64,000 nucleotides of DNA from Rickettsiales bacterium (GTDB lineage: Bacteria; Pseudomonadota; Alphaproteobacteria; Rickettsiales; UBA998), in assembly GCA_024304995.1 (NCBI GenBank), contig JAMWZD010000002.1, positions 647,740 to 711,739 of the forward strand, written 5' to 3'. This document shows, one piece after another, positions 1-64,000 of the stretch. Numbering within the stretch: position 1 is the stretch's first letter; every line of letters starts with the position of its first letter. The notes beneath the pieces were generated by a model that did no database searches, had not been told where the DNA came from, and saw nothing but the letters and a program-made list of their open reading frames with translations. The position numbers and the translations under genes are program-made.

Positions 1-516
1 TATCGCCCAATCTATGTGGAAATCGCTACACTGAATGTGGATGATACGCGCAAGCAATGGTCTGCCAATATGCTGGTGAAAGATGATAAAGACGTGATCA
101 CTGCCCGTCCCATTTCAGGGCGTTATGAAGCTCATATGAGTGTTCCCACGCTGAGAACACGCATTAAGCATGGCATGGTCATTAAAGAAGATGATATTGT
201 GATGGACACAGTTGCCAGCACCAAAGTGCGAGCAAACACAGTTACAGACCTGAATCAGATTATCGGCAAGACAGCAAAACGGTCTATTTCAGCGAATCGC
301 TCTGTGCGTATGGATGAGTTGGAAAGCCCGAAAATTCTGGAAATCGGTAATACGGTGACCATGAAATACGCCACGCCCTATATGCAGATTAATGCAGTAG
401 GGGAAGCGTTGGAAGAAGGTGGCATAGGCGATATTATACGCGTTCGCAACCATGACAGCAACAAAGTGGTACGCGCACGTGTGATTTCAAAAGATGAGGT
501 GGATGCAGGCATATGA
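1..516 (+). CDS. flgA: Flagellar basal-body P-ring formation protein FlgA, C-terminal part. The frame is open from nt 1, so the 5' end lies upstream of the window.
   Basis: No stop in frame 1 from nt 1. The C-terminal 'GDIIRVRNHDSNKVVRARVISKDEV' is FlgA/SAF-like. ATGA stop/start overlap with flgH. Confidence 0.6.
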   Translation, partial: YRPIYVEIATLNVDDTRKQWSANMLVKDDKDVITARPISGRYEAHMSVPTLRTRIKHGMVIKEDDIVMDTVASTKVRANTVTDLNQIIGKTAKRSISANRSVRMDELESPKILEIGNTVTMKYATPYMQINAVGEALEEGGIGDIIRVRNHDSNKVVRARVISKDEVDAGI

Positions 517-1262
517 AACAGATGATAAAATATTCAGTTCCATTACTGGCGCTCACGCTTGGCGCTTGCACCAACACGCTGGACAGGCTGGAAAATATTG
601 GTGAGAAGCCTGTTATGAGCAAAACAGAAAATCCACAGGCAAAAGAAGATTATCGCCCAATGACATGGCCATTGCCTGCGCCTGTGCCACCAAGCAAGCA
701 ATATTCCAACTCACTATGGCAGCCAGGTGCGCGTGCCTTTTTCCGTGATCAGCGCGCCTCCCGCGTGGGCGATATTCTGCGCGTGCGCGTGATGATCAAT
801 GACCGCGCTACCTTTGAAAATGAAACAGAGCGCAGACGTGACACACAGGAAAATATTAATGCACCGCGTTTATTCGGGTTAGAAAATCTCTATGACAATA
901 TTCTGCCAGGCTCACCTGATGGCGCACCATTAGCGCAGATTCAGGGGCGAAATGTCAATCGTGGCGAAGGCACAACAGAGCGCGAAGAACAGATTGAAAC
1001 CACCATTGCCGCCGCAGTGACGCAGGTGTTGCCAAACGGAAATTTTGTAATTCACGGCTCACAGGAAGTGCGTGTGAATTATGAATTGCGCCAGATTGCT
1101 GTTACAGGGATTGTACGCCCTGAAGATATTGATTCCAGCAATACTATTGAGTCATCACAAATTGCAGAAGCACGCATCATTTATGGTGGTGAAGGTCAGC
1201 TAAGTGATATTCAACAGCCGCGCTGGGGTTCACAGGTGATTGATATTATTTCGCCATTTTAA
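513..1262 (+). CDS. flgH: Flagellar L-ring lipoprotein FlgH
   Basis: Lipobox 'LTLGAC' after the signal peptide. Conserved FlgH core 'RASRVGDILRVRV...' and 'NGNFVIHGSQEVRVNYELRQIAVTGIVRPEDI'. Confidence 0.85.
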   Translation: MKQMIKYSVPLLALTLGACTNTLDRLENIGEKPVMSKTENPQAKEDYRPMTWPLPAPVPPSKQYSNSLWQPGARAFFRDQRASRVGDILRVRVMINDRATFENETERRRDTQENINAPRLFGLENLYDNILPGSPDGAPLAQIQGRNVNRGEGTTEREEQIETTIAAAVTQVLPNGNFVIHGSQEVRVNYELRQIAVTGIVRPEDIDSSNTIESSQIAEARIIYGGEGQLSDIQQPRWGSQVIDIISPF

Positions 1263-1282
1263 GCAATTACATGCGGCAATGC

Positions 1283-1310
1283 TTGACAGTAGCTGGCTTT
1301 TGCGTAGATT
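1283..1310 (+). promoter_or_regulatory. Sigma70-like promoter candidate for thrS
   Basis: TTGACA at 1283-1288, a 16-nt spacer, then TAGATT at 1305-1310, about 30 nt upstream of the thrS ATG. Confidence 0.3.
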
Positions 1311-1340
1311 AAAAACCTGTATTTATAATAAGGATTTTCA

Positions 1341-3308
1341 ATGAACGCACCTGCTCCATCGTCACAAAATATTGTTATTACTTTACCTAATGGTGATACG
1401 AAAAATTTTGACCATGCCGTTACAGGTTTCGAAGTGGCTGAGTCTATTGGTGCAGGGCTGGCGAAAGCAGCGCTCGCCATGAAAGTAGATGGCGTGCAGC
1501 GTGATTTGTCTGAGTTGCTTAATGACAACGCGACCGTACAGTTTCTCACTGTGAAAGATGCGGAAGGTTTGGACATTATGCGCCATACCATCACGGCGCA
1601 GATTCTGGCAAAAGCATTAAAAGAATTATATCCCTCTGCTAAATTAGCGATTGGTCCTACAATTGAGCATGGTTTTTATTATGATGTGGATCTGGAAGAA
1701 CGCATCAGCACAGATGACCTGCCAACCATTGAAGCAAAAATGAATGAACTGTTAGCACAGGAAACTACGGTGACGCGCGAAATGTGGGAACGTGATGCTG
1801 CAATAAAAATGTTCGAAAGCCGTGGTGAATCTTACAAAGCAGAATTGATACGCGGTGCTGCGGAAGATGACACGACCGAGAAAGGCAAAATCTCACTATA
1901 CCGTCAAGGGGAAGGTGATGATGCGTTTGTTGATTTGTGCCGCGGTCCTCACGTGCCGTTTACCAAACAGCTTTCTAAAGCGTTTAAACTGACTAAGGTT
2001 GCTGGGGCATATTGGCGCGGAGACAGCAAAAACAAAATGCTGCAGCGGATTTATGGCGTGGCATTTGCAGATGCTAAACAGCTTAAAGCGCATTTGACCA
2101 TGTTGGAAGAAGCGGAAAAGCGCGACCACCGCAAGCTGGGGCGTGAACTCGATCTGTTCCATATTCAGGAAGAAGCACAAGGGCAGGTATTCTGGCATGA
2201 TAAAGGCTGGACGCTCTATCGTTTGCTTGAGGATTATATCCGCACCAAAATTCGCAAAGATGGCTACACCGAAGTGAAAACGCCGATTCTGGTGGATAGA
2301 ACTTTGTGGGAGAAGTCAGGACATTGGGACAAATTCCGCGAGAATATGTTCACTGTGGAAGATGACAAAAGCGTACTGGCGATTAAGCCGATGAACTGCC
2401 CATGTCATGTGCAGATATTCAATCAGGGAATTAAATCTTACCGCGATTTGCCACTTCGCATGGCAGAATTTGGCTCATGCCATCGCAATGAGGCTACAGG
2501 CGCGTTGCATGGTTTAATGCGCGTGCGTGCGATGGTGCAGGATGACGCACATATTTTCTGCACCGAAGCGCAGATTACTGAGGAAACAGAGCGTTTCTGT
2601 AATTTATTGCAAGAGGTTTACGATGCGCTTGGCTTTACTGAAGTGGATGTGAAGCTGGCAACAAGACCAGACGTGCGAGCAGGAACAGATGAAACATGGG
2701 ACAAAGCAGAAAAAGCGCTTGCTGAAGCAGTGACAGCGGCAGGATTGGAATATTCCATAGAGCCGAATGAAGGCGCGTTTTACGGTCCTAAATTAGAGTT
2801 TCATTTGAAAGACTCTATTGGCAGAAGCTGGCAGTGTGGCACGTTGCAGTTGGATTTTGTGTTGCCTGAGCGGTTGGACGCAAATTACGTTGGTGAAGAT
2901 GGCGGAAAACACCGCCCCGTGATGCTTCACCGCGCTATTTTAGGATCATTGGAGCGTTTCATTGGTATTCTCATTGAAAGTTATGAAGGCAAATTCCCGC
3001 TTTGGTTGACACCGCAGCAAGTGGCGATTGTTACCATAAATCCAGCTCACGTTGCCTATGCACGTGAAATTCAGGGGATGTTGGAAGCATCTGGTATGCG
3101 CATCATCTGTGACGTGCGTGATGAGGTGATTAATCAGAAGGTTAAAGAACATTCACAAGCAAAAGTGCCTGTGATATTGGCAGTGGGAGATCGCGAGCGG
3201 GAGCAACGCACGGTGGCAATTCGTCGTTTAGGTTCAAAAAAGCAAACAGTGACCGCGTTGGACGAAGCAGTAGCTGCACTTATACAAGAAGCACAAGTGC
3301 CAGCATAA
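1341..3308 (+). CDS. thrS: Threonyl-tRNA synthetase
   Basis: Full-length 655 aa with TGS, editing, class II core and anticodon-binding regions. Motifs include 'FRDLPLRMAEFGSCHRNE' and 'HRAILGSLERFIGILIE'. Confidence 0.95.
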   Translation: MNAPAPSSQNIVITLPNGDTKNFDHAVTGFEVAESIGAGLAKAALAMKVDGVQRDLSELLNDNATVQFLTVKDAEGLDIMRHTITAQILAKALKELYPSAKLAIGPTIEHGFYYDVDLEERISTDDLPTIEAKMNELLAQETTVTREMWERDAAIKMFESRGESYKAELIRGAAEDDTTEKGKISLYRQGEGDDAFVDLCRGPHVPFTKQLSKAFKLTKVAGAYWRGDSKNKMLQRIYGVAFADAKQLKAHLTMLEEAEKRDHRKLGRELDLFHIQEEAQGQVFWHDKGWTLYRLLEDYIRTKIRKDGYTEVKTPILVDRTLWEKSGHWDKFRENMFTVEDDKSVLAIKPMNCPCHVQIFNQGIKSYRDLPLRMAEFGSCHRNEATGALHGLMRVRAMVQDDAHIFCTEAQITEETERFCNLLQEVYDALGFTEVDVKLATRPDVRAGTDETWDKAEKALAEAVTAAGLEYSIEPNEGAFYGPKLEFHLKDSIGRSWQCGTLQLDFVLPERLDANYVGEDGGKHRPVMLHRAILGSLERFIGILIESYEGKFPLWLTPQQVAIVTINPAHVAYAREIQGMLEASGMRIICDVRDEVINQKVKEHSQAKVPVILAVGDREREQRTVAIRRLGSKKQTVTALDEAVAALIQEAQVPA

Positions 3309-3331
3309 AGAATTACTGGATGAATATTTGT

Positions 3332-3365
3332 AGCCTTAATCTTTCTCGTTATAAAGATTAAGGCT
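3332..3365 (+). terminator. Hairpin after thrS (13-bp stem, no clear T-run)
   Basis: agccttaatcttt / aaagattaaggct inverted repeat with an 8-nt loop, 24 nt after the thrS stop. Confidence 0.35.
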
Positions 3366-3547
3366 GATATAGATTCAATGTTCCAATCTTAATCTTTTGA
3401 TATAGTTAACCTATTGTATATAATAACTAGTTAAAGAAAAAAGTAAATTTCTATTGCTTTTCAAAAATAATTGTGGATTAAAAGTATGTAATCAAAACGT
3501 TAATTTACGTGATGATTACCCATAAAAATTTTACTACGGAGAGTATT

Positions 3548-5896
3548 ATGGAACTAATACAAGGGCTTGGCGGTGACGCTGGTTTTGGCGAAAATATTTT
3601 AGACCGCAATGATGATGAATCTACAGATTTTATTGATCTATCAACCGTTTTTCCAAACGGGCTTAACTTTTTTGGTCAGGTGTATAACGGGCTATATGTC
3701 AATAATAACGGAAGCGTGACATTTAACGAGGCACTTTCCACATTCACACCAGAAACCATTTCTGATGGAACAATTCCAGGCATTTTCCCATTCTGGGCAG
3801 ATGTAGATACGGATGGTGGCGAAGCAACACCAACGCCAGGTGGCACATCTCAAGGGACAAATCTGGTTTATTATGACTTGGATGATACAAATAATATATT
3901 CACTGTCACGTGGGATGACGTTGGTTATTTCAGTGAGAACACAGATTTGTTGAATGCGTTCCAGCTGATTATTGCGGATTTATCGGACAATGCTGGTCGC
4001 GCGCCAGGGGACTTCTCAATCACATTTAAATATGAAGATATTAACTGGGTAACAGGTGATGCATCTGACGGTGAAGGCGGTTTTGGTGGCACGCCAGCGC
4101 GCGCGGGATATAGCGCAGGGAATGCGGAAGGCACATTTTACGAACTGCCACAATCAGGCAATGAAGCTGCATTGCTGGAGTTGGATACTCTGAGCGATTT
4201 TGTGTTTGTCTCATCCAATGGCATTGTGGTTGAAAATAACGCACCTGTTGCAAATGATGATTCAGGCACGGCTTATGAAACGGATGAAGACACAACGTTA
4301 CTGGCAGCACCGTCATTCCTCGGTAATGATACGGATGCAGATGGTGACTCACTTGAAATCGTAGCTATTAATGGTGGCACACCCAATTTTGCAATGGACA
4401 TCAATCTCCCGTCTGGCGCAATTCTCAATATCAATGAAGATGGTGATATTATTGGTTATAATCCGAATGGCGCATTTGAATCATTAAATGATGGCGAAAG
4501 CACGGTGGATGCATTTACTTATACTATTTCTGATGGTCAGGAAGAAGACACGGCAACGGTATCTATTACTGTGAATGGGGTGACGGACAATGTGAATACA
4601 CCACCTGTTGCCAGCGATGACGCGAACGAATTTTATGAAACAGATGAAGATACGCCTCTTTTAAATGCGCCTTCATTTCTAGATAATGACTTTGATGCGG
4701 ATGCAGATAATCTGGAAATTGTTGCGATTAACGGCAATACGCCCAATTTTGCAATGGACATTAACCTACCCTCTGGCGCAATTTTGAACATTGATGAAGA
4801 TGGTTTCATTATTGGCTATAATCCAAATGGCGCGTTTGAGTTTTTAAATGATGGTGAAAGCACGGTAGATGCATTTACTTACACCATCTCTGACGGTCAG
4901 GAAGAAGACACGGCAACCGTGTCTATTAAAGTTAATGGGGTGACAGATGAAACACCTCCGCCATCGGATGAAATTAACGGCACAGAAGGCATTGATTCGC
5001 TCAAAGGCACAAATATGAATGACATTATCAACGGTTTAGGCGGTGATGATGTGATTGTGGGTCGCTTCGGTATGGACACGATTGATGGCGGTGACGGGGA
5101 TGACTTTATCGCAGGTCAGGCATCTGCTGATGTGCTGACAGGTGGTGCTGGCAATGACGTGTTTGTGTATCGTCTGGTCAAAGATAGTTCTGTTCAGACA
5201 GGTGTGGACAAAATTGCAGACTTCACGCAAGGCGAAGACAAGATTGACATTGCGGCGCTGGGCGCTGTTGCACTGTCTGATCTGGATATTCAAACAGCTG
5301 GCGGCGAAACCAACATCATGTTTGGTGACTTTAAGTTATGCTTGAGCGGTGAATTTGCGCTGACTGCAGATGACTTCGTATTCGGTGAAGATTTGAGCAA
5401 TGTGCTAAATGGCACTGATGGATCTGATACCATTAAAGGCGGTAATGACGCTGAAGTGATCAATGGTCTTGCAGGGGATGATATTCTGCTTGGGCGCAAT
5501 GGCGATGATACCATTAATGGTGGTGATGGCAATGATCTGATTGCAGGGCAGTCTTTAAGCGATATGTTAATTGGTGGCGCAGGCGCTGATACGCTGATTG
5601 GTGGATCACAGTCAGACACCTTCCTGTATGAAGCAACGACAGACAGCCAGACTTCAACTGGAGCGGTGGATCTGATCACTGATTTTGTAGCAGGTCTGGA
5701 CAAGGTAGATGTCTCTGCTTTGGGCATTTTAGCGCTTACGAGCAATGCAACTGCAGCGTCAACGGAACTTCGCGTTGCATATGATGCTGTGGAAGATACG
5801 ACTTCCATCATCAGTGATGATGCAGATTTCTCGGTATTATTCAGTGGTGATTTGTCTGCTACGTTAAGCAACGCAGATTTTGTGTTTGCTGTTTAA
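3548..5896 (+). CDS. Secreted NIDO-domain / cadherin-like / RTX calcium-binding repeat protein, a likely type I secretion substrate
   Basis: GGAG lies 8 nt before the ATG at 3548. The N-terminus 'GLGGDAGFGEN...LYVNNNGSVTFNE...IFPFWADVD' is nidogen-like. There are two cadherin-like modules ending 'FTYTISDG...VNGVTD' and two blocks of GGxGxD nonapeptides. The C-terminus ends 'NADFVFAV'. Confidence 0.8.
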   Translation: MELIQGLGGDAGFGENILDRNDDESTDFIDLSTVFPNGLNFFGQVYNGLYVNNNGSVTFNEALSTFTPETISDGTIPGIFPFWADVDTDGGEATPTPGGTSQGTNLVYYDLDDTNNIFTVTWDDVGYFSENTDLLNAFQLIIADLSDNAGRAPGDFSITFKYEDINWVTGDASDGEGGFGGTPARAGYSAGNAEGTFYELPQSGNEAALLELDTLSDFVFVSSNGIVVENNAPVANDDSGTAYETDEDTTLLAAPSFLGNDTDADGDSLEIVAINGGTPNFAMDINLPSGAILNINEDGDIIGYNPNGAFESLNDGESTVDAFTYTISDGQEEDTATVSITVNGVTDNVNTPPVASDDANEFYETDEDTPLLNAPSFLDNDFDADADNLEIVAINGNTPNFAMDINLPSGAILNIDEDGFIIGYNPNGAFEFLNDGESTVDAFTYTISDGQEEDTATVSIKVNGVTDETPPPSDEINGTEGIDSLKGTNMNDIINGLGGDDVIVGRFGMDTIDGGDGDDFIAGQASADVLTGGAGNDVFVYRLVKDSSVQTGVDKIADFTQGEDKIDIAALGAVALSDLDIQTAGGETNIMFGDFKLCLSGEFALTADDFVFGEDLSNVLNGTDGSDTIKGGNDAEVINGLAGDDILLGRNGDDTINGGDGNDLIAGQSLSDMLIGGAGADTLIGGSQSDTFLYEATTDSQTSTGAVDLITDFVAGLDKVDVSALGILALTSNATAASTELRVAYDAVEDTTSIISDDADFSVLFSGDLSATLSNADFVFAV
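4241..4960 (+). repeat. Tandem duplication, 2 x 360 bp (two 120-aa cadherin-like modules)
   Basis: Unit 1 (4241-4600) and unit 2 (4601-4960) align colinearly by eye with high identity. Long identical runs include 'cccaattttgcaatggaca' and 'ggtcaggaagaagacacggcaac'. Confidence 0.85.
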
Positions 5897-5912
5897 ACAA
5901 TTGAGCAACCAA

Positions 5913-5946
5913 GAAAAAAGGGAAGCATGTGCTTCCCTTTTTTTTA
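5913..5946. terminator. Rho-independent, probably bidirectional, terminator
   Basis: A-run, then stem gggaagc/gcttccc with loop atgt, then a T9 run. It sits between convergent genes. Confidence 0.6.
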
Positions 5947-5989
5947 TGACAAAAATGTGTTTATCAGCAGCTAAAAATGACAGCAATCA

Positions 5990-6373
5990 TTAGCTCAGAG
6001 AAATTAGTGTATCTATAATATCTGCTGCTTTCAGATCAATATCCTTCATGATGGTATCTGCATCCACCATGTTGGAAAAACGTGCAGAAATAAACGCATC
6101 ACACCCATCACGGCTGCTCTCGGAACAGGTCAGTCCCAAAAAATAATCCAGATGGATGCTCAAAGCCATTGTCAGTTTTGATGCAGTATCTCCTGCCAGC
6201 TCTTCATTGCCGTAAGGCAGGTCGCAGCGCAATTCAGGGTAATGCAGTTTATTCACTTCAATTTCGCTTTGGCGCAGCAATGTGAAAATCTGAACAATGT
6301 AAGGCAAGGTTACATTTGACAGGTTAAAAATTTGTGCGGTGTAGCTGCTGTTAAAATGCTCATTTGTTGTCAT
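5990..6373 (-). CDS. Hypothetical protein (127 aa)
   Basis: The ORF is the only evidence; no motif recognised. Confidence 0.4.
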   Translation of the reverse strand: MTTNEHFNSSYTAQIFNLSNVTLPYIVQIFTLLRQSEIEVNKLHYPELRCDLPYGNEELAGDTASKLTMALSIHLDYFLGLTCSESSRDGCDAFISARFSNMVDADTIMKDIDLKAADIIDTLISLS

Positions 6374-6454
6374 GTTATGCTCGTAATTTATTGTCTGGTG
6401 TTTCGTATCGTGTCATTATGTTGTAACAAATGGCACTTAACAAAACGTAAAATC

Positions 6455-7138
6455 ATGCAACCTTATTTGAGATTTTCTCCAAACCATAATGAACGCCCTG
6501 CGGAACCCGTATCACTTCTGGTGTTGCACTATACGGGCATGAAGAGCGGGCAGGAAGCGCTGGAATGGATGTGTAATCCTGCCTCTGAAGTCTCCGCGCA
6601 TTATATGGTGGAAGAAAATGGTGAAATCGTGCAAATGGTGGAAGAAGACCGCCGTGCCTGGCACGCAGGGGTGAGCCACTGGGCAGGGCGTGATGGGCTG
6701 AATGATATTTCGATTGGCATTGAAATTGTCAATAAAGGGCATGAACATGGATATACCCCATTTCCTGACGTGCAGATGCAGGCAGTAAAACAACTAGCAC
6801 ATGACATTATGTTCCGCCATGAATTGCGTGCGAAGGATGTGGTGGCACATTCGGACATTGCGCCCACACGCAAGGAAGACCCAGGTGAATTATTTCCGTG
6901 GGCAGAATGTGCAGCAGAAGGCATTGGCATCTGGCACAATGATAATAGTGATGCGGGCAGGGGGCAGTCTTGTGCAGCAGATTTTGCTCAGCTGCAACAA
7001 TTCGGATATGGCGTGAATATGGAAGATGATGCGCAGAAAAAAGCAGTCATCACGGCTTTTCAGCGCAGATTCAGAGCTGAATTAATGAATGGACAGTGGG
7101 ACGAAGAATGTCAGCGGAAATTAGAGTTGATGCTGTGA
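6455..7138 (+). CDS. N-acetylmuramoyl-L-alanine amidase (AmpD-like, amidase_2 family)
   Basis: 'FSPNHNERP...LLVLHYTGM...SAHYMV...AWHAGVSHW...NDISIGIEIVN...HSDIAP.RKEDPGELFPW'. I prefer the internal ATG at 6455 over the 6332 ORF start. Confidence 0.8.
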   Translation: MQPYLRFSPNHNERPAEPVSLLVLHYTGMKSGQEALEWMCNPASEVSAHYMVEENGEIVQMVEEDRRAWHAGVSHWAGRDGLNDISIGIEIVNKGHEHGYTPFPDVQMQAVKQLAHDIMFRHELRAKDVVAHSDIAPTRKEDPGELFPWAECAAEGIGIWHNDNSDAGRGQSCAADFAQLQQFGYGVNMEDDAQKKAVITAFQRRFRAELMNGQWDEECQRKLELML

Positions 7139-8056
7139 AGTGATGTAGCGCATCATGCCCGTTTCTGAACAGAGCAGAAGCGAATCTGTTTCCGCATGAT
7201 TTTCGTTAATGCTGACACCTTTCACCAGCTTTCCGCATGTCACGCCAGTGGCGCAGAATAGCACATCACCCTGTGCCATTTCGGTTTCTGAATATATTTT
7301 GTCAGGGTTAGAAATGCCCATCGTTTCAGCGCGGGCGATCTGTTCGTCATTGGCGAATATCAGTTTGCCGAACATGCTGCCGCCTAAACAACGCAGCGCC
7401 GCTGCTGCAAGTACGCCTTCTGGCGCGCCGCCTGTGCCGATGACCATATCGACTGATGAAGAGGGCAAGGCAGCCTGAATAATCGCAGAAACGTCACCAT
7501 CCTGTATCAATGTGATTTTAGCGCCTGCCTTTCGTGTGTCTTCAATAATTTGTGCATGGCGTTCACGCTGCAACACAACCAGATGCACATCTTTCGCCGT
7601 GCCATCTTTCGCTTTGGCGACATTATTGATATTTTCGGTTACGCTGGCTTCGAATGAAATGGCGCTGGCAGGAATATGCCCGCCTACTGCGATTTTTTCC
7701 ATATAGACATCTGGCGCGTGTAGCAATTTTCCTTTTTTTGCAAAAGCAATCACGGTCAGCGCATCATACGCATTATGCGCACATAAAGTTGTGCCTTCCA
7801 GCGGGTCTAACGCGATGTCAATTTCCAGCCCTTGCCCTGTGCCGACTTCTTCACCAATATAGAGCATAGGCGCTTTGTCACGCTCGCCTTCACCAATCAC
7901 AATGCGACCCTGAATTAATGTGTCATTTAGCGCATTGCGCATCGCGTCCACCGCGGCAGCGTCAGCAGCTTTTTCATCCCCGCGACCTATCCAGTGATAG
8001 CTTGCAAGTGCAGCTTGTTCAGCACAGCGGAGAATGTCAAAGCTGAGATGTTTCAT
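7121..8056 (-). CDS. glpX: Fructose-1,6-bisphosphatase class II
   Basis: Full-length GlpX-like sequence ('AALASYHWIGRGDEKAADAAAVDAMR', 'DPLEGTTLCA', 'IGTGGAPEGVLAAAALRCLGG'). Confidence 0.9.
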   Translation of the reverse strand: MKHLSFDILRCAEQAALASYHWIGRGDEKAADAAAVDAMRNALNDTLIQGRIVIGEGERDKAPMLYIGEEVGTGQGLEIDIALDPLEGTTLCAHNAYDALTVIAFAKKGKLLHAPDVYMEKIAVGGHIPASAISFEASVTENINNVAKAKDGTAKDVHLVVLQRERHAQIIEDTRKAGAKITLIQDGDVSAIIQAALPSSSVDMVIGTGGAPEGVLAAAALRCLGGSMFGKLIFANDEQIARAETMGISNPDKIYSETEMAQGDVLFCATGVTCGKLVKGVSINENHAETDSLLLCSETGMMRYITSQHQL

Positions 8057-9348
8057 GACGCTATCCGAATGAAACGTGGTGGTTCAGCGCAATAACTATC
8101 CTGTTTGATCAGGTCGAGTGCGTGATTCATATTATCCTCGCGTGCCTGATGGGTGGTAATAGTAATGTTGGCATTGCCTTTGGCATCATGTGTATGCTGC
8201 AATAATGAGGCGACAGAGATATTATGGTCAGCAAAGATTTTAGTAATCTTTGCCAGAACCCCTGCTTCATCTGCTACACACAGACGAATATAGTATGCCG
8301 CCTGATGGGTTTTGATTAGAACAATGGCAGGAAGTTTCAACTGTGAGACAGGCTGCGTCAGTGCTTCGGATACATCACCACGCGCCACATCCAGCACGTC
8401 AGACATGACCGCAGATGCTGTGGCTTCCCGTCCTGCGCCAGGGCCTTTCACAAAAAGTTCGCCAATGGCATCCCCCATGATATGCACGGCATTATCCACG
8501 CCATTCACCCCTGCGATCACATGGTCAAATGGCAGTAATGCGGGATAAACATAAAGCTCTATACCTTCTTCCGTATTGCTGGTCACGCCGATGAGGCGAA
8601 TTACATAACCCAGCTCACTTGCGGCTTCAATATCCTGCGCAGTGATGTGGCGGATGCCTTCTGCGTATACATGTTTAATATCAGGCAATGTGCCATAAGC
8701 AAGCGCAGAAATGATGCAGATTTTGTGGGATGCGTCGATACCGTCCACATCAAAAGCGGGGTCTGCTTCAGCATATCCCAAATCCTGCGCTTCTTTCAAC
8801 ACATCATCAAATGAACGCCCGCTCATTTCCATAGTGCTGAGAATATAATTACACGTGCCGTTTAAAATGGCAGTGATCGTGCCATATGCATTGGCACAAA
8901 GTGCCTGTTTGATGATTTTGATGACAGGAATGCCGCCCGCCACCGCCGCTTCAAACAAAAGCTGCGTGTTATGTTTTGCAGCAAGCGTTGCCAGTTCTGC
9001 ACCATGATGCGCAATGAGTGCTTTGTTGGCGGTGACCACATGTTTGCTATGTTGCAGAGCTGTTTTGCACAGATCGTAGGCAATGCCATCAGACCCGCCG
9101 ATCAATTCCAGCACCATATCCACATCATCTCGCGTGGCGAGGGTCAATGCATCATCTTCCCAATCATACGCAGACAAATCCACATTCCGATTCACATTTT
9201 TGTTTCTGGCAGAAACGGCAGAAATGCTGATGTTGCAACCTGTGCGGCTTTCCAGCATGGTAGCGTGATTATGAATAATATCAATCACGCCGCACCCCAC
9301 CGTTCCCAGTCCTGCAATGCCTAATCGTAATGTTTTTTTGTCTGTCAT
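8053..9348 (-). CDS. hom: Homoserine dehydrogenase
   Basis: N-terminal 'LRLGIAGLGTVGCGV' Rossmann motif, catalytic core, and a C-terminal ACT-like region. ATGA overlap with glpX. Confidence 0.9.
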   Translation of the reverse strand: MTDKKTLRLGIAGLGTVGCGVIDIIHNHATMLESRTGCNISISAVSARNKNVNRNVDLSAYDWEDDALTLATRDDVDMVLELIGGSDGIAYDLCKTALQHSKHVVTANKALIAHHGAELATLAAKHNTQLLFEAAVAGGIPVIKIIKQALCANAYGTITAILNGTCNYILSTMEMSGRSFDDVLKEAQDLGYAEADPAFDVDGIDASHKICIISALAYGTLPDIKHVYAEGIRHITAQDIEAASELGYVIRLIGVTSNTEEGIELYVYPALLPFDHVIAGVNGVDNAVHIMGDAIGELFVKGPGAGREATASAVMSDVLDVARGDVSEALTQPVSQLKLPAIVLIKTHQAAYYIRLCVADEAGVLAKITKIFADHNISVASLLQHTHDAKGNANITITTHQAREDNMNHALDLIKQDSYCAEPPRFIRIAS

Positions 9349-10556
9349 AAAGATGCTAATACCTCTTGCGGATCACGTTGTAAAAATTGTTTGATATTGC
9401 GCACAGCCTGACGCAGGCGCTGCTTATTTTCAACAAAAGCAATGCGCACATGCCCATCACCATATTCGCCGAACCCAATACCTGGGGCGACTGCCACTTC
9501 AGCATATTTGATGAGAGCCTGAGAAAAGGCAAGCGAGCCTGCTTCTTTATATTGTTCGGGCAGGGGAGCCCATAAAAACATGCTCGCCTCTGGCGCTTCA
9601 ACTTTCCAGCCTGCAGCGTTTAACCCTTCCACCAATATATCACGCCGTTCTTTATACATCGCGCGCACTTCTTCCACACATTGCTGCGAGCCGTTAATCG
9701 CAGCAGCAGCTGCAACCTGCACTGGGGTGAATGCCCCATAATCCAGATAGGATTTAATGCGGGTGAGCGCGGCAATCAGCGTTTTGTTGCCTGCGGCAAA
9801 ACCAATGCGCCAGCCTGCCATAGAATAGGTTTTGCTCATTGTGGTAAATTCAATCGCAATATCCTTTGCACCTTTTGCTTCCAGAATGGATGGTGGTGGC
9901 GTGTCACCAAAATAAATCTCGCAATAGGCGAGATCAGAGATAATCCAGATGCCATGTTCTTTGCAGATATCCACTGCTTTCTGATAAAATGCCAGATCCA
10001 CCACTTCGGAAGTAGGGTTGCAGGGATAGTTTAAAATGAGCGCGGTTGGCTTTGGGTTGCAATGACGAATGGCGCGTTTGAGCTGATCAAAAAAGTTGAT
10101 TTCAGGAGACTTTGGCAGCTGCCAGACAGATGCTCCTGCAATGAGCGAACCATAGGGATGAATTGGGTAGCTTGGGTTTGGAACCATGACCACATCCCCC
10201 GGCCCTGTGATGGCAGAAAGCAGATTTGCCAGCCCTTCTTTGGAACCAATCGTCACCACCATTTCGCTTTCAGGGTCAATATCCACATTAAAGCGGCGTT
10301 TATAATAACCTGCCTGTGCTTTTCGCAGTCCTTTAATGCCTTTAGACACGGAATAACGATGGGTTTTGGGATCAAGCACAGCTTCGCGCATTTTCTCCAC
10401 AATATGTGGCGGGGTGGGCGTGTCAGGATTGCCCATTCCAAGATCAATAATATCTTTGCCCGCTGCACGATCCTGCGCTTTTTGCTTGTTTACTTCAGCA
10501 AAAACATAAGGTGGTAGCCGTTTAATACGGTAAAATTCATCTTCAAGTACGGTCAT
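9345..10556 (-). CDS. Class I/II PLP-dependent aminotransferase (AlaC/DapL-like)
   Basis: 'RLPPYVFAEVN', 'LGMGNPD', 'NYPCNPT', and 'SKTYSMAGWRIGF' with the PLP lysine context. Confidence 0.85.
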   Translation of the reverse strand: MTVLEDEFYRIKRLPPYVFAEVNKQKAQDRAAGKDIIDLGMGNPDTPTPPHIVEKMREAVLDPKTHRYSVSKGIKGLRKAQAGYYKRRFNVDIDPESEMVVTIGSKEGLANLLSAITGPGDVVMVPNPSYPIHPYGSLIAGASVWQLPKSPEINFFDQLKRAIRHCNPKPTALILNYPCNPTSEVVDLAFYQKAVDICKEHGIWIISDLAYCEIYFGDTPPPSILEAKGAKDIAIEFTTMSKTYSMAGWRIGFAAGNKTLIAALTRIKSYLDYGAFTPVQVAAAAAINGSQQCVEEVRAMYKERRDILVEGLNAAGWKVEAPEASMFLWAPLPEQYKEAGSLAFSQALIKYAEVAVAPGIGFGEYGDGHVRIAFVENKQRLRQAVRNIKQFLQRDPQEVLASL

Positions 10557-10570
10557 TTATGCAATGTTCC

Positions 10571-12181
10571 TTAATGACGCAGTGTGGCACGCGTGGTTCC
10601 GCGCATACGGCGCAGCGTGTTATATTTTGATTGGGCAATGCGTTCCCCACGACGCGCACGCATAGATGGAGGAGGGGTCAGTGTGATAGGACCCGCACTG
10701 GTATAAACGCGCTGTGGCTCTGCGACGACGGGCGCATCTCCAACCGCTATGGTGTTTTTTGCGGGGTCATATACAGGCATAAGCTCTTCTTCATAGATAT
10801 TTGGTTGCAGCGATGCCTGCTGCTGCATTGGTGCCTGATAGGCTGGTGCGGCTTGCGGGGCTACGGGCTGATACACAGGCTGTTGCTGTGTCACAGGTGC
10901 AGCGGTGATATCTTCCATGCTATATTCAGACTGGGTTACATATTCATTAGCGGGCAAAGCAGCAACTTCCACTTCCACAGGCTCATAAGCAGGTTGTGGT
11001 GGCAAAGCAATAGGCTGCTGTGAAAAATCAATATTTGCAGTGTTCACAGGTTGCTGAGAATATTGTTGTTCATATGCAGGCTGCTGCGGGTAAGACGGAA
11101 CGCTGAGCTGCGCTGCATATTCCTGCTGAGTTACAGGCTGCGCTGCCAATAAAGGCTCGCCCTGTGGTTCAGGCACAAATTCTCTTACGCGTGGTTCTTC
11201 GCGCGGATATGCTATTTGCTCTGGCTGCTCATAATAGCTTTGCACAGGCTCCAGCGTAGATTGAGGCTGTGCAGACATGCCTGCCATTTCCTGTGGCGCT
11301 GGGGCATATTCCATCTGTGCCAGTGGCGACGGAGAAGATTCTATGATCGCAGCTGGTTGCTGTTCAAAATTATTGACGCTGTCTGGAATGTTTGCGGCAA
11401 TTTCTGGGGAATATTGATTTGCAAATGACTCTGCGTCACTGCGTATTTCTTCATAATTCTGCTGATAATCTGGTGCAGGTGGCACGCTGGCAAGTTCAGG
11501 AAATGCATTTGCCTGTGGTTCAAACTGCTGCAACGGCGAAGGCGTTTCTTCAATGACGGGAATATAATTCTGCGCGGGAGCTTGTGCATAAGTTTCATCT
11601 GCCATAGGTTCATATTGCGGCTGCGCCATCATGTCTGGTGATGGTGCATACATTTCATCAATCGTAGCAGGTGCGGGTTGTGGAATGTCGGTTGCAATCA
11701 CATGAGCTGGTGCGCTCTCCAGCGGTTCACTCTGGATGTTTGCCTGTTGCTGTTCATAGTAATATAAAGGTGAAGGTTCAGCAACGCCGCTGCTGGTGAT
11801 GAAGCCTTCATCTTCAATATAAGCAGGTGCATTAAGCGACATTGGCACTTCTTCAACTACTTCATCACTTTGAAAGGTTGAAGGTTGCGGGGCGGGTGCG
11901 GGTGAAGAAGGGTAACGGTCATATGGCGTTAATGGTTCATTCGGTGCCATCGGATTGCCAGACGGTGAACGCATATCAGATGTGCCAACCACCGCTGCTT
12001 TTTGCGTCTTCGGGTTTTTTAAAGGCGCACGTTTCGCACCAACTACCGTGTTATAACGATCAGGTTGCTTCTCAAATACACCAAGACAGCTGGTCAGCGC
12101 AAAGCAACTCACTGTAACATATGCATATTTTTTGAATCGTTGAGTTTTGTATCTATTCTGCATGTCTGGCAACCTGTACAC
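10571..12181 (-). CDS. Pro/Gln/Tyr/Glu-rich low-complexity lipoprotein (536 aa)
   Basis: Signal peptide plus lipobox 'ALTSC'. The rest is compositionally biased (P, Q, A, E, Y) with a basic C-terminal tail. Confidence 0.6.
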   Translation of the reverse strand: MYRLPDMQNRYKTQRFKKYAYVTVSCFALTSCLGVFEKQPDRYNTVVGAKRAPLKNPKTQKAAVVGTSDMRSPSGNPMAPNEPLTPYDRYPSSPAPAPQPSTFQSDEVVEEVPMSLNAPAYIEDEGFITSSGVAEPSPLYYYEQQQANIQSEPLESAPAHVIATDIPQPAPATIDEMYAPSPDMMAQPQYEPMADETYAQAPAQNYIPVIEETPSPLQQFEPQANAFPELASVPPAPDYQQNYEEIRSDAESFANQYSPEIAANIPDSVNNFEQQPAAIIESSPSPLAQMEYAPAPQEMAGMSAQPQSTLEPVQSYYEQPEQIAYPREEPRVREFVPEPQGEPLLAAQPVTQQEYAAQLSVPSYPQQPAYEQQYSQQPVNTANIDFSQQPIALPPQPAYEPVEVEVAALPANEYVTQSEYSMEDITAAPVTQQQPVYQPVAPQAAPAYQAPMQQQASLQPNIYEEELMPVYDPAKNTIAVGDAPVVAEPQRVYTSAGPITLTPPPSMRARRGERIAQSKYNTLRRMRGTTRATLRH

Positions 12182-12342
12182 CCTGTTATTCTATTGCAAT
12201 CACATTAAATGATGCTTTCATAAAAGGCAAATATTACGAAGGCTTTAATAAAAAGAAATTTGTGCAGAGATTGCAAAAATATTAGCTACATGCGAATCAT
12301 TTTCATTTGCATCTGACCTATAGTAATTCTACATTGCGGAAT

Positions 12343-13956
12343 ATGAAACAGGCAGCTTTTCCACATATTACAGCTTATGCCGCGATAACATTATTAATAG
12401 CACCTATGATGATTATTGCAGGTGCATGGCTGCCTTTAGACATTCCAAACGAATTTATTTATTTCTTTGAAAGCGGTCTGGTGGCAGATTATGCCATCAA
12501 TAGCATCATCATCACTCTTGGAACAGCATTTTGCAGCATCATACTTGGCGTGTTTCTGGCATGGTGTGTGACAATGGTGTCTTTTCCGTTCAGAACCCTG
12601 TTTGGATGGCTGCTATTGTTGCCACTGGCTATCCCGTCCTTCATTGCTGCTATGATCTATGGAGATGCGCTGGACAGTTCTGGCATGGTGCAACAAAGCA
12701 TCAGGGCGCTGTTGGGGGTGGAATATGGCGAATATTATTTCCCGTCTATACGCTCAATTGGCGGCATTATATTTATCCTGACCATTACCTTATATCCTTA
12801 TGTCTATATGGCAGTGAGAGCCGCATTTTTGATGCAATCACAACAGATGCTGGAAACGGCAAAGCTGTTAGGAACACCAAAAAGCGCCATGCTGCAAAGG
12901 GTGATGATGCCTATGGCACGACCAGCCATTGTTGCAGGTGCAGTGATTGTGGGCATGGAAGCACTGGCGGATTATGGCGTAGCATCTTTATTTGGTGTTC
13001 CCGTATTAACCACAGGCATTTTCAGAGCGTGGCAGGGTTATTATGACCCCATCACCGCGGCGCGGCTGGCTTCATTATTGTTCCTGTTCGTGCTTGCCTG
13101 CATTTCACTGGAACGTTACAGCCGAAAAGGGGCGAGATACCACAACGTCACGGCATTATATCACCCTCTGGAATTAATGCAGCTTTCACGCATCGGTACA
13201 TGGTGTGTAACATTGATATGTTCTCTGGTTATATGTGTTGGTGTCATATTTCCCGTTTGCACACTTATCTTCTGGTCGTTTAAAGCGGCAACATTATCAC
13301 TTAATGATGTGATGTCATCTCTGGCATCTTCTGCTTTTATTGGTGGTTGTGTAGCAGCTGTCTGCCTGATGGGTGCGTTATTTTTTGCTTATTTCCAGCG
13401 TTATTATGCATCACCCAAGCTCAAAATGATCAGCATAGTTGCGCTGCATGGCTATGCGTTACCAGGCACGGTGATTGCTGTTGGCGTGTTAGTGGTATGC
13501 ATTGCACTGCAAGCTGCCTTGTTTGACGGCGCTCCTGTGCTTACTGCCTCAATGATGGCGGTTGTCTGGGGATGTGTTATCAGATTTATTACCGTGTCTT
13601 ACAATAACATCAACGCATCGCTTCAGGCAGTCACTCCTGCAATGGATGATGCTGCCATCACATTAGGATATAAACAGGCAGGCATTATGAAACACGTGCA
13701 TATCCCCATGATTAAAGGGGCTATTTATACGGCATTTCTGCTGGTGTTTATTGACACCGTAAAAGAACTACCAGCCACCTTATTGCTGCGTCCATATAAT
13801 ATGACCACTCTTGCCATTAAAAGTTTTGAACTGGCAAAAGATGACCTGCTATATGACGCAGCGCCATTAGCATTATTGTTGATTGGGTTAAGCGCAGTGC
13901 CTGTGTTCCTGCTGGCAAAAAAATATGACCGCAGCAGACCAGGGGGGATTTCATGA
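12343..13956 (+). CDS. Iron(III) ABC transporter permease (two-domain FbpB/AfuB-like)
   Basis: About 12 predicted TM segments and two EAA-like loops ('ETAKLLG', 'DDAAITLG'). The ATG at 12343 is preferred over TTG at 12307. Confidence 0.8.
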   Translation: MKQAAFPHITAYAAITLLIAPMMIIAGAWLPLDIPNEFIYFFESGLVADYAINSIIITLGTAFCSIILGVFLAWCVTMVSFPFRTLFGWLLLLPLAIPSFIAAMIYGDALDSSGMVQQSIRALLGVEYGEYYFPSIRSIGGIIFILTITLYPYVYMAVRAAFLMQSQQMLETAKLLGTPKSAMLQRVMMPMARPAIVAGAVIVGMEALADYGVASLFGVPVLTTGIFRAWQGYYDPITAARLASLLFLFVLACISLERYSRKGARYHNVTALYHPLELMQLSRIGTWCVTLICSLVICVGVIFPVCTLIFWSFKAATLSLNDVMSSLASSAFIGGCVAAVCLMGALFFAYFQRYYASPKLKMISIVALHGYALPGTVIAVGVLVVCIALQAALFDGAPVLTASMMAVVWGCVIRFITVSYNNINASLQAVTPAMDDAAITLGYKQAGIMKHVHIPMIKGAIYTAFLLVFIDTVKELPATLLLRPYNMTTLAIKSFELAKDDLLYDAAPLALLLIGLSAVPVFLLAKKYDRSRPGGIS

Positions 13957-14999
13957 GCCTGAAAGTGTCACATCTTTCCTATGCGTATGCAGATACACCC
14001 ATTTTGCATGATGTCAGCTTTCAGGTGAAACGTGGGGAACTGGCGTGTCTGGTGGGGGCATCAGGGTGCGGAAAATCCACCATATTGCGGTTGATTGCAG
14101 GGCTGGAACGGGTGCAGCAAGGCATAATCGAAGCAAACGGCATTACGGTTGCATCCAAAAATCTGCATGTGGAAGCACAGACACGCAATATTGGTCTGGT
14201 GTTTCAGCATCCATCATTATTCCCGCATATGACGGTGAAGAAAAATATTATGTTCGGGTTAAAAGACCTGCCAAAGGCGAAACAATTACAGCTTTGTGAT
14301 GAAATGCTGGAACTGGTTGGTTTAAGCCATCGTGCAGAAGCCTACCCACATCAGCTTTCAGGTGGGCAGCATCAAAGAGTGGCGCTGGCACGTTCATTAG
14401 CGCCCAAACCGAAAGTGATGCTGCTGGACGAACCATTTGCCAATCTTGATAATATGCTGCGCCGTGAACTCCGCGAAGAAGTGATTGATATTTTAAAAGG
14501 TTCAGACATTCCCATTATCATGGTAACGCATGACCCTGAAGAAGCATTGATCATGGCAGATACTATGGTGCTTCTGGGGGAAGGGGGTGTGGTGCAGCAG
14601 ATTGGTTCACCTGATTCCATCCATAACGTCCCGAAAGACATGAATGCGGCGCGTTTTTTTGGGCATGTGAATGCGGTGGATGGAGTCATTGTGGGAGATG
14701 AAATTAAATCATCCCTCGGTTCACTGGATAAAACAATCTATGCTCCGCAACTGGCAGATGGCACAAAGGTCACTGTGGCAACCCGCCCTGAAGGTATTCG
14801 CATGGCGCGAAAAGGGGAACCGTGTGTTTCTGTTGCGATTGAACATATCCATCATACGGGAGCAGGGTGGCTGGTGAGTGCGAGACTGCCAGAAGGCGGG
14901 CAGATTAAATTTCACCATATTTACGGGAAACGACCTGACATAGGCGCGCCATGCTGCGTGGCTTACGAACCTCCTCATATTTTTATTTTTGAACAATAG
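13953..14999 (+). CDS. ABC transporter ATP-binding protein (FbpC/PotA-like)
   Basis: Walker A 'GASGCGKST', signature 'LSGGQHQRV', Walker B 'LLDEP'. ATGA overlap with the permease. Confidence 0.9.
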   Translation: MSLKVSHLSYAYADTPILHDVSFQVKRGELACLVGASGCGKSTILRLIAGLERVQQGIIEANGITVASKNLHVEAQTRNIGLVFQHPSLFPHMTVKKNIMFGLKDLPKAKQLQLCDEMLELVGLSHRAEAYPHQLSGGQHQRVALARSLAPKPKVMLLDEPFANLDNMLRRELREEVIDILKGSDIPIIMVTHDPEEALIMADTMVLLGEGGVVQQIGSPDSIHNVPKDMNAARFFGHVNAVDGVIVGDEIKSSLGSLDKTIYAPQLADGTKVTVATRPEGIRMARKGEPCVSVAIEHIHHTGAGWLVSARLPEGGQIKFHHIYGKRPDIGAPCCVAYEPPHIFIFEQ

Positions 15000-15008
15000 G
15001 AAAAAACA

Positions 15009-16031
15009 ATGAAACATATAAAACAATTTTTTATGGCATGTATTGCGCTGGTGATGCTGGCATCCTGCGGGGAAAAAGAAGAACTTAAAGTCACGCTTTA
15101 TTCTGCGCAGACGGAACATCTCATCAAACCTGTGCTGGAAATGTTCACACGCGACACAGGCATCAAAGTCGAGCTTATCACGGGTGATAAGGCAGCTTTG
15201 GTGACGCGGCTGGAGCAGGAGGGAGAACACACACCTGCAGATGTGCTGCTGACTGCGGATATTGGCAACATTATTCAGGCAAAGCAAAAAGGGCTGCTTC
15301 AACCCATTTATTCTGAAACGCTGAAAGAAAATATTCCAGAAAACCTGCGCGACGCTGAAAGTGAATGGTTTGGTTTGACGAAGCGTGCGCGTGCCTTGTT
15401 TGTTCGCAAGGACAGCGATATTGACAATCTCAGCTATATGGATTTATCGGATGAGCAATTCAAAGAAGGCGTGTTGATTCGCTCTTCAGACAATGTCTAT
15501 AATCAATCCTTAGTCGCCGCTATGATCCATCATTATGGTTATGACAAAACGCTGGAATGGGCGAAGAAGTTTGTTGCGAATTTTGCACGCAACCCTCAGG
15601 GGGGGGATTCAGATCAGCTGAAAAGTCTGGCAGCTGGTGAAGGCAAAGTTGCAGTCGCAAATAGTTATTATTATGGTCGCATGGTGGTCACAGAATCCAC
15701 GGAGTATAATGCTAATGTTGCCAATAATGTGCAGCTTATTTTCCCAAAAGGCGATAAGATGAACACGCATATCAATATTCGCGGTGGCGGCGTGACGAAA
15801 CATGCCAAACATGCAGAAGAAGCTATGGCGCTGCTGGAATATCTTTCAAAAGAAGAAGCGCAGAATTTCTTTACACGTACCAATCTGGAATATCCTGTGA
15901 ATCCAAACGTGCAACCATATTTCGAGCTGGCAAAATGGGGAGACTTTGAAGCAGATGCCACGCATCTGGCAGAAGTGGGCGCATTGCAGCAAAAAGCGAT
16001 TAAGTTGATGGATGAGGCGGGCTGGAAGTAA
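15009..16031 (+). CDS. Fe3+ ABC transporter periplasmic substrate-binding protein (FbpA/AfuA-like)
   Basis: Signal/lipobox 'LASCG' and FbpA-like 'LYSAQTEHL...ADVLLTAD'. Confidence 0.85.
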   Translation: MKHIKQFFMACIALVMLASCGEKEELKVTLYSAQTEHLIKPVLEMFTRDTGIKVELITGDKAALVTRLEQEGEHTPADVLLTADIGNIIQAKQKGLLQPIYSETLKENIPENLRDAESEWFGLTKRARALFVRKDSDIDNLSYMDLSDEQFKEGVLIRSSDNVYNQSLVAAMIHHYGYDKTLEWAKKFVANFARNPQGGDSDQLKSLAAGEGKVAVANSYYYGRMVVTESTEYNANVANNVQLIFPKGDKMNTHINIRGGGVTKHAKHAEEAMALLEYLSKEEAQNFFTRTNLEYPVNPNVQPYFELAKWGDFEADATHLAEVGALQQKAIKLMDEAGWK

Positions 16032-16103
16032 GTTATTTACATATGTAAAGATATGCTATAGTTTTTATCAAATTTTTTTGAAAGCTATAGCTATCTTTTT
16101 TTT

Positions 16104-16595
16104 ATGAGCTATCACGGAAATGCAGCACGTATTTTCAGAATAAGACAGAAATCACAAAACTCTGGACAACAATTTATTCAGATTTGTGAAACAACCAGTA
16201 TTGTAGTTCAGGACAGAACAAAGAAAGACAAAAAATTGCCTTTCACTTTGGGTAATTTTGATGTGACGTTTGAATATTACGGTATTGTTCTGGACAAGCG
16301 AATCAAGTTTAACGCTATCAGACCTGTTATTGATGAAAACAGAAATACTATTTCTGGCTTTTCTATAATGAATGAAGGAAGAAGCGATGAGCATTGCTAT
16401 ATCGTATGCAGCACTTCAATAAAAATTGTTAGGTTGGACAATACGCTTAGCTATTATACTGATGAACCAATTCACTATATTTTCAAAGGAACAGATCGTT
16501 CCATAGCGAGGCTATATAGTGGAATGAGTTATATGTTTATAACGTCTCACGGCAGTAACAGGATTATTACCTGCCATAAGGGTTTGATTGAATAA
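16104..16595 (+). CDS. Hypothetical protein (163 aa), visibly AT-rich orphan
   Basis: The ORF is followed by a strong hairpin terminator; no motif recognised. Confidence 0.4.
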   Translation: MSYHGNAARIFRIRQKSQNSGQQFIQICETTSIVVQDRTKKDKKLPFTLGNFDVTFEYYGIVLDKRIKFNAIRPVIDENRNTISGFSIMNEGRSDEHCYIVCSTSIKIVRLDNTLSYYTDEPIHYIFKGTDRSIARLYSGMSYMFITSHGSNRIITCHKGLIE

Positions 16596-16603
16596 AACTT
16601 TTA

Positions 16604-16633
16604 AGGAGTCTGGCTTCAGACTCCTAATTTTTT
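16604..16633. terminator. Bidirectional rho-independent terminator
   Basis: Stem aggagtctg/cagactcct with loop gctt, followed by aatttttt. It overlaps the stop of the convergent M23 peptidase gene. Confidence 0.5.
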
Positions 16634-17598
16634 AACACATCCGTAGGGTCAAGCGCCTTGTTGTTTTTGCGGATGCCAAAGCCGAGTTGCGGCTGTTCCA
16701 CATCTCCCGTTTTGCCAACAAAGCCAATCAATTCACCTTTCACCACAGTGTCACCTTTGCTCACCACCACATCACTCATGTGAGAATACGTTGTCACATA
16801 TCCATCACCATGACGAATGATGACAATGTTGCCTAGGCTGGCAATATCATCCCCCACATGCGCGACTGTGCCATTTGCTGCAGAACGGATTGGTTCACCC
16901 ACCCGCGCAGCAATACCAACAGATTTTGAATCAGGATTATACGGCGTTACGATGCTGCCACGCAGCGGAGAAATGAAGCTCTGCTGGCTGACTGAGGCTG
17001 CCTTTTCATTGCCTTCTAATGTGCGCGTGCTGATAACGGGAGTATCAGACGGGTTCAGCGCCGCATATTCCTGCTCTGCTTTTGAATATTCATCATACAC
17101 CTCATCCTTGCGTTTGGAAAATGGCACTTCTGCATCCACCACTGGTTCGGGGTCACCTTTCAGAAATTCGTTAAGTTTCTCAAGGCTTTCATCTTCCTGT
17201 GGTTCAGGCAACACAGGGTCTGCGCTTCTCTGCACTTCCTTAATTTCAGGATAGTCGGTTTCTGGTGTATCAATAATTGGCGCGGGGCGCACCATATTCT
17301 GTTGATAGGTCTGCGTCACTTCATCTTCATCAATCGGAGGCAGTTCGCTGGAGGACACACCGCCGATGGAAGCAGCCACACCATAATCATGTGTATCAGA
17401 GACGTATTTTTCTTCCTGCCAGTCTGCCAGTTTTGCTCGTTGGCGGTCGCTATAGCGTGGCAATTCATTGCCGCGACTGTCATAGGTCGCCTTTTCCGAA
17501 TACACACGGTCACCGCGCAGCTCAATCGGCGCAGGGCGGTTTTGTTGGCAGGCAGCCAGTGCCATTAAAGAAGTGGTAAGCAATAAAATATGTTTCAT
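16624..17598 (-). CDS. M23/LytM-domain lipoprotein (NlpD-like)
   Basis: 'MKHILLLTTSLMALAACQ' lipobox. C-terminal LytM 'GNIVIIRHGDGYVTTYSHMSDVVVSKGDTVVKGELIGFVGKTG'. Confidence 0.8.
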   Translation of the reverse strand: MKHILLLTTSLMALAACQQNRPAPIELRGDRVYSEKATYDSRGNELPRYSDRQRAKLADWQEEKYVSDTHDYGVAASIGGVSSSELPPIDEDEVTQTYQQNMVRPAPIIDTPETDYPEIKEVQRSADPVLPEPQEDESLEKLNEFLKGDPEPVVDAEVPFSKRKDEVYDEYSKAEQEYAALNPSDTPVISTRTLEGNEKAASVSQQSFISPLRGSIVTPYNPDSKSVGIAARVGEPIRSAANGTVAHVGDDIASLGNIVIIRHGDGYVTTYSHMSDVVVSKGDTVVKGELIGFVGKTGDVEQPQLGFGIRKNNKALDPTDVLKN

Positions 17599-17666
17599 CT
17601 TACTAGATGTAAGAATGAGCGCGGGAATTTGCAACTAAAATCTTAAGTTATAATAGAAACTAAAAA

Positions 17667-18254
17667 TCAAGCCGCATAAATTGGTCGGCTGGGCATGGGG
17701 ATATGTTCAAGTTTTTTGCTTTCAAATTTGAAACCATCTTTGGTGACCAGCATCCACTGCGCATGAGCAGGTGTGCCGCCGAGTGGCAGAATCATTCTGC
17801 CGTTGCTGTGCAACTGGGTGAGCAATTCTGCTGGGATTTTAGGCATGAGCTGATTGACGAGGATTGCATCATACGGCGCGGCATCCTCCCAGCCTTCTTC
17901 TGGTGCGCTCACGGCAGATGTGACGTTCGGGCAGTGCAATCTTTCAAGCATGGCGACCATCTGCGCATCAAACGCCTTGTCTGCAGTGCTGATCACACGG
18001 CGGGAAAGCGTGGCAAGCAGAGCAGTATGATAGCCCGTATTGCGCTGCACTTCCAGCACCACGCTGCGTTTGGTCAAATTCAGTGCCTGCAGCAACTTTG
18101 CGCTGATGGTCGCATCGCGCATGGCATGGTCATCCTGTGAAAAATGATAAAAGGGAATGGTTTCCAGTGCTTTAAGCAGGGACGTGTCTACAATGCCCTG
18201 CTTGCGCAGTTCCATCAGGAACATCAATAAGCGGCTGGAATCTTCTTCTGTCAT
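17667..18254 (-). CDS. pcm: Protein-L-isoaspartate O-methyltransferase family protein with a degenerate SAM motif
   Basis: Overall Pcm-like layout and the typical pcm-nlpD neighbourhood. The glycine-rich motif I reads 'VLEVQRNTGY' instead of 'VLEIGTGSGY'. Confidence 0.65.
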   Translation of the reverse strand: MTEEDSSRLLMFLMELRKQGIVDTSLLKALETIPFYHFSQDDHAMRDATISAKLLQALNLTKRSVVLEVQRNTGYHTALLATLSRRVISTADKAFDAQMVAMLERLHCPNVTSAVSAPEEGWEDAAPYDAILVNQLMPKIPAELLTQLHSNGRMILPLGGTPAHAQWMLVTKDGFKFESKKLEHIPMPSRPIYAA

Positions 18255-19519
18255 GCTGATATACTGGTTGCACCACGCATATATGGGCGCAGCACTTCGG
18301 GAATGGTGATGCTGCCATCTGCATTCTGATAATTCTCCAGCAGTGCCACCATGGTGCGCCCGACTGCCAGACCTGAGCCATTAAGCGTATGCACGAATTG
18401 CGGTTTTTTCTCACCTGCTTTGCGGTATCGCGCTTTCATGCGCCGCGCCTGAAAATCCCCACACCATGAGCAGCTTGAAATTTCACGATATGCATCCTGC
18501 CCAGGGAGCCAGACTTCAATATCGTATGTCTTCTTCGCGCTGAACCCTGTATCGCCTGTGCAGAGTGTCATCACGCGGTAATGCAAGCCAAGTTTTTGCA
18601 AAATGGCTTCAGCGGCGCCAAGTTTGCGCTCCAGTTCCGCTTCAGCCGTGTCAGGGGTGACGATGCTGACCAGTTCCACCTTGCTGAATTGGTGCTGACG
18701 AATCATCCCGCGCGTATCGCGCCCCGCGCTTCCTGCTTCGGAGCGGAAGCAGTTGGTGTATGCGGTGAAGCGCAGCGGCAGTTCGGCTTCATCCAAGATG
18801 CTATCTGCCACCATATTCGTAAGCGGCACTTCGGAAGTGGGGATGAGCCAATGTTCACCTGTATTGTATGAATCTTCAGCGAATTTTGGCAATTGCCCTG
18901 TGCCGAACATGGCATCATCACGCACTAATGCAGGCGGCACAACTTCTTCATAGCCAAATTCAGTGGCATGAACATCCAGCATAAATTGCGCAAGCGCTCG
19001 CTCAAGCTGCGCCAGTTTAGAACGAAGAATAACGAAACGTGCGCCAGAAATTTTAGCAGCCGTTTCAAAATCCATCATGCCGAGTGCTTCTCCCAGCTCA
19101 AAATGCTGCTTGGGGGTGAAGCTGAAAGTGGGCTTTTCGCCGTGCGTATGGCGCAATTCATTTGCCTCTTCATCATTGCCGACTGGCACATTATCCGCAA
19201 ATAAATTGGGCAGGGACGTGAGCGCGGTTTGCAATTCTTCATCTTTCTCCGCAAGCCCTGCATCCAGCGTTTTAATGTCCTCATTAATGCTGACCGATTG
19301 TTCCATCAGCGCATCTGCATTCTCGCCTGCCTTTTTCTTTATGCCGATTTCTTTGGAAAGCGCATTGCGTTGAGACTGCAAATCCCCCTGCAACGTCACA
19401 ATTTCACGGCGGCGTGCATCCAGCGCTAAAATCGCATCTGCCTGCGGTTCCAGCTTGCGCTGTTTCATTGCCTCGTCAAAGGCTTGGGGGTGATTGCGGA
19501 TGAATTGTATATCGTGCAT
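18251..19519 (-). CDS. serS: Seryl-tRNA synthetase
   Basis: N-terminal coiled-coil arm plus class II core ('FRSEAGSAGRDTRGMIRQHQF', 'TLNGSGLAVGRT'). Confidence 0.95.
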   Translation of the reverse strand: MHDIQFIRNHPQAFDEAMKQRKLEPQADAILALDARRREIVTLQGDLQSQRNALSKEIGIKKKAGENADALMEQSVSINEDIKTLDAGLAEKDEELQTALTSLPNLFADNVPVGNDEEANELRHTHGEKPTFSFTPKQHFELGEALGMMDFETAAKISGARFVILRSKLAQLERALAQFMLDVHATEFGYEEVVPPALVRDDAMFGTGQLPKFAEDSYNTGEHWLIPTSEVPLTNMVADSILDEAELPLRFTAYTNCFRSEAGSAGRDTRGMIRQHQFSKVELVSIVTPDTAEAELERKLGAAEAILQKLGLHYRVMTLCTGDTGFSAKKTYDIEVWLPGQDAYREISSCSWCGDFQARRMKARYRKAGEKKPQFVHTLNGSGLAVGRTMVALLENYQNADGSITIPEVLRPYMRGATSISA

Positions 19520-19622
19520 GGTGTCTTTTGTGGTTATTTCTTTTTAACCATAAAAAGATTAGCGCAAATAGCAAGGGTTGCCGTGTGTTCAGCGTAGTTT
19601 GCGATGCGGAATAGCTGGGTTT

Positions 19623-19736
19623 GTCATTTCAGAGCAACGGAATAACGCCTATTTCCGTCATATTGAGCGAAGCGAAGTATCCAGTGCCGTTTGCACGAGC
19701 GGAGAGATGGATTCTTCGGCGTTGCCTCAGAATGAC
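19623..19736. repeat. Palindromic intergenic element, copy 1: full copy at 19657-19736 preceded by an extra left arm at 19623-19656
   Basis: Terminal inverted repeats gtcatattgagcgaagcg...cgttgcctcagaatgac. The internal 'gcggagagatggattcttcgg' is identical to copy 2. Confidence 0.8.
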
Positions 19737-19746
19737 AAATAGATTC

Positions 19747-19902
19747 CTAAAAATCCGTGCAGCGTCCGTTATGTTGCCAGTCGCCATATTCCGTCGGCTC
19801 TTTGCCTTTCACTCCGCCATATTCCTTTGGCAGCGCGTCAGAAGATGTGTCTTCGTTTTCATCTTTTTTATCGTCTTTTATGCTGGTCTTATCCTGTTCC
19901 AT
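19747..19902 (-). CDS. SDHAF4/DUF1674-family small protein (51 aa)
   Basis: The C-terminus 'PKEYGGVKGKEPTEYGDWQHNGRCTDF' matches the family signature 'GGPxGPEPTRYGDWERKGRCIDF'. An internal ATG at 19902 lies within a longer spurious ORF. Confidence 0.7.
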   Translation of the reverse strand: MEQDKTSIKDDKKDENEDTSSDALPKEYGGVKGKEPTEYGDWQHNGRCTDF

Positions 19903-19918
19903 AAGACTATATATAATC

Positions 19919-21259
19919 ATGCAACACGGACAATCAAAGACCAACCGAACAAAAAAACCGAAAAAGATGGTAACGCCAAAAGAATTGCTGGCGCGGCAGG
20001 CGGTGCTGGAAGCGCTGACCAGCATTTTCAAGCATGGGCAAAGTCTGGAATATGCGCTGAATGTGATGCGCGGTTCTGCGCTGCATGGGGATGACCGCGC
20101 CTTTGCGGAACATATGTTGCGGGTATGCCTGAAAAAGAAGCTGCTGTTGGATGGCTATATGGAGCAATTCCTGATTAAGCCATTGTCGCATCTGCCGTTG
20201 CAGGCGCAATTGCTGCTGCTGATTGGCACGGTGCAATGTCATTATATGAAAGTCCCGTTTTATGCTGCGGTGAATACTTCAGTTGAATTGGCAAAAGTGT
20301 GCGGGTTGCACCGCCTTACAGGCATGATGAATGTGGTGCTGAAGAAAGTCTCCCAAAACAAACCAAATTTTTTAAGTGATGATATGCTGCATGCTGCACC
20401 GCGTTGGTTGAGTGAACGCCTCATTGCAGATTATGGCAAGGATGTTGCCACCAACATCATCAATCACAGTCTGGATGATGTGCATTATGTGGATGTGACG
20501 GCTCATGCAGACATGGACATTGACGATGTGGCTGCGCGGTTGGGCGCGGAGCATCTCTATGGTGCGTCACTGCGGTTACGCGGGGTGGCTGCCATTCCGT
20601 TGATTACGGGCTATAAAAAGGGATGTTGGTGGGTGCAGGATTTGGCAGCTGCGTTGCCGATTTATGGTATTCGGGAACAGCTCAAAGGCAAGCGCGTGCT
20701 GGATGTGGGCGCAGCTCCAGGTGGGAAAACCATGCAGCTTGCTTCTTATGGTGCAGAGGTGACCGCGCTGGACAGGTCTGCCAAACGCCTCGCACGGTTG
20801 GAAGAAAATCTGGCGCGTACGAAGCTGGAAGCAAATGTGGTGTGCGCCGATGCGCTGGAATATGAACCTGATGCACCATATGATGTGATTATACTGGACG
20901 TGCCATGCAGCGCCACTGGCACGATGCGTCGCAATCCTGATATTTTGTATCAACGCACGGAGGTGGACGTGGAGGAGTTAAGCGCGTTGCAATATCAGTT
21001 GTTGGAACGTGCAGCAGGCTGGCTGAAAGAGGGGGGCATATTGCTTTATTGCAGTTGTTCTCTGTTCAAAAGCGAAGGTGAGGCGCATATAGAACGCTTT
21101 ATCACAGAACATGGTTTTGCACGTGAAGCATTTGCTGATGTGCCTAAACATCTTCTTAATGATAAAGGCGAATATCGCGCTATGCCGTTTTATGAAACCA
21201 AGCAAGGCGGTATGGACGGATTTTTTGCAGCAGCGCTTAAAAAAAATCCTGCTAATTAA
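19919..21259 (+). CDS. rsmB: 16S rRNA (cytosine-C5)-methyltransferase RsmB/Sun
   Basis: NusB-like N-terminal domain plus 'VLDVGAAPGGKT' and 'LDVPCSATGTMRRNPD'. The ATG at 19919 is preferred; the upstream ORF extension runs through the repeat element. Confidence 0.85.
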   Translation: MQHGQSKTNRTKKPKKMVTPKELLARQAVLEALTSIFKHGQSLEYALNVMRGSALHGDDRAFAEHMLRVCLKKKLLLDGYMEQFLIKPLSHLPLQAQLLLLIGTVQCHYMKVPFYAAVNTSVELAKVCGLHRLTGMMNVVLKKVSQNKPNFLSDDMLHAAPRWLSERLIADYGKDVATNIINHSLDDVHYVDVTAHADMDIDDVAARLGAEHLYGASLRLRGVAAIPLITGYKKGCWWVQDLAAALPIYGIREQLKGKRVLDVGAAPGGKTMQLASYGAEVTALDRSAKRLARLEENLARTKLEANVVCADALEYEPDAPYDVIILDVPCSATGTMRRNPDILYQRTEVDVEELSALQYQLLERAAGWLKEGGILLYCSCSLFKSEGEAHIERFITEHGFAREAFADVPKHLLNDKGEYRAMPFYETKQGGMDGFFAAALKKNPAN

Positions 21260-21678
21260 GAGCAGGATTTGGAGTTTACCAGTATATTATCAAATTCCAT
21301 GAAATACCTATAATCATCATAAATTTGTTTTGTATGTTCATAGGTAAGAATATTAAATTCTAACATGGCATCCAGAAGAATGGTATAATCACCAAAGGCA
21401 AACAGGATGGTTCTGTCATTATATTCTTCGTACTGAATTACATCTTCAGTGTCGATATATTCTTCATACTCGTCTTCTTCACTATATCTAATCAGATAAT
21501 CAGGAATTAAGCTGCTGCCATATAAGTCATCTTCTTTGATAACGTGAGATTCAAAATTTTTCTGTAGCACCATATGCCAGATTTCTTTCAGAACTTCAGG
21601 ATCAGAAACAAAGGCGATGATGATTTGTCCATTAAACGCACCAAAATCATATGTTGTAAGAGATGTATCTTCCATCAT
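21256..21678 (-). CDS. Hypothetical acidic protein (140 aa), AT-rich orphan
   Basis: ORF only. Its 3' end overlaps the rsmB stop by 4 nt (convergent). Confidence 0.45.
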   Translation of the reverse strand: MMEDTSLTTYDFGAFNGQIIIAFVSDPEVLKEIWHMVLQKNFESHVIKEDDLYGSSLIPDYLIRYSEEDEYEEYIDTEDVIQYEEYNDRTILFAFGDYTILLDAMLEFNILTYEHTKQIYDDYRYFMEFDNILVNSKSCS

Positions 21679-21764
21679 AATATGAAGGGATATAAATAAA
21701 CGACCTGATGTGTCTATTCGTTTTTGATGGTGACTTCAAGCACTCTTTTGTTGGTTGGATGAGG

Positions 21765-23165
21765 TTACTCCACCACCTCCACCAGAATATGTTTTTTCTT
21801 GCCTGCGGAGAGTTTCAGCGTTTCTTCTTTGTATTGTGACAAATCCACTTCCAGCACTTCATCATCCACTTTTTCATCATTGATTTTTGCGCCACCGCCT
21901 TTAATCAAGCGGCGGGCTTCTGCGCCTGAGGCTGCCAGCCCTGTGGCGTGGAACAGTTTGAAGGCGGGGAGGGTGGTTCCGTGTTCGGTGAGTGAGAGTG
22001 TCACGGTGGGCAGATTGGCAGAGCCGCCTTGCTCGAATGCTTCTTTGGCAGTAGCTTCCGCAGCTTCGGCTGCGTCGCGCCCGTGCAACATGGCGGTGGC
22101 TTCGGTTGCTAAGATTTTCTTTGCATCATTAATGGCTGCGCCTTCGGCTGCTTCCAGCTTGGCGATTTCTTCCACGCTCAGGGAGGTAAAGAGTTTGAGG
22201 AAACGTCCGACATCCGCATCATCCACGTTGCGCCAGAATTGCCAGTAATCATAGGCGGAGAGCATCTCAGGGTTCAGCCAGACTGCACCATCTGCCGTCT
22301 TCCCCATCTTCGCCCCTGATGCGGTGGTGAGGAGTGGGGTTGTTAAGCCGTATGAAGCGTCCTGAAAATTCTTAATGGCTTCATTTAAAGGATGTTTATT
22401 ATCTTTTTTTATTTCTTTTGAAAATTCGTCATGATCTTTTAAAAATGTTTCTGCGTGTTCGTTATCAACTGTTTTTCCAGTTGAGTAATTAGTAATAAGT
22501 GGTTTTCTGATTAAATCCGTCCCCATCACAATATTGCCCCATTGGTCGGAGCCGCCAATTTGCAAGCGCACACCATATTCACGGTTCAACTCCACAAAAT
22601 CATACGCTTGCAAAATCATGTAATTAAATTCAAGGAAACTTAAATGGCTTTCGCGTTCCAGCCGTTGCTTCACGCTTTCCATCGTGAGCATTTTGTTGAT
22701 GGAGAAATGTTTGCCGACATCGCGCAGGAAATCAATATAATTCAGGTCTTCCAGCCAGTCTGCATTATCCACCATCAACGCATCACTCGCACCATCACCA
22801 AAGTGCAAAAACTGCTCGAACACTTTTTTGATGCCAGCCTTGTTTGCTGCAATCGCTGCATCATCCAGCATCTGGCGAGATTTGTCTTTGCCTGAGGGGT
22901 CTCCAATTTTGGTTGTGCCTCCGCCCATCAGCACAATGGGTTTATGCCCGCACTCCTGAAAGATCTTCAGAATCATAATCTGCATAAGGCTGCCCACATG
23001 CAGGCTGGGCGCAGTGCAATCAAACCCGATATACGCCGCCACTGCTTCGCCCTTGCTTTCTGCGTCATGCAGCAATGCATCCAACCCGTCAAAATTGGTG
23101 CATTGATGGATGAAGCCGCGCTCATTCACGGTGGTTAAGAATTTCGATTTGAATGTCTGCGTCAT
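21765..23165 (-). CDS. tyrS: Tyrosyl-tRNA synthetase carrying a ~50-aa insertion
   Basis: HIGH-like 'PSLHVGS', 'GGSDQWGNI', KMSKS-like 'KMGKT', and a C-terminal S4 domain. The extra segment lies between 'GTDLIRK' and 'YGLTTPLL'. Confidence 0.9.
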
Positions 23166-23187
23166 TAGTGTTCCTTGCTTTGCATGT

Positions 23188-23269
23188 CGTCATACTGAGC
23201 AACGCGAAGTATCCAGAGACTCTTGCGCCAGCGGAGAGATGGATTCTTCGGCTTCGCCTCAGAATGACG
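23188..23269. repeat. Palindromic intergenic element, copy 2
   Basis: cgtcatactgagcaacgcgaagtatccag...cggcttcgcctcagaatgacg. It lies in the tyrS/anmK divergent intergenic region. Confidence 0.8.
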
Positions 23270-23320
23270 ATACGCTAAAATATATTCCATTTTCGGTACG
23301 TTATACTATAACTAATCCTT

Positions 23321-24415
23321 ATGTTGGAAATTGCAGAAAAAATCAAGGGTGGAAACCCTGTCTGGGCGCTGGGGATGATGAGTGGCACATCGCTGGATGG
23401 CATTGATGTGGCATTGCTGCGCACGAACGGCGAAACGGTGAGCGAATTTGGAGATTGGCTGACGGTGGATATTCCGCGTTCCATGCAAAATGCTTTGCGC
23501 GGGCTGATGCAGGGCGAGGGTGATTTCATGTTAATTGAACGTGATTTCACGAAGCTGGTGGCAGAAGTATGCAATCAACTGGTGGAACAATCCGCACTGA
23601 TGCGCGAGGATATTTCGCTGATTGGTTTTCATGGGCAGAGCATCAACCACCGCCCAAAAAGCTGTGCAAGCTGGCAGTTGGGCAACGCAGCGTTGTTGGC
23701 GGAACTGACAGGCATTAATGTCGTCACAGACTTTCGCCGTGCAGACATTGCCGCAGGCGGGCAGGGTGCGCCGCTTGTGCCAGTGTATCACGCAGCACTT
23801 TCCAAAGGGCTGGATATGCCTGTGGCGGTGATCAATATTGGTGGGGTGGCGAATGTCACATGGATTGATGGCGATGACATTTTAGCGTTTGATACTGGAC
23901 CAGGCAATGCACTGATTAATGACTGGGTGTCGCGCTATACTTCTCAAATGTATGATACGGGCGGGGCGATGGCTCGCCAAGGCACGGTGCATCAAAGCGT
24001 GATTGATGATTATTTGTCTTTGCCGTATTTTTCCGAACTCCCGCCAAAGTCACTTGATCGGGGCTATTTCACGTTAAATGGTGTTGATGGGTTATCGCTC
24101 AATGATGGTGTAGCTACATTGACGCAACTCACCGTGCAAAGCATTGCCCGCGCGGCAGAAACGTTCCCACGTGAAGCAGCGCGGTGGCTCATTTGTGGTG
24201 GCGGGCGACACAATGACAGCATCATGCAGGGGTTGCAGGAATTGCTGGGCGATGTTGCACCCGTGGAAGCAGTCGGCTGGCGCGGGGATGCGCTGGAAGC
24301 CGAAGCCTTTGCCTATCTCGCCGTGCGTTCGGTGCGCGGGTTGCATTTAACATTGCCGACCACAACAGGGGCAGAGCGTGCGGTGAGTGGTGGGGCGTTT
24401 TATTTGGCGGTTTAA
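23321..24415 (+). CDS. anmK: Anhydro-N-acetylmuramic acid kinase
   Basis: 'LGMMSGTSLDGIDVAL', 'DFRRADIAAGGQGAPLVP', 'NIGGVANV', 'FDTGPGN'. Confidence 0.9.
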   Translation: MLEIAEKIKGGNPVWALGMMSGTSLDGIDVALLRTNGETVSEFGDWLTVDIPRSMQNALRGLMQGEGDFMLIERDFTKLVAEVCNQLVEQSALMREDISLIGFHGQSINHRPKSCASWQLGNAALLAELTGINVVTDFRRADIAAGGQGAPLVPVYHAALSKGLDMPVAVINIGGVANVTWIDGDDILAFDTGPGNALINDWVSRYTSQMYDTGGAMARQGTVHQSVIDDYLSLPYFSELPPKSLDRGYFTLNGVDGLSLNDGVATLTQLTVQSIARAAETFPREAARWLICGGGRHNDSIMQGLQELLGDVAPVEAVGWRGDALEAEAFAYLAVRSVRGLHLTLPTTTGAERAVSGGAFYLAV

Positions 24416-24420
24416 AAAAA

Positions 24421-24447
24421 AGGCTTAATCACCATGTGTTTAAGCCT
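24421..24447. terminator. Hairpin between convergent genes
   Basis: aggcttaa / ttaagcct stem preceded by A8. The 11-nt loop is fairly large. Confidence 0.35.
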
Positions 24448-24483
24448 TAATTAATAATATAATACCGAATATCACAAAAGAAG

Positions 24484-24816
24484 TTAAGATAACTTTTTGA
24501 CTTCTTTCTTTGTGTATTCAATATCTACGCCAGCTAAGGTCTTGAAACCTTTAGATTGGCTTGTTGTAACAGATGAGATTGTGCAAAACTTCTTGCCAAT
24601 TATGTCAGATGGTTTTGTTGCATCTGATAGTTGCAATAGATTGCCAAATTGTTCAAAAGTTAATGTAAAAATTACATTTTCATTTTTTCTTTCGTTGAAG
24701 AATTTGACTTCAACCGTACCACTATCTTTTCTGCTGATGTGAGATACTGGTAGAATTGTAGGTACAACTAATCCCATTATCTTTATTGTGCCGTATTTCG
24801 GACTTAAATTAATCAA
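24484..24816 (-). CDS. Hypothetical protein (110 aa), AT-rich orphan
   Basis: ORF only. Confidence 0.4.
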   Translation of the reverse strand: MINLSPKYGTIKIMGLVVPTILPVSHISRKDSGTVEVKFFNERKNENVIFTLTFEQFGNLLQLSDATKPSDIIGKKFCTISSVTTSQSKGFKTLAGVDIEYTKKEVKKLS

Positions 24817-24892
24817 AGAATCTACAATATAAATTCTGTCGTAACAATTTGAATCTTTAATTTAGCACAAAATTAAGGAAATTGAAAGAGTT

Positions 24893-25591
24893 TTAATCCC
24901 TCGGCAACTGTCGGCGTTTCTTGTTCTGTACGGGCTGGCGATTTGCATTAAAATCTGTCATGCGGGAGCGGATATATTCTGCTGCGGCATTTTCAAATTC
25001 ATCCAGACAAATGCGGAAATAATGATCTGCGCCTGGGAACATTTCATATTTCACTTTGGAATAATTCTGCGTTTGAATTTTCTCCACCAGACGCGCCACA
25101 TCAGGTTCGCTGACAATATCATCCTTGTCACCCTGCAACACCAACCCCGAAGAAGGGCATGGCGCAAGAAACGAAAAGTCATATTTCCCAACGGGCGGGG
25201 AAGCCGCCACAAACCCTTCAATTTCTGGGCGGCGCATCAGCAACTGCATGGAAATCCATGCACCAAACGAAAAACCAGAAATCCAGCAGGTGCTGGCTTC
25301 GGGGTTCTGGTTCTGAATCCAGTCCAGCGCAGTGGCAGCATCGCTTAATTCACCAATGCCTTCATCATATTCCCCCATAGACTTGCCAACACCGCGGAAG
25401 TTAAAGCGCAGCACGGAAAATCCGTTTTTCATAAATGCCTGAAACAAGCGATACACCACTTTATTATTCATCGTGCCGCCATAAAGCGGATGCGGGTGAA
25501 GCACCACGGCAACAGGAGCCGTTGGGTTTTCATTGTGGTGATAGCGACCTTCAAGACGTCCTTCGGGTCCGCTAAAAATAACTTCAGGCAT
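24893..25591 (-). CDS. Alpha/beta hydrolase (COG2945-like)
   Basis: 'HPHPLYGGTMNNKVV' and the nucleophile elbow 'GFSFGA'. Confidence 0.75.
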   Translation of the reverse strand: MPEVIFSGPEGRLEGRYHHNENPTAPVAVVLHPHPLYGGTMNNKVVYRLFQAFMKNGFSVLRFNFRGVGKSMGEYDEGIGELSDAATALDWIQNQNPEASTCWISGFSFGAWISMQLLMRRPEIEGFVAASPPVGKYDFSFLAPCPSSGLVLQGDKDDIVSEPDVARLVEKIQTQNYSKVKYEMFPGADHYFRICLDEFENAAAEYIRSRMTDFNANRQPVQNKKRRQLPRD

Positions 25592-25687
25592 AGTTGCTCC
25601 TAAATTAAGCTATTGTAGTTCAAGCCGCATAGATGTAAGAGAAAAGCATGAAAATTTCAATGATTATTCTGTTGCGCGTGTAAATTT

Positions 25688-26329
25688 ATGTTTTCCAGAA
25701 TGAAAGAGGATATTCAGGCATATGTGGAAAAAGACCCTGCGGCGGTGTCTTTTCTGGAAGTCATGCTGTGTTACCCTGGTTTGCACGCCGTGTGGCTGCA
25801 CCGTTTGGCACATGCATGTTATGGGCTGGGCTTTAAGCTGGGTGCGCGTATTATCTCATATGTGTCGCGCTTTCTCACAGGTGTTGAAATTCACCCCGCC
25901 GCGCAGTTGGGTCGCAGGCTGGTGATTGATCATGGGATGGGCGTGGTGATTGGTGAAACCGCGCGCATTGGTGATGATGTCACGATCTATCACGGTGTCA
26001 CGCTGGGTGGCACGTCGCTGAAAAAAGAACAGCGCCACCCGATGATCGGCAATAATGTGATTATCGGGGCAGGAGCGAAGGTGCTGGGACCACTCAATAT
26101 TGGTGATGGTGCGCGCGTGGGTTCCAATTCTGTGGTCATTCGTGATGTGGCAGCAGGGCATACGGTTGTCGGCGTGCCAGCACATGATGCCAGCATTGGC
26201 AAACGCCGCGCAGAGGCAACTGAAGAATTTGCTGCATATGGGCAGACGGGCGCTGCCTGTGATGACCCTGTGTATAAAGAATTATGCGAGCTGCGTGAAA
26301 TGGTGGAAAAGCTGCAAAAGAAAAACTAG
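25688..26329 (+). CDS. cysE: Serine O-acetyltransferase
   Basis: 'DPAA...[14 protein letters not shown]', '[28 protein letters not shown]', and hexapeptide repeats. Confidence 0.9.
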
Positions 26330-26436
26330 TTTTTATACTATCTTGAGACATATAAATTCTCTTTGAATAGAATATTGAATAGACAGATGTTTATATCTTT
26401 GTAGTTACTTAAGTTAATTACAACAGGAGAAACATT

Positions 26437-27108
26437 ATGAATATTTTAAAACCTCTGGCTATTTCAGCTTTAACGATGACTACAGCACTGAGCGCTGCAA
26501 CAGCAGATGCTGCAAGCCCGCTGGATTCTTATAAGGATGATGCAAATCTGATGATCGCGGGTACTGTCAGCGATCTGACAGATGATGAGTTCCTGCTGAA
26601 TGCAGATGGCAAAATGGTGCGCGTAGAATTTGAAGACTGGGATCTGGACGCTGATGCCAATCTTAAAAACTATCTGAAAAATGGCGATCAGGTGGTGGTG
26701 AGCGGAACAGTGGATAAAGATCTGTTTGAAGAAACAGAGCTTGAAGCAGACAATATCTATTTCCGCAGCAACTATAATTATTATTATGTGGTCGATACTA
26801 ACCCAGCATATAGTTATGATTACAATAACTATATGGAAGATGGTTCTTATGTCTCCACTCGTGGGAAGATCACCAAAATCTCAGGTGAAGAAGTTACCAT
26901 CAATGCAAATGGCATGGATATGGTGGTAGATACGGCATCACTTGAAAATCAGTCCATCGGCGAAGATGGTTTGAACCTGAAAGTGGGTGACCGCATTTAT
27001 GCATATGGTCAGATTGACAAAAACCTGTTTGACAGCAGAGAGCTTTCTGCAGACGCCATTATCAAGATCAATCAGAAGATGAATGATCAAATGGCAATGA
27101 GTCAATAA
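26437..27108 (+). CDS. Secreted hypothetical protein (223 aa) with two similar internal modules
   Basis: Signal peptide 'ALSAATADA'. The repeated pattern is 'G.V...TDDEF.L.ADG..V.V' and 'GKITKISGEEVTINANGMDMVVD', each followed by 'DKxLF..xEL.AD.I'. Confidence 0.55.
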   Translation: MNILKPLAISALTMTTALSAATADAASPLDSYKDDANLMIAGTVSDLTDDEFLLNADGKMVRVEFEDWDLDADANLKNYLKNGDQVVVSGTVDKDLFEETELEADNIYFRSNYNYYYVVDTNPAYSYDYNNYMEDGSYVSTRGKITKISGEEVTINANGMDMVVDTASLENQSIGEDGLNLKVGDRIYAYGQIDKNLFDSRELSADAIIKINQKMNDQMAMSQ

Positions 27109-27132
27109 TAGTTCTTGATTTATGACGAACAT

Positions 27133-27170
27133 GCCCCCAGTCAGTTTATGCTGACTGGGGGCTTTCTGTT
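27133..27170 (+). terminator. Rho-independent terminator
   Basis: 12-bp stem gcccccagtcag/ctgactgggggc with loop tttatg, followed by tttctgtt. Confidence 0.6.
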
Positions 27171-27309
27171 ATGTGATAATAAAATCAGATATATCTAGCG
27201 CAGATGATACATCTCCTGCCATTGCGCGGCGCGGTGGGTTGCGCAATCCAAAAATTAGGATGTGAAAAAATTGCTACAAATGGTGGCAGAAAAGCTGTAG
27301 ACAAGTTTC

Positions 27310-30300
27310 ATGTCACATACACAAACTTATATTGATGCGCTTGCAAAAGAATATGATTCAGGCAAAGCAACGGAACATTCTTATCGCAGAGCGCTTCAGG
27401 ATTATCTCGAAGCCTTGCTAGAAGGCATTCATGCAATTAACGAACCAAAACCTCAGGCATGGGGTGCGCCAGATTACTTATTGTTCAAGGATCGTAATGG
27501 AGAGCGTATTCCTGTTGGCTATATTGAAGCAAAAGATGTGGATAAAGGGCTAAACGCGGTAGAAAAATCATCGCAAATGAAGCGCTATCTTGAAAGGCTG
27601 GATAATATAATTTTAACTGATTATTTCGAATTCCGTTTTTTCAGATATCAGGAGAAAGTGGCTACCGTACGCATTGCAGAAACAGGTGAATTTTTTGGCG
27701 ATGGCGCATCTGTCAGACCATTGCGTGCAGAATTTGAAAAGCTGGAAACCTTGCTTGAAAATTTTGTTGAATTTAAAGGGCAGACCATTAAATCACCCAT
27801 GGAACTAGCAAAGCGCATGGCAAATAAGGCGAAGATGATGCGTGAGGTGTTCTTCAACTCGCTGACTGATACACAATATCGCGCAAGCAGCTTATATGAC
27901 CAGTTTAAAGCTTTTCAGCAAATATTAATTCATGATATGGACGAAGCGCAATTTGCAGACGTTTATTCCCAGACGGTTGCTTATGGGTTATTTACTGCAC
28001 GCTTACATGACACAACGTTGGAAGATTTCAGCCGAGCCGAAGCACGTGATCTTATTCCGCGTTCCAACCCTTTCCTAAGGCAGTTATTTGACTATGTCTG
28101 CGGCGCAAATCTAGAAGAGGACTTAAAATGGATTGTTGATGAATTGTGTGAAGTATTTTTAGCCACAGATGTGAACAACATTATGCTGAATTTTGGGAGA
28201 AAATCAGGAAGGGAAGATCCTGTCATACATTTCTATGAAGACTTTTTGAAAGAGTATGATTCCGAAACACGAAAAAGCCGTGGCGTGTGGTACACGCCAG
28301 AGGCGGTGGTGAATTTCATCGTGCGCGGGGTGGATGAGGTGCTGAAAACGCATTTTGGGTTGGCAGAAGGACTGGCAGACACCTCCAAAGTGACGATTGA
28401 AGAGGACATCCCCGCAACGGATAAACGACGAAAAGACGGCATTGCCAAGCGCAAAGTGGATGTTCACCGTGTGCAGTTGCTGGATGTGGCAGCAGGCACA
28501 GGCACATTCACGGCAGAAGCCATACGGCAGATTCATGCGCGTTTCAAAGGGCAGGAGGGGCTGTGGAATGCATATGTGGAAAGTGATTTGCTGCCCCGCC
28601 TGCATGGCTTTGAAATTTTGATGGCATCCTATGCTATGTGCCATTTGAAAATTGACTTGTTGCTGCGCGAATTGGGATATGTTCCACAAAAAAGCAGCGG
28701 TCAAAAGCGTCTTGGAGTCTATCTCACCAATGCGCTGGAAGAACACCACCCTGAAACGGGGACATTGTTCGCGCAATGGCTGGCGCATGAAGCCAATGCT
28801 GCCAACCGCATCAAAAAAGAAATGCCGATTATGGTAGCCTATGGCAACCCGCCATATTCCGTGTCCTCTCAGAATAAAGGGGAGTGGATACAAAATCTTA
28901 TTGCAGATTACAAAGCAGGATTGAAAGAAAAGAAGCTCAACCTTGATGACGATTACATCAAATTTTTTCGCTATGCACAGCATTATATTGAGCGCACAGG
29001 CAAGGGCGTGGTGGCGATGATCACCAATAATTCGTACCTCGATGGGGTCACGCACCGACAGATGCGCAAGCATTTACTACAGACCTTTGACCATATCTAT
29101 ATTATAGATTTGCATGGCAGCGCCAAGAAAAAGGAAACCGCGCCAGATGGCTCGCGCGATGTGAATGTGTTTGACATTCAGCAGGGCGTGGCAATTGCCA
29201 TATGCGTGAAAGATGGCAGCAAAGGGGCAGGGGAGCTGGCAACATTGTGGCATAAGGATATGTATGGCGCACGCAAAGACAAATATCGCCGTTTGCATAG
29301 TGAAACGTTAGCGCAGGATGGTTATGATGCGCTGGAGACACCAAAACCCTATTATTTCTTCGTGCCGAAAGATTTTGCAGCGCAGGAGGAATATGAAAAA
29401 GGGTTTGGCGTGGCGGAATTGTTTGGGGTGTATGGTTCTGGTATTAAAACTGAACGTGACAAAGTTTGTGTACATCATACTAAGCAGGGTATTGAAAATG
29501 CCGTCTTCAATTTTTTAGAAGGTCACGATGATAAGATTAAAAAACTATATTCCTTGAAAAAAGATAGCAGAGATTGGACTTTACAAGGCGCAAAGAACGA
29601 CTTGTTAAATCACAAAGACATGAATCTTTTTACAAAGATTTTATACAGACCATTTGATTTTCGTTTTACTTATTATACTGGAACAACTAGAGGTTTTATG
29701 GGAACTCCTGGGAGGAAGATAGGAAACCATTTTAGAGAAGAGAATTATGGAATAATCTTGTCGCGAACAGTTTACGGTTCTGAAGATTGGCGAGATATTC
29801 AAATAACAAACTCTATCGTAGAATTTGGAATTATGGCGACTAGAGTTGGTAACACTGCACCTGTATTCCCCCTCTACCTCTACCCCACCCATGACGAGGC
29901 GCAAGCCTCGCTGGAAGATGCCGCGGCAGAGAGAGGAGGTCAGGAGACCGACTCAGCCTTGAGCGTGAGCGAAGCGAACCGCCCATTGCGCAGCTCAGGA
30001 GAGCGGAGCAGGGGCAATCATAAAAATCGCCGCCCCAACCTGAATGAGCGCATCATCAGGCGTTTGGCGAAGAAGCTGGGGCTGACCTTCATTCCAGACC
30101 ATGAAAATAAAAGTAACCATGACTGTGCATCCTTCACCCCGCTGGATGTGCTGGATTATATTTATGCGGTGTTGCACAGCCCAACCTATCGTGAGACCTA
30201 TAAAGAGTTTCTCAAGATAGACTTTCCCCGCATCCCATACCCCGCAACTGCCGAGCAATTCTGGCAGTTGGTGGCGCTGGGCGGTCAGGTGCGGCAACTG

Positions 30301-30639
30301 CATCTGCTGGAACATGCAGATCTAAGCACCCCCATCACCACGTTTCCAGAAAGCGGGGATTGCATGGTGGACACTATCAGCAAAACCAGCTTTCAGGAAA
30401 CCGAAGCAGGGTGCGGCAAAGTGAGCATCAATGAGACGCAATATTTCGGCAATGTGCCGCGCATTGCATGGGAATTTTTCATCGGAGGCTATCAACCCGC
30501 CCAAAAATGGCTCAAAGACCGCAAGGGCAGGGAGCTATCAACTGACGACATCCGCCATTATCAAAAAATTATTGTAGCGTTGATGCGCACACATGAAGTG
30601 ATGCAGGACATTGACAAAGTCTGGAAAGCTGCCCCATAA
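27310..30639 (+). CDS. Single-polypeptide restriction-modification enzyme: Type IIG-like N6-adenine DNA methyltransferase with an N-terminal PD-ExK-like module and a type ISP-like C-terminal specificity region
   Basis: N-terminus 'TEHSYRRAL...GAPDYLLF...VGYIEAKD' is PD...E-x-K-like. SAM motif 'LLDVAAGTGTF'. Catalytic 'GNPPYS'. No helicase/ATPase motifs seen. Confidence 0.75.
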   Translation: MSHTQTYIDALAKEYDSGKATEHSYRRALQDYLEALLEGIHAINEPKPQAWGAPDYLLFKDRNGERIPVGYIEAKDVDKGLNAVEKSSQMKRYLERLDNIILTDYFEFRFFRYQEKVATVRIAETGEFFGDGASVRPLRAEFEKLETLLENFVEFKGQTIKSPMELAKRMANKAKMMREVFFNSLTDTQYRASSLYDQFKAFQQILIHDMDEAQFADVYSQTVAYGLFTARLHDTTLEDFSRAEARDLIPRSNPFLRQLFDYVCGANLEEDLKWIVDELCEVFLATDVNNIMLNFGRKSGREDPVIHFYEDFLKEYDSETRKSRGVWYTPEAVVNFIVRGVDEVLKTHFGLAEGLADTSKVTIEEDIPATDKRRKDGIAKRKVDVHRVQLLDVAAGTGTFTAEAIRQIHARFKGQEGLWNAYVESDLLPRLHGFEILMASYAMCHLKIDLLLRELGYVPQKSSGQKRLGVYLTNALEEHHPETGTLFAQWLAHEANAANRIKKEMPIMVAYGNPPYSVSSQNKGEWIQNLIADYKAGLKEKKLNLDDDYIKFFRYAQHYIERTGKGVVAMITNNSYLDGVTHRQMRKHLLQTFDHIYIIDLHGSAKKKETAPDGSRDVNVFDIQQGVAIAICVKDGSKGAGELATLWHKDMYGARKDKYRRLHSETLAQDGYDALETPKPYYFFVPKDFAAQEEYEKGFGVAELFGVYGSGIKTERDKVCVHHTKQGIENAVFNFLEGHDDKIKKLYSLKKDSRDWTLQGAKNDLLNHKDMNLFTKILYRPFDFRFTYYTGTTRGFMGTPGRKIGNHFREENYGIILSRTVYGSEDWRDIQITNSIVEFGIMATRVGNTAPVFPLYLYPTHDEAQASLEDAAAERGGQETDSALSVSEANRPLRSSGERSRGNHKNRRPNLNERIIRRLAKKLGLTFIPDHENKSNHDCASFTPLDVLDYIYAVLHSPTYRETYKEFLKIDFPRIPYPATAEQFWQLVALGGQVRQLHLLEHADLSTPITTFPESGDCMVDTISKTSFQETEAGCGKVSINETQYFGNVPRIAWEFFIGGYQPAQKWLKDRKGRELSTDDIRHYQKIIVALMRTHEVMQDIDKVWKAAP

Positions 30640-30844
30640 ACCACATACATCATCACCGCACCACAGCAATATGTCTGCACGTTCTTGCGTATATTCTGTG
30701 TGGTTATAAGCCTGGTCTTTAATGGATATTCACCATCAATAAGCTGGCATATTGTTACGTCTGGTTTAATGCGTAACAACACTCACACGAAGAAATATAT
30801 CCTCACTAAGGGTTCTATAAGGGATTTTCTGACAGGAGGGTAAC

Positions 30845-30873
30845 GAGGAACAATGTTATGGTGACCCCTACGG
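30845..30873. repeat. Distal att direct repeat (tRNA-Glu 3'-end duplicate)
   Basis: gaggaacaatgttatggtgacccctacgg here versus gaggaacagttttatggtgacccctacgg at 41782-41810. The exact 18-bp core is ttatggtgacccctacgg. Confidence 0.8.
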
Positions 30874-30997
30874 AATCAAAACTGACTTTTTATGTGTTTG
30901 AAACAAAAAGACTTTGTGTAAATCTACAAAAGAAATGCTACAGTTCCAGCTGCTCATTTTATTCAATGCCTGTGAACTGTAGCGAACGTAATCTGCT

Positions 30998-33900
30998 TTA
31001 AAACTCAAAATCACTATCTGACAATATTCCTCTGTAATCTCCATCCAATGCCAGATCAAAGTTTGAGAAATCATCTCGTAAGTAAGTTTGATCACTGTCA
31101 CTACTATAAGTGACGCGCAAAAGACCTGGCTGCGCTGTTCCTTCTGTGATGCCAGTGAATCCAAAACCTAGAATGAAGATAATGTCACTGCCAGCTTCAA
31201 AGTCAATAATGCGGTCTGGGCTGTCTTTTAATGTGTCTTGTGCGCTATTGAAAATGAAGTTATCTCTTCCTTCATCACCGCGTAACACATCCTGACCATT
31301 GCCGCCGAAAATGTGGTCGTTGCCCGAACCGCCAATGATAGTGTCATTACCTTCTTCTCCCATAAGCAGATCATTGCCGTCGTACCCACTGATATAGTCA
31401 TCACCATTCCAGCCATAAGCACTGTCATCACCTGATCCTGCTAAAATTCGGTCATTGCCATCGTCACCGCCTAATAGGTCATCTCCAGCATGTCCTTCAA
31501 GCAGGTCATTGCCTGTCCAGCCCCAGATCGTATCATTTCCAGCATTGCCATATAATGCATCATTTCCAGCATCACCATAAAGCAAATCATCGCCAGCATT
31601 GCCTTTTAATTTGTCATGACCATCACCACCATGCATTGTATCATCACCATTTGCCCCGAGCAAAGTGTCTTTTCCAGCATCACCATAGGCTATGCCTGAA
31701 TCCCATAACTGGATTTTATCGTTTGATGAGTTTGCTGGTGTTTCATCAACAGTGCTGTCCTCGCCTGAAATTGTGTCTTCGTTATCATTTTCTGCTTCGG
31801 CATTATCACCGCCAGAAACAGTGTCTTCTACGACTTCTTCTTCAATAACTTCATTTACTGTGACAGAAATAGACGCAGTGCTTTCCAGTTCACCATCTGA
31901 AATAGTATAGCTGAATGTATCAACACCGCTGAACCCTTCATTTGGCGTGTAGCTTAGTGTGTTGTCAGAATTGATAATAACAGAGCCATTTGCAGGTATG
32001 CCAACTGCAACAATATTTAGTGAATCGTTATCAACATCACTATCATTTGCAAGTGCATCAATAGTTATAGCGGTACTTTCATTTGTCTCTATTGTATCAT
32101 TACCAGCAACAGGCGCATCATTCACACCATTTATTGTAATGTTTACAGTAGCTGGTTCACTGATGGTTTCTCCATCGGTTATCGTGTATGTGAATGTATC
32201 AGTTGCTGTTTCCCCTGCTTTTAAGGCATTAAATGCGTTATTGGGATTGTAGGTGAATGTTCCATCGCCGTTATCTGTAAGTAAACCCTTTAAGTTTTCG
32301 TTATTGATGGTAGAGATTATAACTAAATTATTAACGTAAGAGTCATTTTCTAATACAGACTTTGTTATAAAAAATTTATCAGCGTCTGTTTTAAATCCTA
32401 TACCATTATCGCTGATCGGCTGTTGTATATTATCAGCTTCAGTATTAGTTCCAGAGTCGTTTGTAATGCTATCATCATCTTTGTTAGAATTATCGTTATC
32501 ATCTATGTTATTGTCTCTGACAGTAATATAAACGAAAGCTGAATCAATTAATTTTCCATCAGATACTTCATAAATGAAAAAATCTTCTCCTGCAAAATCT
32601 CTTGTGGGTATATAAGATATAGTGTTGTTAGTGTTTATTATAGCTTTACCATTACGAGGATTTGATAGGGCATTGATTTTTAGCATGTCATTATCAACAT
32701 CAGAATCATTACCAAGAATATTTAATATTATTTCAGTATTCGAAAATACTGTAATATTATCTTCTATAGCATTAGGACGATCGTTAACACCATTAATTTT
32801 AATTGTAACCGTAGCATCATTACTCGTATATGTTCCATCTGAAATCTGATAAGTAAATTGTTCTGTAACAAATTCACCTTCTTTCAAAGACTTTAAGGTT
32901 TCATCTGGTATGTAATGAAAGATCCCGCTATTGCTTGGTTCAAATAATTCTCCTATTAGACCACTTGCATTATAGCCGCTTATAAAAATTTCATCCTCAT
33001 TTGCATCGCTGTCATTATCTAGTACCGATTTCGTAAATAATATTGCATTTGCATCAACAATATAACCAGTTCCAGCATCGTCAGTTGCTATTGGAGGTAC
33101 GTTCTTTAGGTCCTCTGTTATTGCAAGAATTTCTGCAAAAGTATATTCCTCTCCATCAGCAAATTTAAATTTCTGTATAGCATAGTCAATGTCTGATCTT
33201 AACTGATCATGTATTTTTATTTTTTCGCCACTAGATAATGTTATCAATAAATCAAACCTATTTCCATCAGGTTCTATTGGATCATCAATTGCTTTAAAAG
33301 ATACATTATCTTTTATTATATTATCGGCAAACAATAAAGTTTTATCACTATCACCACCAGTATGTTTCGGATCTATAAACCCCCCATCCATTTCTTTTGC
33401 AAAATAATAAGTGTGAAAATCAAAATCACCTTTGAAAGAAAAATCTTGGTAAAAGCTTTCTGAAACTTCAGTTGATCCACTCCATCCTGCACTTTGACCG
33501 ACTAGTAATGGAGAATCCTTGATTCTTGTATGCAGACTGTAACCACTAATATCTTTAATTTCAAAATCATCTAAATAAGATATTGGAATTACAGAACCAT
33601 AACCTTGCCAAACACTATCTCCTGTAATACTAAGATTTACTCGTTCAAATTTGCCACCTAAAAAATTATTACTGTCTGGTGATTCTTCAAAGACTATAAA
33701 TAAAATTCCATTCTTAGTTGGACCAGAAGAAATTCTTCCATTAACAAGATCAATCGACTCACCATTAACTGTTAACCTTCCAGAGAGATTACCATCATAA
33801 CTACCTTGAGTAGTTCCATAAAGTAAATCATATGAATATTCCAAAGAAGCTGGAACAAAAATAGGATCATTACCATAACCAATATTTATATTTGTAGAAA

Positions 33901-35386
33901 AAATAAAATCAAATTCTTTGGATGACCCATCGTCTTCCATATAAATTCCATAATCGCCGTTGTTCCAACGTTCAAGAGTGATTTGATCATTAGATTTACT
34001 AAATACCAAATCATTTCCAGCTAGTGAAACCTCATAACTACCGATTAGATTTTCATCTTCTTTTAAAGTAATTCCTTTAAATTCTTTTCCATCTAACCAT
34101 AATACATCATCGCCATTCAATTCACTGATAGTATCGTCTCCGTGTCCAACATCAAAAATATATGTGTCATCACCTAAGCCACCATACAAAAAATCATCTC
34201 CTTTTCCGCCTATCAGAATGTCATTGTCATTACCACCAACCAGAGCGTCATTCAATTCTCCCCCTGTAAGTTCATCATTACCATCAAATCCGACGAGGTA
34301 ATTTGAAAAATCCAAATTATTTTCAACTTGTTCTTTTGGTAATATATGAGAGATGTCGAGCTTGTCAGCTAAATCACTCCCCAACACAATTAAATTATCA
34401 ACTTCTTCACCATTTATCGTTGGCAATACAGAAGCCATTGGTACATTTATTCCAAAATCTGTAACTTCTGATATTGCAAGTGTATAATTGTCGTTATTAT
34501 TTTCTAAATCATTTCCCCAAGTACCAGAATATGGAGTTAAAATTTGCTGCACTGGTAGGGTAACTTCAGTCGAACCAAAAATTTTCAGTGGTAATGCGAA
34601 CAATGTGTTGTTAGTGTTTAGAGGATTGATAACCGCTTCTTTGCCGTCTGATAAAGTTCTCAATAGCGCGTCATTTCTAAAAAATTGTGTTTCAATTTGC
34701 GCTGCTGCTAAATCCTCTTTTGATATATCAAGCACATCAATAATTTGCTGGAAGATAGTTTGAAATGGTACAAAATCATATTTTAAATCTTCGAATCCAA
34801 TATCAATGTTTATTTTGTCTGATAAAATTATATCTACATTTTCTTTAATTGCCATATCCAAAAATTGGTTGATATTTAAAATTGGAACATTTTTGCTGAT
34901 TCCATTTTCAAATATTAGTCCAGCTTTGACTGTATTTTCATTTTGTGTTGTCAAAGTTAATGTGTGTTTATCTGTTAAATACTCAAAAGTATCATCTACT
35001 ATTGGTTCGACAAAAGATGAATATGCAACAGACACTGTGCTTGCCACACCTACTGCTATTGCAACGGCAACAATTGTGCTAGCACCAATAGGTGTTAAAG
35101 CTGTTGTTAAAATAGCTGCTGCTATACCAGTTGCGATATCATCAATTATAGCTGTTCCTATTGAAATATTTCCATCACCATATAAAATATCGACAGTTTC
35201 CTCAACAGCTTGTGATATGGGGGAGCTTTTAGCCAAAAATTTAAGTGACGTAGTGCCATTCTTTTTCAACTCATCAAGCTCTAGATATTTATTTAAAGCA
35301 CCTTCTAAAACAGAAAATCCATTGCCAATTTTGCTAATTTCATCATTTGCAAGAAGTGGAGCTTTGTAAAAATGCAGAGATCCCAT
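30998..35386 (-). CDS. Giant RTX / cadherin-like repeat protein (1462 aa), putative type I secretion substrate or adhesin
   Basis: Four cadherin-like modules ('...NDSDVDND...FTYTI(S/T)DG...INGVNDAP'). An early RTX block 'GGNDNDILIGGKGDDFLYGGLGDD'. A C-terminal run of GxxGxD nonapeptides 'GNAGDDLLYGDAGNDALYGNAGNDTIWG...'. The protein ends '...LSDSDFEF'. Visibly AT-rich. Confidence 0.85.
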   Translation of the reverse strand: MGSLHFYKAPLLANDEISKIGNGFSVLEGALNKYLELDELKKNGTTSLKFLAKSSPISQAVEETVDILYGDGNISIGTAIIDDIATGIAAAILTTALTPIGASTIVAVAIAVGVASTVSVAYSSFVEPIVDDTFEYLTDKHTLTLTTQNENTVKAGLIFENGISKNVPILNINQFLDMAIKENVDIILSDKINIDIGFEDLKYDFVPFQTIFQQIIDVLDISKEDLAAAQIETQFFRNDALLRTLSDGKEAVINPLNTNNTLFALPLKIFGSTEVTLPVQQILTPYSGTWGNDLENNNDNYTLAISEVTDFGINVPMASVLPTINGEEVDNLIVLGSDLADKLDISHILPKEQVENNLDFSNYLVGFDGNDELTGGELNDALVGGNDNDILIGGKGDDFLYGGLGDDTYIFDVGHGDDTISELNGDDVLWLDGKEFKGITLKEDENLIGSYEVSLAGNDLVFSKSNDQITLERWNNGDYGIYMEDDGSSKEFDFIFSTNINIGYGNDPIFVPASLEYSYDLLYGTTQGSYDGNLSGRLTVNGESIDLVNGRISSGPTKNGILFIVFEESPDSNNFLGGKFERVNLSITGDSVWQGYGSVIPISYLDDFEIKDISGYSLHTRIKDSPLLVGQSAGWSGSTEVSESFYQDFSFKGDFDFHTYYFAKEMDGGFIDPKHTGGDSDKTLLFADNIIKDNVSFKAIDDPIEPDGNRFDLLITLSSGEKIKIHDQLRSDIDYAIQKFKFADGEEYTFAEILAITEDLKNVPPIATDDAGTGYIVDANAILFTKSVLDNDSDANEDEIFISGYNASGLIGELFEPSNSGIFHYIPDETLKSLKEGEFVTEQFTYQISDGTYTSNDATVTIKINGVNDRPNAIEDNITVFSNTEIILNILGNDSDVDNDMLKINALSNPRNGKAIINTNNTISYIPTRDFAGEDFFIYEVSDGKLIDSAFVYITVRDNNIDDNDNSNKDDDSITNDSGTNTEADNIQQPISDNGIGFKTDADKFFITKSVLENDSYVNNLVIISTINNENLKGLLTDNGDGTFTYNPNNAFNALKAGETATDTFTYTITDGETISEPATVNITINGVNDAPVAGNDTIETNESTAITIDALANDSDVDNDSLNIVAVGIPANGSVIINSDNTLSYTPNEGFSGVDTFSYTISDGELESTASISVTVNEVIEEEVVEDTVSGGDNAEAENDNEDTISGEDSTVDETPANSSNDKIQLWDSGIAYGDAGKDTLLGANGDDTMHGGDGHDKLKGNAGDDLLYGDAGNDALYGNAGNDTIWGWTGNDLLEGHAGDDLLGGDDGNDRILAGSGDDSAYGWNGDDYISGYDGNDLLMGEEGNDTIIGGSGNDHIFGGNGQDVLRGDEGRDNFIFNSAQDTLKDSPDRIIDFEAGSDIIFILGFGFTGITEGTAQPGLLRVTYSSDSDQTYLRDDFSNFDLALDGDYRGILSDSDFEF
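31850..33110 (-). repeat. Array of four cadherin-like (~100 aa) modules within the giant gene; diverged at the DNA level
   Basis: The repeated protein pattern is (P/A)xAxxD ... NDSDxxxD ... (F/Y)xYx(I/V)SDG ... (I/V)xVxxVN(D/E). Confidence 0.5.
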
Positions 35387-35618
35387 ATATCACCCAAGTT
35401 TCTTTTATTAATTTTTGTATAATTGTTTAGTCTGAAATACAATTAAAATAAATACATAATGTCCTAGTTTGATAATTTATTTTTTGCTTAAGGTTTTACT
35501 CCAGTATGAATTCTTTCTAAGAATATTTACAGACTAGCCATAGCATTGAAGAATAACTTTAGTTCGCAGCCGTAATTACAGACCTGCTGCTTTCAACGCT
35601 GCAAATTTGTTAAAATCT

Positions 35619-35879
35619 CTAGTCTTCTGCTTCTATGCCCTGCCTTACGGCAAGAATAACTTTGTCTGCATCAATTTCTAATGCGTCACATATATTGATA
35701 AATTCAATAACATCTAATCTGCGTTCTCCGCCTTCATATTTAGCAACAAATGACTGTGGTTTACTGATTCGAGTTGCCAGTTGCTGTTGTGTCAAACCCG
35801 CATTGCGCCTTGCTTGTATCAAGTGGCTTTGCAGTAACTGTGACTGTTTTGAATGTATGGTTTTCTTCAAAATACGCAA
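35619..35879 (-). CDS. XRE-family helix-turn-helix transcriptional regulator (86 aa)
   Basis: 'IQARRNAGLTQQQLATRISKPQSFVAKYEGGERRLDVIEF' is a typical Cro/C1-type HTH. Confidence 0.8.
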   Translation of the reverse strand: MRILKKTIHSKQSQLLQSHLIQARRNAGLTQQQLATRISKPQSFVAKYEGGERRLDVIEFINICDALEIDADKVILAVRQGIEAED

Positions 35880-35910
35880 CTTATGGATTGAATTTGTGCG
35901 TATTGATGGT

Positions 35911-35946
35911 TAATCCTGTAATCGGATTATCCCAAAATAGGATTAA
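35911..35946. promoter_or_regulatory. Operator-like repeats in the XRE / GIY-YIG divergent intergenic region
   Basis: taatcc-N7-ggatta palindrome (35911-35929), with further ggatt copies at 35885-35889 and 35940-35944. Confidence 0.3.
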
Positions 35947-35948
35947 AT

Positions 35949-36668
35949 ATGTTCACATCAGAAATATGCGAAGCATTGCAATATTATGTATATCGTTTGA
36001 TTGATCCGCGTAATGGTGAAACATTTTATGTTGCTAAAGGTAAAAATAACCGTGTGTTTGAACATGCAAAAGGTGAGGCGGATGCTGTTGAAGTAGCAAT
36101 AAGCCAAAAAATTGAACGCATACGTGACATACGCATTTCAGGTTTTGATGTTGGTCATGTGATTCACCGTCATGGGCTAAATAAAGATACTGCTTATGAA
36201 GTGGAGGCCGCTTTGATTGGTGTCTATCCTGCAACCACCAATATTATGTCTGGTCATTATTCTGGTGAACGTGGTGTGATGCACTCAAGACAAATCATTG
36301 AGCAATATCAGGCAGACGAAATTATATTTTATCATGACGTAATGCTTATCAATATTGGCGTGTCAGCATTGCAGCATTCAGCTATTTATGAAGCGGTACG
36401 CTATGCATGGAAAATAGACGTTACACGTGCGCGTAAAGCGCAATATATACTGGCGGTGTGTAGCGGTTTGGTTGTCGGTGTGTTCGTACCAGAAATATGG
36501 CTGGAAGCGACCACAGAACATTTTCCTGACCGCGAATCGAAACAGGGCAGGTGGGGTTTCATTGGCTGTGATGCACCAAGCGATATTACAAAAACCTATC
36601 TGAGAAAACGTGTGCCATCATCTATGCGAAAGAAAGGCTCTGCCAATCCTATTCGCTATAGTTATTAA
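35949..36668 (+). CDS. GIY-YIG nuclease-family protein (239 aa)
   Basis: N-terminus 'YYVYRLIDPRNGETFYVAKGKNNRVFEH' has the GIY...YIG spacing with downstream R and E. Confidence 0.7.
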   Translation: MFTSEICEALQYYVYRLIDPRNGETFYVAKGKNNRVFEHAKGEADAVEVAISQKIERIRDIRISGFDVGHVIHRHGLNKDTAYEVEAALIGVYPATTNIMSGHYSGERGVMHSRQIIEQYQADEIIFYHDVMLINIGVSALQHSAIYEAVRYAWKIDVTRARKAQYILAVCSGLVVGVFVPEIWLEATTEHFPDRESKQGRWGFIGCDAPSDITKTYLRKRVPSSMRKKGSANPIRYSY

Positions 36669-37135
36669 AAATCAAGATAATCCGAATCAGTCAAAATAGC
36701 TTTGCGTTGTTGCTCAATGAGTGACGCCATCGTTTTTGCTTCATTTGGTGTTAGTTGCCCTGTGCTAACAGATTGCAATAAATTATCTAATGCTGGCACT
36801 ATATCATGAATCTCGCTGATATTGTCCAAATCAAACAAAATTGGTGTGTCTTTGCGTGGCGGATAAATACGCTCCATCACCAGTTTAATTGCATTCATAT
36901 CACCAGCTTTGGCGCGTTCGACCACTTTGCGTGTAATGGTTTCAGCTTCTTCATCTATCAGTGTCATCATTGCCAGTGTTGTTTTGTTTCGACTGCCTTT
37001 CGGTCTGCCGTTTGGATTGCCTGATGTTCCTTTCTTAAATGGCTTCCCACGCTGTTTTTTCGCTGTATTAACAGTAAAACTATCATCAAAATCCATGTGT
37101 GTATCCTTGATATATGTGCTTCGGACAATGGACAA
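36665..37135 (-). CDS. DUF5681-like phage/island protein (156 aa)
   Basis: 'KGTSGNPNGRPKGSRNK' motif, recalled from DUF5681-type proteins. Confidence 0.5.
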   Translation of the reverse strand: MSIVRSTYIKDTHMDFDDSFTVNTAKKQRGKPFKKGTSGNPNGRPKGSRNKTTLAMMTLIDEEAETITRKVVERAKAGDMNAIKLVMERIYPPRKDTPILFDLDNISEIHDIVPALDNLLQSVSTGQLTPNEAKTMASLIEQQRKAILTDSDYLDF

Positions 37136-37182
37136 TTAGGACGATAAACGCTGTCCATATTGTCCTGTGTCCGTAACCATTA

Positions 37183-39402
37183 TTATATATCGTGTATTAT
37201 CGGATTTACATCGTAATTACTGGCTTTGCTCTTTGATGGTATTGTACGTATCCAGCCTGTTTCTTCAAGACACGATAATGCAGCGTCACGGCGTTTAGTA
37301 TCGCGATTCAAGACATCTTTTGAGATATTGCGACCATTAATGGCCTTCATCTTGTGTTTTCGTATATATTGAGAAACTAAATACGCATCATGTTCATGCT
37401 GTGGAACGGATGCCATCTGCAAACAATGTTCTGCCATTGGATAAAAATACTCTTCAACTATTTTTACCGCATTATTCACATATTCGGCGTTAATAACATC
37501 TGGTTCGTTTATATCTGTTTGCGACCAGTTTAGATAATGTAGCACAAGACTTAAGCGTGCTGTGATGCCTCGTAATTTACCTATATGCGATACCAATATG
37601 CCTGAATGCTTATTCTCATAAACTTGAAGTCGTGACGCAAAGTCTTCTATAATTTTGCGACCAGCAGGACATAGATAAATAATTTTAGGTTCTGGTGAAT
37701 TGCTGCTGTCAATTTCCATATCTAAATTTTGTAAACATTCATAAATGCGCTCAATAAGTTTATCATCAGGTGCTACATTTGGTTCTTTAATATGTTGAGG
37801 AGTTCCTGACACATATAGAAAGCAAGATGATAGACCATCATCAGGTTGTTGTATCAGTAATTGATTAAGTTTATCTGGCTGAATGCTTCCAATGATGGAA
37901 AGTAAAACAGATGGAACGTAAATAGTATTTTCATATTTTACACGGTCAATGGTTGTTGGTCTGCCACCAAAGCTTTCAAGATAAAATGGTCGATCATTCT
38001 TACCGCTTCGTTATAAATTAGCCAGCAAGCCAGCGAGTTCATCTCTTGAGTATATTAAACCTCTAGGATTATCCGCTAATATCAGCGCAGTTTTTTCAAC
38101 TGTACTGTCATTTACAAGTAGTCTTTTAACTTTTGGCTTAGGTAATATTTCTTGCTCATCAATTTGCCATTGCTGATTAACTGCTTTTTGCATTTCCTGC
38201 TGTTGATTATACGCTTTTAATTCAGTTTCATATTGCTTTTGATAGTCTGCTTCTATTCTATGTATAAACGGAAAGACTGCATCTAATGCAGGTGACTTAT
38301 TGCATGATGGTAAACCTACTAACATAAACCATAGAGCTGTGGGTTCTTGCCACTTATGCCATACTTCTATACGGCGTGAATTACCGATAATGCCAGCAGT
38401 GGCAGATAGTAGTGCAGCAAATATATAATCTGGTGGCGCACATTTACATAATGATGCATCTTTAATAAATTTTGCTAGTGTGTCACCTAGTAAATCATAT
38501 GGACACTTAGGTAAATTCGGTTTTTGCTTTTGAACCACAGATAAATCTGGATTATTCCAATTATCGTTATGAATGTATGGATTTTTCTTACCACCTTCAA
38601 AACCGCTATGTATGGTGCTAGTAATCTCTTTTTGTTCCAAGCCTATTTCTAGAGCTGTTTTGGTTAAAATTTCTCTTGCGTATTTTTCATCAAGACCATT
38701 AGATATATGCTGACCTAGTGCAAACGCAGATTTATTGAGTTGATGATTTCGAGTGCCCTTTGCAGCATATTGCAAGTTCAATATTTCTTTTTGAATGATA
38801 TTATCAAATTGCGCTTGAGGAAGTGCTTCAGCTAATTTTTTTTGCATGGACGCAGGTTTTTCAGAAATAATATCTAACAACCACTTTGGTGCATGAGCAA
38901 TTTCTATGTCGTTGATAGGATAAACCCAACGGTAAGATGTGCCATTCGGCTGTATAGATGGCGGTGCAACTACATATCCGCCATCACCACGAATATCAAT
39001 ATTAGGTTCACGCATTCTATCAATAACAATACCTGCTTGTGTTTTAATAATACGATTATCAGGATAACGAAAATACAAATGAATCCCGTTTCCAGTTCGT
39101 GCCGAAAGTGTTCTTGGTAGCTTATTATAACGCTGCATAAGCGCTCTAATACGTTTGTCACCATCCTCACCATCAATATCAAGTACAAAAATATCTGATA
39201 TTTTTCCTGTTACGATAGCTATATTATTTTGTTGTGAATCCCACTTAATACATCGTTCAATAGTTGCATGGTTTTCTTGATATTGTTGCCATGATATATT
39301 TGGTCTTTTGCTACCATAAGAAAGTGGGAAAACGCTAAAACCACATGATAATAGATTCTGAAAATTATTTATTTTCACCTCCAATAGCAGGAAATGCATC
39401 AA
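37183..39402 (-). pseudogene. Bifunctional PrimPol + DUF3987 (helicase-like) replication protein interrupted by a single in-frame TAA
   Basis: The ORFs 39402-38011 and 37812-37183 are in the same frame. The 198 nt between them (38010-37813) is open and encodes 'RSGKNDRPFYLESFGGRPTTIDRVKYENTIYVPSVLLSIIGSIQPDKLNQLL...'. The only stop is TAA at 38013-38011. Confidence 0.7.
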
Positions 39403-39565
39403 TAAATTCTGTTACAGATTCAGCAGTGATTAGCGTTTTTGCACCAAACTTTTTGGCAACCAATTTGCCGTCATTAATTGCTTTATAAATGCTGGTGCGT
39501 CCAAGCGATATGCGCTCGCTAACTTCTTTTATAGTCAAAAGATTTTTATTCATCTCATTCTCCAT
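39365..39565 (-). CDS. AlpA/excisionase-family DNA-binding protein (66 aa)
   Basis: 'LLTIKEVSERISLGRTSIYKAINDGKL' is an AlpA/MerR-like HTH. Confidence 0.75.
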   Translation of the reverse strand: MENEMNKNLLTIKEVSERISLGRTSIYKAINDGKLVAKKFGAKTLITAESVTEFIDAFPAIGGENK

Positions 39566-39740
39566 TATGATAATTTATGAACACTTGCGTGATCCTGAGA
39601 ATGAGTTATCTGCGTATTTTCTGTCACATAAAAGCGGAGTAATTTAGTGACAGAATTTTTCTATGTGCTCAGCTAATATGGAATGGGTTTAATCAGTATT
39701 GTTTGAATTATATTTTAATTGGAACTTTTCCCAAAGATCG

Positions 39741-40217
39741 TCATGTTTTTTCCTTTGTAATACCATTGTAACAATACTGGCTTTGAAAAATTCGATACAT
39801 TTTTTGTCTCTTTTGGTATGATTCACGATAAATTTTTCTAACCGTATTTTCTGGCTTTGTATAAGAACCATCAGCTTTTGGTTTTGGCTGTAAATTATGA
39901 TTTTTTACTACCCATTCTGTAGCTTCTTTAGCGGTAGTTTTTTTATCTAAAATTTCACCATCACTGTCAATATTTGAAAACATTTTGATGCATTCAAAAT
40001 CATTGCCTATTCTGAATATTTGCTCATCAGAAAATTCACGAGGACGACCTTTTGGCTTATGTGTTAAACCTATCATTCTATGAATCAATTCTTTGTAACC
40101 TCTCGCATTTGTAATATTTAGTTCAAACCGTTTTTGACTATATTCATCACATAATACATTCAACCGCTCCTGCGCTTCTTTCATTTCTTGCTCTGTCAAA
40201 TCTTCAATTTCACCCAT
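39741..40217 (-). CDS. Hypothetical island protein (158 aa)
   Basis: ORF only. Its start overlaps the reconstructed integrase 3' end. Confidence 0.4.
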   Translation of the reverse strand: MGEIEDLTEQEMKEAQERLNVLCDEYSQKRFELNITNARGYKELIHRMIGLTHKPKGRPREFSDEQIFRIGNDFECIKMFSNIDSDGEILDKKTTAKEATEWVVKNHNLQPKPKADGSYTKPENTVRKIYRESYQKRQKMYRIFQSQYCYNGITKEKT

Positions 40218-41413
40218 CAATTTTCATCCCTAATTTTTGCATATGGTCAGCCCACCACTGCATTATCTCTGTGCGCTCTGGTAGGTATGCACGATTATAT
40301 ACGGCGCGTACCTGATCGCGCTCTGTGTGTGCTAACTGCCGCTCTATGGCATCGCTGTTAAAGCCATGTTCGTTTAATATGGTGTCTGGCTGTGGTGCGG
40401 AAGCCGTGACCAGTGGTGATGCCTTTATAGCCCATTAAGTCAATCGCACGAAGAAACGTATTCTCGCTAATGCATTTACGTGGATTTTGAAAACTTGGTA
40501 ACACGTAGCCACTATAGCTGTTTCTTGTCACCTCGTGAATCTTTTTGAACAATGCAATGCTTTGCGCTGATAATGGCACAAGCAGTTCTTTTCGCATCTT
40601 CATCCGTTCAGCAGGTATGCGCCATAGTTTTTGTTTAAAGTCTATCTCAGACCATTGTGCCTGACGTAATTCAGATGTGCGAACAAAGGTTAGAATCAAT
40701 AACTGAAATCCCCACTTGGTAATTGGATTGCCGTTATAGGTGCTGTCATAGCAATTTAGTTTACGCAAGAAATCTGGTAATTGCTGTTCTTCAAGATAGG
40801 CGCGATGTGTGGTGGCAGACGGTTTCAATGCACCTTGCAAATCAGTCGTGATATTGCGTTCTGCTTTACCGCATGCAATCGCATAACGATATATTTGCGC
40901 TGTAGTTTGCAACATACGCTTTGCCATTTCATGCCTGCCTTGCTGTTCTATCGGTTTCAGCGTATGCAGCAATTCAGGCGGCGTGATGTTTACAATAGGC
41001 TTGTTGCAAAGAATAGGGAAGAGGTGCATTTCCAGCCGTTTCATAATGTTATCTGCATGTCGTGGCTGCCATGTATGACGTTTTTGTTCGTGCCATTCAC
41101 GCGCTATCGCTTCAAACGTATTCACATGCTGCATTTCAAAATCCAGCTTTTCCTGCCTTTTGGCTTGCACTGGATCAATATTATGCATCACCAGCTTTTT
41201 CTTCTCCAGCTTCAATTCACGCGCTTCTTTTAACGATACTAATGGATATTCACCAAGTGACACCTGTTTGCGTTTATTATTCAGACTATACGCCAGATAC
41301 CAGCGTTTACTGCCAGATGGATTGACCGTTAGCGATAAATTATCACCATCATTCAGGCGATACATTTTATCTTTCGGTTGTGCATTTTTAATCTGTATGT
41401 TTGTCAGCTTCAT
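40210..41413 (-). pseudogene. int: P4-type tyrosine integrase with a +1 frameshift before the catalytic C-terminus
   Basis: N-terminal DUF4102-like 'KLTNIQIKNAQPKDKMYRLNDGDNLSLTV'. The ORF stops after 'GHGFRTTARHHIKRTWL'. The next frame continues 'EHGFNSDAIERQLAHTERDQVRAVYNRAYLPERTEIMQWWADHM', which holds the His and Tyr of the active site. Removing one C near 40384 restores 'TARTILNEHGF'. Confidence 0.8.
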
Positions 41414-41781
41414 TTGTTACCTCTTTACTGTTTTGCATGTGGACATCCACGAATAGCCATGAATGACTATGAATAAATAACAAGAAAAAACAGCATGTTA
41501 CACAGTTTTTCTTAGCAAAAATTAGCGAAATAGTAAAGCGGTAAAGTGATCGTCCATATTGTCCATCGTCCACGGTAGGTATGGATATAAAAAACAGGAA
41601 CACCAACTAAGCCAGCAAACCAAGCAAAACCTAGTGTAGCAAAACCCATGACTTGCTACAGCTTGCTGTAATTTTTGCTACCAAAAAACGTGGCTGTAGG
41701 CAAATAAACGCGAACAGAAACGAATAGAAAAGCAGTTTAAGTTATTGACGAATAAACACAAAACGAACAGATACGAATGTT

Positions 41782-41810
41782 GAGGAACAGTTTTATGGTG
41801 ACCCCTACGG
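41782..41810. repeat. Proximal att direct repeat: 15 nt of the tRNA-Glu 3' end plus 14 nt downstream
   Basis: See the partner at 30845-30873. Confidence 0.8.
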
Positions 41811-41870
41811 GATTCGAACCCGTGTTGCCGCCGTGAAAGGGCGATGTCCTAACCACTAGACGAAGGGGCC
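41796..41870 (-). tRNA. tRNA-Glu (anticodon UUC)
   Basis: The reverse complement GGCCCCTTCGTCTAGTGGTTAGGACATCGCCCTTTCACGGCGGCAACACGGGTTCGAATCCCGTAGGGGTCACCA folds as a cloverleaf, has a CTTTCAC anticodon loop and encoded CCA, and is close to E. coli tRNA-Glu. Confidence 0.9.
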
Positions 41871-41965
41871 ACGTGCCTTGTGGCGTGGGCGCAATATCGT
41901 TATTTTTTGCAATCAAGTCAACCCTTAATTTCATTCAACGTGCATTTATTTTGCAAAAGACGCAT

Positions 41966-43927
41966 TTAGCGTGATGGACCATTAGGTTTGCGTGTTTCAT
42001 TTATTTCGGCAATATCATCTGTGCGTTTTTCTGATGCCATTTCAGTCAGTACGCCTTTGCGTGTATTGCTTTGCGCTTTTTGTTGAACAAAGCTATTAAC
42101 ATTGAAGGGTTTAAGCGCATCTCCCGTGCCGTCAAACTGAGCTTCGGTAATGGCATCTAATTTCATGTCTGCCACCAAACTTGCCATATTGGTTTTTTGC
42201 TGCCCTAGCTTTCCAGCTGTGCCAACGATATTGTTTTTGCCTTTTCCGCGAAGTCCTTTTGCGCTGACAATATTGTTTTTGCCTTTGCCAGTTGCTTCGT
42301 CCATTTGGTTCTGCTTTTCTTTCTGGCGAAGCAGCATTTGTGCGCGCACTGCTTGCATACCGTCAATCTTTGCGTCTTTCTTGGCAAGGTTTTTGTTTTC
42401 GTCAATATCTTCGGCGCGTTTATCTTCCTTCGCGCTGTTTGCAGCTGGCTGAAATTCCCGCAAGCCTAATGCCAGCTCATTCGCTTTGCCAAGCTGGTTT
42501 TGTGTTTGAGTAATGTCCTGTACATGCTCCACCACCGCGTCCAACCCGCGTTCCACACGTTCCAGCAATGCGCCGACCGTGACATCACCAGAATGTTTGC
42601 ATGAGTCTGGCATATTATTTGCTGCTGCAACTAATTTGTCGCATTCTTTCATAGCAAGTTTTGCCTGATCAACATCTTGTGCTGCCTCATAAGCAATCGC
42701 GCTATTTTGCATTTGCGCAGCTTGGTGATTTAACTCATGATATTGCAATATTTCTAATGCATGTAATGCCTCTCGCACTAATTCATTCTGCTCAATATTT
42801 TCATCAAGCTGCACCGCCACATCCAGATGATGACGGAAAATGCTGCTGACATCAGACATTTTGTTGAAGAGTTCCTGAACGATCGGCTGGTCAAAATTGT
42901 CCAGCAACTGCTCTACTGAGAATGCAGAGAAATGCACTTTGAGTTTGTCCAGAATATTGCGTGCTTCGGTGATGGCTTCTTCCTGAACGTCTTTGTTCAA
43001 ATCCTCCACCGTGTTAAGCTGCATCTGAATGTCGCCTAATTCCTGTGCGCCTTCTTCCACCTGTCCTAATTCTGCTAGGGCTGCAACGTCCTGCTGCGCC
43101 ATGAGGTTGGCATACACTGCCTGCCGCGCGGCTTCTTCTGCGAGATATTCCTGTTCGGCGTAATTAGTATCTTCATATGTATAATCAATAAATTCAGGAT
43201 CACCTGCATCTGAAATGCGGTTTACCTTGCTGAAGGGCGTGTCGCTCAAAGGGGGCAAATCCCAGTTGTGGGAGTCTTTTCCTGAAAGCAGGTTGATGAA
43301 GCTATGCGCAAGACCAGTGCGTTTGTAACTATCGCTTTTTGCTTTCAGGCGTGAATATATTTCTGCGCCACCGACGGCTTCTTCATTCGCAAGGCTAAGT
43401 GAGATGCTGGGTTCCAGTGGGTTGTGCAGCACATTTTTCCCGCGTTTGAGCATCAAACCAATATCTTTTGCCATCTGATCCACAAATTTTACTGCTTTGT
43501 CCTGTGGGTCACGGTTTTCCTGCCCCGTGGGGAAATAATTATTGAACAGATAATTGCGCATCACGGCGAGGTTCATGCGCAAATCATCATATTTCGGATC
43601 ATCACTCATCAGTTTTTTGGCGATATCCTTTCCAGCGCTCACCGCAATCTGCCCATCAAAAAATTCATAGGCATATGGGTTAAACTGCAACCCCTCTCTT
43701 TGAATAAATGCTTTATTATATTCCCAGCTATCCCCCTCTGATTTGATAAAAGGCCCTAGCACAGGATGGTCATATCGAGGGTCATCCCGATGAAGTTCTA
43801 CGGCTTTTGGTTCAGGGTCGTCAGGGCCCCCAGGGTCAAGGCTGCTTATGTCAAACGGTTCCAGCGGGTCAGGAGCGGGGCCTGGTTCACCGTAAAAAGA
43901 TGCTATGTTGTCGTCTTCATCAGCCAT
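41966..43927 (-). CDS. Large orphan protein (653 aa), mostly helical/acidic, no signal peptide
   Basis: Long ORF, probably co-transcribed with the 97-aa gene upstream. It contains the short internal repeat 'GKGKNNIV(S/G)'. Confidence 0.6.
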   Translation of the reverse strand: MADEDDNIASFYGEPGPAPDPLEPFDISSLDPGGPDDPEPKAVELHRDDPRYDHPVLGPFIKSEGDSWEYNKAFIQREGLQFNPYAYEFFDGQIAVSAGKDIAKKLMSDDPKYDDLRMNLAVMRNYLFNNYFPTGQENRDPQDKAVKFVDQMAKDIGLMLKRGKNVLHNPLEPSISLSLANEEAVGGAEIYSRLKAKSDSYKRTGLAHSFINLLSGKDSHNWDLPPLSDTPFSKVNRISDAGDPEFIDYTYEDTNYAEQEYLAEEAARQAVYANLMAQQDVAALAELGQVEEGAQELGDIQMQLNTVEDLNKDVQEEAITEARNILDKLKVHFSAFSVEQLLDNFDQPIVQELFNKMSDVSSIFRHHLDVAVQLDENIEQNELVREALHALEILQYHELNHQAAQMQNSAIAYEAAQDVDQAKLAMKECDKLVAAANNMPDSCKHSGDVTVGALLERVERGLDAVVEHVQDITQTQNQLGKANELALGLREFQPAANSAKEDKRAEDIDENKNLAKKDAKIDGMQAVRAQMLLRQKEKQNQMDEATGKGKNNIVSAKGLRGKGKNNIVGTAGKLGQQKTNMASLVADMKLDAITEAQFDGTGDALKPFNVNSFVQQKAQSNTRKGVLTEMASEKRTDDIAEINETRKPNGPSR

Positions 43928-43942
43928 ATAAATTTATCAGTA

Positions 43943-44236
43943 TCAGGATGGCTTCGCGCCACCTTCCTTGTCTTTCTGGGCGGCAGCATTGCCAAGTGCG
44001 TAAACACACAGATCTTCAAAAGAGACATTATTTTCCTGCGAGATCTTAAAGAGTTTTTCAAAACTATCCATCACATCCTGCGGAATAGTGCCACCACGTT
44101 CACTGGAAAGCCAGTTGGACTGGTTGAGCAACGGATGTTTTTTGGGGTGCGGTTCGCCAACATACACATGAAACGGATGCTTCTTTCCGCCAAAATCACA
44201 AGGTATTGTAAAACGCTTCATTGTCACTTTCTCCAA
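43943..44236 (-). CDS. Small conserved-looking hypothetical protein (97 aa)
   Basis: The ORF begins 'MKRFTIPCDFGGKKHPFHVYVGEPHPKKHPL'. I have a vague recollection of similar small proteins in intracellular bacteria, but cannot name the family reliably. Confidence 0.55.
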   Translation of the reverse strand: MEKVTMKRFTIPCDFGGKKHPFHVYVGEPHPKKHPLLNQSNWLSSERGGTIPQDVMDSFEKLFKISQENNVSFEDLCVYALGNAAAQKDKEGGAKPS

Positions 44237-44384
44237 TAATCATAGTATAACTGTTTAATATTACCATTATATGACAGTCATTTCTATCATATAAACTTTA
44301 ACTGACGATAAACCTCTATATTGTAAAGAATTTGTCATAAAAATTTCGTGTTATGCAACATTGCAATGTGTTAATCTGAAACAA

Positions 44385-46304
44385 ATGACCGCTATTCTTC
44401 CTAAACGACATTCCGTACCTGAACATAATGACCAACTTCAGCTGATGGTGGAGCGTGCGCAGATTGCGCAGGATGAGCTGGTTAAATTTTCAGCAGATGC
44501 CGTGCATCGCGTTATGGTAGAAAAAGCCCTTATTTATGCGTTTGAAGGCAAGGAAGCTGCAGAATTGGCATATGAAGAGCCGAAAGAAACAATCGAATCT
44601 GTGCTTCGTTCCATACGCGGATTGCTTGGAAAAGACTTTTCACTGGAAGAAGAAGATCTGCAGCATTTATATTCGGATCTTAATAACGGAGAAATAACAA
44701 AAGAAGGCATCTATAAATTTACAGATGCATTGTTTGAAACAGGGGCTGTTACTGCGTTATCATCGCATGTGCCTTCCTCTATGATTGAAGCACATAATGA
44801 AGCACAGAACAAAATGACATTGCATCTGGACTGGCATCAGAACCAGTTGAGCAATTTGATTGAAAATGGAAAAACGCTTCATGACGGCACATATCTTATT
44901 TTAAGTGATGAACAGAAACTGATTGTGGCGCGGCATAATCAGCTGGTGACAGACTGGCGTGATGGTATGCTGGAAAATTTCCCGCAATCTGTTGAATTTA
45001 CAGAGATTGCTAATAAAGCAGAAATTTCTCACCCCCATATTGAAGGTGTAACACAGCACCCATTAATGAATGCAATTCAGGGGATGCATGAAGCGGTGAA
45101 GCGGCTTCAATTTGCACGTATTAAAGATGATCTGGAGAATCAAAAATTTATTGAAGAACAGCCAGAAGCACATATTATCAGCCTGTTTGAAAAAGGCATC
45201 AAATCGCCTGCGTCCATTCAGGAAAAAATTGAAACAGTGCATGATGGTGAATATTTTGACGATAATAACAGACCTAAAATCAATGATGCCGCACGTGACA
45301 AGATTATCGTAGGTGACGTAGAAACACTGGAACGGCTGACCCATCATTCTGCCAATATTATTGCAGAGCGTGATGATATGGAATTGAAAAAAGCAAAATT
45401 GCGCATGACGGGGCAGGGCGAATGGCACGCGGGGATGATTGTTGAATTTACCCTGAAAGACAAAGAAGGAAAGGAATTTCAGTTCCCTACTGAGTTTTTC
45501 TTTTCTGATGTAAAACAGCATGAAATTGAGCAGATTTCGCATAGTATTTATAATTGCATAAAGCTGGTGAAGGATAATGGCGGAAAATCTTCTCGCAATA
45601 ATATTGGTGACAGGGATTTAAATGCTATCACCGTTGAGGAAGCAAAAGAGTTTGTGCAGCAATATAATCATATTGCTGAATGGATTAATGAACATCATAG
45701 CACAAAGATGGACTATTTCCTCAAAAGCAATCATTTTGAATGGTATCAGAACAAATTTTCAAAAGACGAAATTATTGATAATACCAGACATGTTCTTGAA
45801 GAAACTCAAACGAAAGATAGAAATTATACAGACGTGATTCTCGCGTTGGATCATTTGCAGACCAGTTCCACCATCATGAACCCTCTTAAAAAAGAGCAGA
45901 CAGATATTATGTTTGATATAACAAAAGAATCAAATGGTATGATTGGGGCGGAAGCAAGCGCACTTATTGCACTAAAGTCGGAAGAATTGCGCTCTATGCA
46001 TCGTTTCATTAAAGCATGTGCTGCAAAGTCACATATGAATGAACCATATGACCGTTATAACGGAGCAGACCCATCCATGTCTGCTTTATATTCTGTGCTG
46101 ACGGATAATAATAACCCGTTGAAAGAAAAAGAAATGATTCAGCGTCATAAGCAGGTGGCAGATATGCCTGAAAGTATCTTTATTCCAAAACTGGGTGTTG
46201 ATTTTGAAATGCAGCATCTCAAAGAAGCGCATCAGTTTGTTGACAAATTTGACGAACTGACCAAACCTTTATTAGCTGAAAAATTTGCAGGGGTGGCGCG
46301 TTGA
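44385..46304 (+). CDS. Orphan 639-aa protein with a central region resembling a divergent RelA/SpoT-type nucleotidyltransferase fold (tentative)
   Basis: Ordered motifs: 'KGIKSPASIQEKI' (45195-45230), 'INDAARDKIIV' (45279-45311), 'GEWHAGMIV' (45417-45443), 'TEFFFSD-x9-SHSIY' (45489-45551). The ATG at 44385 is preferred over TTG at 44361. Confidence 0.55.
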   Translation: MTAILPKRHSVPEHNDQLQLMVERAQIAQDELVKFSADAVHRVMVEKALIYAFEGKEAAELAYEEPKETIESVLRSIRGLLGKDFSLEEEDLQHLYSDLNNGEITKEGIYKFTDALFETGAVTALSSHVPSSMIEAHNEAQNKMTLHLDWHQNQLSNLIENGKTLHDGTYLILSDEQKLIVARHNQLVTDWRDGMLENFPQSVEFTEIANKAEISHPHIEGVTQHPLMNAIQGMHEAVKRLQFARIKDDLENQKFIEEQPEAHIISLFEKGIKSPASIQEKIETVHDGEYFDDNNRPKINDAARDKIIVGDVETLERLTHHSANIIAERDDMELKKAKLRMTGQGEWHAGMIVEFTLKDKEGKEFQFPTEFFFSDVKQHEIEQISHSIYNCIKLVKDNGGKSSRNNIGDRDLNAITVEEAKEFVQQYNHIAEWINEHHSTKMDYFLKSNHFEWYQNKFSKDEIIDNTRHVLEETQTKDRNYTDVILALDHLQTSSTIMNPLKKEQTDIMFDITKESNGMIGAEASALIALKSEELRSMHRFIKACAAKSHMNEPYDRYNGADPSMSALYSVLTDNNNPLKEKEMIQRHKQVADMPESIFIPKLGVDFEMQHLKEAHQFVDKFDELTKPLLAEKFAGVAR

Positions 46305-46510
46305 TGCCAGATTATGCTTATAAAGAATATGAAGAGCAGATTTTTCGTATATTGTTAGGAGCGTCTGTGATTGAGCATCAGGTGGAAATATACCGCAAAG
46401 GCAAAGGGTTTGTACCATTCGAAAACGCAACATTGGTGTTGATGCGTGGTTATGATGTTTCGGAAAAGCAGGCAAAACAGCGCATCGCCAATCAGATTAT
46501 TCGGCGTTAG
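46304..46510 (+). CDS. Small ORF (68 aa) translationally coupled to the upstream orphan
   Basis: TGATG stop/start junction at 46302-46306; no motif recognised. Confidence 0.45.
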   Translation: MPDYAYKEYEEQIFRILLGASVIEHQVEIYRKGKGFVPFENATLVLMRGYDVSEKQAKQRIANQIIRR

Positions 46511-47883
46511 CCTTTCTGCAATTCCAGTTGCTGCTCTAATTTTCCTTCATGCTGATGGTCATGAGTTGTGAATGTTGGAGTTTGCTGCGTGTTTCTGTTA
46601 AATATCAGATCAATATTTCTACCTGAAAACGCATTATCCAGCATTGGAATTGCCGTTTCGCTGGGTTGCTGAGCGTTCAGCAGGGTGCATTCATCCTTGC
46701 ATATATGCTCGGCTAATTCTTTTTTGTCGGCATCAGGCAGATTTGCATAATCCATCTGCATATTCAGTAGGGACTGCTGGAATGACACTCCACTATCAAA
46801 TAAAGCAAGGGTCTGAATTAATGCATCAGTGCTATATTGAACGTCAGAGAAAGACTGATTGATCTGCGCTGTTTCCAGAAAGCCTTCTTGTTTATAATAA
46901 TCCAGCTTATCCAGCATATCTCCTACATTGCAGTCTTCTCCTGCAATCTGATGCATGACGTGCTTGCACGGTTCTGGCAATGCCGCAAATGCTTTTTGCG
47001 CCATCTTGCCCAGTGCGATTTTTTCTTCCTCTACGTAACGTGCTGCCGTATCAATAAATTCCTGAGCAGTGATGGAGCCATTGCTAAGAGATGATATAGT
47101 AGCTGGCAGCCATGCATGTTGCACATTGTGGTTGTCACGCAGATCAAGCAGATCACTCGTGACAGACTGTAATGCTGCATTGCCTGAATTTTCTGAAATA
47201 ACCTGCAAGGTATTGAGAGAATCAGAAATCAGTGATTCAGTGCGGTCAAACACACCACGCATGGCGCTATTATTCTGAATCATATATTGCAGCGTAAACA
47301 ACCCGTTGAGCATATCGTCATTTTGCACCAGTCGGGTAGTATTATCTGCAACGGCATTTTGCGCGGAAACATCCAGATGTTCAAATTCTATGATATTGCG
47401 CTGCTGCAGAGCAGTGGAAATATGAGATGCTTCAACAGGTTGTGATAGTTCAGTTGCAGCGATTTCTTCTGCCACTTCGCCTGCCTGCGTTTCTTTTTCA
47501 TCTGTTTCATCCAGCGCTTCATTAATAGCAGCATTGCGCGGAATGCTCATGGCTTTGGTGAGCGCTTTGCCATCTCCAGAAGATAACGCACCGCTAATGC
47601 CTGTTTTCAGTGCAGATAAGGTGGCAACATTTGCCAACATTTCGCCGCGCTGGTCTGCTGGAGCCTGACTGATTTCTTCCAGCAAATCCTGTATCTGCCC
47701 GTCAATCACTGCCAGTGCCTGTTCCGCTTCTGCGCGTTCACCTGCATCAATAAAGGCGGCTTCATCACGCGGTGCTTCCTGCGGCAATTCTGGGGAGGAT
47801 TGTGTCAGCAAGGCTTCTGCCTGCTGCGCTGCTTCAGGGGTCGGTGTAGTCATATTCGTTACTGCGGCAATATGTGACGGCAT
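46507..47883 (-). CDS. Large orphan protein (458 aa), acidic and helical
   Basis: Long ORF. Its stop overlaps the stop of the convergent 68-aa ORF by 4 nt. Confidence 0.55.
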   Translation of the reverse strand: MPSHIAAVTNMTTPTPEAAQQAEALLTQSSPELPQEAPRDEAAFIDAGERAEAEQALAVIDGQIQDLLEEISQAPADQRGEMLANVATLSALKTGISGALSSGDGKALTKAMSIPRNAAINEALDETDEKETQAGEVAEEIAATELSQPVEASHISTALQQRNIIEFEHLDVSAQNAVADNTTRLVQNDDMLNGLFTLQYMIQNNSAMRGVFDRTESLISDSLNTLQVISENSGNAALQSVTSDLLDLRDNHNVQHAWLPATISSLSNGSITAQEFIDTAARYVEEEKIALGKMAQKAFAALPEPCKHVMHQIAGEDCNVGDMLDKLDYYKQEGFLETAQINQSFSDVQYSTDALIQTLALFDSGVSFQQSLLNMQMDYANLPDADKKELAEHICKDECTLLNAQQPSETAIPMLDNAFSGRNIDLIFNRNTQQTPTFTTHDHQHEGKLEQQLELQKG

Positions 47884-47926
47884 ATTAATTATAATACCAG
47901 TTTTTTACGTGTCATGCGTGACGTTT

Positions 47927-48784
47927 TTATGAAGATATGTCTGCGTCTGAATATCCCTGAAAATATAATAAAGTGCGCAAATCCGTATGATTAATAGATG
48001 CATTCGCATGGTGCTGCAAAAATGGTTTGGCGTAATATGCCACTCCAAGCGACGCTGCTTCGATCATATCCTTATCATTTGCACCATCTCCTACAGCCAG
48101 TGTGAGCGAAATATCAGTCTGGCGCACCATGCAGGCTTTATGCAGATAATTCTTCTTGGATTCGCTATGTAAAATAGGTGGGATGACGCGCCCCGTCAGC
48201 ACGCCATCTTCGAAATGCAGTTCATTGGCATGATGTGCATCAAAACCAACAGCCTCTGCCACATGCTCCGTAAAGTAAGTGAAGCCACCAGACACAAGCA
48301 TGGTAAACGCCCCATGATTGCGCATGGTTTGCACCAGTGCCGTTGCCCCTTTGTTCACTTTAATGCGCTCCTGCCAGACCTGTTGCAGCACCTCTTGCTT
48401 AAGCCCTTTGAGCAGTGCCACACGCTCCGTTAAAGACTGGCTGAAGTCCAGCTCTCCTGCCATAGCGCGTTCCGTAATCGCACTGACCTGGTCTTTCACG
48501 CCTACAATATCTGCCAGTTCATCAATACATTCCTGCCCTATTATGGTGGAATCCATATCACTGATAAGAATTTTCTTTTTTCGGTGCGTCTCTGGTTGCA
48601 CGCAATAATCCGCTTTTGCTGCGTCCATAGCGGTAAGATTCCTGATATCACCTGCAACATCATAGGCATGATTATTGCTCAGCGTTGTAATGCGCATTGC
48701 ATCTGGCAATGAAAGCAGCTTGCGCAGCTCGCTTTCAGTGGTGGGGTGTGAAAATACGCAGGTGGTAATATTGGTCATAGTCAT
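47927..48784 (-). CDS. serB: Phosphoserine phosphatase
   Basis: HAD motifs 'ISDMDSTII', 'SGGFTYF' and 'VGDGANDKDM'. An internal ATG at 48784 is preferred. Confidence 0.85.
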   Translation of the reverse strand: MTMTNITTCVFSHPTTESELRKLLSLPDAMRITTLSNNHAYDVAGDIRNLTAMDAAKADYCVQPETHRKKKILISDMDSTIIGQECIDELADIVGVKDQVSAITERAMAGELDFSQSLTERVALLKGLKQEVLQQVWQERIKVNKGATALVQTMRNHGAFTMLVSGGFTYFTEHVAEAVGFDAHHANELHFEDGVLTGRVIPPILHSESKKNYLHKACMVRQTDISLTLAVGDGANDKDMIEAASLGVAYYAKPFLQHHANASINHTDLRTLLYFQGYSDADISS

Positions 48785-48851
48785 TCTTGAGTCTGAGATT
48801 AATCTGATGTATGTGTAATCAGATTTAAGACAACACGCAAGCGAACAGACC

Positions 48852-49376
48852 ATGCTCAGCCCCGAATTTCATATTATACTGCCTATCACACTAACTATTT
48901 TAATGAGCATTGCCCTGCTTTGGGATGCTGCAAGTTTTCGCATTCCCAACTGGGTGAATGGGCTGATATTACTGCTCTATCCTATCAGCTATATATTGTT
49001 TGATACGCAGGCAGACTGGTTGATGGCGCTGGCGGGGTTTGGCGCGGTCTTTGCGATAGGGTACGTCATATTTGTCTTTAACATTATGGGCGGTGGTGAC
49101 GTGAAAATGCTGGCAGTCTGCGGGTTGTGGCTGGAATTCAGCATGGCGCTGGCACATTTTATCATTGGTGTTGCGCTGCTTGGGGGCGTGTTAAGCATCC
49201 TGTTAATTCTGGGTCGCCCATCTGTTGCTTTTGCAGCGTCACGCATGAAAAAACAACCGCAGATTCCAAGAGTGTTAAGCTATGGTGAGCCAATACCTTA
49301 CGGCATTGCAATTGGTCTGACCTTCATTATTATGACATGGAAAGATTTGATTCCTGCGTTGCGCTATGCAGGATAA
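48852..49376 (+). CDS. A24-family prepilin peptidase (CpaA/TadV-like)
   Basis: Polytopic membrane protein with 'GGGDVKMLAVCG'. Confidence 0.75.
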   Translation: MLSPEFHIILPITLTILMSIALLWDAASFRIPNWVNGLILLLYPISYILFDTQADWLMALAGFGAVFAIGYVIFVFNIMGGGDVKMLAVCGLWLEFSMALAHFIIGVALLGGVLSILLILGRPSVAFAASRMKKQPQIPRVLSYGEPIPYGIAIGLTFIIMTWKDLIPALRYAG

Positions 49377-50358
49377 TAAGATCGTTCTTGAGGCAGAGCC
49401 GAGAGACAATAATCAGCGGGTGGACAAGTTCATTTCGCATCATACGGAACTGTCCCGACAGCGTGTGCAGCAGCTTTTAAAGCAGGAAGCTATAATATGT
49501 GATGGCGCGCTGGTGACGCAGCCTTCTGGCAAAGTGAAACAGGGGCAGATATATCATATAAGAATACCTGAAGTGCAGCAGGTAGATATTCTGCCAGAAC
49601 AAATTCCGCTGGATATTCTGTTTGAAGATGAAGATGTGCTGGTGATCAACAAACCAGCAGGCATGGTGGTGCATCCTGCAGCAGGGCATAGCTCAGGGAC
49701 ATTGGTGAATGCGCTTATGTATCATTGCAAAGACAGCCTTTCAGGCATTGGCGGGGAAGCACGCCCTGGTATTGTGCATCGACTGGACAAGGACACAAGC
49801 GGGCTGATGATGGTGGCAAAGAATGATCATGCGCATCAGCATTTATCTGCGCAGTTGAAAGACCGAAGCCTCTCTCGCACCTATCATGCGTTTATCTGGG
49901 GTGCGGTGCAGCCTATGGAAGGCACGATTAATGCCCCGCTTGCCAGAAACCCGCGTGACCGCAAGAAAATGGCAGTGGTGGAGGGGGGCAGGGAGGCGAT
50001 CACCCATTACAGCACATTAAAGCATTTTGTGCATGGGGCAGTGTTTGCTTCACATATAGAATGCAGATTGCAAACAGGACGTACTCATCAGATACGGGTG
50101 CATATGGCGCATAAAAACGCAGCTTTAATCGGGGACGCTGATTATGGCTATAACGCCAGAAAAAAAGTGAATATGTATAAGCTGCCTGCTTCAGACGCAC
50201 TGAACATAATCACAGAATTTCCGAGGCAAGCGTTGCACGCACGCCATATTAAATTTATTCACCCTTCCAGCAATGAACCTATGGATTTTTTATCCGATAT
50301 TCCAAATGATATGAAAACATTAAGTGCAGCATTGCACAACATCGCTGAATCTATGTGA
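49366..50358 (+). CDS. rluD: 23S rRNA pseudouridine synthase RluD family
   Basis: S4 domain followed by 'KPAGMVVHP' and 'HRLDKDTSGLMMVAKN'. Confidence 0.9.
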   Translation: MQDNKIVLEAEPRDNNQRVDKFISHHTELSRQRVQQLLKQEAIICDGALVTQPSGKVKQGQIYHIRIPEVQQVDILPEQIPLDILFEDEDVLVINKPAGMVVHPAAGHSSGTLVNALMYHCKDSLSGIGGEARPGIVHRLDKDTSGLMMVAKNDHAHQHLSAQLKDRSLSRTYHAFIWGAVQPMEGTINAPLARNPRDRKKMAVVEGGREAITHYSTLKHFVHGAVFASHIECRLQTGRTHQIRVHMAHKNAALIGDADYGYNARKKVNMYKLPASDALNIITEFPRQALHARHIKFIHPSSNEPMDFLSDIPNDMKTLSAALHNIAESM

Positions 50359-50439
50359 ACTAATGTAAATGAAGGATGAGTAACTTGCGTTAAAAGCAAA
50401 TTTACGCTACATTCGCACAGAACAATGAGGAATGAATAT

Positions 50440-51318
50440 ATGACAGAACGTTTTTCTCTTCCCGCTTTATCTGCCGAATCTGGAATGCAGAAATATATGG
50501 CAGAAATCAAGAAGTTTCCTATTTTAGAAGCGGAAGAAGAATATATGCTGGCCAAAAGCTGGGCAGAACATGGGGATTATGACGCAGCACACAAGCTGGT
50601 TTGCTCTCATCTGCGTCTTGTTGTGAAAATTGCGAATGGATATAAAGGTTATGGGTTGCCACACACGGAATTAGTGTCTGAAGGCAATATTGGGCTGATG
50701 CAGGCAGTCAAAAAATTTGATCCTGAACGTGGTTTCAGATTATCAACATATGCTATTTGGTGGATTAAAGCATCCATTCAGGAATTTGTGTTGCGCTCAT
50801 GGTCTATGGTGAAAATGGGTACGAGTGCATCCCAGAAAAAATTATTTTTTAACCTGCGCAAAATGAAAAAGCAGATTAATGCCATTGAAAATAATCTGAC
50901 ACCTGAGCAAGTGACGCAGATTGCAGAAGAACTTGAAGTTTCTGAAAAAGATGTTCTGGCAATGAACACGCGCATGACTGCGAATGACCAGTTCTTAAAC
51001 ACTAAAGTGGGTGATGAAGACAAAAACGAATTGATTGATCTGCTGGAATCTGGTGAGCCAAATCAGGAAGATATGCTCGCAGAATCTCAGGAATTAAATT
51101 ATAAACGCGAGATTTTTTCGGAAGCGATGGATGAGCTGAATGATCGTGAACAACATATTATTCGTGAACGGCGTTTGTCAGAAAAGCCTTCAACATTGGA
51201 AGATTTGAGCAAGATTTATAATATTTCTCGTGAACGTGTGCGTCAGATTGAAGCACGTGCTATGGAAAAACTGACTGAAACAGTATCAAGCCGTAAATTA
51301 TTAACCTATCAAGGCTGA
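50440..51318 (+). CDS. rpoH: RNA polymerase sigma-32 heat-shock factor
   Basis: 'YMAEIKKFPILEAEEEYMLA', the RpoB-box-like 'QKKLFFNLRK', and region 4 'ISRERVRQIEARAMEKL'. GAGGAA lies 7 nt before the ATG at 50440. Confidence 0.9.
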   Translation: MTERFSLPALSAESGMQKYMAEIKKFPILEAEEEYMLAKSWAEHGDYDAAHKLVCSHLRLVVKIANGYKGYGLPHTELVSEGNIGLMQAVKKFDPERGFRLSTYAIWWIKASIQEFVLRSWSMVKMGTSASQKKLFFNLRKMKKQINAIENNLTPEQVTQIAEELEVSEKDVLAMNTRMTANDQFLNTKVGDEDKNELIDLLESGEPNQEDMLAESQELNYKREIFSEAMDELNDREQHIIRERRLSEKPSTLEDLSKIYNISRERVRQIEARAMEKLTETVSSRKLLTYQG

Positions 51319-51362
51319 TTTTCGTTATTGAAACATTAATTAGGTTTTGTTAATCTGATTTA

Positions 51363-52124
51363 ATGAAACTCTATATCATGCGTCATGGTGAATCAATGGC
51401 CACACTCGACCCTACATTATATGGTCGCGCTGACCCTGTTAATGTGCCTGTGTCCGAATGGGGGCATGAACAGGCGCTGGAATCTGGTCAGGCATTGAAA
51501 GGGCATTTTGATGCTATTGGTCTGGAAGATGTGAAACCCACTATATATTTCAGCACCCATCACCGTATCGCACAGACAAAAGACGCATTAATTGAAGGGC
51601 TTGGAGCTGATGTGGAAGTGACGGCTATAGCAGAGCCATTATTGGTGGAGCGTCATCATGGCGAATTTGATGGGCTGAATTCGCAGGCACAGGAAGCCTA
51701 TAACAAAGAAATTTTCGATAAACTGCATTATGGGTCTTCTGAGGAGCGCTATACCACCAAAATGCCTGGCGGAGAATCACTGCAGGATGTGGCTGATCGG
51801 CTGGACGCATTTCTGGATAAGGTGCGCGATACGCATCAGCCAGATGATGTAGTGATTATAGTCACGCATGGCGGCAACTGCACCTCTTTAGAGCAGAAAA
51901 TCAATCATGCTAAAGCCAGCTGGATCGAACCAAAATTCGATGTTCCTAAAACAGGAGATATTATTGAAGCAGATACAGATTTGCTGAAGCCAGCCCCTTC
52001 AGAAACGATAATAGATGGGAAGCAACGTCCAAAGCATCTACCAAAAAATTATAAGTCACAACCGCATGGTCAGTGGGACGAAGCACATTTACTGAAGGAT
52101 GAGTTTCAGTCAGTCCAGCGATAA
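51363..52124 (+). CDS. Histidine phosphatase family protein (phosphoglycerate-mutase-like)
   Basis: The 'LYIMRHGES' RHG motif and a downstream 'VTHGG'. Confidence 0.75.
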   Translation: MKLYIMRHGESMATLDPTLYGRADPVNVPVSEWGHEQALESGQALKGHFDAIGLEDVKPTIYFSTHHRIAQTKDALIEGLGADVEVTAIAEPLLVERHHGEFDGLNSQAQEAYNKEIFDKLHYGSSEERYTTKMPGGESLQDVADRLDAFLDKVRDTHQPDDVVIIVTHGGNCTSLEQKINHAKASWIEPKFDVPKTGDIIEADTDLLKPAPSETIIDGKQRPKHLPKNYKSQPHGQWDEAHLLKDEFQSVQR

Positions 52125-53024
52125 TGGTTGCGGAGCAGGGAAGTCTGTTTCCACACCAAAGTAAAACCATTCTGAGCCAATCGCATAATCCGTCTGGGTC
52201 TTGGGCAGTACAATGACACCATCTTCCACGGCAACAATCACGCTGCCATTGTCATATTGCGCAATCACTTCACCTTGCTGCACTCTATCCATATGTTTAT
52301 AGGGTTTTGAAAGCACGCCATCATATTGTTTATAATGCACGGAGCGCATTTTGATGGCATGTTGCGCCTGCAGATTCACCGTCTCAAAAACAGGCTGAAT
52401 CAGATTGGCAAATGCCATGCTGCGCAATATGGCTTCTTCACCAATGGCTGCATTGTCCTTATTATGGTGATGTCCACATTCAATAGTCACCGCAATGCCA
52501 GCTTTCTTTTTTGCTCTCGTATAGTCCGTCGTGCCGATGCTGGCGCGTTTTTGTTCTTCGGAGGCATGTTCATCTCCAAATGCTTCTGCCCAGCCATAAA
52601 TATGATGAGACACACCCAGCGCCCTCGCAAAATCAATCTCGCGCTGGCTGCTCGTGCCAATAAATGCAAAAGCACCTCCCTGAGACTGATAAGAATGAAT
52701 ATCCAGCAGAATATCGGCATCTTCAAGGAAGTTGCATAAAATAGGATCGAGCGAATCCTCATAATATTGGTGTTGTTCTTTGGGGTAAAAATGGCGGTTT
52801 AAATTGCGTTCTACAAAACGTGTTTTTTGTGCATATGCCCATGGGTTGCAAATGGGAACAAATGTTACTTTGCCTTGTTTCAGCGTCACCTCGCCAGATC
52901 GCATTTTGTCAATCACACTATAAATAGCCTGCGGGCCGCAATATTCATTGCCGTGAATGGCACCAAACACCACTAAATGCTCGCCAGAGATTGTTGATTG
53001 AAAGGTTACAGATTCTATTGTCAT
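52110..53024 (-). CDS. Succinylglutamate desuccinylase/aspartoacylase-family zinc hydrolase
   Basis: 'VFGAIHGNEYCG' and 'LLDIHS' metal-binding signatures. Confidence 0.7.
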   Translation of the reverse strand: MTIESVTFQSTISGEHLVVFGAIHGNEYCGPQAIYSVIDKMRSGEVTLKQGKVTFVPICNPWAYAQKTRFVERNLNRHFYPKEQHQYYEDSLDPILCNFLEDADILLDIHSYQSQGGAFAFIGTSSQREIDFARALGVSHHIYGWAEAFGDEHASEEQKRASIGTTDYTRAKKKAGIAVTIECGHHHNKDNAAIGEEAILRSMAFANLIQPVFETVNLQAQHAIKMRSVHYKQYDGVLSKPYKHMDRVQQGEVIAQYDNGSVIVAVEDGVIVLPKTQTDYAIGSEWFYFGVETDFPAPQPLSLD

Positions 53025-53077
53025 ATTGCCGTGTTTTTGCTTGATTTATGGTGTGGAGTTGCTATGTTCCTTCCTCT

Positions 53078-53152
53078 GGCCGGATAGCAAAGTGGTAATG
53101 CCGGGGACTGCAAATCCTCTATTCGGCGGTTCGATTCCGCCTCCGGCCTCCA
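53078..53152 (+). tRNA. tRNA-Cys (anticodon GCA)
   Basis: GGCCGGATAGCAAAGTGGTAATGCCGGGGACTGCAAATCCTCTATTCGGCGGTTCGATTCCGCCTCCGGCCTCCA. The acceptor stem (GGCCGGA/TCCGGCC) and T stem (GGCGG/CCGCC) pair perfectly, and the anticodon loop is CTGCAAA. Confidence 0.9.
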
Positions 53153-53157
53153 GAATT

Positions 53158-55851
53158 TCACTCTTCCCTGTTCATTAACAATGCTGCCTGTGCGGCGGCA
53201 AGACGTGCAATAGGCACGCGATATGGTGAGCAGGACACATAATCCAGCCCTGTTTTCTGGCAAAAACGAATGGATGCAGGGTCACCACCATGTTCACCAC
53301 ATATGCCCAGTTTAATATCTGCCTGTGTTTCCTTTGCGCGCTCTACCGCTATTTCAATCAACTGACCGACACCATTAATATCAAGTGATGCAAAAGGGTC
53401 TGCTTCCAGCAATCCTGCTTTTTTATAATGTCCAATGAAACTGCCCGCATCATCACGCGACATGCCAAAAGTGGTTTGCGTTAGGTCATTTGTGCCAAAG
53501 CTGCAGAATTCCGCCAGTTCTGCAATTTCTCCAGCGCGAAGGCACGCGCGCGGCAGTTCAATCATCGTGCCGACATGATATTGCAGCATGGCATTATGTT
53601 GTGAAAAGACCTGCGCCGCCACATCATCAATAATCTTTTTAATAAATTCGAATTCCGCTTTGCTCACCACTAAAGGCACCATAATTTCAGGTGTAATGGT
53701 GTCACCATCCTCCTTCATCACCAGTAATGCTGCTTCTAAAATAGCGCGGGTCTGCATCGCATATATTTCAGGATAGGTCACCGCCAGGCGACATCCGCGA
53801 TGCCCCAGCATAGGGTTAGTTTCCTGCAACGCTTTGGCACGCTCACGTATGCGCGTAATGGAAATGCCTGCAATATCTGCCACTTCCTGCATTTCCTCAT
53901 CAGTATGTGGCAAAAATTCATGCAATGGCGGGTCAAGCAGGCGAATGGTCACGGGCAGTCCGCGCATGGCTTTGAACAATGCCACAAAATCTGCGCGTTG
54001 GATGGGCAGCAAAGCCTGCAGCGCATGTTCGCGCTGTTCCAGTGTTTCTGCCAGAATCATTTCACGCATAGGAATAATACGCTCACCTTCAAAAAACATA
54101 TGTTCGGTGCGGCACAGCCCAATGCCCTCCGCGCCAAAATGGCGGGCGGTGGTGGCATCATGTCCATTATCTGCATTAGTGCGGATGCGCATGGTGCGCG
54201 TCTCATCTGCCCATTGCATCAACTGGTTGAAATCACCTGATAAATCTGGCTGCTTTGTTTTTACCTCACCTAAAATCACTTCGCCAGTGCCGCCATCGAT
54301 CGTCACCAGATCATATTCTTTCAAAGTGTAAGTGCCAATGCGGACTGTTTTGTTTTTATAATCTATCTGCAATGCACTTGCACCGCAAATGCAGGGTTTT
54401 CCCATGCCGCGAGCCACCACAGCGGCGTGGGAAGTCATACCGCCACGCGCGGTGATTATGGCCTGCGCAGAATGCATTCCCTGAATATCTTCAGGGCTGG
54501 TCTCTACCCGCAGCAAGATGACCTTTTCTTCCTGCTTTGCAAGCCGCTCTGCATCATCTGAAGAAAACACAATTTTGCCAGATGCTGCACCAGGGGAGGC
54601 GGGCAGCCCGCGCGTCAGCACGGTTTTCGTTGCATCACTATCCAGCGTGGGGTGAAGTAGCTGATCCAGCATAAGCGCATCCACCCGCAGCAATGCTTCT
54701 TCTTTGCTGATGATACCTTCATTCGCCATATCCACCGCAATTTTTACTGCGGCCTGCGCCGTGCGTTTGCCTGTGCGCGTTTGTAGCAACCAGAGTTTAT
54801 TATTCTGCACGGTAAATTCAATATCCTGTACATCACGATAATGCATTTCCAGCTTGTCGAATGTGCCCGTCAACTGGGCATAAACTTCAGGCATGGCTTC
54901 CTGCATGGAAGGCAATTCATTATCCGCTTTTTTAGTGAGCGGTTGAGGAGTGCGAATGCCTGCCACCACATCTTCGCCCTGTGCATTAATTAAAAACTCA
55001 CCGTAATATTCTTTTTCCCCTGTGGAAGGATTGCGTGTGAATGCCACGCCTGTAGCGCAGTCATCCCCCATATTGCCGAACACCATTGCCTGCACATTCA
55101 CTGCCGTTCCCCAACTTTCGGGGATGTTGTTCAACTCGCGGTAAGTGATGGCACGTTTATTCATCCATGATGAAAACACTGCCTCAATCGCGCCCCAAAG
55201 CTGTGCATGGCAGTCCTGCGGGAAGGGTTTTTGCAGCACTTCTTCCACTTTTTCTTTGTATAAATCCACCAGTTCACGAAGTGCATCAGCGTCCAGATCC
55301 GTATCTGTTATCGCGCCGCGTTCCAGCTTCATATTTTCCAGAAGATCTTCAAAATAATAATGATCCACGCCCAGCACCACATCACTATACATCTGAATGA
55401 AACGACGGTAGCTATCATAGGCAAAGCGCGCATTATTACTTTTCGCTGCCAGCCCTTCCACGGTTGCATCATTGAGACCCAGATTCAACACTGTGTCCAT
55501 CATGCCAGGCATGGACGCACGTGCGCCTGAGCGCACGGACACCAGCATTGGGTTTTCCACGCTTCCAAAGGTGGCACCGACCTGACGTTCCATAATGGCA
55601 ATACCTTCGCTGACATGCTGGCGGACGGATTCGGGCAATGCGTTGCCAAGTTTGAAATATTCAAGGCAGACTTCGGTGGCGATAGTGAAACCAGGTGGAA
55701 CGGGAAGCCCTAATGAACTCATCTCAGCAAGGTTTGCGCCTTTGCCACCCAACGTGTTTTTCATGGAAGCGTCACCATCTGCTGTGCCATCCCCAAAATA
55801 ATACACATGTTTGATTGCTGTTTCAGGGGTGGTTTTGTGCAAAGCGGTCAT
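53158..55851 (-). CDS. ppdK: Pyruvate, phosphate dikinase
   Basis: 897 aa. Phosphohistidine region 'GGMTSHAAVVARGMG' and a PEP-utilising C-terminal 'GICGEHGGDP'. Confidence 0.95.
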   Translation of the reverse strand: MTALHKTTPETAIKHVYYFGDGTADGDASMKNTLGGKGANLAEMSSLGLPVPPGFTIATEVCLEYFKLGNALPESVRQHVSEGIAIMERQVGATFGSVENPMLVSVRSGARASMPGMMDTVLNLGLNDATVEGLAAKSNNARFAYDSYRRFIQMYSDVVLGVDHYYFEDLLENMKLERGAITDTDLDADALRELVDLYKEKVEEVLQKPFPQDCHAQLWGAIEAVFSSWMNKRAITYRELNNIPESWGTAVNVQAMVFGNMGDDCATGVAFTRNPSTGEKEYYGEFLINAQGEDVVAGIRTPQPLTKKADNELPSMQEAMPEVYAQLTGTFDKLEMHYRDVQDIEFTVQNNKLWLLQTRTGKRTAQAAVKIAVDMANEGIISKEEALLRVDALMLDQLLHPTLDSDATKTVLTRGLPASPGAASGKIVFSSDDAERLAKQEEKVILLRVETSPEDIQGMHSAQAIITARGGMTSHAAVVARGMGKPCICGASALQIDYKNKTVRIGTYTLKEYDLVTIDGGTGEVILGEVKTKQPDLSGDFNQLMQWADETRTMRIRTNADNGHDATTARHFGAEGIGLCRTEHMFFEGERIIPMREMILAETLEQREHALQALLPIQRADFVALFKAMRGLPVTIRLLDPPLHEFLPHTDEEMQEVADIAGISITRIRERAKALQETNPMLGHRGCRLAVTYPEIYAMQTRAILEAALLVMKEDGDTITPEIMVPLVVSKAEFEFIKKIIDDVAAQVFSQHNAMLQYHVGTMIELPRACLRAGEIAELAEFCSFGTNDLTQTTFGMSRDDAGSFIGHYKKAGLLEADPFASLDINGVGQLIEIAVERAKETQADIKLGICGEHGGDPASIRFCQKTGLDYVSCSPYRVPIARLAAAQAALLMNREE

Positions 55852-55931
55852 AACGCGTCTTCCTCAGAGGTTAGATTTGCCTTTAATATAGGTCAGAATC
55901 ACTGCGTTCTCCAGCATTATTTGCGAGTGAC

Positions 55932-57986
55932 TTAACCTTCCAGCGCTGTAAAATCTGCTGTTTCCTGACATAAATTGCGCAACATAGCGAGCAGGTTCAG
56001 GCGATTTTCCCGTATGGCGGGGTCATCATCATTCACCATGACCGTATCAAAGAAATGGTCAAGCGGAGTGCGAATGCGTGACATGGTCTGCATCGCATCC
56101 ATATATTCTTCTTTTTTAATGTGCTTTTCATACGGACTTTTGGTGATGCATAAGGCTTCATGCAGCGCTTTTTCAGCTTCTTCTTTCAATAAGGATTTGC
56201 GCACATTTCCTTCATATGTCTCATCATCCTTTTCTTCTTCCTTGCGCAGAATATTATATGCACGTTTGGTAGCGATCATGATGTTTGCGCCATCATCACT
56301 ATCCAGAAAGGCCTGCAAGGCTACAGCACGCTGGATGATGCGCATAATGTCATCGTCACCATTGGCAATCACCGCGTCAATCACATCATGACGGATATTA
56401 TCTGCACGCAATGCCACTTTCAGCCGTTCGATAATAAAATCGAAGACCTGTTTTTCCAGTTCATCCTGTTTGCCTTTCAGCGGCTGTGTTGCCTTGTTCA
56501 ACGCAGCATGAAGGCGAATGCGCAGGCGGTGTTCGCGGATGATGCGGATGATGCCAAGTGCAGCGCGTCGCAGAGCAAATGGGTCTTTTGAACCAGTCGG
56601 TGCTTCGCCCACACTGAACAAGGTAACCAGAGAATCCAGCTTATCTGCCAGAGACAATGCTATTGCCTCAGGCGCATCGGGCACTGCGTCATTCGCACCC
56701 ACTGGCATATAATGTTCGGCAATGGCTGTTGCCACGGCTTTGTCCTCACCCTGCGCTTTGGCATAATACCGTCCCATAATGCCTTGCAATTCTGGAAACT
56801 CGCCCACCATGCCTGTGCCCAAATCCGCTTTGCAGAGTTTAGCAGCGCGGATGACGTGGGTAATGTTGGCATGTGGCACAAACACGGCAAGAAATCCTGC
56901 TAACGGTTCAATGCGTTCCACCTTGTCTGCCACACTACCCAGCTTTTTGTGGAAAATGATAGCATCCAGCTTGTCTGCCCATCTATCCAGCTTCTTTTTG
57001 GTGTCCTGCTCATAATAAAACACACCGTCATCCAGCCGTGCGCGCAAAACACGCTCATTTCCAGCACGGATTTTTTTTCCCTGATCTGGCGCGTCAATAT
57101 TGGCAATCGTCACAAAATTTGGCGCGATGCGTCCATCTTTAAAAGTGGTCGCAAAATATTTTTGATGATGGCGCATTTCCAGCACCAGCACTTCAGGCGG
57201 CAATTCAAGATATTTTCCATCAATTGACCCCATGATGGCGCGTGGATGTTCCACCAGACCTGTCACTTCTTCCAGCAACCCTTCATCATTTTTAATGTGC
57301 AGATTTTTTTCACTGGTAACATCCAAAAGCTGCTGCGCAATCTGTTCTTTGCGCACCTGACGACATGCCACCACATGATGGTCTTTCAATATCGCTTCAT
57401 ACTGCTCAGGCGAATGAATGGTGATTTCCCCATCAGACATGAAACGATGTCCTTCAGTCACATTAGATGCGGTGATGTGATGCCACTGAACGGGCACAAC
57501 ATCGCTATCAATGATGCACAAAATGCGGCGAAGCGGACGCACCCATTGCGCATCAAAGTCGCTCCAGCGCATGGATTTTTGCCAGTGCATATTGTTAATT
57601 ACATCTTCAAGCAATGGAATCAGCGCATCTTTAGTGCTTTGTCCTTTTTCCTGTTTGACTGCAAAATAGACTTCATCTTTGCCAACCGTGCGCACTTCCA
57701 GATCATCTTTTTTCACTCCAGCAGAAGTGCAAAACCCTTCCACAGCTTTTGGTGGAGCGCCCACTTTGGGGCCTTTGCGCTCTACTATGCGGTCTGGTTG
57801 TGCATTTGGCAGGTCTTTTACCCACAGCGCCAGACGGCGCGGCGTGGAGTATGGCTGTACTTTCCCATGTTCCAGACGTGCTTCCTTCAACGCTTCTGTC
57901 ATCAGCGTTTCAAGTTGCGCTATAGCTTTTGCCTGCATACGCGCTGGCATTTCTTCGCTAAACAGTTCAAACAGTAAATCCGCCAT
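55932..57986 (-). CDS. glyS: Glycyl-tRNA synthetase beta subunit
   Basis: 'LLFELFSEEMPARMQ' N-terminus, full-length 684 aa. Confidence 0.95.
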   Translation of the reverse strand: MADLLFELFSEEMPARMQAKAIAQLETLMTEALKEARLEHGKVQPYSTPRRLALWVKDLPNAQPDRIVERKGPKVGAPPKAVEGFCTSAGVKKDDLEVRTVGKDEVYFAVKQEKGQSTKDALIPLLEDVINNMHWQKSMRWSDFDAQWVRPLRRILCIIDSDVVPVQWHHITASNVTEGHRFMSDGEITIHSPEQYEAILKDHHVVACRQVRKEQIAQQLLDVTSEKNLHIKNDEGLLEEVTGLVEHPRAIMGSIDGKYLELPPEVLVLEMRHHQKYFATTFKDGRIAPNFVTIANIDAPDQGKKIRAGNERVLRARLDDGVFYYEQDTKKKLDRWADKLDAIIFHKKLGSVADKVERIEPLAGFLAVFVPHANITHVIRAAKLCKADLGTGMVGEFPELQGIMGRYYAKAQGEDKAVATAIAEHYMPVGANDAVPDAPEAIALSLADKLDSLVTLFSVGEAPTGSKDPFALRRAALGIIRIIREHRLRIRLHAALNKATQPLKGKQDELEKQVFDFIIERLKVALRADNIRHDVIDAVIANGDDDIMRIIQRAVALQAFLDSDDGANIMIATKRAYNILRKEEEKDDETYEGNVRKSLLKEEAEKALHEALCITKSPYEKHIKKEEYMDAMQTMSRIRTPLDHFFDTVMVNDDDPAIRENRLNLLAMLRNLCQETADFTALEG

Positions 57987-57989
57987 AGG

Positions 57990-58346
57990 TTACGCCACAA
58001 TCTCATTTTTGTTATTTAGTTGTACCACTGTCGGTTCAAAACTTTTGGCGGTGGTTTCATCCATGCCAGCAAACGCGCAGATAATCACCAGATCACCCTT
58101 TTGCACCAGCCGCGCTGCCGCGCCATTAATAATAATACCTCTTTCGCCGCGCGGCGCTTCTATCACGTATGTGCTGAAACGCTCACCATTATTAATGTTC
58201 AGCACGTCCACCCGTTCATTAGGCAGCAGATTGGCTGCATCCATCAAATCACGGTCAATGCCAATGGAGCCGACATAGTTTAAATCACTATCGGTCACCA
58301 CCGCGCGGTGCAGTTTCGATTTCAATAATGTTAATTGCAAGCCCAT
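57990..58346 (-). CDS. panD: Aspartate 1-decarboxylase proenzyme
   Basis: '[24 protein letters not shown]' with the Gly-Ser self-cleavage site, and 'NGAAARL...GD'. Confidence 0.9.
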
Positions 58347-59246
58347 TTACGCAGCCTCTTTTTTATCTTCTTTTGTATTCATGCCGAGATAAGCCTCACA
58401 GCAGCCTTTCGCCAGCGCACGCACACGCGCAATGTAACTCGCGCGTTCAGTCACGCCAATCACACCGCGTGCATCCAGCAAATTGAACAAATGTGATGCC
58501 TGCAGGCAGTAATCATAGGCGGGGAGTGCCAAGCCACGTTGCAAGATTGCATTACATTCTTTTTCCGCATCTTCAAAATGTTTCAGCAACATATCCGTAT
58601 TTGCGAGTTCAAGATTATAAGTGGACTGCTCCACTTCATTGCGGTGGAACACGTCACCGTAACTCATCACAGGCTTGTTGTTTTCTGCGCTGTTCCATTG
58701 CAGATCATAGACATTTTCAACCCCCTGAATATACATTGCCAAACGTTCAATGCCGTATGTTAATTCACCTGTTACGGGTTTGCATTCAAACCCGCCAACC
58801 TGCTGAAAATACGTGAACTGCGTCACTTCCATGCCGTCACACCAGACTTCCCAACCCAAGCCCCATGCGCCGAGCGTTGGGCTTTCCCAATCATCTTCCA
58901 CAAAGCGGATGTCATGGGTTTTCAGGTCAATGCCGAGTGCTTCCAGTGAGCCAAGATAAAGCTCCTGAATATTCTCTGGTGACGGCTTCAGCACCACCTG
59001 AAACTGATAATAATGTTGTAGACGGTTTGGGTTTTCACCATATCGCCCATCAGTAGGTCGGCGCGAGGGCTGCACATATGCCGCGTTCCACGGCTTATCA
59101 TCCAGCGCGCGGAGCGTGGTGGCGGGGTGAAACGTACCCGCGCCCACCTGCGCATCATATGGTTGCACAATCAGGCAACCTTGTTTTGCCCAATAATGTT
59201 GAAGGGTAAGGATAATATCCTGAAATGCGAATGGGGTCTTGCTCAT
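58347..59246 (-). CDS. glyQ: Glycyl-tRNA synthetase alpha subunit
   Basis: '[17 protein letters not shown]...[15 protein letters not shown]' is highly conserved GlyQ. Confidence 0.95.
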
Positions 59247-59296
59247 GCCTTAGATATAGCGGAAAAAGGGCAGGGGTGACAAGTCTTAAAGAGAGC

Positions 59297-59626
59297 TTAT
59301 GCTATTTCTTCACTTGCCAGCATCATTTGCGGGTTTTCGGGGTCGAAGCGGACGTAAATATCGTCATCAACGGCGTAACGGCTGTAGGTCTGTTCATTCA
59401 CGCGGAGTTTGCTCATCAGCAAATCTGAATTGTTCATCAGCACGTTAATATGCAGGAAATGCTGTGCTTCCCCTTTGACTATCGTATCTGATTTCTCCGT
59501 GATGTTGGCAATGGCTTCCACACCTTTTTCACGCAGTCGTTCAGCTGCTCGCTGTTTTGGCTTTTTCTTATCCAGATTCAAAATGACAAAGACTATGGCA
59601 GCAAAAAGCAGGAGATATTTTAACAT
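59297..59626 (-). CDS. Hypothetical membrane-anchored protein (109 aa)
   Basis: N-terminal TM segment 'LLLFAAIVFVILNL'; no other motif. Confidence 0.45.
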   Translation of the reverse strand: MLKYLLLFAAIVFVILNLDKKKPKQRAAERLREKGVEAIANITEKSDTIVKGEAQHFLHINVLMNNSDLLMSKLRVNEQTYSRYAVDDDIYVRFDPENPQMMLASEEIA

Positions 59627-59645
59627 AAAATTACCAGATTATTTT

Positions 59646-59728
59646 CGTCATTCTGAGCGCAGTGAAGATTCCACAGCGCAGCTTGCGTCTGGCGGAAAGA
59701 TGGATCCTTCACTGCGTTCAGGATGACG
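59646..59728. repeat. Palindromic intergenic element, copy 3 (best hairpin)
   Basis: The left arm is cgtcattctgagcgcagtgaagattcc. The reverse complement of the right arm is cgtcatcctgaacgcagtgaaggatcc, matching 24 of 27 positions. Confidence 0.85.
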
Positions 59729-59759
59729 TAATTTTGAATTATGTGGTAAAATCAGCATA

Positions 59760-60422
59760 TTACTTTCCAGCGCTCTCCAGCTTTTCTTCATACCATGTCT
59801 CACCAATGGCAATCTTCTCGCGTCCTTTGCTGATTCTCCAGTCGTTAGTGTCACGAAGGGAATAAATGCACCCGCAATATTGCTGGGCGTAAAATTCTTC
59901 TTCTTTCGCAATTTCATACATGCGCGCACCGCCACCGTCTTTGCGCCAGTTATATGTCCAGTATTCCACGTCTTCAAACATATCGGCTGCTTTCACGCCA
60001 CAATCATTAATCTGTTCCATGTTCTTCCAGCGTGAAATGCCAAGCGAGCTGGTGAAGACCTTGAAGCCATGTTCTTTTGCATAGAGCGCAGTGCGCACAA
60101 AGCGCATATCAAAACACATGGTGCAACGCACGCCGCGCTCTGGCTCGCGTTCCATGCCGCGCGCTCGGGCAAACCAGTCCTGTACGTCATAATCTGCGTC
60201 TATAAACGGAATGCCAAGTTTTTCAGCATAACGAATATTTTCCTGCTTACGCAGTTCATATTCTTTTTTGGGGTGAATATTGGGATTATAAAAGAAAATG
60301 GTCAGATTCAGTCCTGAATCTGCCATTTTCTCCATCAATGGCCCTGCGCAAGGCGCACAGCAGGAATGCAACAAAATATCCTTTTCACCATTCGGTGCTT
60401 CAAATTCGTCTGTCTTGCTCAT
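59760..60422 (-). CDS. queH: Epoxyqueuosine reductase QueH (DUF208)
   Basis: '[11 protein letters not shown]' plus downstream 'C..C' and 'YCGC' cysteine clusters. Confidence 0.85.
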
Positions 60423-60425
60423 GGC

Positions 60426-61166
60426 TTACTTTGCTTTCGCTGCTTCTTCCACGCGCTTGCGCAGGTCAGATTCTTCCACAGCATGTGGCACTGGTTCATC
60501 CCCAATCACCAAAAACGGCGTGCCACGCACAGCGAGCTTGTTGCCGAGGTCTTTCACAGTGGCTAATGCTTCATTATATTTCGGTTTTGCCAGTTCTTTT
60601 TCCAGCGCATCACGTGAAACGCCCACTTCTTTGGCATAATCAAAGGCGGTTGCCACATCAATCTTGCCGCCATGCAGCATCATTTTCTTGTGGAACTCAT
60701 AATATTTCTCAGGCGCAAGTGCGTTTAGCGCCAGCCCAAGACGCGCCAGCTTTTCAGATTCTTCACCAAAAATCGGAAATTCTTTGAAGATGATGTTCAC
60801 GTCAACATTGTCATCCTGCACGAGCGCGTCCAAAGACTTGAACATATATTTGCAAGCCGAGCAATTATAATCAAAAAACTCAACAATCGTCACGCCACTT
60901 TTGCCTTCTTTCGGGTCAATCTCCTGTCCAAAAATCAGGTTTTTATGGTCTTTCACTGCCATGCGTTGCAGCTTTAACCCTTCATCCTGCGCTTGTTTTT
61001 GATATGCCACCATCACTTCCTGAATGATGGAAGGATTCGCAATCAGATATTCCCGCACCAGTTCGCCCAGTTCTTCTTTCTGTACAGGCTCTGCTGCTGC
61101 CTGAAAAGATGCCAGTGCTACTGCGCTACTGAATAATAATGATGTGGCAAGTGTGCGAATCTGCAT
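60426..61166 (-). CDS. DsbA-family thiol:disulfide oxidoreductase
   Basis: Signal peptide and thioredoxin-fold 'FFDYNCSACKYM' (CxxC). GGAG lies before the ATG at 61166. Confidence 0.8.
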   Translation of the reverse strand: MQIRTLATSLLFSSAVALASFQAAAEPVQKEELGELVREYLIANPSIIQEVMVAYQKQAQDEGLKLQRMAVKDHKNLIFGQEIDPKEGKSGVTIVEFFDYNCSACKYMFKSLDALVQDDNVDVNIIFKEFPIFGEESEKLARLGLALNALAPEKYYEFHKKMMLHGGKIDVATAFDYAKEVGVSRDALEKELAKPKYNEALATVKDLGNKLAVRGTPFLVIGDEPVPHAVEESDLRKRVEEAAKAK

Positions 61167-61287
61167 AAATAATCTCCAAATGTGAATCAAAGTTAGTATA
61201 GACCAGATGTGTTTTTATGTCATCAGACAATTATTTTTGCACGCACTATACACAAGGTTACATTTAGAAGTTGTTGAAATTAGTGTG

Positions 61288-61563
61288 TTACCACTTGGTT
61301 TTTATATGAGATACAACTTCTTCTGGTAGATTTCTCATTGAAGCTGTATTATCAGTAGAATTAACAATATATAGCTTATCATTATTATCTATATGACCAG
61401 CTAGGTAATGACAGGCTTCTTCAGCACTATAATTACTATCAACATACCAAAAAGATTCAGTAATTTTTGCCCAACTACCAAGTTCTTTAATTTTAGATAT
61501 AAGAGTCTGATAGTTTTGCCCAGGATTTATTAGATCATAAGAAATATGTAGATTATTAGCCAT
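61288..61563 (-). CDS. Hypothetical protein (91 aa), AT-rich orphan
   Basis: ORF only, with AT-rich flanks on both sides. Confidence 0.4.
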   Translation of the reverse strand: MANNLHISYDLINPGQNYQTLISKIKELGSWAKITESFWYVDSNYSAEEACHYLAGHIDNNDKLYIVNSTDNTASMRNLPEEVVSHIKTKW

Positions 61564-61688
61564 AAAAACTCCAATTTTATAAATGGTTATGATAAATAAA
61601 TAGGCACGCTGTTGTATATTACAAGAGTAATATGTAAAATATTTAGCGATTTTAGATTTTTCTAATTAGCAGCTATCATTTCCATAAA

Positions 61689-63071
61689 CTAAAACACACT
61701 CTCATCCTCATCTTCACGTTCTTTCAACTGCTGCGCAAAGCGTTTCAAATCCTGCAGGCGTGGTGTGTCTTCGCTTAATGCGCCCAGCTCTTTTTCTGCG
61801 CGTTCAATGTGCATGTTCAGCGCTTCCGTGTCACTGCTGAGTGCTGCAAGTTCTGCCAGTGCCAGTTCGGCTTTGCCAATGTTGCCCGCGCGCCCTTCGG
61901 CAATGGAGAGTCTGCGCCATGATTGATGATAGGTCGGGTCTTTACGGACGGACACGGCAAGCTGGCGCAGCGCTTCCTTGTTGGTTGCCTGCGTGTTGGC
62001 GGCAAGCAGTGCATCTGCATAATCACTTTGAATCAATGCGGAATCTGGCGCATAGTTCAGCGCAGTTTTATAAGCTGCGATCGCATCCTCCACCTTGCCT
62101 TGCTGCAACAAAATATGTCCGCGTAATTCATGCATATATGGGTCTTTTGGTAAGGCTTCCTGCAGCAGGGCAATTTCCTCCATCGCACGTTCGTCCTGCG
62201 CGCGTTCGGAATATGCAATAGCGCGTGCGATCAGGGCAGGGGGGGAGGTGTCTGATTTGGGATAGGTACGGAAAGTTTCACCATTTTGATCCAAAAAACC
62301 CACCAATTTCGCGCGGATGCGTTGATGGCGCTGCTGCATCTGTTCAGAAAGCGTATTGTCTTTATATGGCGAATCATCAAGATGCGCACGAATATGCTCT
62401 ATGCGTGATTGTGAGAGCGGGTGTGTTCTTGCGTAAGCATCAGCATTTGCACCAATGGCGCGTTTTTCTTCACGGCGCAGGCGTTCAAACATGGCAATCA
62501 GTCCTGCACTGCTCAGTTCATTAGCATCAAAATATGACAAGGCAGCTTGGTCTGCTGCCTGCTCATTGCTGCGGGTATAGGACAAAATTCCCCGCGTGCT
62601 TGCATGGTTTCCTGCTGCAATGATGCCTGCGCCTGCCTGTCCGCCCCCTGCGGCAATGACAGCTGCACCTGCAATATATGACAAAATAGACCCGATCTGC
62701 GCATGTTTAAAGGCATCCTGCCCGCGTAGCAAATGCCCCCCTGCAATATGCCCTGTTTCATGCGCAATCACGCCGAGCAACATTTCAGGCGTTTCAGTTT
62801 CGGTAATCAACCCCGTATGCAAAAACATATTCGCGCCACCTGCCACAAAGGCATTAATCGCGCCGTCCTGCACGATGAACATGCGCACTTGTGATGGGTT
62901 CAGCCCTGCTGCGGAATATATCGGGGTGGAAAGTTCCTGCAGATAATTCTCAATTTCAGCATCACGAATCATGCCTGCATGGCTGATGCTTGGCATTAAG
63001 AGCGCCAGCGCGCCACACACCGCAACGGTTTTTCGAGTTAGTCTCTTGATAATATTCGTAAATTGTTGCAT
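61689..63071 (-). CDS. M48-family metalloprotease with C-terminal TPR repeats (BepA-like)
   Basis: Signal peptide, 'VIAHETGHIAGGH' (HExxH), and a TPR-like C-terminal half. Confidence 0.85.
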   Translation of the reverse strand: MQQFTNIIKRLTRKTVAVCGALALLMPSISHAGMIRDAEIENYLQELSTPIYSAAGLNPSQVRMFIVQDGAINAFVAGGANMFLHTGLITETETPEMLLGVIAHETGHIAGGHLLRGQDAFKHAQIGSILSYIAGAAVIAAGGGQAGAGIIAAGNHASTRGILSYTRSNEQAADQAALSYFDANELSSAGLIAMFERLRREEKRAIGANADAYARTHPLSQSRIEHIRAHLDDSPYKDNTLSEQMQQRHQRIRAKLVGFLDQNGETFRTYPKSDTSPPALIARAIAYSERAQDERAMEEIALLQEALPKDPYMHELRGHILLQQGKVEDAIAAYKTALNYAPDSALIQSDYADALLAANTQATNKEALRQLAVSVRKDPTYHQSWRRLSIAEGRAGNIGKAELALAELAALSSDTEALNMHIERAEKELGALSEDTPRLQDLKRFAQQLKEREDEDESVF

Positions 63072-63117
63072 ATATAGGCATCCTTAACAGCGTCATAATA
63101 ACATATAGGCACAAAAT

Positions 63118-64000
63118 ATGAAAACTGCAACGCGCGGCAACATCCGCCCTTTTGAAGTGATGGAAGCATTCAGGCAAGCGGCTCTTTGGGAAGAGCAGGG
63201 CAATAATGTGGTGCATCTCTCCCTTGGGCAACCTGGCTGCAAGCCTCCGCAAGGAGTGCTGGAGCATGTGACGGCTGAATTGCAACGCACCTCTTTGGGA
63301 TATACGGATGCATGTGGGTTGCCTGCGCTGCGCGAGCGTTTGTCTGAGTATTATAAAGACACATATAATATTGACGTAGCGAAAGAACAGATATTTATTA
63401 CTGTGGGCTCGTCTGCGGCATATTTCCTCACCCTGCTTTCTGCTTTTGATGAAGGTGACAGAATTGCGATTGCGCGCCCGTGTTACCCCGCTTACCCTAA
63501 TATGATGGAAGCGCTGGGGGTTACGCCTGTGTTCATTGACGCAAAAGAAGAAGACGGGTTTCAGCCCACAGTGGAACTGCTGAGCGAGGTAGGGGATGTG
63601 GACGGATTGCTGATTGCCAGCCCATCCAACCCCACGGGCAGCGTGCTTTCACCGAAGCAGCTAAGAGAATTGTCAGATTACTGCGCTGAGCAGAATATTC
63701 GTATTCTCTCCGATGAAATTTATCATCACGTGACGTATGAAAATGCTGAATTTGACACGATGGCACGCATGAATGACAATGCCGTGATTTTAAACAGTTT
63801 CTCAAAATATTTTCTGCTGCCTGGTTGGCGCTTGGGCTGGGCTGTTGTGCCAAAGGATTTGGTGCGATCTTATGAATCCTTGCTGCAAAGTTTCTTCATT
63901 TCTCCGCCTGCCATTGCGCAGCAGGCGGCACTGAAAACCTTTGACCATCTGGATGAGATGAGAGACGTGGTGGCAGGCTATGCCAAAAACCGTGACGTGC
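63118..64000 (+). CDS. Class I/II PLP-dependent aminotransferase, 3'-truncated by the window end
   Basis: Open frame from the ATG at 63118 to the window end. 'LSLGQPG', 'ASPSNPTG', and 'NSFSKYFLLPGWRLGW' with the PLP lysine. Confidence 0.8.
   Translation, partial: MKTATRGNIRPFEVMEAFRQAALWEEQGNNVVHLSLGQPGCKPPQGVLEHVTAELQRTSLGYTDACGLPALRERLSEYYKDTYNIDVAKEQIFITVGSSAAYFLTLLSAFDEGDRIAIARPCYPAYPNMMEALGVTPVFIDAKEEDGFQPTVELLSEVGDVDGLLIASPSNPTGSVLSPKQLRELSDYCAEQNIRILSDEIYHHVTYENAEFDTMARMNDNAVILNSFSKYFLLPGWRLGWAVVPKDLVRSYESLLQSFFISPPAIAQQAALKTFDHLDEMRDVVAGYAKNRDV

What the first reader, a model, noticed from the sequence alone, without database searches (positions are those of the whole stretch)
30845..41810. 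Island of about 11 kb at tRNA-Glu, delimited by a 29-bp direct repeat
Seen in sequence: gaggaacaatgttatggtgacccctacgg (30845-30873) repeats gaggaacagttttatggtgacccctacgg (41782-41810) with 27 of 29 matches. The exact 18-bp core contains the last 15 nt of tRNA-Glu, including CCA.
Between the repeats, reading away from the tRNA, lie:
- a P4-type integrase
- a 158-aa hypothetical protein
- an AlpA-like excisionase
- PrimPol/DUF3987
- a DUF5681-like protein
- a GIY-YIG protein
- an XRE regulator
- an AT-rich 1462-aa RTX gene
This is the classic tRNA-int-...-att architecture of integrative elements or P4-like satellites. No capsid or transfer genes are present.
Both the integrase and the primase are disrupted, so the element looks immobilised while its large cargo gene remains intact.
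Basis: partly seen in the sequence, partly recalled or inferred. Interest (0 to 1): 0.6.

Follow-up and report, generated by a model that had tools for sequence, protein, structure and literature searches.

The report
Decayed integrative island at tRNA-Glu
This is a real but now immobilised 10.9-kb mobile island inserted in a tRNA-Glu gene of a Rickettsiales-like bacterium; it carries an anti-phage nuclease and a giant adhesin-like gene and is an ordinary, if previously uncatalogued, relative of known integrase-AlpA-primase islands.

Summary
tRNA-Glu(UUC) lies at 41796-41870 (-). Its last 15 nt sit in an exact 18-nt core found only twice in the window, inside a 32-nt repeat (29/32) at 30845-30876 and 41782-41813.

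The integrase has one extra base after HGFR, which puts the catalytic Tyr out of frame. The primase-helicase has one in-frame TAA where an intact homologue has GAA.

Intact homologous elements sit at tRNA-Glu(UUC) in other Rickettsiales-like genomes. They share the core order int, small gene, AlpA, primase, DUF5681, followed by variable cargo. One is bounded by the same kind of tRNA-fragment repeat.

A copy in a related host gives integrase dS 0.43 and dN/dS 0.06. Host genes between the same two genomes are saturated at synonymous sites, so the family spread horizontally not long ago.

New points:
- The GIY-YIG gene is a full-length CMoRE/PD-T4-3 homologue, a type IV restriction enzyme.
- A remnant of a second, older integrase abuts the distal repeat, so the locus is a tandem array.

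The island fails membership of P4-like, PICI type A/B and PICMI. Its transfer route is unknown. It is a new member of a known kind, of modest interest.

The parts
41796..41870 (-). tRNA-Glu(UUC), the integration target (attB lies in its 3' end)
   Evidence: ARAGORN. Rfam tRNA, 63 bits. The same tRNA flanks the integrase in L089, L092, L175 and L174.
41782..41813 (.). tRNA-proximal copy of the att repeat (attL). It holds 18 nt of the tRNA 3' end plus 14 nt of element-derived sequence.
41414..41795 (-). Non-coding arm between the tRNA and int. It carries repeated (T/A)GTTCGC-like motifs and a CCTACAGCCAC block conserved across family members. These are candidate arm-type integrase sites and the int promoter (inferred).
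   Evidence: Alignment A3 of six loci. A 10-nt tandem CGAACAGAAA at 41711-41730. Motif counts alone are not significant.
40210..41413 (-). P4-type tyrosine integrase pseudogene. One extra nucleotide near 40385, just after HGFR, puts the C-terminal 57 residues (with H362 and catalytic Y372) out of frame. The annotated ORF stops at 40358.
   Evidence: Pfam Arm-DNA-bind_3, Phage_int_M and Phage_integrase. Sequence. Removing one base gives a 400-aa protein that aligns end to end, with only two small internal gaps, with eight intact homologues of 53-66% identity. The HMM matches in two frames.
39741..40217 (-). 158-aa conserved gene of unknown function. Its ATG overlaps the restored integrase stop by 8 nt (ATGGGTGA). 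By position it resembles the int-overlapping gene needed for PICMI excision.
   Evidence: Sequence. 37% identical over 100 aa to the 179-aa gene after int in L089. No Pfam, PHROG or PADLOC hit. PICMI iolg is described in PMC10803314.
39365..39565 (-). AlpA-like HTH_17 protein (excisionase or transcriptional activator type)
   Evidence: PF12728, E 1.8e-8. phrog_66 excisionase/regulator. 58% identical to the L089 counterpart.
37183..39402 (-). Prim-Pol + DUF3987 primase-helicase pseudogene. It is one 739-codon frame interrupted by a single TAA at 38011-38013. The intact L089 homologue has Glu in the conserved LLANL-E-K motif, so GAA mutated to TAA.
   Evidence: 52% identity over 739 aa to the intact 744-aa L089 protein.
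36665..37096 (-). DUF5681 protein (143 aa), the last conserved core gene of the family. Function unknown.
   Evidence: PF18932, E 1.1e-16. 60% identical to L089. It follows the primase in L089, L090 and L175. Model pLDDT 78, four helices, no significant fold match.
35949..36668 (+). [quoted passage not shown] Intact.
   Evidence: PADLOC PD-T4-3, E 1.6e-99, profile positions 6-254 of 256. PDB 9U75 and 9U7U, E 3.8e-72 and 3.8e-68, over residues 2-238, with the three Tyr of GIYxY-YIG, the Arg and the Glu aligned. Function as reported in PMC12923530.
35619..35879 (-). Cargo or regulator: XRE-family HTH protein. It is divergent from CMoRE and lies upstream of the RTX gene.
   Evidence: PF01381, E 3.9e-9. 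PHROG repressor families.
30998..35386 (-). Cargo: 1462-aa RTX / bacterial cadherin / Big_9 repeat protein, a putative type I-secreted adhesin. Intact ORF, GC 35%, GC3 0.23.
   Evidence: Pfam Big_9, Cadherin_4/5, HemolysinCabind and HCBP_related. Its GC3 matches the island core genes, not the host. The C-terminus aligns with the serralysin-type C-terminus of the chromosomal RTX protein.
30845..30876 (.). Distal copy of the att repeat: the displaced tRNA 3' fragment plus 14 nt
30646..30844 (-). Remnant of the C-terminal ~90 codons of a second, older integrase of the same family. It has stops and an internal deletion and starts at the base next to the repeat.
   Evidence: DNA alignment of 30844-30780 to int 40502-40441: 68% over 65 nt, score 41, against shuffles of 21.9 +/- 2.8 (maximum 32). 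All eight family integrases hit the same ~60-100-nt stretch starting at 30711 or 30708 with their residues ~371-399; individual E-values are weak, 0.035-1.4. HMM i-E 0.062.
27310..30639 (+). Neighbour outside the repeats: Type IIG restriction-modification enzyme. It may be cargo of the older decayed island (inferred only).
   Evidence: PADLOC REase_MTase_IIG, E = 0. Pfam Type_ISP_C, N6_Mtase and Eco57I. Host-like GC3 of 0.47.

Best explanation
The segment 30845-41813 is one copy of a family of small site-specific integrative islands. The family targets the 3' end of tRNA-Glu(UUC) in Rickettsiales-like Alphaproteobacteria.

**How it works (inferred from the well-studied P4/PICI/PICMI type)**
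- The P4-type tyrosine integrase recombines an element-borne attP with the tRNA 3' end. The attP carries at least 18 nt identical to that end.
- Integration regenerates an intact tRNA next to int and leaves the displaced tRNA fragment at the far end.
- The small gene that follows or overlaps int, together with the AlpA-type HTH protein, controls excision.
- The Prim-Pol/DUF3987 primase-helicase replicates the excised circle.
- DUF5681 is a fifth conserved core gene of unknown role.
- The element has no packaging, capsid or conjugation genes. It must therefore hitch a ride on a phage, a gene-transfer-agent-like particle, a conjugative element or a vesicle. Which one is unknown.
- Downstream of the core lies a swappable cargo bay.

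**Cargo in this copy**
- An intact CMoRE/PD-T4-3 type IV restriction nuclease, which in E. coli acts against phages with hydroxymethylated or glucosylated cytosine.
- An XRE regulator.
- A 1462-aa RTX/cadherin adhesin-like protein that would need a host type I secretion system.

**State of this copy**
- It is dead as a mobile element.
- A 1-nt insertion separates the integrase's catalytic tyrosine from the rest of the enzyme.
- A GAA-to-TAA nonsense mutation truncates the primase-helicase.
- Each lesion is a single event in an otherwise conserved ORF, so inactivation is recent and the cargo is being kept.
- The island landed next to an older, far more decayed element of the same family, so the tRNA-Glu locus is an accreting tandem array.
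For: **Shown**
- tRNA, repeat and its significance.
- Domain content.
- Single-base repair gives a 400-aa integrase with all 120 family-invariant columns, including HGFR, H362 and Y372.
- The primase is one frame with one TAA at a conserved Glu.
- Both lesions recur in two further assemblies.
- L089 (GCA_030429625.1) has tRNA-Glu(UUC), int 404 aa, a 179-aa gene, HTH_17, an intact 744-aa primase and DUF5681, then different cargo (M78 peptidase, type I HsdR). Protein identities to the window are 65, 37, 58, 52 and 60%.
- L175 has tRNA-Glu(UUC), int, a gene overlapping int by 4 nt, HTH_17, Prim-Pol plus DUF5906 helicase and DUF5681, then other cargo.
- L092 has tRNA-Glu(UUC), int, HTH_17, a SacI-type RM system and an inverse-autotransporter beta-domain gene. 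A second tRNA 3' fragment lies 9.5 kb away (2 of 20 mismatches).
- L174 has tRNA-Glu(UUC), an int fragment and DUF5681, another decayed copy.
- Horizontal spread: the copy in metagenome ERZ27264536 (L085 plus L088) is 90.7% identical in DNA over int and its upstream arm. Integrase dS is 0.43 and dN/dS is 0.064. Flanking chromosomal genes of the two hosts are 64-84% identical with pS 0.66-0.82.
- Island-wide low GC3, including the RTX gene.
- CMoRE identity (PMC12923530).
- Older integrase remnant.

**Inferred**
- Roles of AlpA, the 158-aa gene and the primase, by analogy with P4/PICI/PICMI (PMC10803314, PMC10085698).
- Arm-type sites.
Against: - No empty attB and no excised circle were observed. 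The only close relative also has an element at this tRNA, and the 55% relative lacks the tRNA at that spot.
- The distal repeat abuts another integrase remnant. It therefore marks a junction between two elements, not a clean element-chromosome boundary.
- That L085 and L088 come from one genome is inferred, not shown. About 108 nt between the two contigs is unassembled.
- The primase family was not found in IMG/VR viral contigs. It has only relatives below 35% identity, almost all covering about half the query, in deposited phages and plasmids. There is thus no evidence for a helper or for particle association.
- The two Logan runs may be the same culture or bin as the window. They exclude assembly error better than they exclude read-level artefacts.
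- The host is known only as an unnamed Rickettsiales-like genome. The best TyrRS match is 65%.
Confidence: 0.82

Rival explanations
1. The family is a minimalist phage satellite (PICMI- or PICI-like), or a hitcher on gene-transfer-agent particles. A helper infection would trigger AlpA-dependent excision and replication. The element would then be packaged into helper capsids, with DUF5681 or the int-adjacent gene as the hijacking factor. The window copy would be a dead satellite.
For: - The int-AlpA-primase core, with no morphogenesis genes, matches the PICMI definition except for the att site.
- A gene overlapping int, as in PICMI iolg, is present here (8 nt) and in L175 (4 nt).
- The cargo is anti-phage defence, as in P4-like satellites (PMC13586616 abstract).
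- DUF5681 occurs in PHROG families and was detected in a Salmonella phage virion proteome.
- A head-tail gene cluster lies about 4 kb upstream of the tRNA-Glu in L175.
Against: - No terS, capsid, portal or any other hijacking gene is recognisable.
- The DUF5681 model shows no similarity to small terminases or to any solved fold. The best Foldseek E is 0.24, and the best profile hit against PDB sequences is a designed helical repeat.
- The primase family is absent from 2.9 million IMG/VR contigs.
- SatelliteFinder treats int+AlpA+primase alone as ambiguous 'Type C'.
- The L175 head-tail cluster may be mere neighbourhood.
Confidence: 0.3
2. The element is still functional. On this view the frameshift and the stop are sequencing or assembly artefacts, or are bypassed by +1 ribosomal frameshifting and stop-codon readthrough.
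For: - Each gene has only one lesion, and everything else is conserved.
- Integrase dN/dS is 0.064.
- The related copy L088 also carries one extra base within 5 nt of the same spot, which could hint at a tolerated or programmed shift.
Against: - The same lesions appear in three assemblies.
- The insertion is not in a homopolymer, and the stop is a base substitution.
- No known slippery or shift-prone motif is evident around GCC-AGA-CAC (inspection).
- All eight intact homologues are single ORFs.
- L088 has further unambiguous damage: ATG changed to ACG, two 1-nt deletions and loss of the 3' end. Decay is therefore the pattern.
Confidence: 0.05
3. The repeat is not an integration scar. On this view it is a chance or duplication-derived match, and the gene set is a vertically inherited chromosomal region.
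For: - No empty site was seen.
- A related host also has element sequence at this tRNA.
Against: - Chance expectation for the core is 0.01.
- The repeat is exactly the tRNA 3' end next to a tyrosine integrase.
- The same arrangement, with its own repeat, is seen in L092.
- Core genes are shared but cargo differs between genomes, and the chromosomal neighbours of the tRNA differ.
- Island GC3 is far below the host's.
- Island dS is far below host dS.
Confidence: 0.03

Closest known systems
PICMI (phage-inducible chromosomal minimalist islands of Vibrionaceae; PMC10803314)
   Same: - Small island whose core is integrase + AlpA-type HTH + primase-helicase of the DUF3987 or DUF5906 type.
- No capsid-remodelling or packaging genes.
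[quoted passage not shown]
- Accessory genes follow the core.
   Different: - PICMIs integrate in fis, and Fis is a mandatory marker. This family integrates in tRNA-Glu(UUC).
- The hosts are Rickettsiales-like Alphaproteobacteria, not Vibrionaceae.
- The primase has an N-terminal AEP Prim-Pol domain.
- DUF5681 is an extra conserved core gene.
- Phage induction and packaging have not been shown.
P4-like satellites (SatelliteFinder model; PMC10085698)
   Same: - P4-type integrase with an arm-binding domain next to a tRNA.
- AlpA, a primase and a size of about 10 kb.
- Defence genes as cargo.
   Different: - No psu-delta-sid operon or epsilon was detected.
- The primase is Prim-Pol + DUF3987. From my own knowledge, P4 alpha is a different primase-helicase; this was not compared here.
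- 93% of P4-like elements are in Enterobacteriaceae.
PICI / 'Type C' PICI-like clusters (PMC10085698)
   Same: int, AlpA and pri-rep functions in the same order beside an att site.
   Different: Only 3 of 5 core components are present. No terS, ppi or capsid-morphogenesis gene. The authors themselves regard such 3-component clusters as ambiguous.
Cargo-carrying tycheposons (bioRxiv 10.1101/2020.12.28.424599)
   Same: - Inward-facing tyrosine recombinase beside a tRNA, with partial-tRNA repeats.
- A small replication module next to int and a cargo module.
- Tandem arrays with degraded integrases and partial tRNAs building up an island.
   Different: - Tycheposons are defined by their own integrase lineage and shared hallmark profiles in marine cyanobacteria and other plankton.
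- This integrase is a P4-type (Arm-DNA-bind_3) enzyme.
- Lineage membership was not tested.
CMoRE / PD-T4-3 (PMC12923530; PDB 9U75, 9U7U) - for the cargo gene only
   Same: - Single-gene system with end-to-end homology.
- The three tyrosines of GIYxY-YIG and the catalytic Arg and Glu align.
   Different: - The acidic 'lid' loop is 2 residues shorter and lacks four consecutive acidic residues.
- The Gly of YIG is Ala.
- The host is a Rickettsiales-like bacterium.
- Activity is untested.

Membership tests
tRNA-targeting integrative genomic island (generic) | Tyrosine integrase adjacent to a tRNA gene whose 3' end is duplicated at the far end of the segment | tested here: met
tRNA-targeting integrative genomic island (generic) | Presence/absence polymorphism (empty attB in relatives) | tested here: inconclusive
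   No empty site was available. Substitute evidence: island dS of 0.43 against saturated host genes, and different cargo at the same tRNA in other genomes.
tRNA-targeting integrative genomic island (generic) | Atypical base composition | tested here: met
   36.7% GC against 46.3%. GC3 0.22-0.35 against 0.36-0.55.
P4-like satellite (7 core components) | Integrase and AlpA | tested here: met
   Pfam and PHROG hits. NCBIfam PRK09692 integrase domain, below cut-off.
P4-like satellite (7 core components) | psu-delta-sid operon and epsilon | tested here: not met
   No Pfam, PHROG or NCBIfam hit of that kind on any island ORF. The only unassigned ORF is the 158-aa gene.
P4-like satellite (7 core components) | P4 alpha-type primase | not tested
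   The domains here are Prim-Pol (AEP) + DUF3987. No direct comparison with P4 alpha was run.
PICI (type A/B: at least 4 of 5 core components) | int, alpA/regulator and pri-rep, plus packaging or capsid-morphogenesis components | tested here: not met
   Only int, AlpA and primase are present. No terS or capsid hit. This equals the ambiguous 'Type C' of PMC10085698.
PICMI | int + AlpA (PF05930/PF12728) + primase (DUF3987 or DUF5906) | tested here: met
   The relative L175 has DUF5906. Definition.
PICMI | Integration next to or in fis, with Fis as a mandatory marker | tested here: not met
   The site is tRNA-Glu(UUC) in all 5 loci examined.
PICMI | Gene overlapping int (iolg) | tested here: met
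   8-nt overlap (ATGGGTGA) with the restored int stop. 4-nt overlap in L175. Homology to the PICMI iolg was not tested.
PICMI | Induction by, and packaging in, a virulent helper phage | not testable with these tools
   No helper is known. The primase family is absent from IMG/VR.
Tycheposon | Inward-facing site-specific integrase at a tRNA, adjacent small replication module, cargo module | tested here: met
   Definition.
Tycheposon | Integrase belongs to the tycheposon-specific tyrosine-recombinase lineage and shares the hallmark profiles | not tested
   No tycheposon sequences were available. The integrase here has the P4-type Arm-DNA-bind_3 architecture.
CMoRE / PD-T4-3 | Full-length homology: N-terminal GIY-YIG domain plus C-terminal modification-sensing domain, single gene | tested here: met
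   PADLOC E 1.6e-99, profile positions 6-254 of 256. PDB 9U75 E 3.8e-72, query residues 2-238.
CMoRE / PD-T4-3 | GIYxY-YIG motif with three tyrosines | tested here: met
   The query's YVYRL...FYVAKG aligns with YVYRL...FYVGKG of 9U75. Motif described.
CMoRE / PD-T4-3 | Negatively charged auto-inhibitory loop | tested here: inconclusive
   The loop is present but 2 residues shorter: GEADAVE against GEVAAADDDD.
CMoRE / PD-T4-3 | Cleavage of 5hmC/5ghmC DNA and protection from T-even-like phages | not testable with these tools
   Needs an experiment.
RTX type I secretion substrate | Glycine-rich nonapeptide Ca-binding repeats near the C-terminus | tested here: met
   HemolysinCabind E 5.9e-34, 5 stretches, the best at residues 1343-1375.
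RTX type I secretion substrate | Cognate ABC transporter, membrane-fusion protein and TolC genes nearby | tested here: not met
   None in the island, and none among the larger window ORFs scanned. The rest of the genome was not available.

The most novel reading that the evidence does not exclude
The conserved five-gene core (P4-type int, int-adjacent small gene, AlpA, Prim-Pol/DUF3987 or DUF5906 primase-helicase, DUF5681) at tRNA-Glu(UUC) defines a previously undescribed family of minimalist phage satellites or gene-transfer-agent hitchers in Rickettsiales-like Alphaproteobacteria. DUF5681 or the int-adjacent gene would be the factor that hijacks helper particles. The family would shuttle restriction and defence systems and surface adhesins between bacteria of this clade. 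From general knowledge, many members of this clade are host-associated with few known routes of gene exchange; the lifestyle of this host was not established here.
Probability: 0.2. Interest if true: 0.6.

Novelty: new member of a known kind. Interest (0 to 1): 0.35.

Why it matters
The island itself is an ordinary kind of object: a tRNA-integrated island with a P4-type integrase, AlpA and a primase, now decaying.

Its modest value lies in four points:
1. It documents a coherent element family specific to tRNA-Glu in poorly known Rickettsiales-like bacteria. The family has swappable cargo of restriction and defence systems and adhesins. It also shows a clear signal of recent horizontal spread, with island dS of 0.43 against saturated host genes.
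2. It places a CMoRE-type anti-hmC-phage nuclease in this clade. That implies pressure from phages with modified DNA.
3. It gives a clean snapshot of domestication. The mobility genes were each killed by a single mutation, the cargo is intact, and an older wreck sits next door.
4. The int-adjacent gene and DUF5681 are conserved unknowns. They could be tested for roles in excision or hitch-hiking.

Tried and rejected
**Empty-site search**
- A genome-contig scan with the tRNA-adjacent 653-aa protein found nothing.
- The second scan, with TyrRS, gave only distant relatives of 65% identity or less. It was useful for taxonomy only.
- Homologues of the 653-aa protein exist in just two other assemblies. 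One also has the element, and the other lacks the tRNA there.

**Other collections**
- E. coli genomes gave no match.
- A metagenome scan with the primase gave one 29%-identical locus, which was not pursued.
- An IMG/VR scan with the intact L089 primase gave nothing. A scan with the integrase alignment gave only generic prophage integrases of 49% identity or less.
- Deposited phages and plasmids hold only primase relatives below 35% identity, nearly all partial.

**DUF5681 as a small terminase or hijacking protein**
- A profile search of PDB sequences and a Foldseek search with a pLDDT-78 model gave nothing meaningful.
- The only paper mentioning the domain is uninformative.
- The idea is neither supported nor excluded.

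**Arm-type sites**
- CTGTAGCA occurs once near each island end, and GTAGCAAAA clusters in the int-proximal arm. Counts are at chance level.
- Only the cross-family conservation is worth keeping.

**Other negative results**
- Promoter and terminator scans are at shuffle level.
- Rfam finds only the tRNA.
- No third tRNA fragment marks the outer end of the older remnant.
- The island RTX gene is not a copy of the chromosomal RTX gene at 3509-5896. They are only about 30% similar in shared repeat domains, and the GC3 differs.
- The organism's name could not be recovered.

**Shared ancestral frameshift between the window and L088**
- The gapped alignment favours two independent 1-nt insertions 5 nt apart. 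Each restores the peptide TTASTILNE, which matches the family consensus. The low dN/dS agrees.
- A shared event cannot be strictly excluded.

Full report
**1. The observation**

ARAGORN finds tRNA-Glu(UUC) at 41796-41870 on the minus strand, and Rfam agrees. The repeat finder extends them to 32 nt, 30845-30876 versus 41782-41813, with 29 of 32 matches. The exact 18-nt core TTATGGTGACCCCTACGG occurs only at these two places in 64 kb, even with three mismatches allowed. Shuffled sequence gives 0.01 expected. The core contains the last 15 nt of the tRNA, including CCA, plus 3 nt downstream. Similarity stops at both ends of the 32 nt. A scan of the whole window with the tRNA 3' half found no third copy.

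**2. Gene content**

- P4-type integrase (Arm-DNA-bind_3, Phage_int_M, Phage_integrase).
- A 158-aa ORF with no family.
- An HTH_17/AlpA-type protein.
- Prim-Pol + DUF3987.
- DUF5681.
- A GIY-YIG protein on the plus strand.
- An XRE HTH protein.
- A 1462-aa protein with Big_9 and cadherin-like domains and RTX repeats.

No ORF matches a capsid, portal, terminase, tail, relaxase or coupling protein in Pfam or PHROGs.

The island is 36.7% GC against 46.3% for the rest of the window. Island genes have GC3 of 0.22-0.35 (integrase 0.42), while chromosomal genes have 0.36-0.55. The RTX gene (GC3 0.23) groups with the island core genes, not with the host.

**3. The two disruptions**

*Integrase.* The ORF ends at 40358, after profile position 139 of 172. 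The rest of the protein continues in the next frame to a TGA at 40210-40212. That part reads TILNEHGFNSDAIERQLAH...RAVYNRAYLPER...WWADH. Removing one base gives a 400-aa protein. It aligns end to end, with only two small internal gaps, with eight intact homologues of 53-66% identity. It keeps all 120 invariant columns, including H336-G-F-R339, H362 and Y372. A family HMM matches positions 1-349 in one frame and 348-404 in the next.

*Primase-helicase.* This is one 739-codon frame with a single TAA at 38011-38013. In the intact 744-aa homologue of L089 the aligned residue is Glu, in the conserved motif DELAGLLANL-E-K..GNDRP. The lesion is therefore GAA to TAA.

Both lesions recur in contigs assembled from SRR19707681 and SRR19707674. 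The insertion is not in a homopolymer, and the stop is a substitution.

**4. Host**

The flanks are ordinary chromosome: thrS, glpX, hom, tyrS, anmK, rluD-like, a sigma factor, ppdK and glyS. The best TyrRS matches among 185,579 species representatives are MAGs labelled Rickettsiales or Alphaproteobacteria, at 65% identity or less. Several neighbouring proteins have no Pfam family and almost no homologues. The host is thus an unnamed, sparsely sampled Rickettsiales-like alphaproteobacterium. I could not recover its name.

**5. Relatives of the element**

The repaired integrase has many full-length homologues of about 400 aa, up to 65% identical. Those that carry a source name are labelled Rickettsiales or Alphaproteobacteria MAGs. 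Their contexts are decisive:
- **L089** (GCA_030429625.1) has tRNA-Glu(UUC), then, 388 nt on, int (404 aa), a 179-aa gene, HTH_17, a 69-aa gene, an intact Prim-Pol/DUF3987 (744 aa) and DUF5681. Unrelated cargo follows: a zinc-ribbon protein, an M78 peptidase, HTH_17 and type I HsdR. Identities to the window proteins are 65% (int), 37% (158-aa gene), 58% (AlpA), 52% over the full length (primase) and 60% (DUF5681).
- **L175** has tRNA-Glu(UUC), int, a gene overlapping int by 4 nt, HTH_17, Prim-Pol plus a PriCT_2/DUF5906 helicase and DUF5681. Other cargo follows, including a DNA methylase.
- **L092** (GCA_031426355.1) has tRNA-Glu(UUC), int and HTH_17, then a SacI-type restriction enzyme with a C5 methylase and an inverse-autotransporter beta-domain gene. 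A second copy of the tRNA 3' end lies 9.5 kb downstream, with 2 of 20 mismatches. This is the same repeat-bounded architecture.
- **L174** has tRNA-Glu(UUC) followed by an integrase fragment and DUF5681, another wreck.
- **L091** shows two such integrases in tandem with AbiEi and other genes.

The window element therefore belongs to a family with a conserved core, a fixed target (five of five loci at tRNA-Glu(UUC)) and a variable cargo bay. The cargo is rich in restriction and defence systems and surface proteins.

The non-coding arm between the tRNA and int also keeps conserved blocks across the family. These include repeated (T/A)GTTCGC-like motifs and CCTACAGCCAC. I read them as candidate arm-type integrase sites. 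Simple motif counts in the window are at chance level.

**6. Evidence for mobility without an empty site**

I could not find an unoccupied attB. The closest host relative is metagenome ERZ27264536, whose 653-aa flank protein is 77% identical. It has the same tRNA-Glu followed by 125 nt homologous to the island's int-proximal arm. The contig ends there.

A 1.5-kb contig from the same assembly (L088) is 90.7% identical in DNA to window 41562-40366, that is, int and its upstream arm. Between these two integrase copies, dS is 0.43, dN is 0.028 and dN/dS is 0.064 over 341 codons. By contrast, chromosomal genes flanking the tRNA in the two hosts are 64-84% identical in DNA, with pS of 0.66-0.82. Three of four are saturated, and the highly conserved sigma factor gives dS of 1.6.

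The elements are therefore much younger than the split of their hosts, which means horizontal spread. The integrase was under purifying selection for most of that time. That L085 and L088 are adjacent in one genome is inferred, because about 108 nt between them is unassembled.

L088 is itself a pseudogene. Its start codon is ATG changed to ACG, it has two 1-nt deletions, and homology is lost after codon 349. It also carries one extra A, 5 nt upstream of the window's extra base. The gapped alignment restores the family-consensus peptide TTASTILNE in both copies, so I read these as independent insertions. The coincidence of position is unexplained.

**7. Cargo**

*GIY-YIG protein.* It is a full-length homologue of PD-T4-3. 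The PADLOC match has E 1.6e-99 over profile positions 6-254 of 256. It also matches the solved CMoRE structures 9U75 and 9U7U, with E 3.8e-72 and 3.8e-68 over residues 2-238. CMoRE is a single-gene type IV restriction endonuclease that degrades DNA containing 5hmC or glucosyl-5hmC and protects E. coli from T-even phages (PMC12923530). The three tyrosines of its GIYxY-YIG motif and the catalytic Arg and Glu align. The acidic lid loop is two residues shorter and lacks four consecutive acidic residues.

*XRE gene.* It is divergent from CMoRE and sits upstream of the RTX gene.

*RTX protein.* It has two blocks of nonapeptide repeats and four cadherin/Big_9 modules. Its C-terminus aligns with the serralysin-type C-terminus of a second RTX protein encoded in the chromosome at 3509-5896. 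No secretion genes are in the island. Function as a type I-secreted adhesin is inferred.

**8. The distal boundary is a junction between two elements**

Directly left of the distal repeat, from 30844 down to about 30646 on the minus strand, lies the wreck of another integrase of the same family.
- The DNA at 30844-30780 aligns to int 40502-40441 at 68% over 65 nt. The score is 41, against 21.9 +/- 2.8 (maximum 32) for shuffles and a maximum of 33 for 109 other window segments.
- The translation reads SLPSCQKIPYRTLSEDIFLRVS...QAYNHTEYTQERADILLWCGDDV. The family has VFPSFQNPRKTISENTFLRAI...AAYNHAQYLPERxEMMQWWADYL.
- All eight family integrases hit the same ~60-100-nt stretch starting at 30711 or 30708 with their residues ~371-399, and the HMM gives i-E 0.062.

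This also explains why the repeat extends 14 nt beyond the tRNA end: both copies are followed by element-type arm sequence. The locus is a tandem array in which a newer island pushed an older, now almost erased one away from the tRNA. The same process is described for tycheposon islands.

The Type IIG restriction-modification gene at 27310-30639 converges on this remnant and may be what is left of the older island's cargo. Its PADLOC match has E = 0. Its GC3 is host-like (0.47), and no outer repeat survives, so this is only a suggestion.

**9. Mechanism and rivals**

The best-supported account is a site-specific integrative, self-replicating but non-self-transmissible island, now inactivated by two point lesions and retained for its cargo (confidence 0.82).

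How intact members move between cells is open. The satellite reading is attractive:
- The core equals the PICMI definition apart from the att site.
- There is an int-overlapping gene like the PICMI iolg, which is essential for excision.
- The cargo is anti-phage.

However, I found no hijacking gene. DUF5681 shows no terminase-like or any other known fold. The primase family is absent from IMG/VR and has no close relative in deposited phages or plasmids. I give the satellite or hitcher reading 0.3. I give 'still functional through artefact or recoding' 0.05, and 'not an integration scar' 0.03.

**10. Comparison with known families**

- The element fails P4-like membership, because psu-delta-sid and epsilon are absent.
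- It fails PICI type A/B, with only three of five components. SatelliteFinder's authors call that class ambiguous.
- It fails PICMI, because it does not integrate at fis and is not in Vibrionaceae.
- It matches the architectural definition of cargo-carrying tycheposons, but their lineage-specific integrase criterion was not tested.

It works like these elements without belonging to a named one.

**11. Verdict**

It is a new member of a well-known kind of element, from an under-sampled clade. A specialist would not be surprised. Interest is 0.35.

Noticed in passing
window 30646-30844 (-): Remnant of a second, older P4-type integrase of the same family. It starts at the base next to the distal att repeat, so the tRNA-Glu locus is a tandem array of a newer and an older island.
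   Followed up: yes
window 27310-30639 (+): Full-length Type IIG restriction-modification enzyme (PADLOC E = 0), just outside the repeat and converging on the integrase remnant. It may be cargo of the older island, but its GC3 is host-like and no outer boundary was found.
   Followed up: partly
window 3509-5896 (+): A second, chromosomal RTX protein (795 aa) with NIDO, Big_9, cadherin-like, RTX and serralysin-type C-terminal domains. It is only about 30% similar to the island RTX protein. It suggests the host has a type I secretion system somewhere.
   Followed up: partly
L088 1-1194 versus window 41562-40366: The related integrase copy has its own 1-nt insertion only 5 nt from the window's insertion, plus other lesions. 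Two independent frameshifts in the same 6-nt stretch are an unexplained coincidence. Homology ends abruptly at window 40366 and unrelated AT-rich DNA follows.
   Followed up: partly
L175 191-5648: A phage or gene-transfer-agent-like head-tail cluster (portal, S78 protease, capsid, head-completion and tail proteins) lies about 4 kb upstream of the tRNA-Glu that carries an intact family member. It may be coincidence or a possible helper.
   Followed up: no
L091 5158-13272: Three tyrosine recombinase genes lie within 6 kb. Two are P4-type integrases of this family in tandem, each followed directly by a small unknown gene. AlpA, DUF1376 and AbiEi genes follow. This looks like another accreting array. 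No tRNA lies within the fetched locus.
   Followed up: no
L174 6527-10453: In a 2.05-Mb Rickettsiales MAG, tRNA-Glu(UUC) is followed by an integrase fragment and an intact DUF5681 gene, with no primase. This is another decayed copy of the family.
   Followed up: partly
window 41640-41795 and the equivalent arms of L085, L089, L092, L175 and L174: The non-coding arm downstream of the tRNA keeps conserved blocks across elements whose integrases are only 60-65% identical. The blocks are repeated (T/A)GTTCGC-like motifs, CCTACAGCCAC and GGTAGCA..CAGCA. GTTCGC and CTACAG motifs also occur near the distal end (30965-30985).
   Followed up: partly
window 41966-47883: The chromosomal genes next to the tRNA (653, 647 and 458 aa) have no Pfam domain and almost no homologues in 5.8 billion proteins. 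They appear to be lineage-specific proteins of this clade.
   Followed up: no
L173 10001-12026: In a Tardiphaga genome, DUF5681 sits near a gene with a Phage_P4_cII domain and no tRNA. DUF5681 is therefore not restricted to the tRNA-Glu island family.
   Followed up: no

Follow-up and report, generated by a model that had tools for sequence, protein, structure and literature searches.

A mosaic of three transcription units between tRNA-Glu and serB in a Rickettsiales bacterium, one of them an ancient DUF2610 operon

Five genes packed side by side between tRNA-Glu and serB fall into three independent transcription units that differ greatly in evolutionary age and together form a mosaic. Unit A, a DUF2610 gene followed by the gene of a 653-aa protein (p653), is ancient as an operon and occurs across a whole clade of uncultured Rickettsiales-like Alphaproteobacteria. 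The genes of units B (p639 and p68) and C (p458) are specific to the lineage and either young or quick to evolve. The explanation I find best, and propose tentatively, joins this three-unit mosaic to a role for each part: the DUF2610 protein docks on ATPases of the VirD4/TraG type, p653 is its partner or its cargo, and units B and C are lineage-specific accessories. The window, that is, the whole stretch of DNA that was analysed, is 64,000 nucleotides long (contig JAMWZD010000002.1). Its features are collected in Table 1.

Table 1. Features of the block and of its tRNA-proximal flank (positions in the window)
Feature	Positions	Strand	Remarks
att direct repeat	30845-30876 and 41782-41813		32 nt, 91% identical
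Island	30845-41813		on 3' side of tRNA-Glu
Integrase	40358-41413		on 3' side of tRNA-Glu
tRNA-Glu(UUC)	41796-41870	-	called by both ARAGORN and Rfam
p653	41966-43927	-	653 aa; unnamed family; starts 15 nt past DUF2610 stop
20-nt direct repeat in p653	42228-42247 and 42270-42289		copies 42 nt apart, in variable C-terminal region
DUF2610 gene, longest ORF	43943-44236	-	97 aa, from TTG 44236
DUF2610 gene, preferred start	43943-44221	-	92 aa, from ATG 44221
Divergent intergenic region, units A/B	44222-44384		promoter-like hexamers on both strands; inverted ATGACA / TGTCAT pair
p639	44361/44385-46304	+	647/639 aa; acidic, His-rich, lineage-restricted
p68	46301/46304-46510	+	69/68 aa; basic, pI ~9; ATG overlaps p639 TGA (TGATG)
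p458	46507-47883	-	458 aa; very acidic; own transcription; stop codon overlaps p68 stop

All five open reading frames of the preliminary description are present where it had placed them, and they are genuine genes under purifying selection, as judged by a dN of 0.02-0.31 with saturated dS against a relative (L067). The proposed division into three transcription units also holds, in that the orientations, the 1-nt overlap of stop and start between p639 and p68, and the promoter-like sites before each unit all agree (for p458 at 47915-47888, 11/12; the scan of the block for such sites was overall not above chance). It is likewise true that the proteins carry no signal peptide, TM segment or enzyme motif (no TM-like hydrophobic stretch in any of the five, with a maximal 19-aa hydropathy of at most 1.15) and that the three large ones are acidic (pI 4.75, 5.33 and, for p458, 4.33). 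The RSH-like patch found no support: none of the five proteins has a RelA/SpoT match in Pfam, even at E<=1. The three large proteins gave no match to a known fold, to Pfam or to PDB, p639 being compared with PDB by sequence, and no homology of one to another was detected (hhalign probability <1%).

Were these genes parts of one system, as was suggested, they might be expected to keep company. Here and in L067 they lie one after another with little space between them. In the next relative, sequenced by JGI, the homologues of p639 and p68 (p642 and p69) are flanked by genes for an RTX protein and for an RND pump (L066), DUF2610 and p650 are on a separate contig adjoining efp (L069), and no homologue of p458 was found. 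The distributions are as different as the positions. There are 724 representatives of DUF2610 among 1.84 billion cluster representatives, and p653 homologues in about 100 fetched loci; searches of 5.8 billion clusters gave only two relatives of p639 (73% and 68% identity) and one of p458 (59%). The label orphan therefore fits p639, p68 and p458, with one or two relatives each, but not the other two genes, of which DUF2610 is a known Pfam family. The pair DUF2610-p653 is conserved in virtually all relatives, its position only partly so, and for these two genes such conservation is what the preliminary description had named as refuting its view; p639, p68 and p458 are narrowly spread. From these differing distributions, from the movement of unit B without A or C in L066, from the presence of unit A elsewhere in L069, from the lack of homology between the large proteins and from an island that excludes the block, I conclude that the units move independently and that the region is a mosaic.

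Then there is the tRNA. From their place next to a tRNA hotspot the preliminary description suggested that the five genes are accessory, and that they could be secreted host-interaction effectors or parts of one uncharacterised system. Put most fully, the view is of one accessory island or system of such effectors, gained at tRNA-Glu. Several observations suit that view: the genes are packed together here and in L067, none encodes a signal peptide, TM segment or enzyme motif, three of the five are very narrowly distributed, and an integrase-bearing island does sit at the same tRNA. However, the 3' end of tRNA-Glu is the attachment site of the left-hand island, not of the five genes, which lie on the 5' side, outside the att-bounded element. 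Their GC content (0.38-0.48) resembles that of flanking core genes, not that of the island (0.32-0.37), and the block adjoins the tRNA only in this lineage and L067. The argument from the hotspot is therefore misleading. With unit A clade-wide, the units separated in the next relative and the large proteins not homologous, a single acquired effector island or system is extremely improbable.

Units B and C show a narrow spread that fits lineage-specific accessory genes, and this is the less firm part of my explanation; p639 and the small, basic p68 are possibly a pair of cargo and partner. Nothing beyond adjacency in two genomes ties the function of units B and C to unit A. With its overlapping start codon, p68 is translationally coupled to p639, and it travels with it in L066 and L067 (51-62% identity). 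The divergent region upstream is for the most part kept in L067; in L066, where the cassette has moved, it is not. The dN of p639 (0.19) is similar to that of rluD. Within the block p458 evolves fastest (0.31, as against 0.14 for serB); p458 and p68 both evolve at about twice the rate of serB, above the neighboring housekeeping genes. Weak Pfam matches of p639, and a sub-threshold match of p458 to DUF2981, were not reproduced in the homologues.

One might go further and see in these genes secreted effectors of this lineage, or cargo of the toxin type, that leave the cell by a type IV (T4SS) or type I (T1SS) system, with p68 as chaperone or immunity partner of p639. Restriction to one or two close relatives, the rates of p458 and p68, and large proteins that are acidic and soluble would all be accounted for. 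So would a coupled, mobile p639/p68 cassette that in L066 adjoins an RTX (HemolysinCabind) protein, and the conserved TKPLL...R at the C-terminus of p639, with its invariant terminal Arg. I nonetheless consider this reading unlikely: Pfam, NCBIfam, PADLOC and PHROGs give no toxin, immunity, RTX or effector domain, the C-terminus of p458 is not basic, the rate of p639 is that of ordinary enzymes, and the window has no secretion genes near the two units.

Unit A is another matter. Its first gene encodes a DUF2610 protein (PF11020; E 3.2e-38, 129.9 bits against a cutoff of 21), the match covering profile positions 1-80 of 81 and including the near-invariant family residues C12, Y24, G26, P28, H33, P34, Q38, W41, GG47-48, P51, F72 and E73. 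The shorter form, from the ATG, is most likely the true one, since that codon is preceded by a GGAGA Shine-Dalgarno sequence and agrees with the N-termini of homologues. The protein is extremely constrained: identity is 75-93% across 63 species-level MAG loci, and dN against L067 is 0.019, compared with 0.029 for rpoH. Identity is 45-60% even between phyla and within fusions to STAND/TPR, kinase and TIR proteins, which favors a universal ligand over a lineage-specific partner. The AlphaFold2 model (pLDDT 87.7) has a beta-hairpin and three helices and no fold match in PDB or BFVD. The literature searched reports no function for the domain; the two papers in it that name DUF2610 do so as an accessory domain of orthocaspases. 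Elsewhere the family forms part of STAND/TPR, kinase, TIR and caspase proteins, bears a long acidic tail, or lies beside ATPases like the coupling proteins of type IV secretion (T4CP); here, by contrast, it makes up a protein by itself, with a p653-family gene as the constant companion.

That pairing is the rule. In 54-55 of 58 genome loci and 41 of 49 metagenome loci with room for one, the gene that directly follows DUF2610 is of the p653 family, mostly after a short gap (median about 15 nt; in the window the gap is 15 nt, as described). The pair is retained in almost every related environmental Rickettsiales-like bacterium. An alignment of 45 sequences (A1) gives the conservation profile of p653. 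The protein opens with an acidic, Pro-rich disordered stretch (1-50), followed by two conserved helical domains (about 51-225 and about 301-475) joined by a linker; next comes a low-complexity region that varies, and the C-terminal tail is basic and made of Pro/Gly/Arg. The AlphaFold2 model is of low confidence (pLDDT 54) except for the helical domains (70-87), and Pfam, NCBIfam, PHROG, PADLOC and PDB hold no match. The family's tail often reads PPxPPxRGGGRGF. The last 12 residues include at least two K/R and lack D/E in 78% of the family and 32% of control ORFs; an ending of GR[GSE] plus a hydrophobic residue occurs in 20/45 members as against 21/583 controls. In the window the tail is weakly basic (...RKPNGPSR, with a net charge of 0 over the last 30 residues). 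The 20-nt direct repeat reported within the gene, two exact matches where none is expected by chance, does encode GKGKNNIV twice, at positions 2 nt from those first given; it is only partly kept in a 77%-identical homologue (P0002), which marks it as a local duplication of recent date where the sequence is of low complexity.

What might such a pair do? I propose that DUF2610 would serve as a small, extremely constrained docking module for ATPases of the VirD4/TraG (T4CP) family. It would be produced along with p653, which is largely helical, has disordered ends and carries a basic Pro/Gly/Arg tail, and would present that protein to the rvh T4SS at its coupling ATPase, whether as a partner to be recruited or as a substrate to be translocated.

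Four independent configurations appear, from gene order, to link DUF2610 to T4SS or T4CP genes. The pair lies tail-to-tail with an rvh-type virB3-virB4-virB6x3 operon in 26 of 42 genome loci and 6 of 31 metagenome loci (32/73 in total), and the block from DUF2610 and p653 through virB6..virB3 has been flipped as one unit between two loci (L003 and L068). The orientation being convergent, the pair is not co-transcribed with that operon. AT-rich 'Rickettsiales' MAGs have DUF2610 with a tail, then mreB, mreC, tsaB and virB8-9-10-11-virD4, with virB4/virB6 6-7 kb distant in two loci of this type (L154 and L152). At another locus (L043), virB8/virB9 are found 8 kb upstream of DUF2610. Finally, stand-alone DUF2610 genes of unrelated high-GC bacteria, single or in tandem runs of up to three, directly adjoin the genes of soluble ATPases with matches to T4SS-DNA_transf, TraG-D_C and TrwB_AAD_bind, or overlap them by 4 nt (L062, L049, L115, L138, L140/141). 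These ATPases, some with degenerate P-loops, neighbor giant STAND/NACHT proteins and are therefore likely parts of conflict systems, not secretion machines. The window itself has no T4SS gene.

It is also quite possible, if somewhat doubtful, that unit A encodes a core cytoplasmic complex with no role in secretion. DUF2610 would then bind a universal ligand and p653 would be a scaffold with disordered arms, concerned for example with cell envelope, shape, polarity or nucleic-acid handling. Its presence in essentially all relatives is core-like, as is a DUF2610 that evolves as slowly as rpoH, and RGG-like tails are also found in RNA-binding proteins. In other lineages, DUF2610 is directly upstream of mreB-mreC or directly downstream of cheR. 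Moreover, the upstream flank of the pair (gatB, gatA, ruvX, dprA, topA and an NDUFS4-like gene) is housekeeping, and dprA-topA-NDUFS4 is kept in about 55-63% of cases as against about 44-62% for virB3-B4-B6. The T4SS flank being no better kept, adjacency alone could be conserved backbone. This leaves unexplained, however, why stand-alone DUF2610 should repeatedly share operons with T4CP-family ATPases in unrelated high-GC bacteria, and why T4SS genes lie less than 10 kb away in three gene orders in Rickettsiales-like lineages.

The conflict systems deserve a word of their own. The NTP-dependent conflict systems of multicellular prokaryotes combine STAND NTPases, TPR sensors and FtsK-like ATPase effectors (Kaur et al. 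2020, PMC7159879). Proteins of this kind include DUF2610 as fusions with nSTAND1-TPR, Ser/Thr kinase-TPR and TIR-TPR. The domain is also fused to orthocaspases (PMC8283722), and it lies beside NACHT, NB-ARC and HEAT giants and beside the soluble ATPases, which belong to the T4CP branch of the FtsK-HerA superfamily. Unit A might by this token be a small conflict or defence module like those of cyanobacteria and other multicellular bacteria. I think that very unlikely: the operon in the window has no NTPase or effector domain or other enzymatic part and no PADLOC match, and the core pair is inherited vertically in a housekeeping backbone across the clade, neither patchy nor island-borne, which is atypical of defence genes.

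To return to docking, the logic of unit A resembles that of a small chaperone or adaptor gene with a large substrate gene, an argument by analogy. As in Agrobacterium virE1-virE2, a small gene lies directly upstream of one for a soluble, acidic protein of about 650 aa. The extreme C-terminus of the p653 family is basic and contains Arg, as in VirB/D4 substrates of Agrobacterium, where an Arg-rich C-terminus is the transport signal (PMC10025392), and in many relatives unit A is close to rvh genes. In related loci the neighboring operons are rvh-like in that several tandem VirB6/TrbL paralogues follow virB3-virB4, a hallmark of rvh in Rickettsia and environmental Rickettsiales, where the genes form islets of virB3-virB4-virB6xN and virB8-virD4 (PMC2653234, PMC9352585). 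There are differences too. In sequence and in fold the unit A proteins resemble neither VirE1 and VirE2 nor any known effector or adaptor, DUF2610 is better conserved by far than secretion chaperones usually are, and unit A is convergent to the T4SS operon and outside it. Nor are DUF2610 and p653 recognized as rvh components or mentioned in the two papers just cited, and the window lacks any rvh gene.

Environmental Rickettsiales possess the rvh T4SS, and no verified effector could be assigned to it (PMC9352585). The link to secretion that arises here was not foreseen by the preliminary description: it comes by way of DUF2610 and ATPases of the T4SS coupling-protein type, and through them p653 may be a partner or a substrate of that machine.

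The five genes that lie between tRNA-Glu(UUC) and serB were at first taken for a single block of orphan, effector-like genes seated at a tRNA hotspot. The genes themselves are sound. ORF calls reproduce all five in their places (see the table), with 15 nt separating p97 from p653, no TM-like segment in any of the proteins (0/5), and an acidic composition in the three large ones. All five turn up again in two Logan assemblies from this organism. Against the nearest relative (L067, an ENA contig) synonymous sites are saturated, and from this and the dN values it follows that all five are real genes under purifying selection. The shorter of the two p97 starts is the one indicated by the N-termini of homologues and by a GGAGA Shine-Dalgarno sequence. 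In the sequence TGATG the end of p639 overlaps the start codon of p68; p68 and p458 converge, and their stop codons overlap as well. The 20-nt direct repeat that had been reported within p653 is there too, at 42228 and 42270 (0 expected by chance), encoding GKGKNNIV twice; it falls in a variable, low-complexity part of the protein, and the nearest homologue keeps only part of it. The one non-coding RNA at the block is the tRNA. Between the divergent p97 and p639 genes (44260-44345) lies an inverted pair, TATATGACA ... TGTCATAAA, kept in L067, and the best promoter-like site 5' of p458 (47915-47888) has a similar ATGACA as its -35-like hexamer.

Coordinates of the features discussed, with dN against the nearest relative (L067); the last four rows count within the comparison locus named
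Feature	Location	Strand	dN	Remark
att-type direct repeat, 32 nt	30845-30876 and 41782-41813			91% identity; takes in the tRNA-Glu 3' end
integrase	40358-41413			3' side of tRNA-Glu
tRNA-Glu(UUC)	41796-41870	-		one flank of the five-ORF block
p653	41966-43927	-	0.147	ORF call
p97	43943-44236	-	0.019	ORF call; likely true start ATG 44221 (92 aa)
p647/639	44361 or 44385-46304	+	0.192	ORF call
p69/68	46301 or 46304-46510	+	0.262	ORF call
p458	46507-47883	-	0.312	ORF call
serB			0.139	other flank, opposite tRNA-Glu(UUC)
rluD			0.195	
rpoH			0.029	
DUF2610 + T4CP-like ATPase, L062	9542-11571			
DUF2610 + T4CP-like ATPase, L049	9238-13615			
DUF2610 + T4CP-like ATPase, L115	5678-11566			
DUF2610 + T4CP-like ATPase, L140	6937-9849			

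There is indeed an integrative island at this tRNA-Glu, on its other side. The att-type repeat bounds about 10.9 kb (30845-41813), a low-GC stretch (0.32-0.37) 3' of the tRNA that carries the integrase, HTH_17, primase-polymerase/DUF3987, DUF5681, a GIY-YIG nuclease and a 1462-aa cadherin/Big_9 adhesin-like protein (30998-35386). The block begins at 41966, past tRNA-Glu and outside the att repeats. Since the five genes are on the opposite side of tRNA-Glu from the integrase and the repeats, they are not island cargo, and the idea of the block as an integrative island falls with its supposed location. Among relatives, tRNA-Glu adjacency is seen only in L067. There a homologous integrase beside the tRNA (L067 316-1357) matches as three tblastn pieces of 82-97% identity; the called gene has just 250 aa, and L067 would seem to hold this island in a decaying copy.

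Nor is the block one thing. In L067 the order is integrase, tRNA-Glu, p652, DUF2610, p645, p67, p459, serB, A24 peptidase, rluD, rpoH. In the relative from JGI sample 3300083026, p642 and p69 have an RTX protein on one side and an RND efflux operon on the other, on one contig (L066), DUF2610 and p650 lie beside efp on a separate contig (L069), and a p458 homologue was not found in the sample. Profile-profile comparison revealed no homology among p653, p639 and p458. Because the relocations differ and homology is not shared, the block is a mosaic of three independent units: A (p97 and p653), B (p639 and p68) and C (p458). The relatives of the last two units are few, two for p639 (73% and 68% identity) and one for p458 (59%). 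In L066 (7797-12135) the p642-p69 cassette stands divergently beside a 691-aa HemolysinCabind (RTX) protein, upstream of the RND operon with its OEP gene. That protein is simply a neighbour of the relocated cassette; a HemolysinCabind match, as might mark an RTX/T1SS substrate, was found in 0/5 of the proteins. For units B and C the evidence reaches as far as lineage-specific accessory genes. That they are effectors is possible, if rather unlikely.

Unit A is another matter. The small protein, p97, matches Pfam DUF2610 (PF11020) at 129.9 bits, well over the gathering cutoff of 21 (E 3.2e-38, profile positions 1-80 of 81), and DUF2610 is also the precomputed family of the identical Logan gene. 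From 185,579 species-representative genomes p97 draws 63 loci at 71-93% identity, nearly all in uncultured MAGs labelled Rickettsiales or Alphaproteobacteria. An ORF of the p653 family stands directly 3' of DUF2610 in 54-55 of the 58 genome loci with room for it and in 41/49 metagenome loci (by tblastn and an HMM built from A1, a 45-sequence alignment of the family), and the median gap in relatives is about 15 nt, as it is here. The two genes form an operon in essentially every member of the MAG clade. Pfam lists DUF2610 as an uncharacterised family, and the p653 family has no name; unit A joins the two in an operon found across the clade. Two of the five genes, then, are not orphans, one being a DUF2610 member and the other belonging to a family known downstream of DUF2610 in relatives. 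Of the block of orphan, effector-like genes in the preliminary description there remain three genuine lineage-restricted genes; the single block, the tRNA island and the orphan status of unit A do not stand.

The p653 family is defined here by two conserved helical domains, the motifs LRxNLAVxRNxL, WxLPPLxxTPF and AIxxARxILxKLK, and a place directly 3' of DUF2610, all of which the window protein has. It scores 429 bits (E 1e-128) against the A1-built HMM, a value that is not independent, as the protein is itself within A1. Homologues share 18-35% identity with it, being conserved at about 51-225, 301-475 and the extreme C-terminus, and variable in the first 50 residues and at 476-640. A word-indexed search of 5.8 billion clusters recovered just 5 members, because the family is too divergent for such a search. 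Pfam, NCBIfam, PHROGs and PADLOC gave p653, p639, p68 and p458 only sub-threshold matches, of E 0.003 or weaker, that were absent from homologues. Weak matches to DUF2981 (that of p458), DUF7202, nSTAND5, Terpene_syn and HTH_43 were set aside as noise, not being reproduced in homologues. Neither the single proteins nor the 45-sequence profile found a credible sequence match in the PDB. An RSH-like patch had been reported among the five, and this reading finds no support: neither RelA_SpoT nor HD matches any of the proteins or their homologues at E<=1, nor is there a PDB sequence match to suggest a RelA/SpoT nucleotidyltransferase. The AlphaFold2 model of p653, from a 5-sequence alignment, has a pLDDT of 54, with two helical domains at 70-87 and the remainder disordered; its Foldseek matches, to generic helical bundles, were rejected. 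The DUF2610 model, a confident one (pLDDT 87.7), is a beta-hairpin followed by three helices, and has no fold match in the PDB or BFVD; C12, Y24, H33, Q38 and W41 are among the near-invariant residues of the domain.

In the commonest order around unit A among relatives, gatB-gatA and, further on, ruvX-dprA-topA precede an NDUFS4-like gene, DUF2610 and p653, which converge tail-to-tail with a small ORF, three virB6 paralogues, virB4 and virB3, these last all on the opposite strand. By its tandem VirB6 paralogues the virB3-virB4-virB6 set is an islet of the rvh type (the Rickettsiales vir homologue T4SS). The convergent islet lies 0.13-1.06 kb past p653 in 26/42 genome loci, and within 3 kb in 6/31 metagenome loci; the NDUFS4-like gene is found 5' of the pair in 31 of 49. 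In the 64-kb window there is no T4SS, che or NDUFS4-like gene. The MAGs concerned include UBA61xx bins, named like UBA6187, an Athabascaceae MAG of Schön et al., who described environmental Rickettsiales, free-living or facultative, that have flagella, chemotaxis and an rvh T4SS to which verified effectors could not be assigned (PMC9352585). A conserved ORF of about 49 aa sits directly after the last virB6, between the T4SS operon and p653 (L068 12085-12234, and the same place in about 35 loci, at 42-81% identity); it has no Pfam match and could be an unannotated small T4SS component.

Tempting as it is, the T4SS adjacency cannot serve as decisive evidence, and I have downgraded it, since the synteny profile shows the housekeeping flank to be conserved about as often. 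The adjacency alone could therefore be backbone inertia. Two observations count against inertia pure and simple: in locus L056 the T4SS side is retained while the 10 kb upstream have no counterpart in the other loci, and between L003 and L068 the whole stretch from DUF2610-p653 through virB6 to virB3 has been inverted in one piece. The housekeeping flank, being just as well conserved, favors the main alternative, in which DUF2610 and p653 form a core complex that has nothing to do with secretion. So do adjacencies in other lineages, to mreB and to cheR, the latter in one subclade where a cheA-W-Y-B-R operon stands directly 5' of the pair. In loci of that subclade (L009, L026, L028, L068 and L070; e.g. 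L068 3376-9636) the complete operon, HPT, cheA, cheW, cheY, cheB and cheR, runs on the same strand and ends about 60 nt before DUF2610, an arrangement in which the pair may be co-transcribed with the chemotaxis genes.

DUF2610 is by no means confined to the clade. HMMER, run exhaustively against 1.84 billion representatives, yielded 724 matches, 471 below 1e-10, at 45-65% identity even in other phyla. Such cross-phylum constraint, suggesting a universal ligand, is a further point for the secretion-independent complex, which I rate as only a little less likely than the docking reading proposed below. None of the best 150 of the 724 representatives has DUF2610 fused with p653. The architectures that do occur are nSTAND1-TPR-DUF2610, Ser/Thr kinase-TPR-DUF2610(-TPR), TIR-TPR-DUF2610 and DUF2610-TPR, and many proteins with an N-terminal DUF2610, some labelled 'Rickettsiales bacterium', bear long acidic low-complexity tails with ends such as DDDLLxF or DIDDFLNS. 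In the AT-rich 'Rickettsiales bacterium' MAGs L075 and L076 a tailed DUF2610 gene, divergent from dnaE, leads into mreB, mreC, tsaB and virB8-virB9-virB10-virB11-virD4. The tail fused to it there (L075 10001-19369, L076 10001-19200) consists of some 150 aa of PQ/acidic repeats ending D-x-D-I-D-D-F-L-(N/D)-S, and a p653 homologue is absent from both stretches. In loci L154 and L152 virB4/virB6 are 6-7 kb away.

Loci of this sort, without p653, are informative in high-GC bacteria unrelated to the window organism as well (contigs of GC 0.53-0.70). Here stand-alone DUF2610 genes, single or in tandem sets of up to three, lie directly against genes for soluble ATPases or share 4 nt with them. The ATPases (L062, L049, L115, L138, L140/141) have matches to T4SS-DNA_transf, TraG-D_C and TrwB_AAD_bind and resemble VirD4/TraG-family coupling proteins (T4CPs); they have no TM segments, and the P-loop reads APPNSGKAS or is degenerate. 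Genes for T4CP-family proteins are rare in any genome, so direct adjacency in five distinct loci of about 15 that lack p653 would be far beyond chance. The loci adjoin giant STAND, NACHT, HEAT or FGE-sulfatase proteins (a GGDEF-NB-ARC-TPR protein in L143), and the whole looks like an undescribed conflict-system module. Kaur et al. (PMC7159879) described FtsK-like, probably inactive, ATPases as effectors in such systems, with no mention of DUF2610 or T4CPs. DUF2610 turns up again and again beside T4SS genes and T4CP-type ATPases, in several gene orders independent of one another, four configurations in all; in the main clade the adjacency does not exceed backbone synteny.

I propose, tentatively and at somewhat less than even confidence, that DUF2610 is a docking module for VirD4/TraG-family ATPases, and that in these Rickettsiales-like bacteria it would work with p653, which it would hand to the rvh coupling protein either as a partner or as a substrate. 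The tail of the p653 family would lend this some support. Many members end in PPxPPxRGGGRGF, 20/45 in GRG and a hydrophobic residue, and in 78% of the family, vs 32% of control ORFs, the last 12 residues hold two or more K/R and are free of acidic ones. Basic tails of this kind would fit the Arg-rich signals at the C-termini of VirB/D4 substrates (PMC10025392). In the window protein the tail is weak: it ends in ETRKPNGPSR, with a net charge of 0 over the last 30 residues. Unit A resembles the chaperone/adaptor-substrate operons of the VirE1/VirE2 kind in placing a small gene upstream of a large one, near T4SS/T4CP genes, but its proteins differ in having no Pfam or PDB sequence match to those systems, nor a Foldseek match at E<=0.001. 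An ampler version of the proposal, which I rate as unlikely, would make DUF2610 an unrecognised VirD4/TraG docking domain, DUF2610-p653 a conserved rvh adaptor-plus-substrate (or accessory) pair of environmental, early-branching Rickettsiales, and the module one co-opted, with soluble T4CP-like ATPases, into the STAND-type conflict systems of other phyla.

The literature searched mentions DUF2610 in a single setting, two cyanobacterial orthocaspases that have it as an accessory domain (PMC8283722); the papers assign the domain no function, and describe neither its obligate pairing with p653 nor its recurrent T4CP neighbourhood. Here, then, is a domain with a predicted fold lacking a solved relative that recurs beside coupling-protein-type ATPases in several phyla. 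Should the link to T4CPs prove false, two genes would still leave the list of orphan effectors, the tRNA-Glu island would still stop short of the block, and three genuine lineage-specific orphans would still have been isolated. Environmental Rickettsiales, the Mitibacteraceae and Athabascaceae-like MAGs, have the hallmark rvh T4SS and no verified effector that could be assigned to it (PMC9352585). In DUF2610-p653 there is a concrete, testable candidate for substrate recruitment by rvh, and the first clue to what DUF2610 may do. If the ampler version of the proposal is true, p653 would be the first clade-wide candidate cargo of the rvh T4SS.
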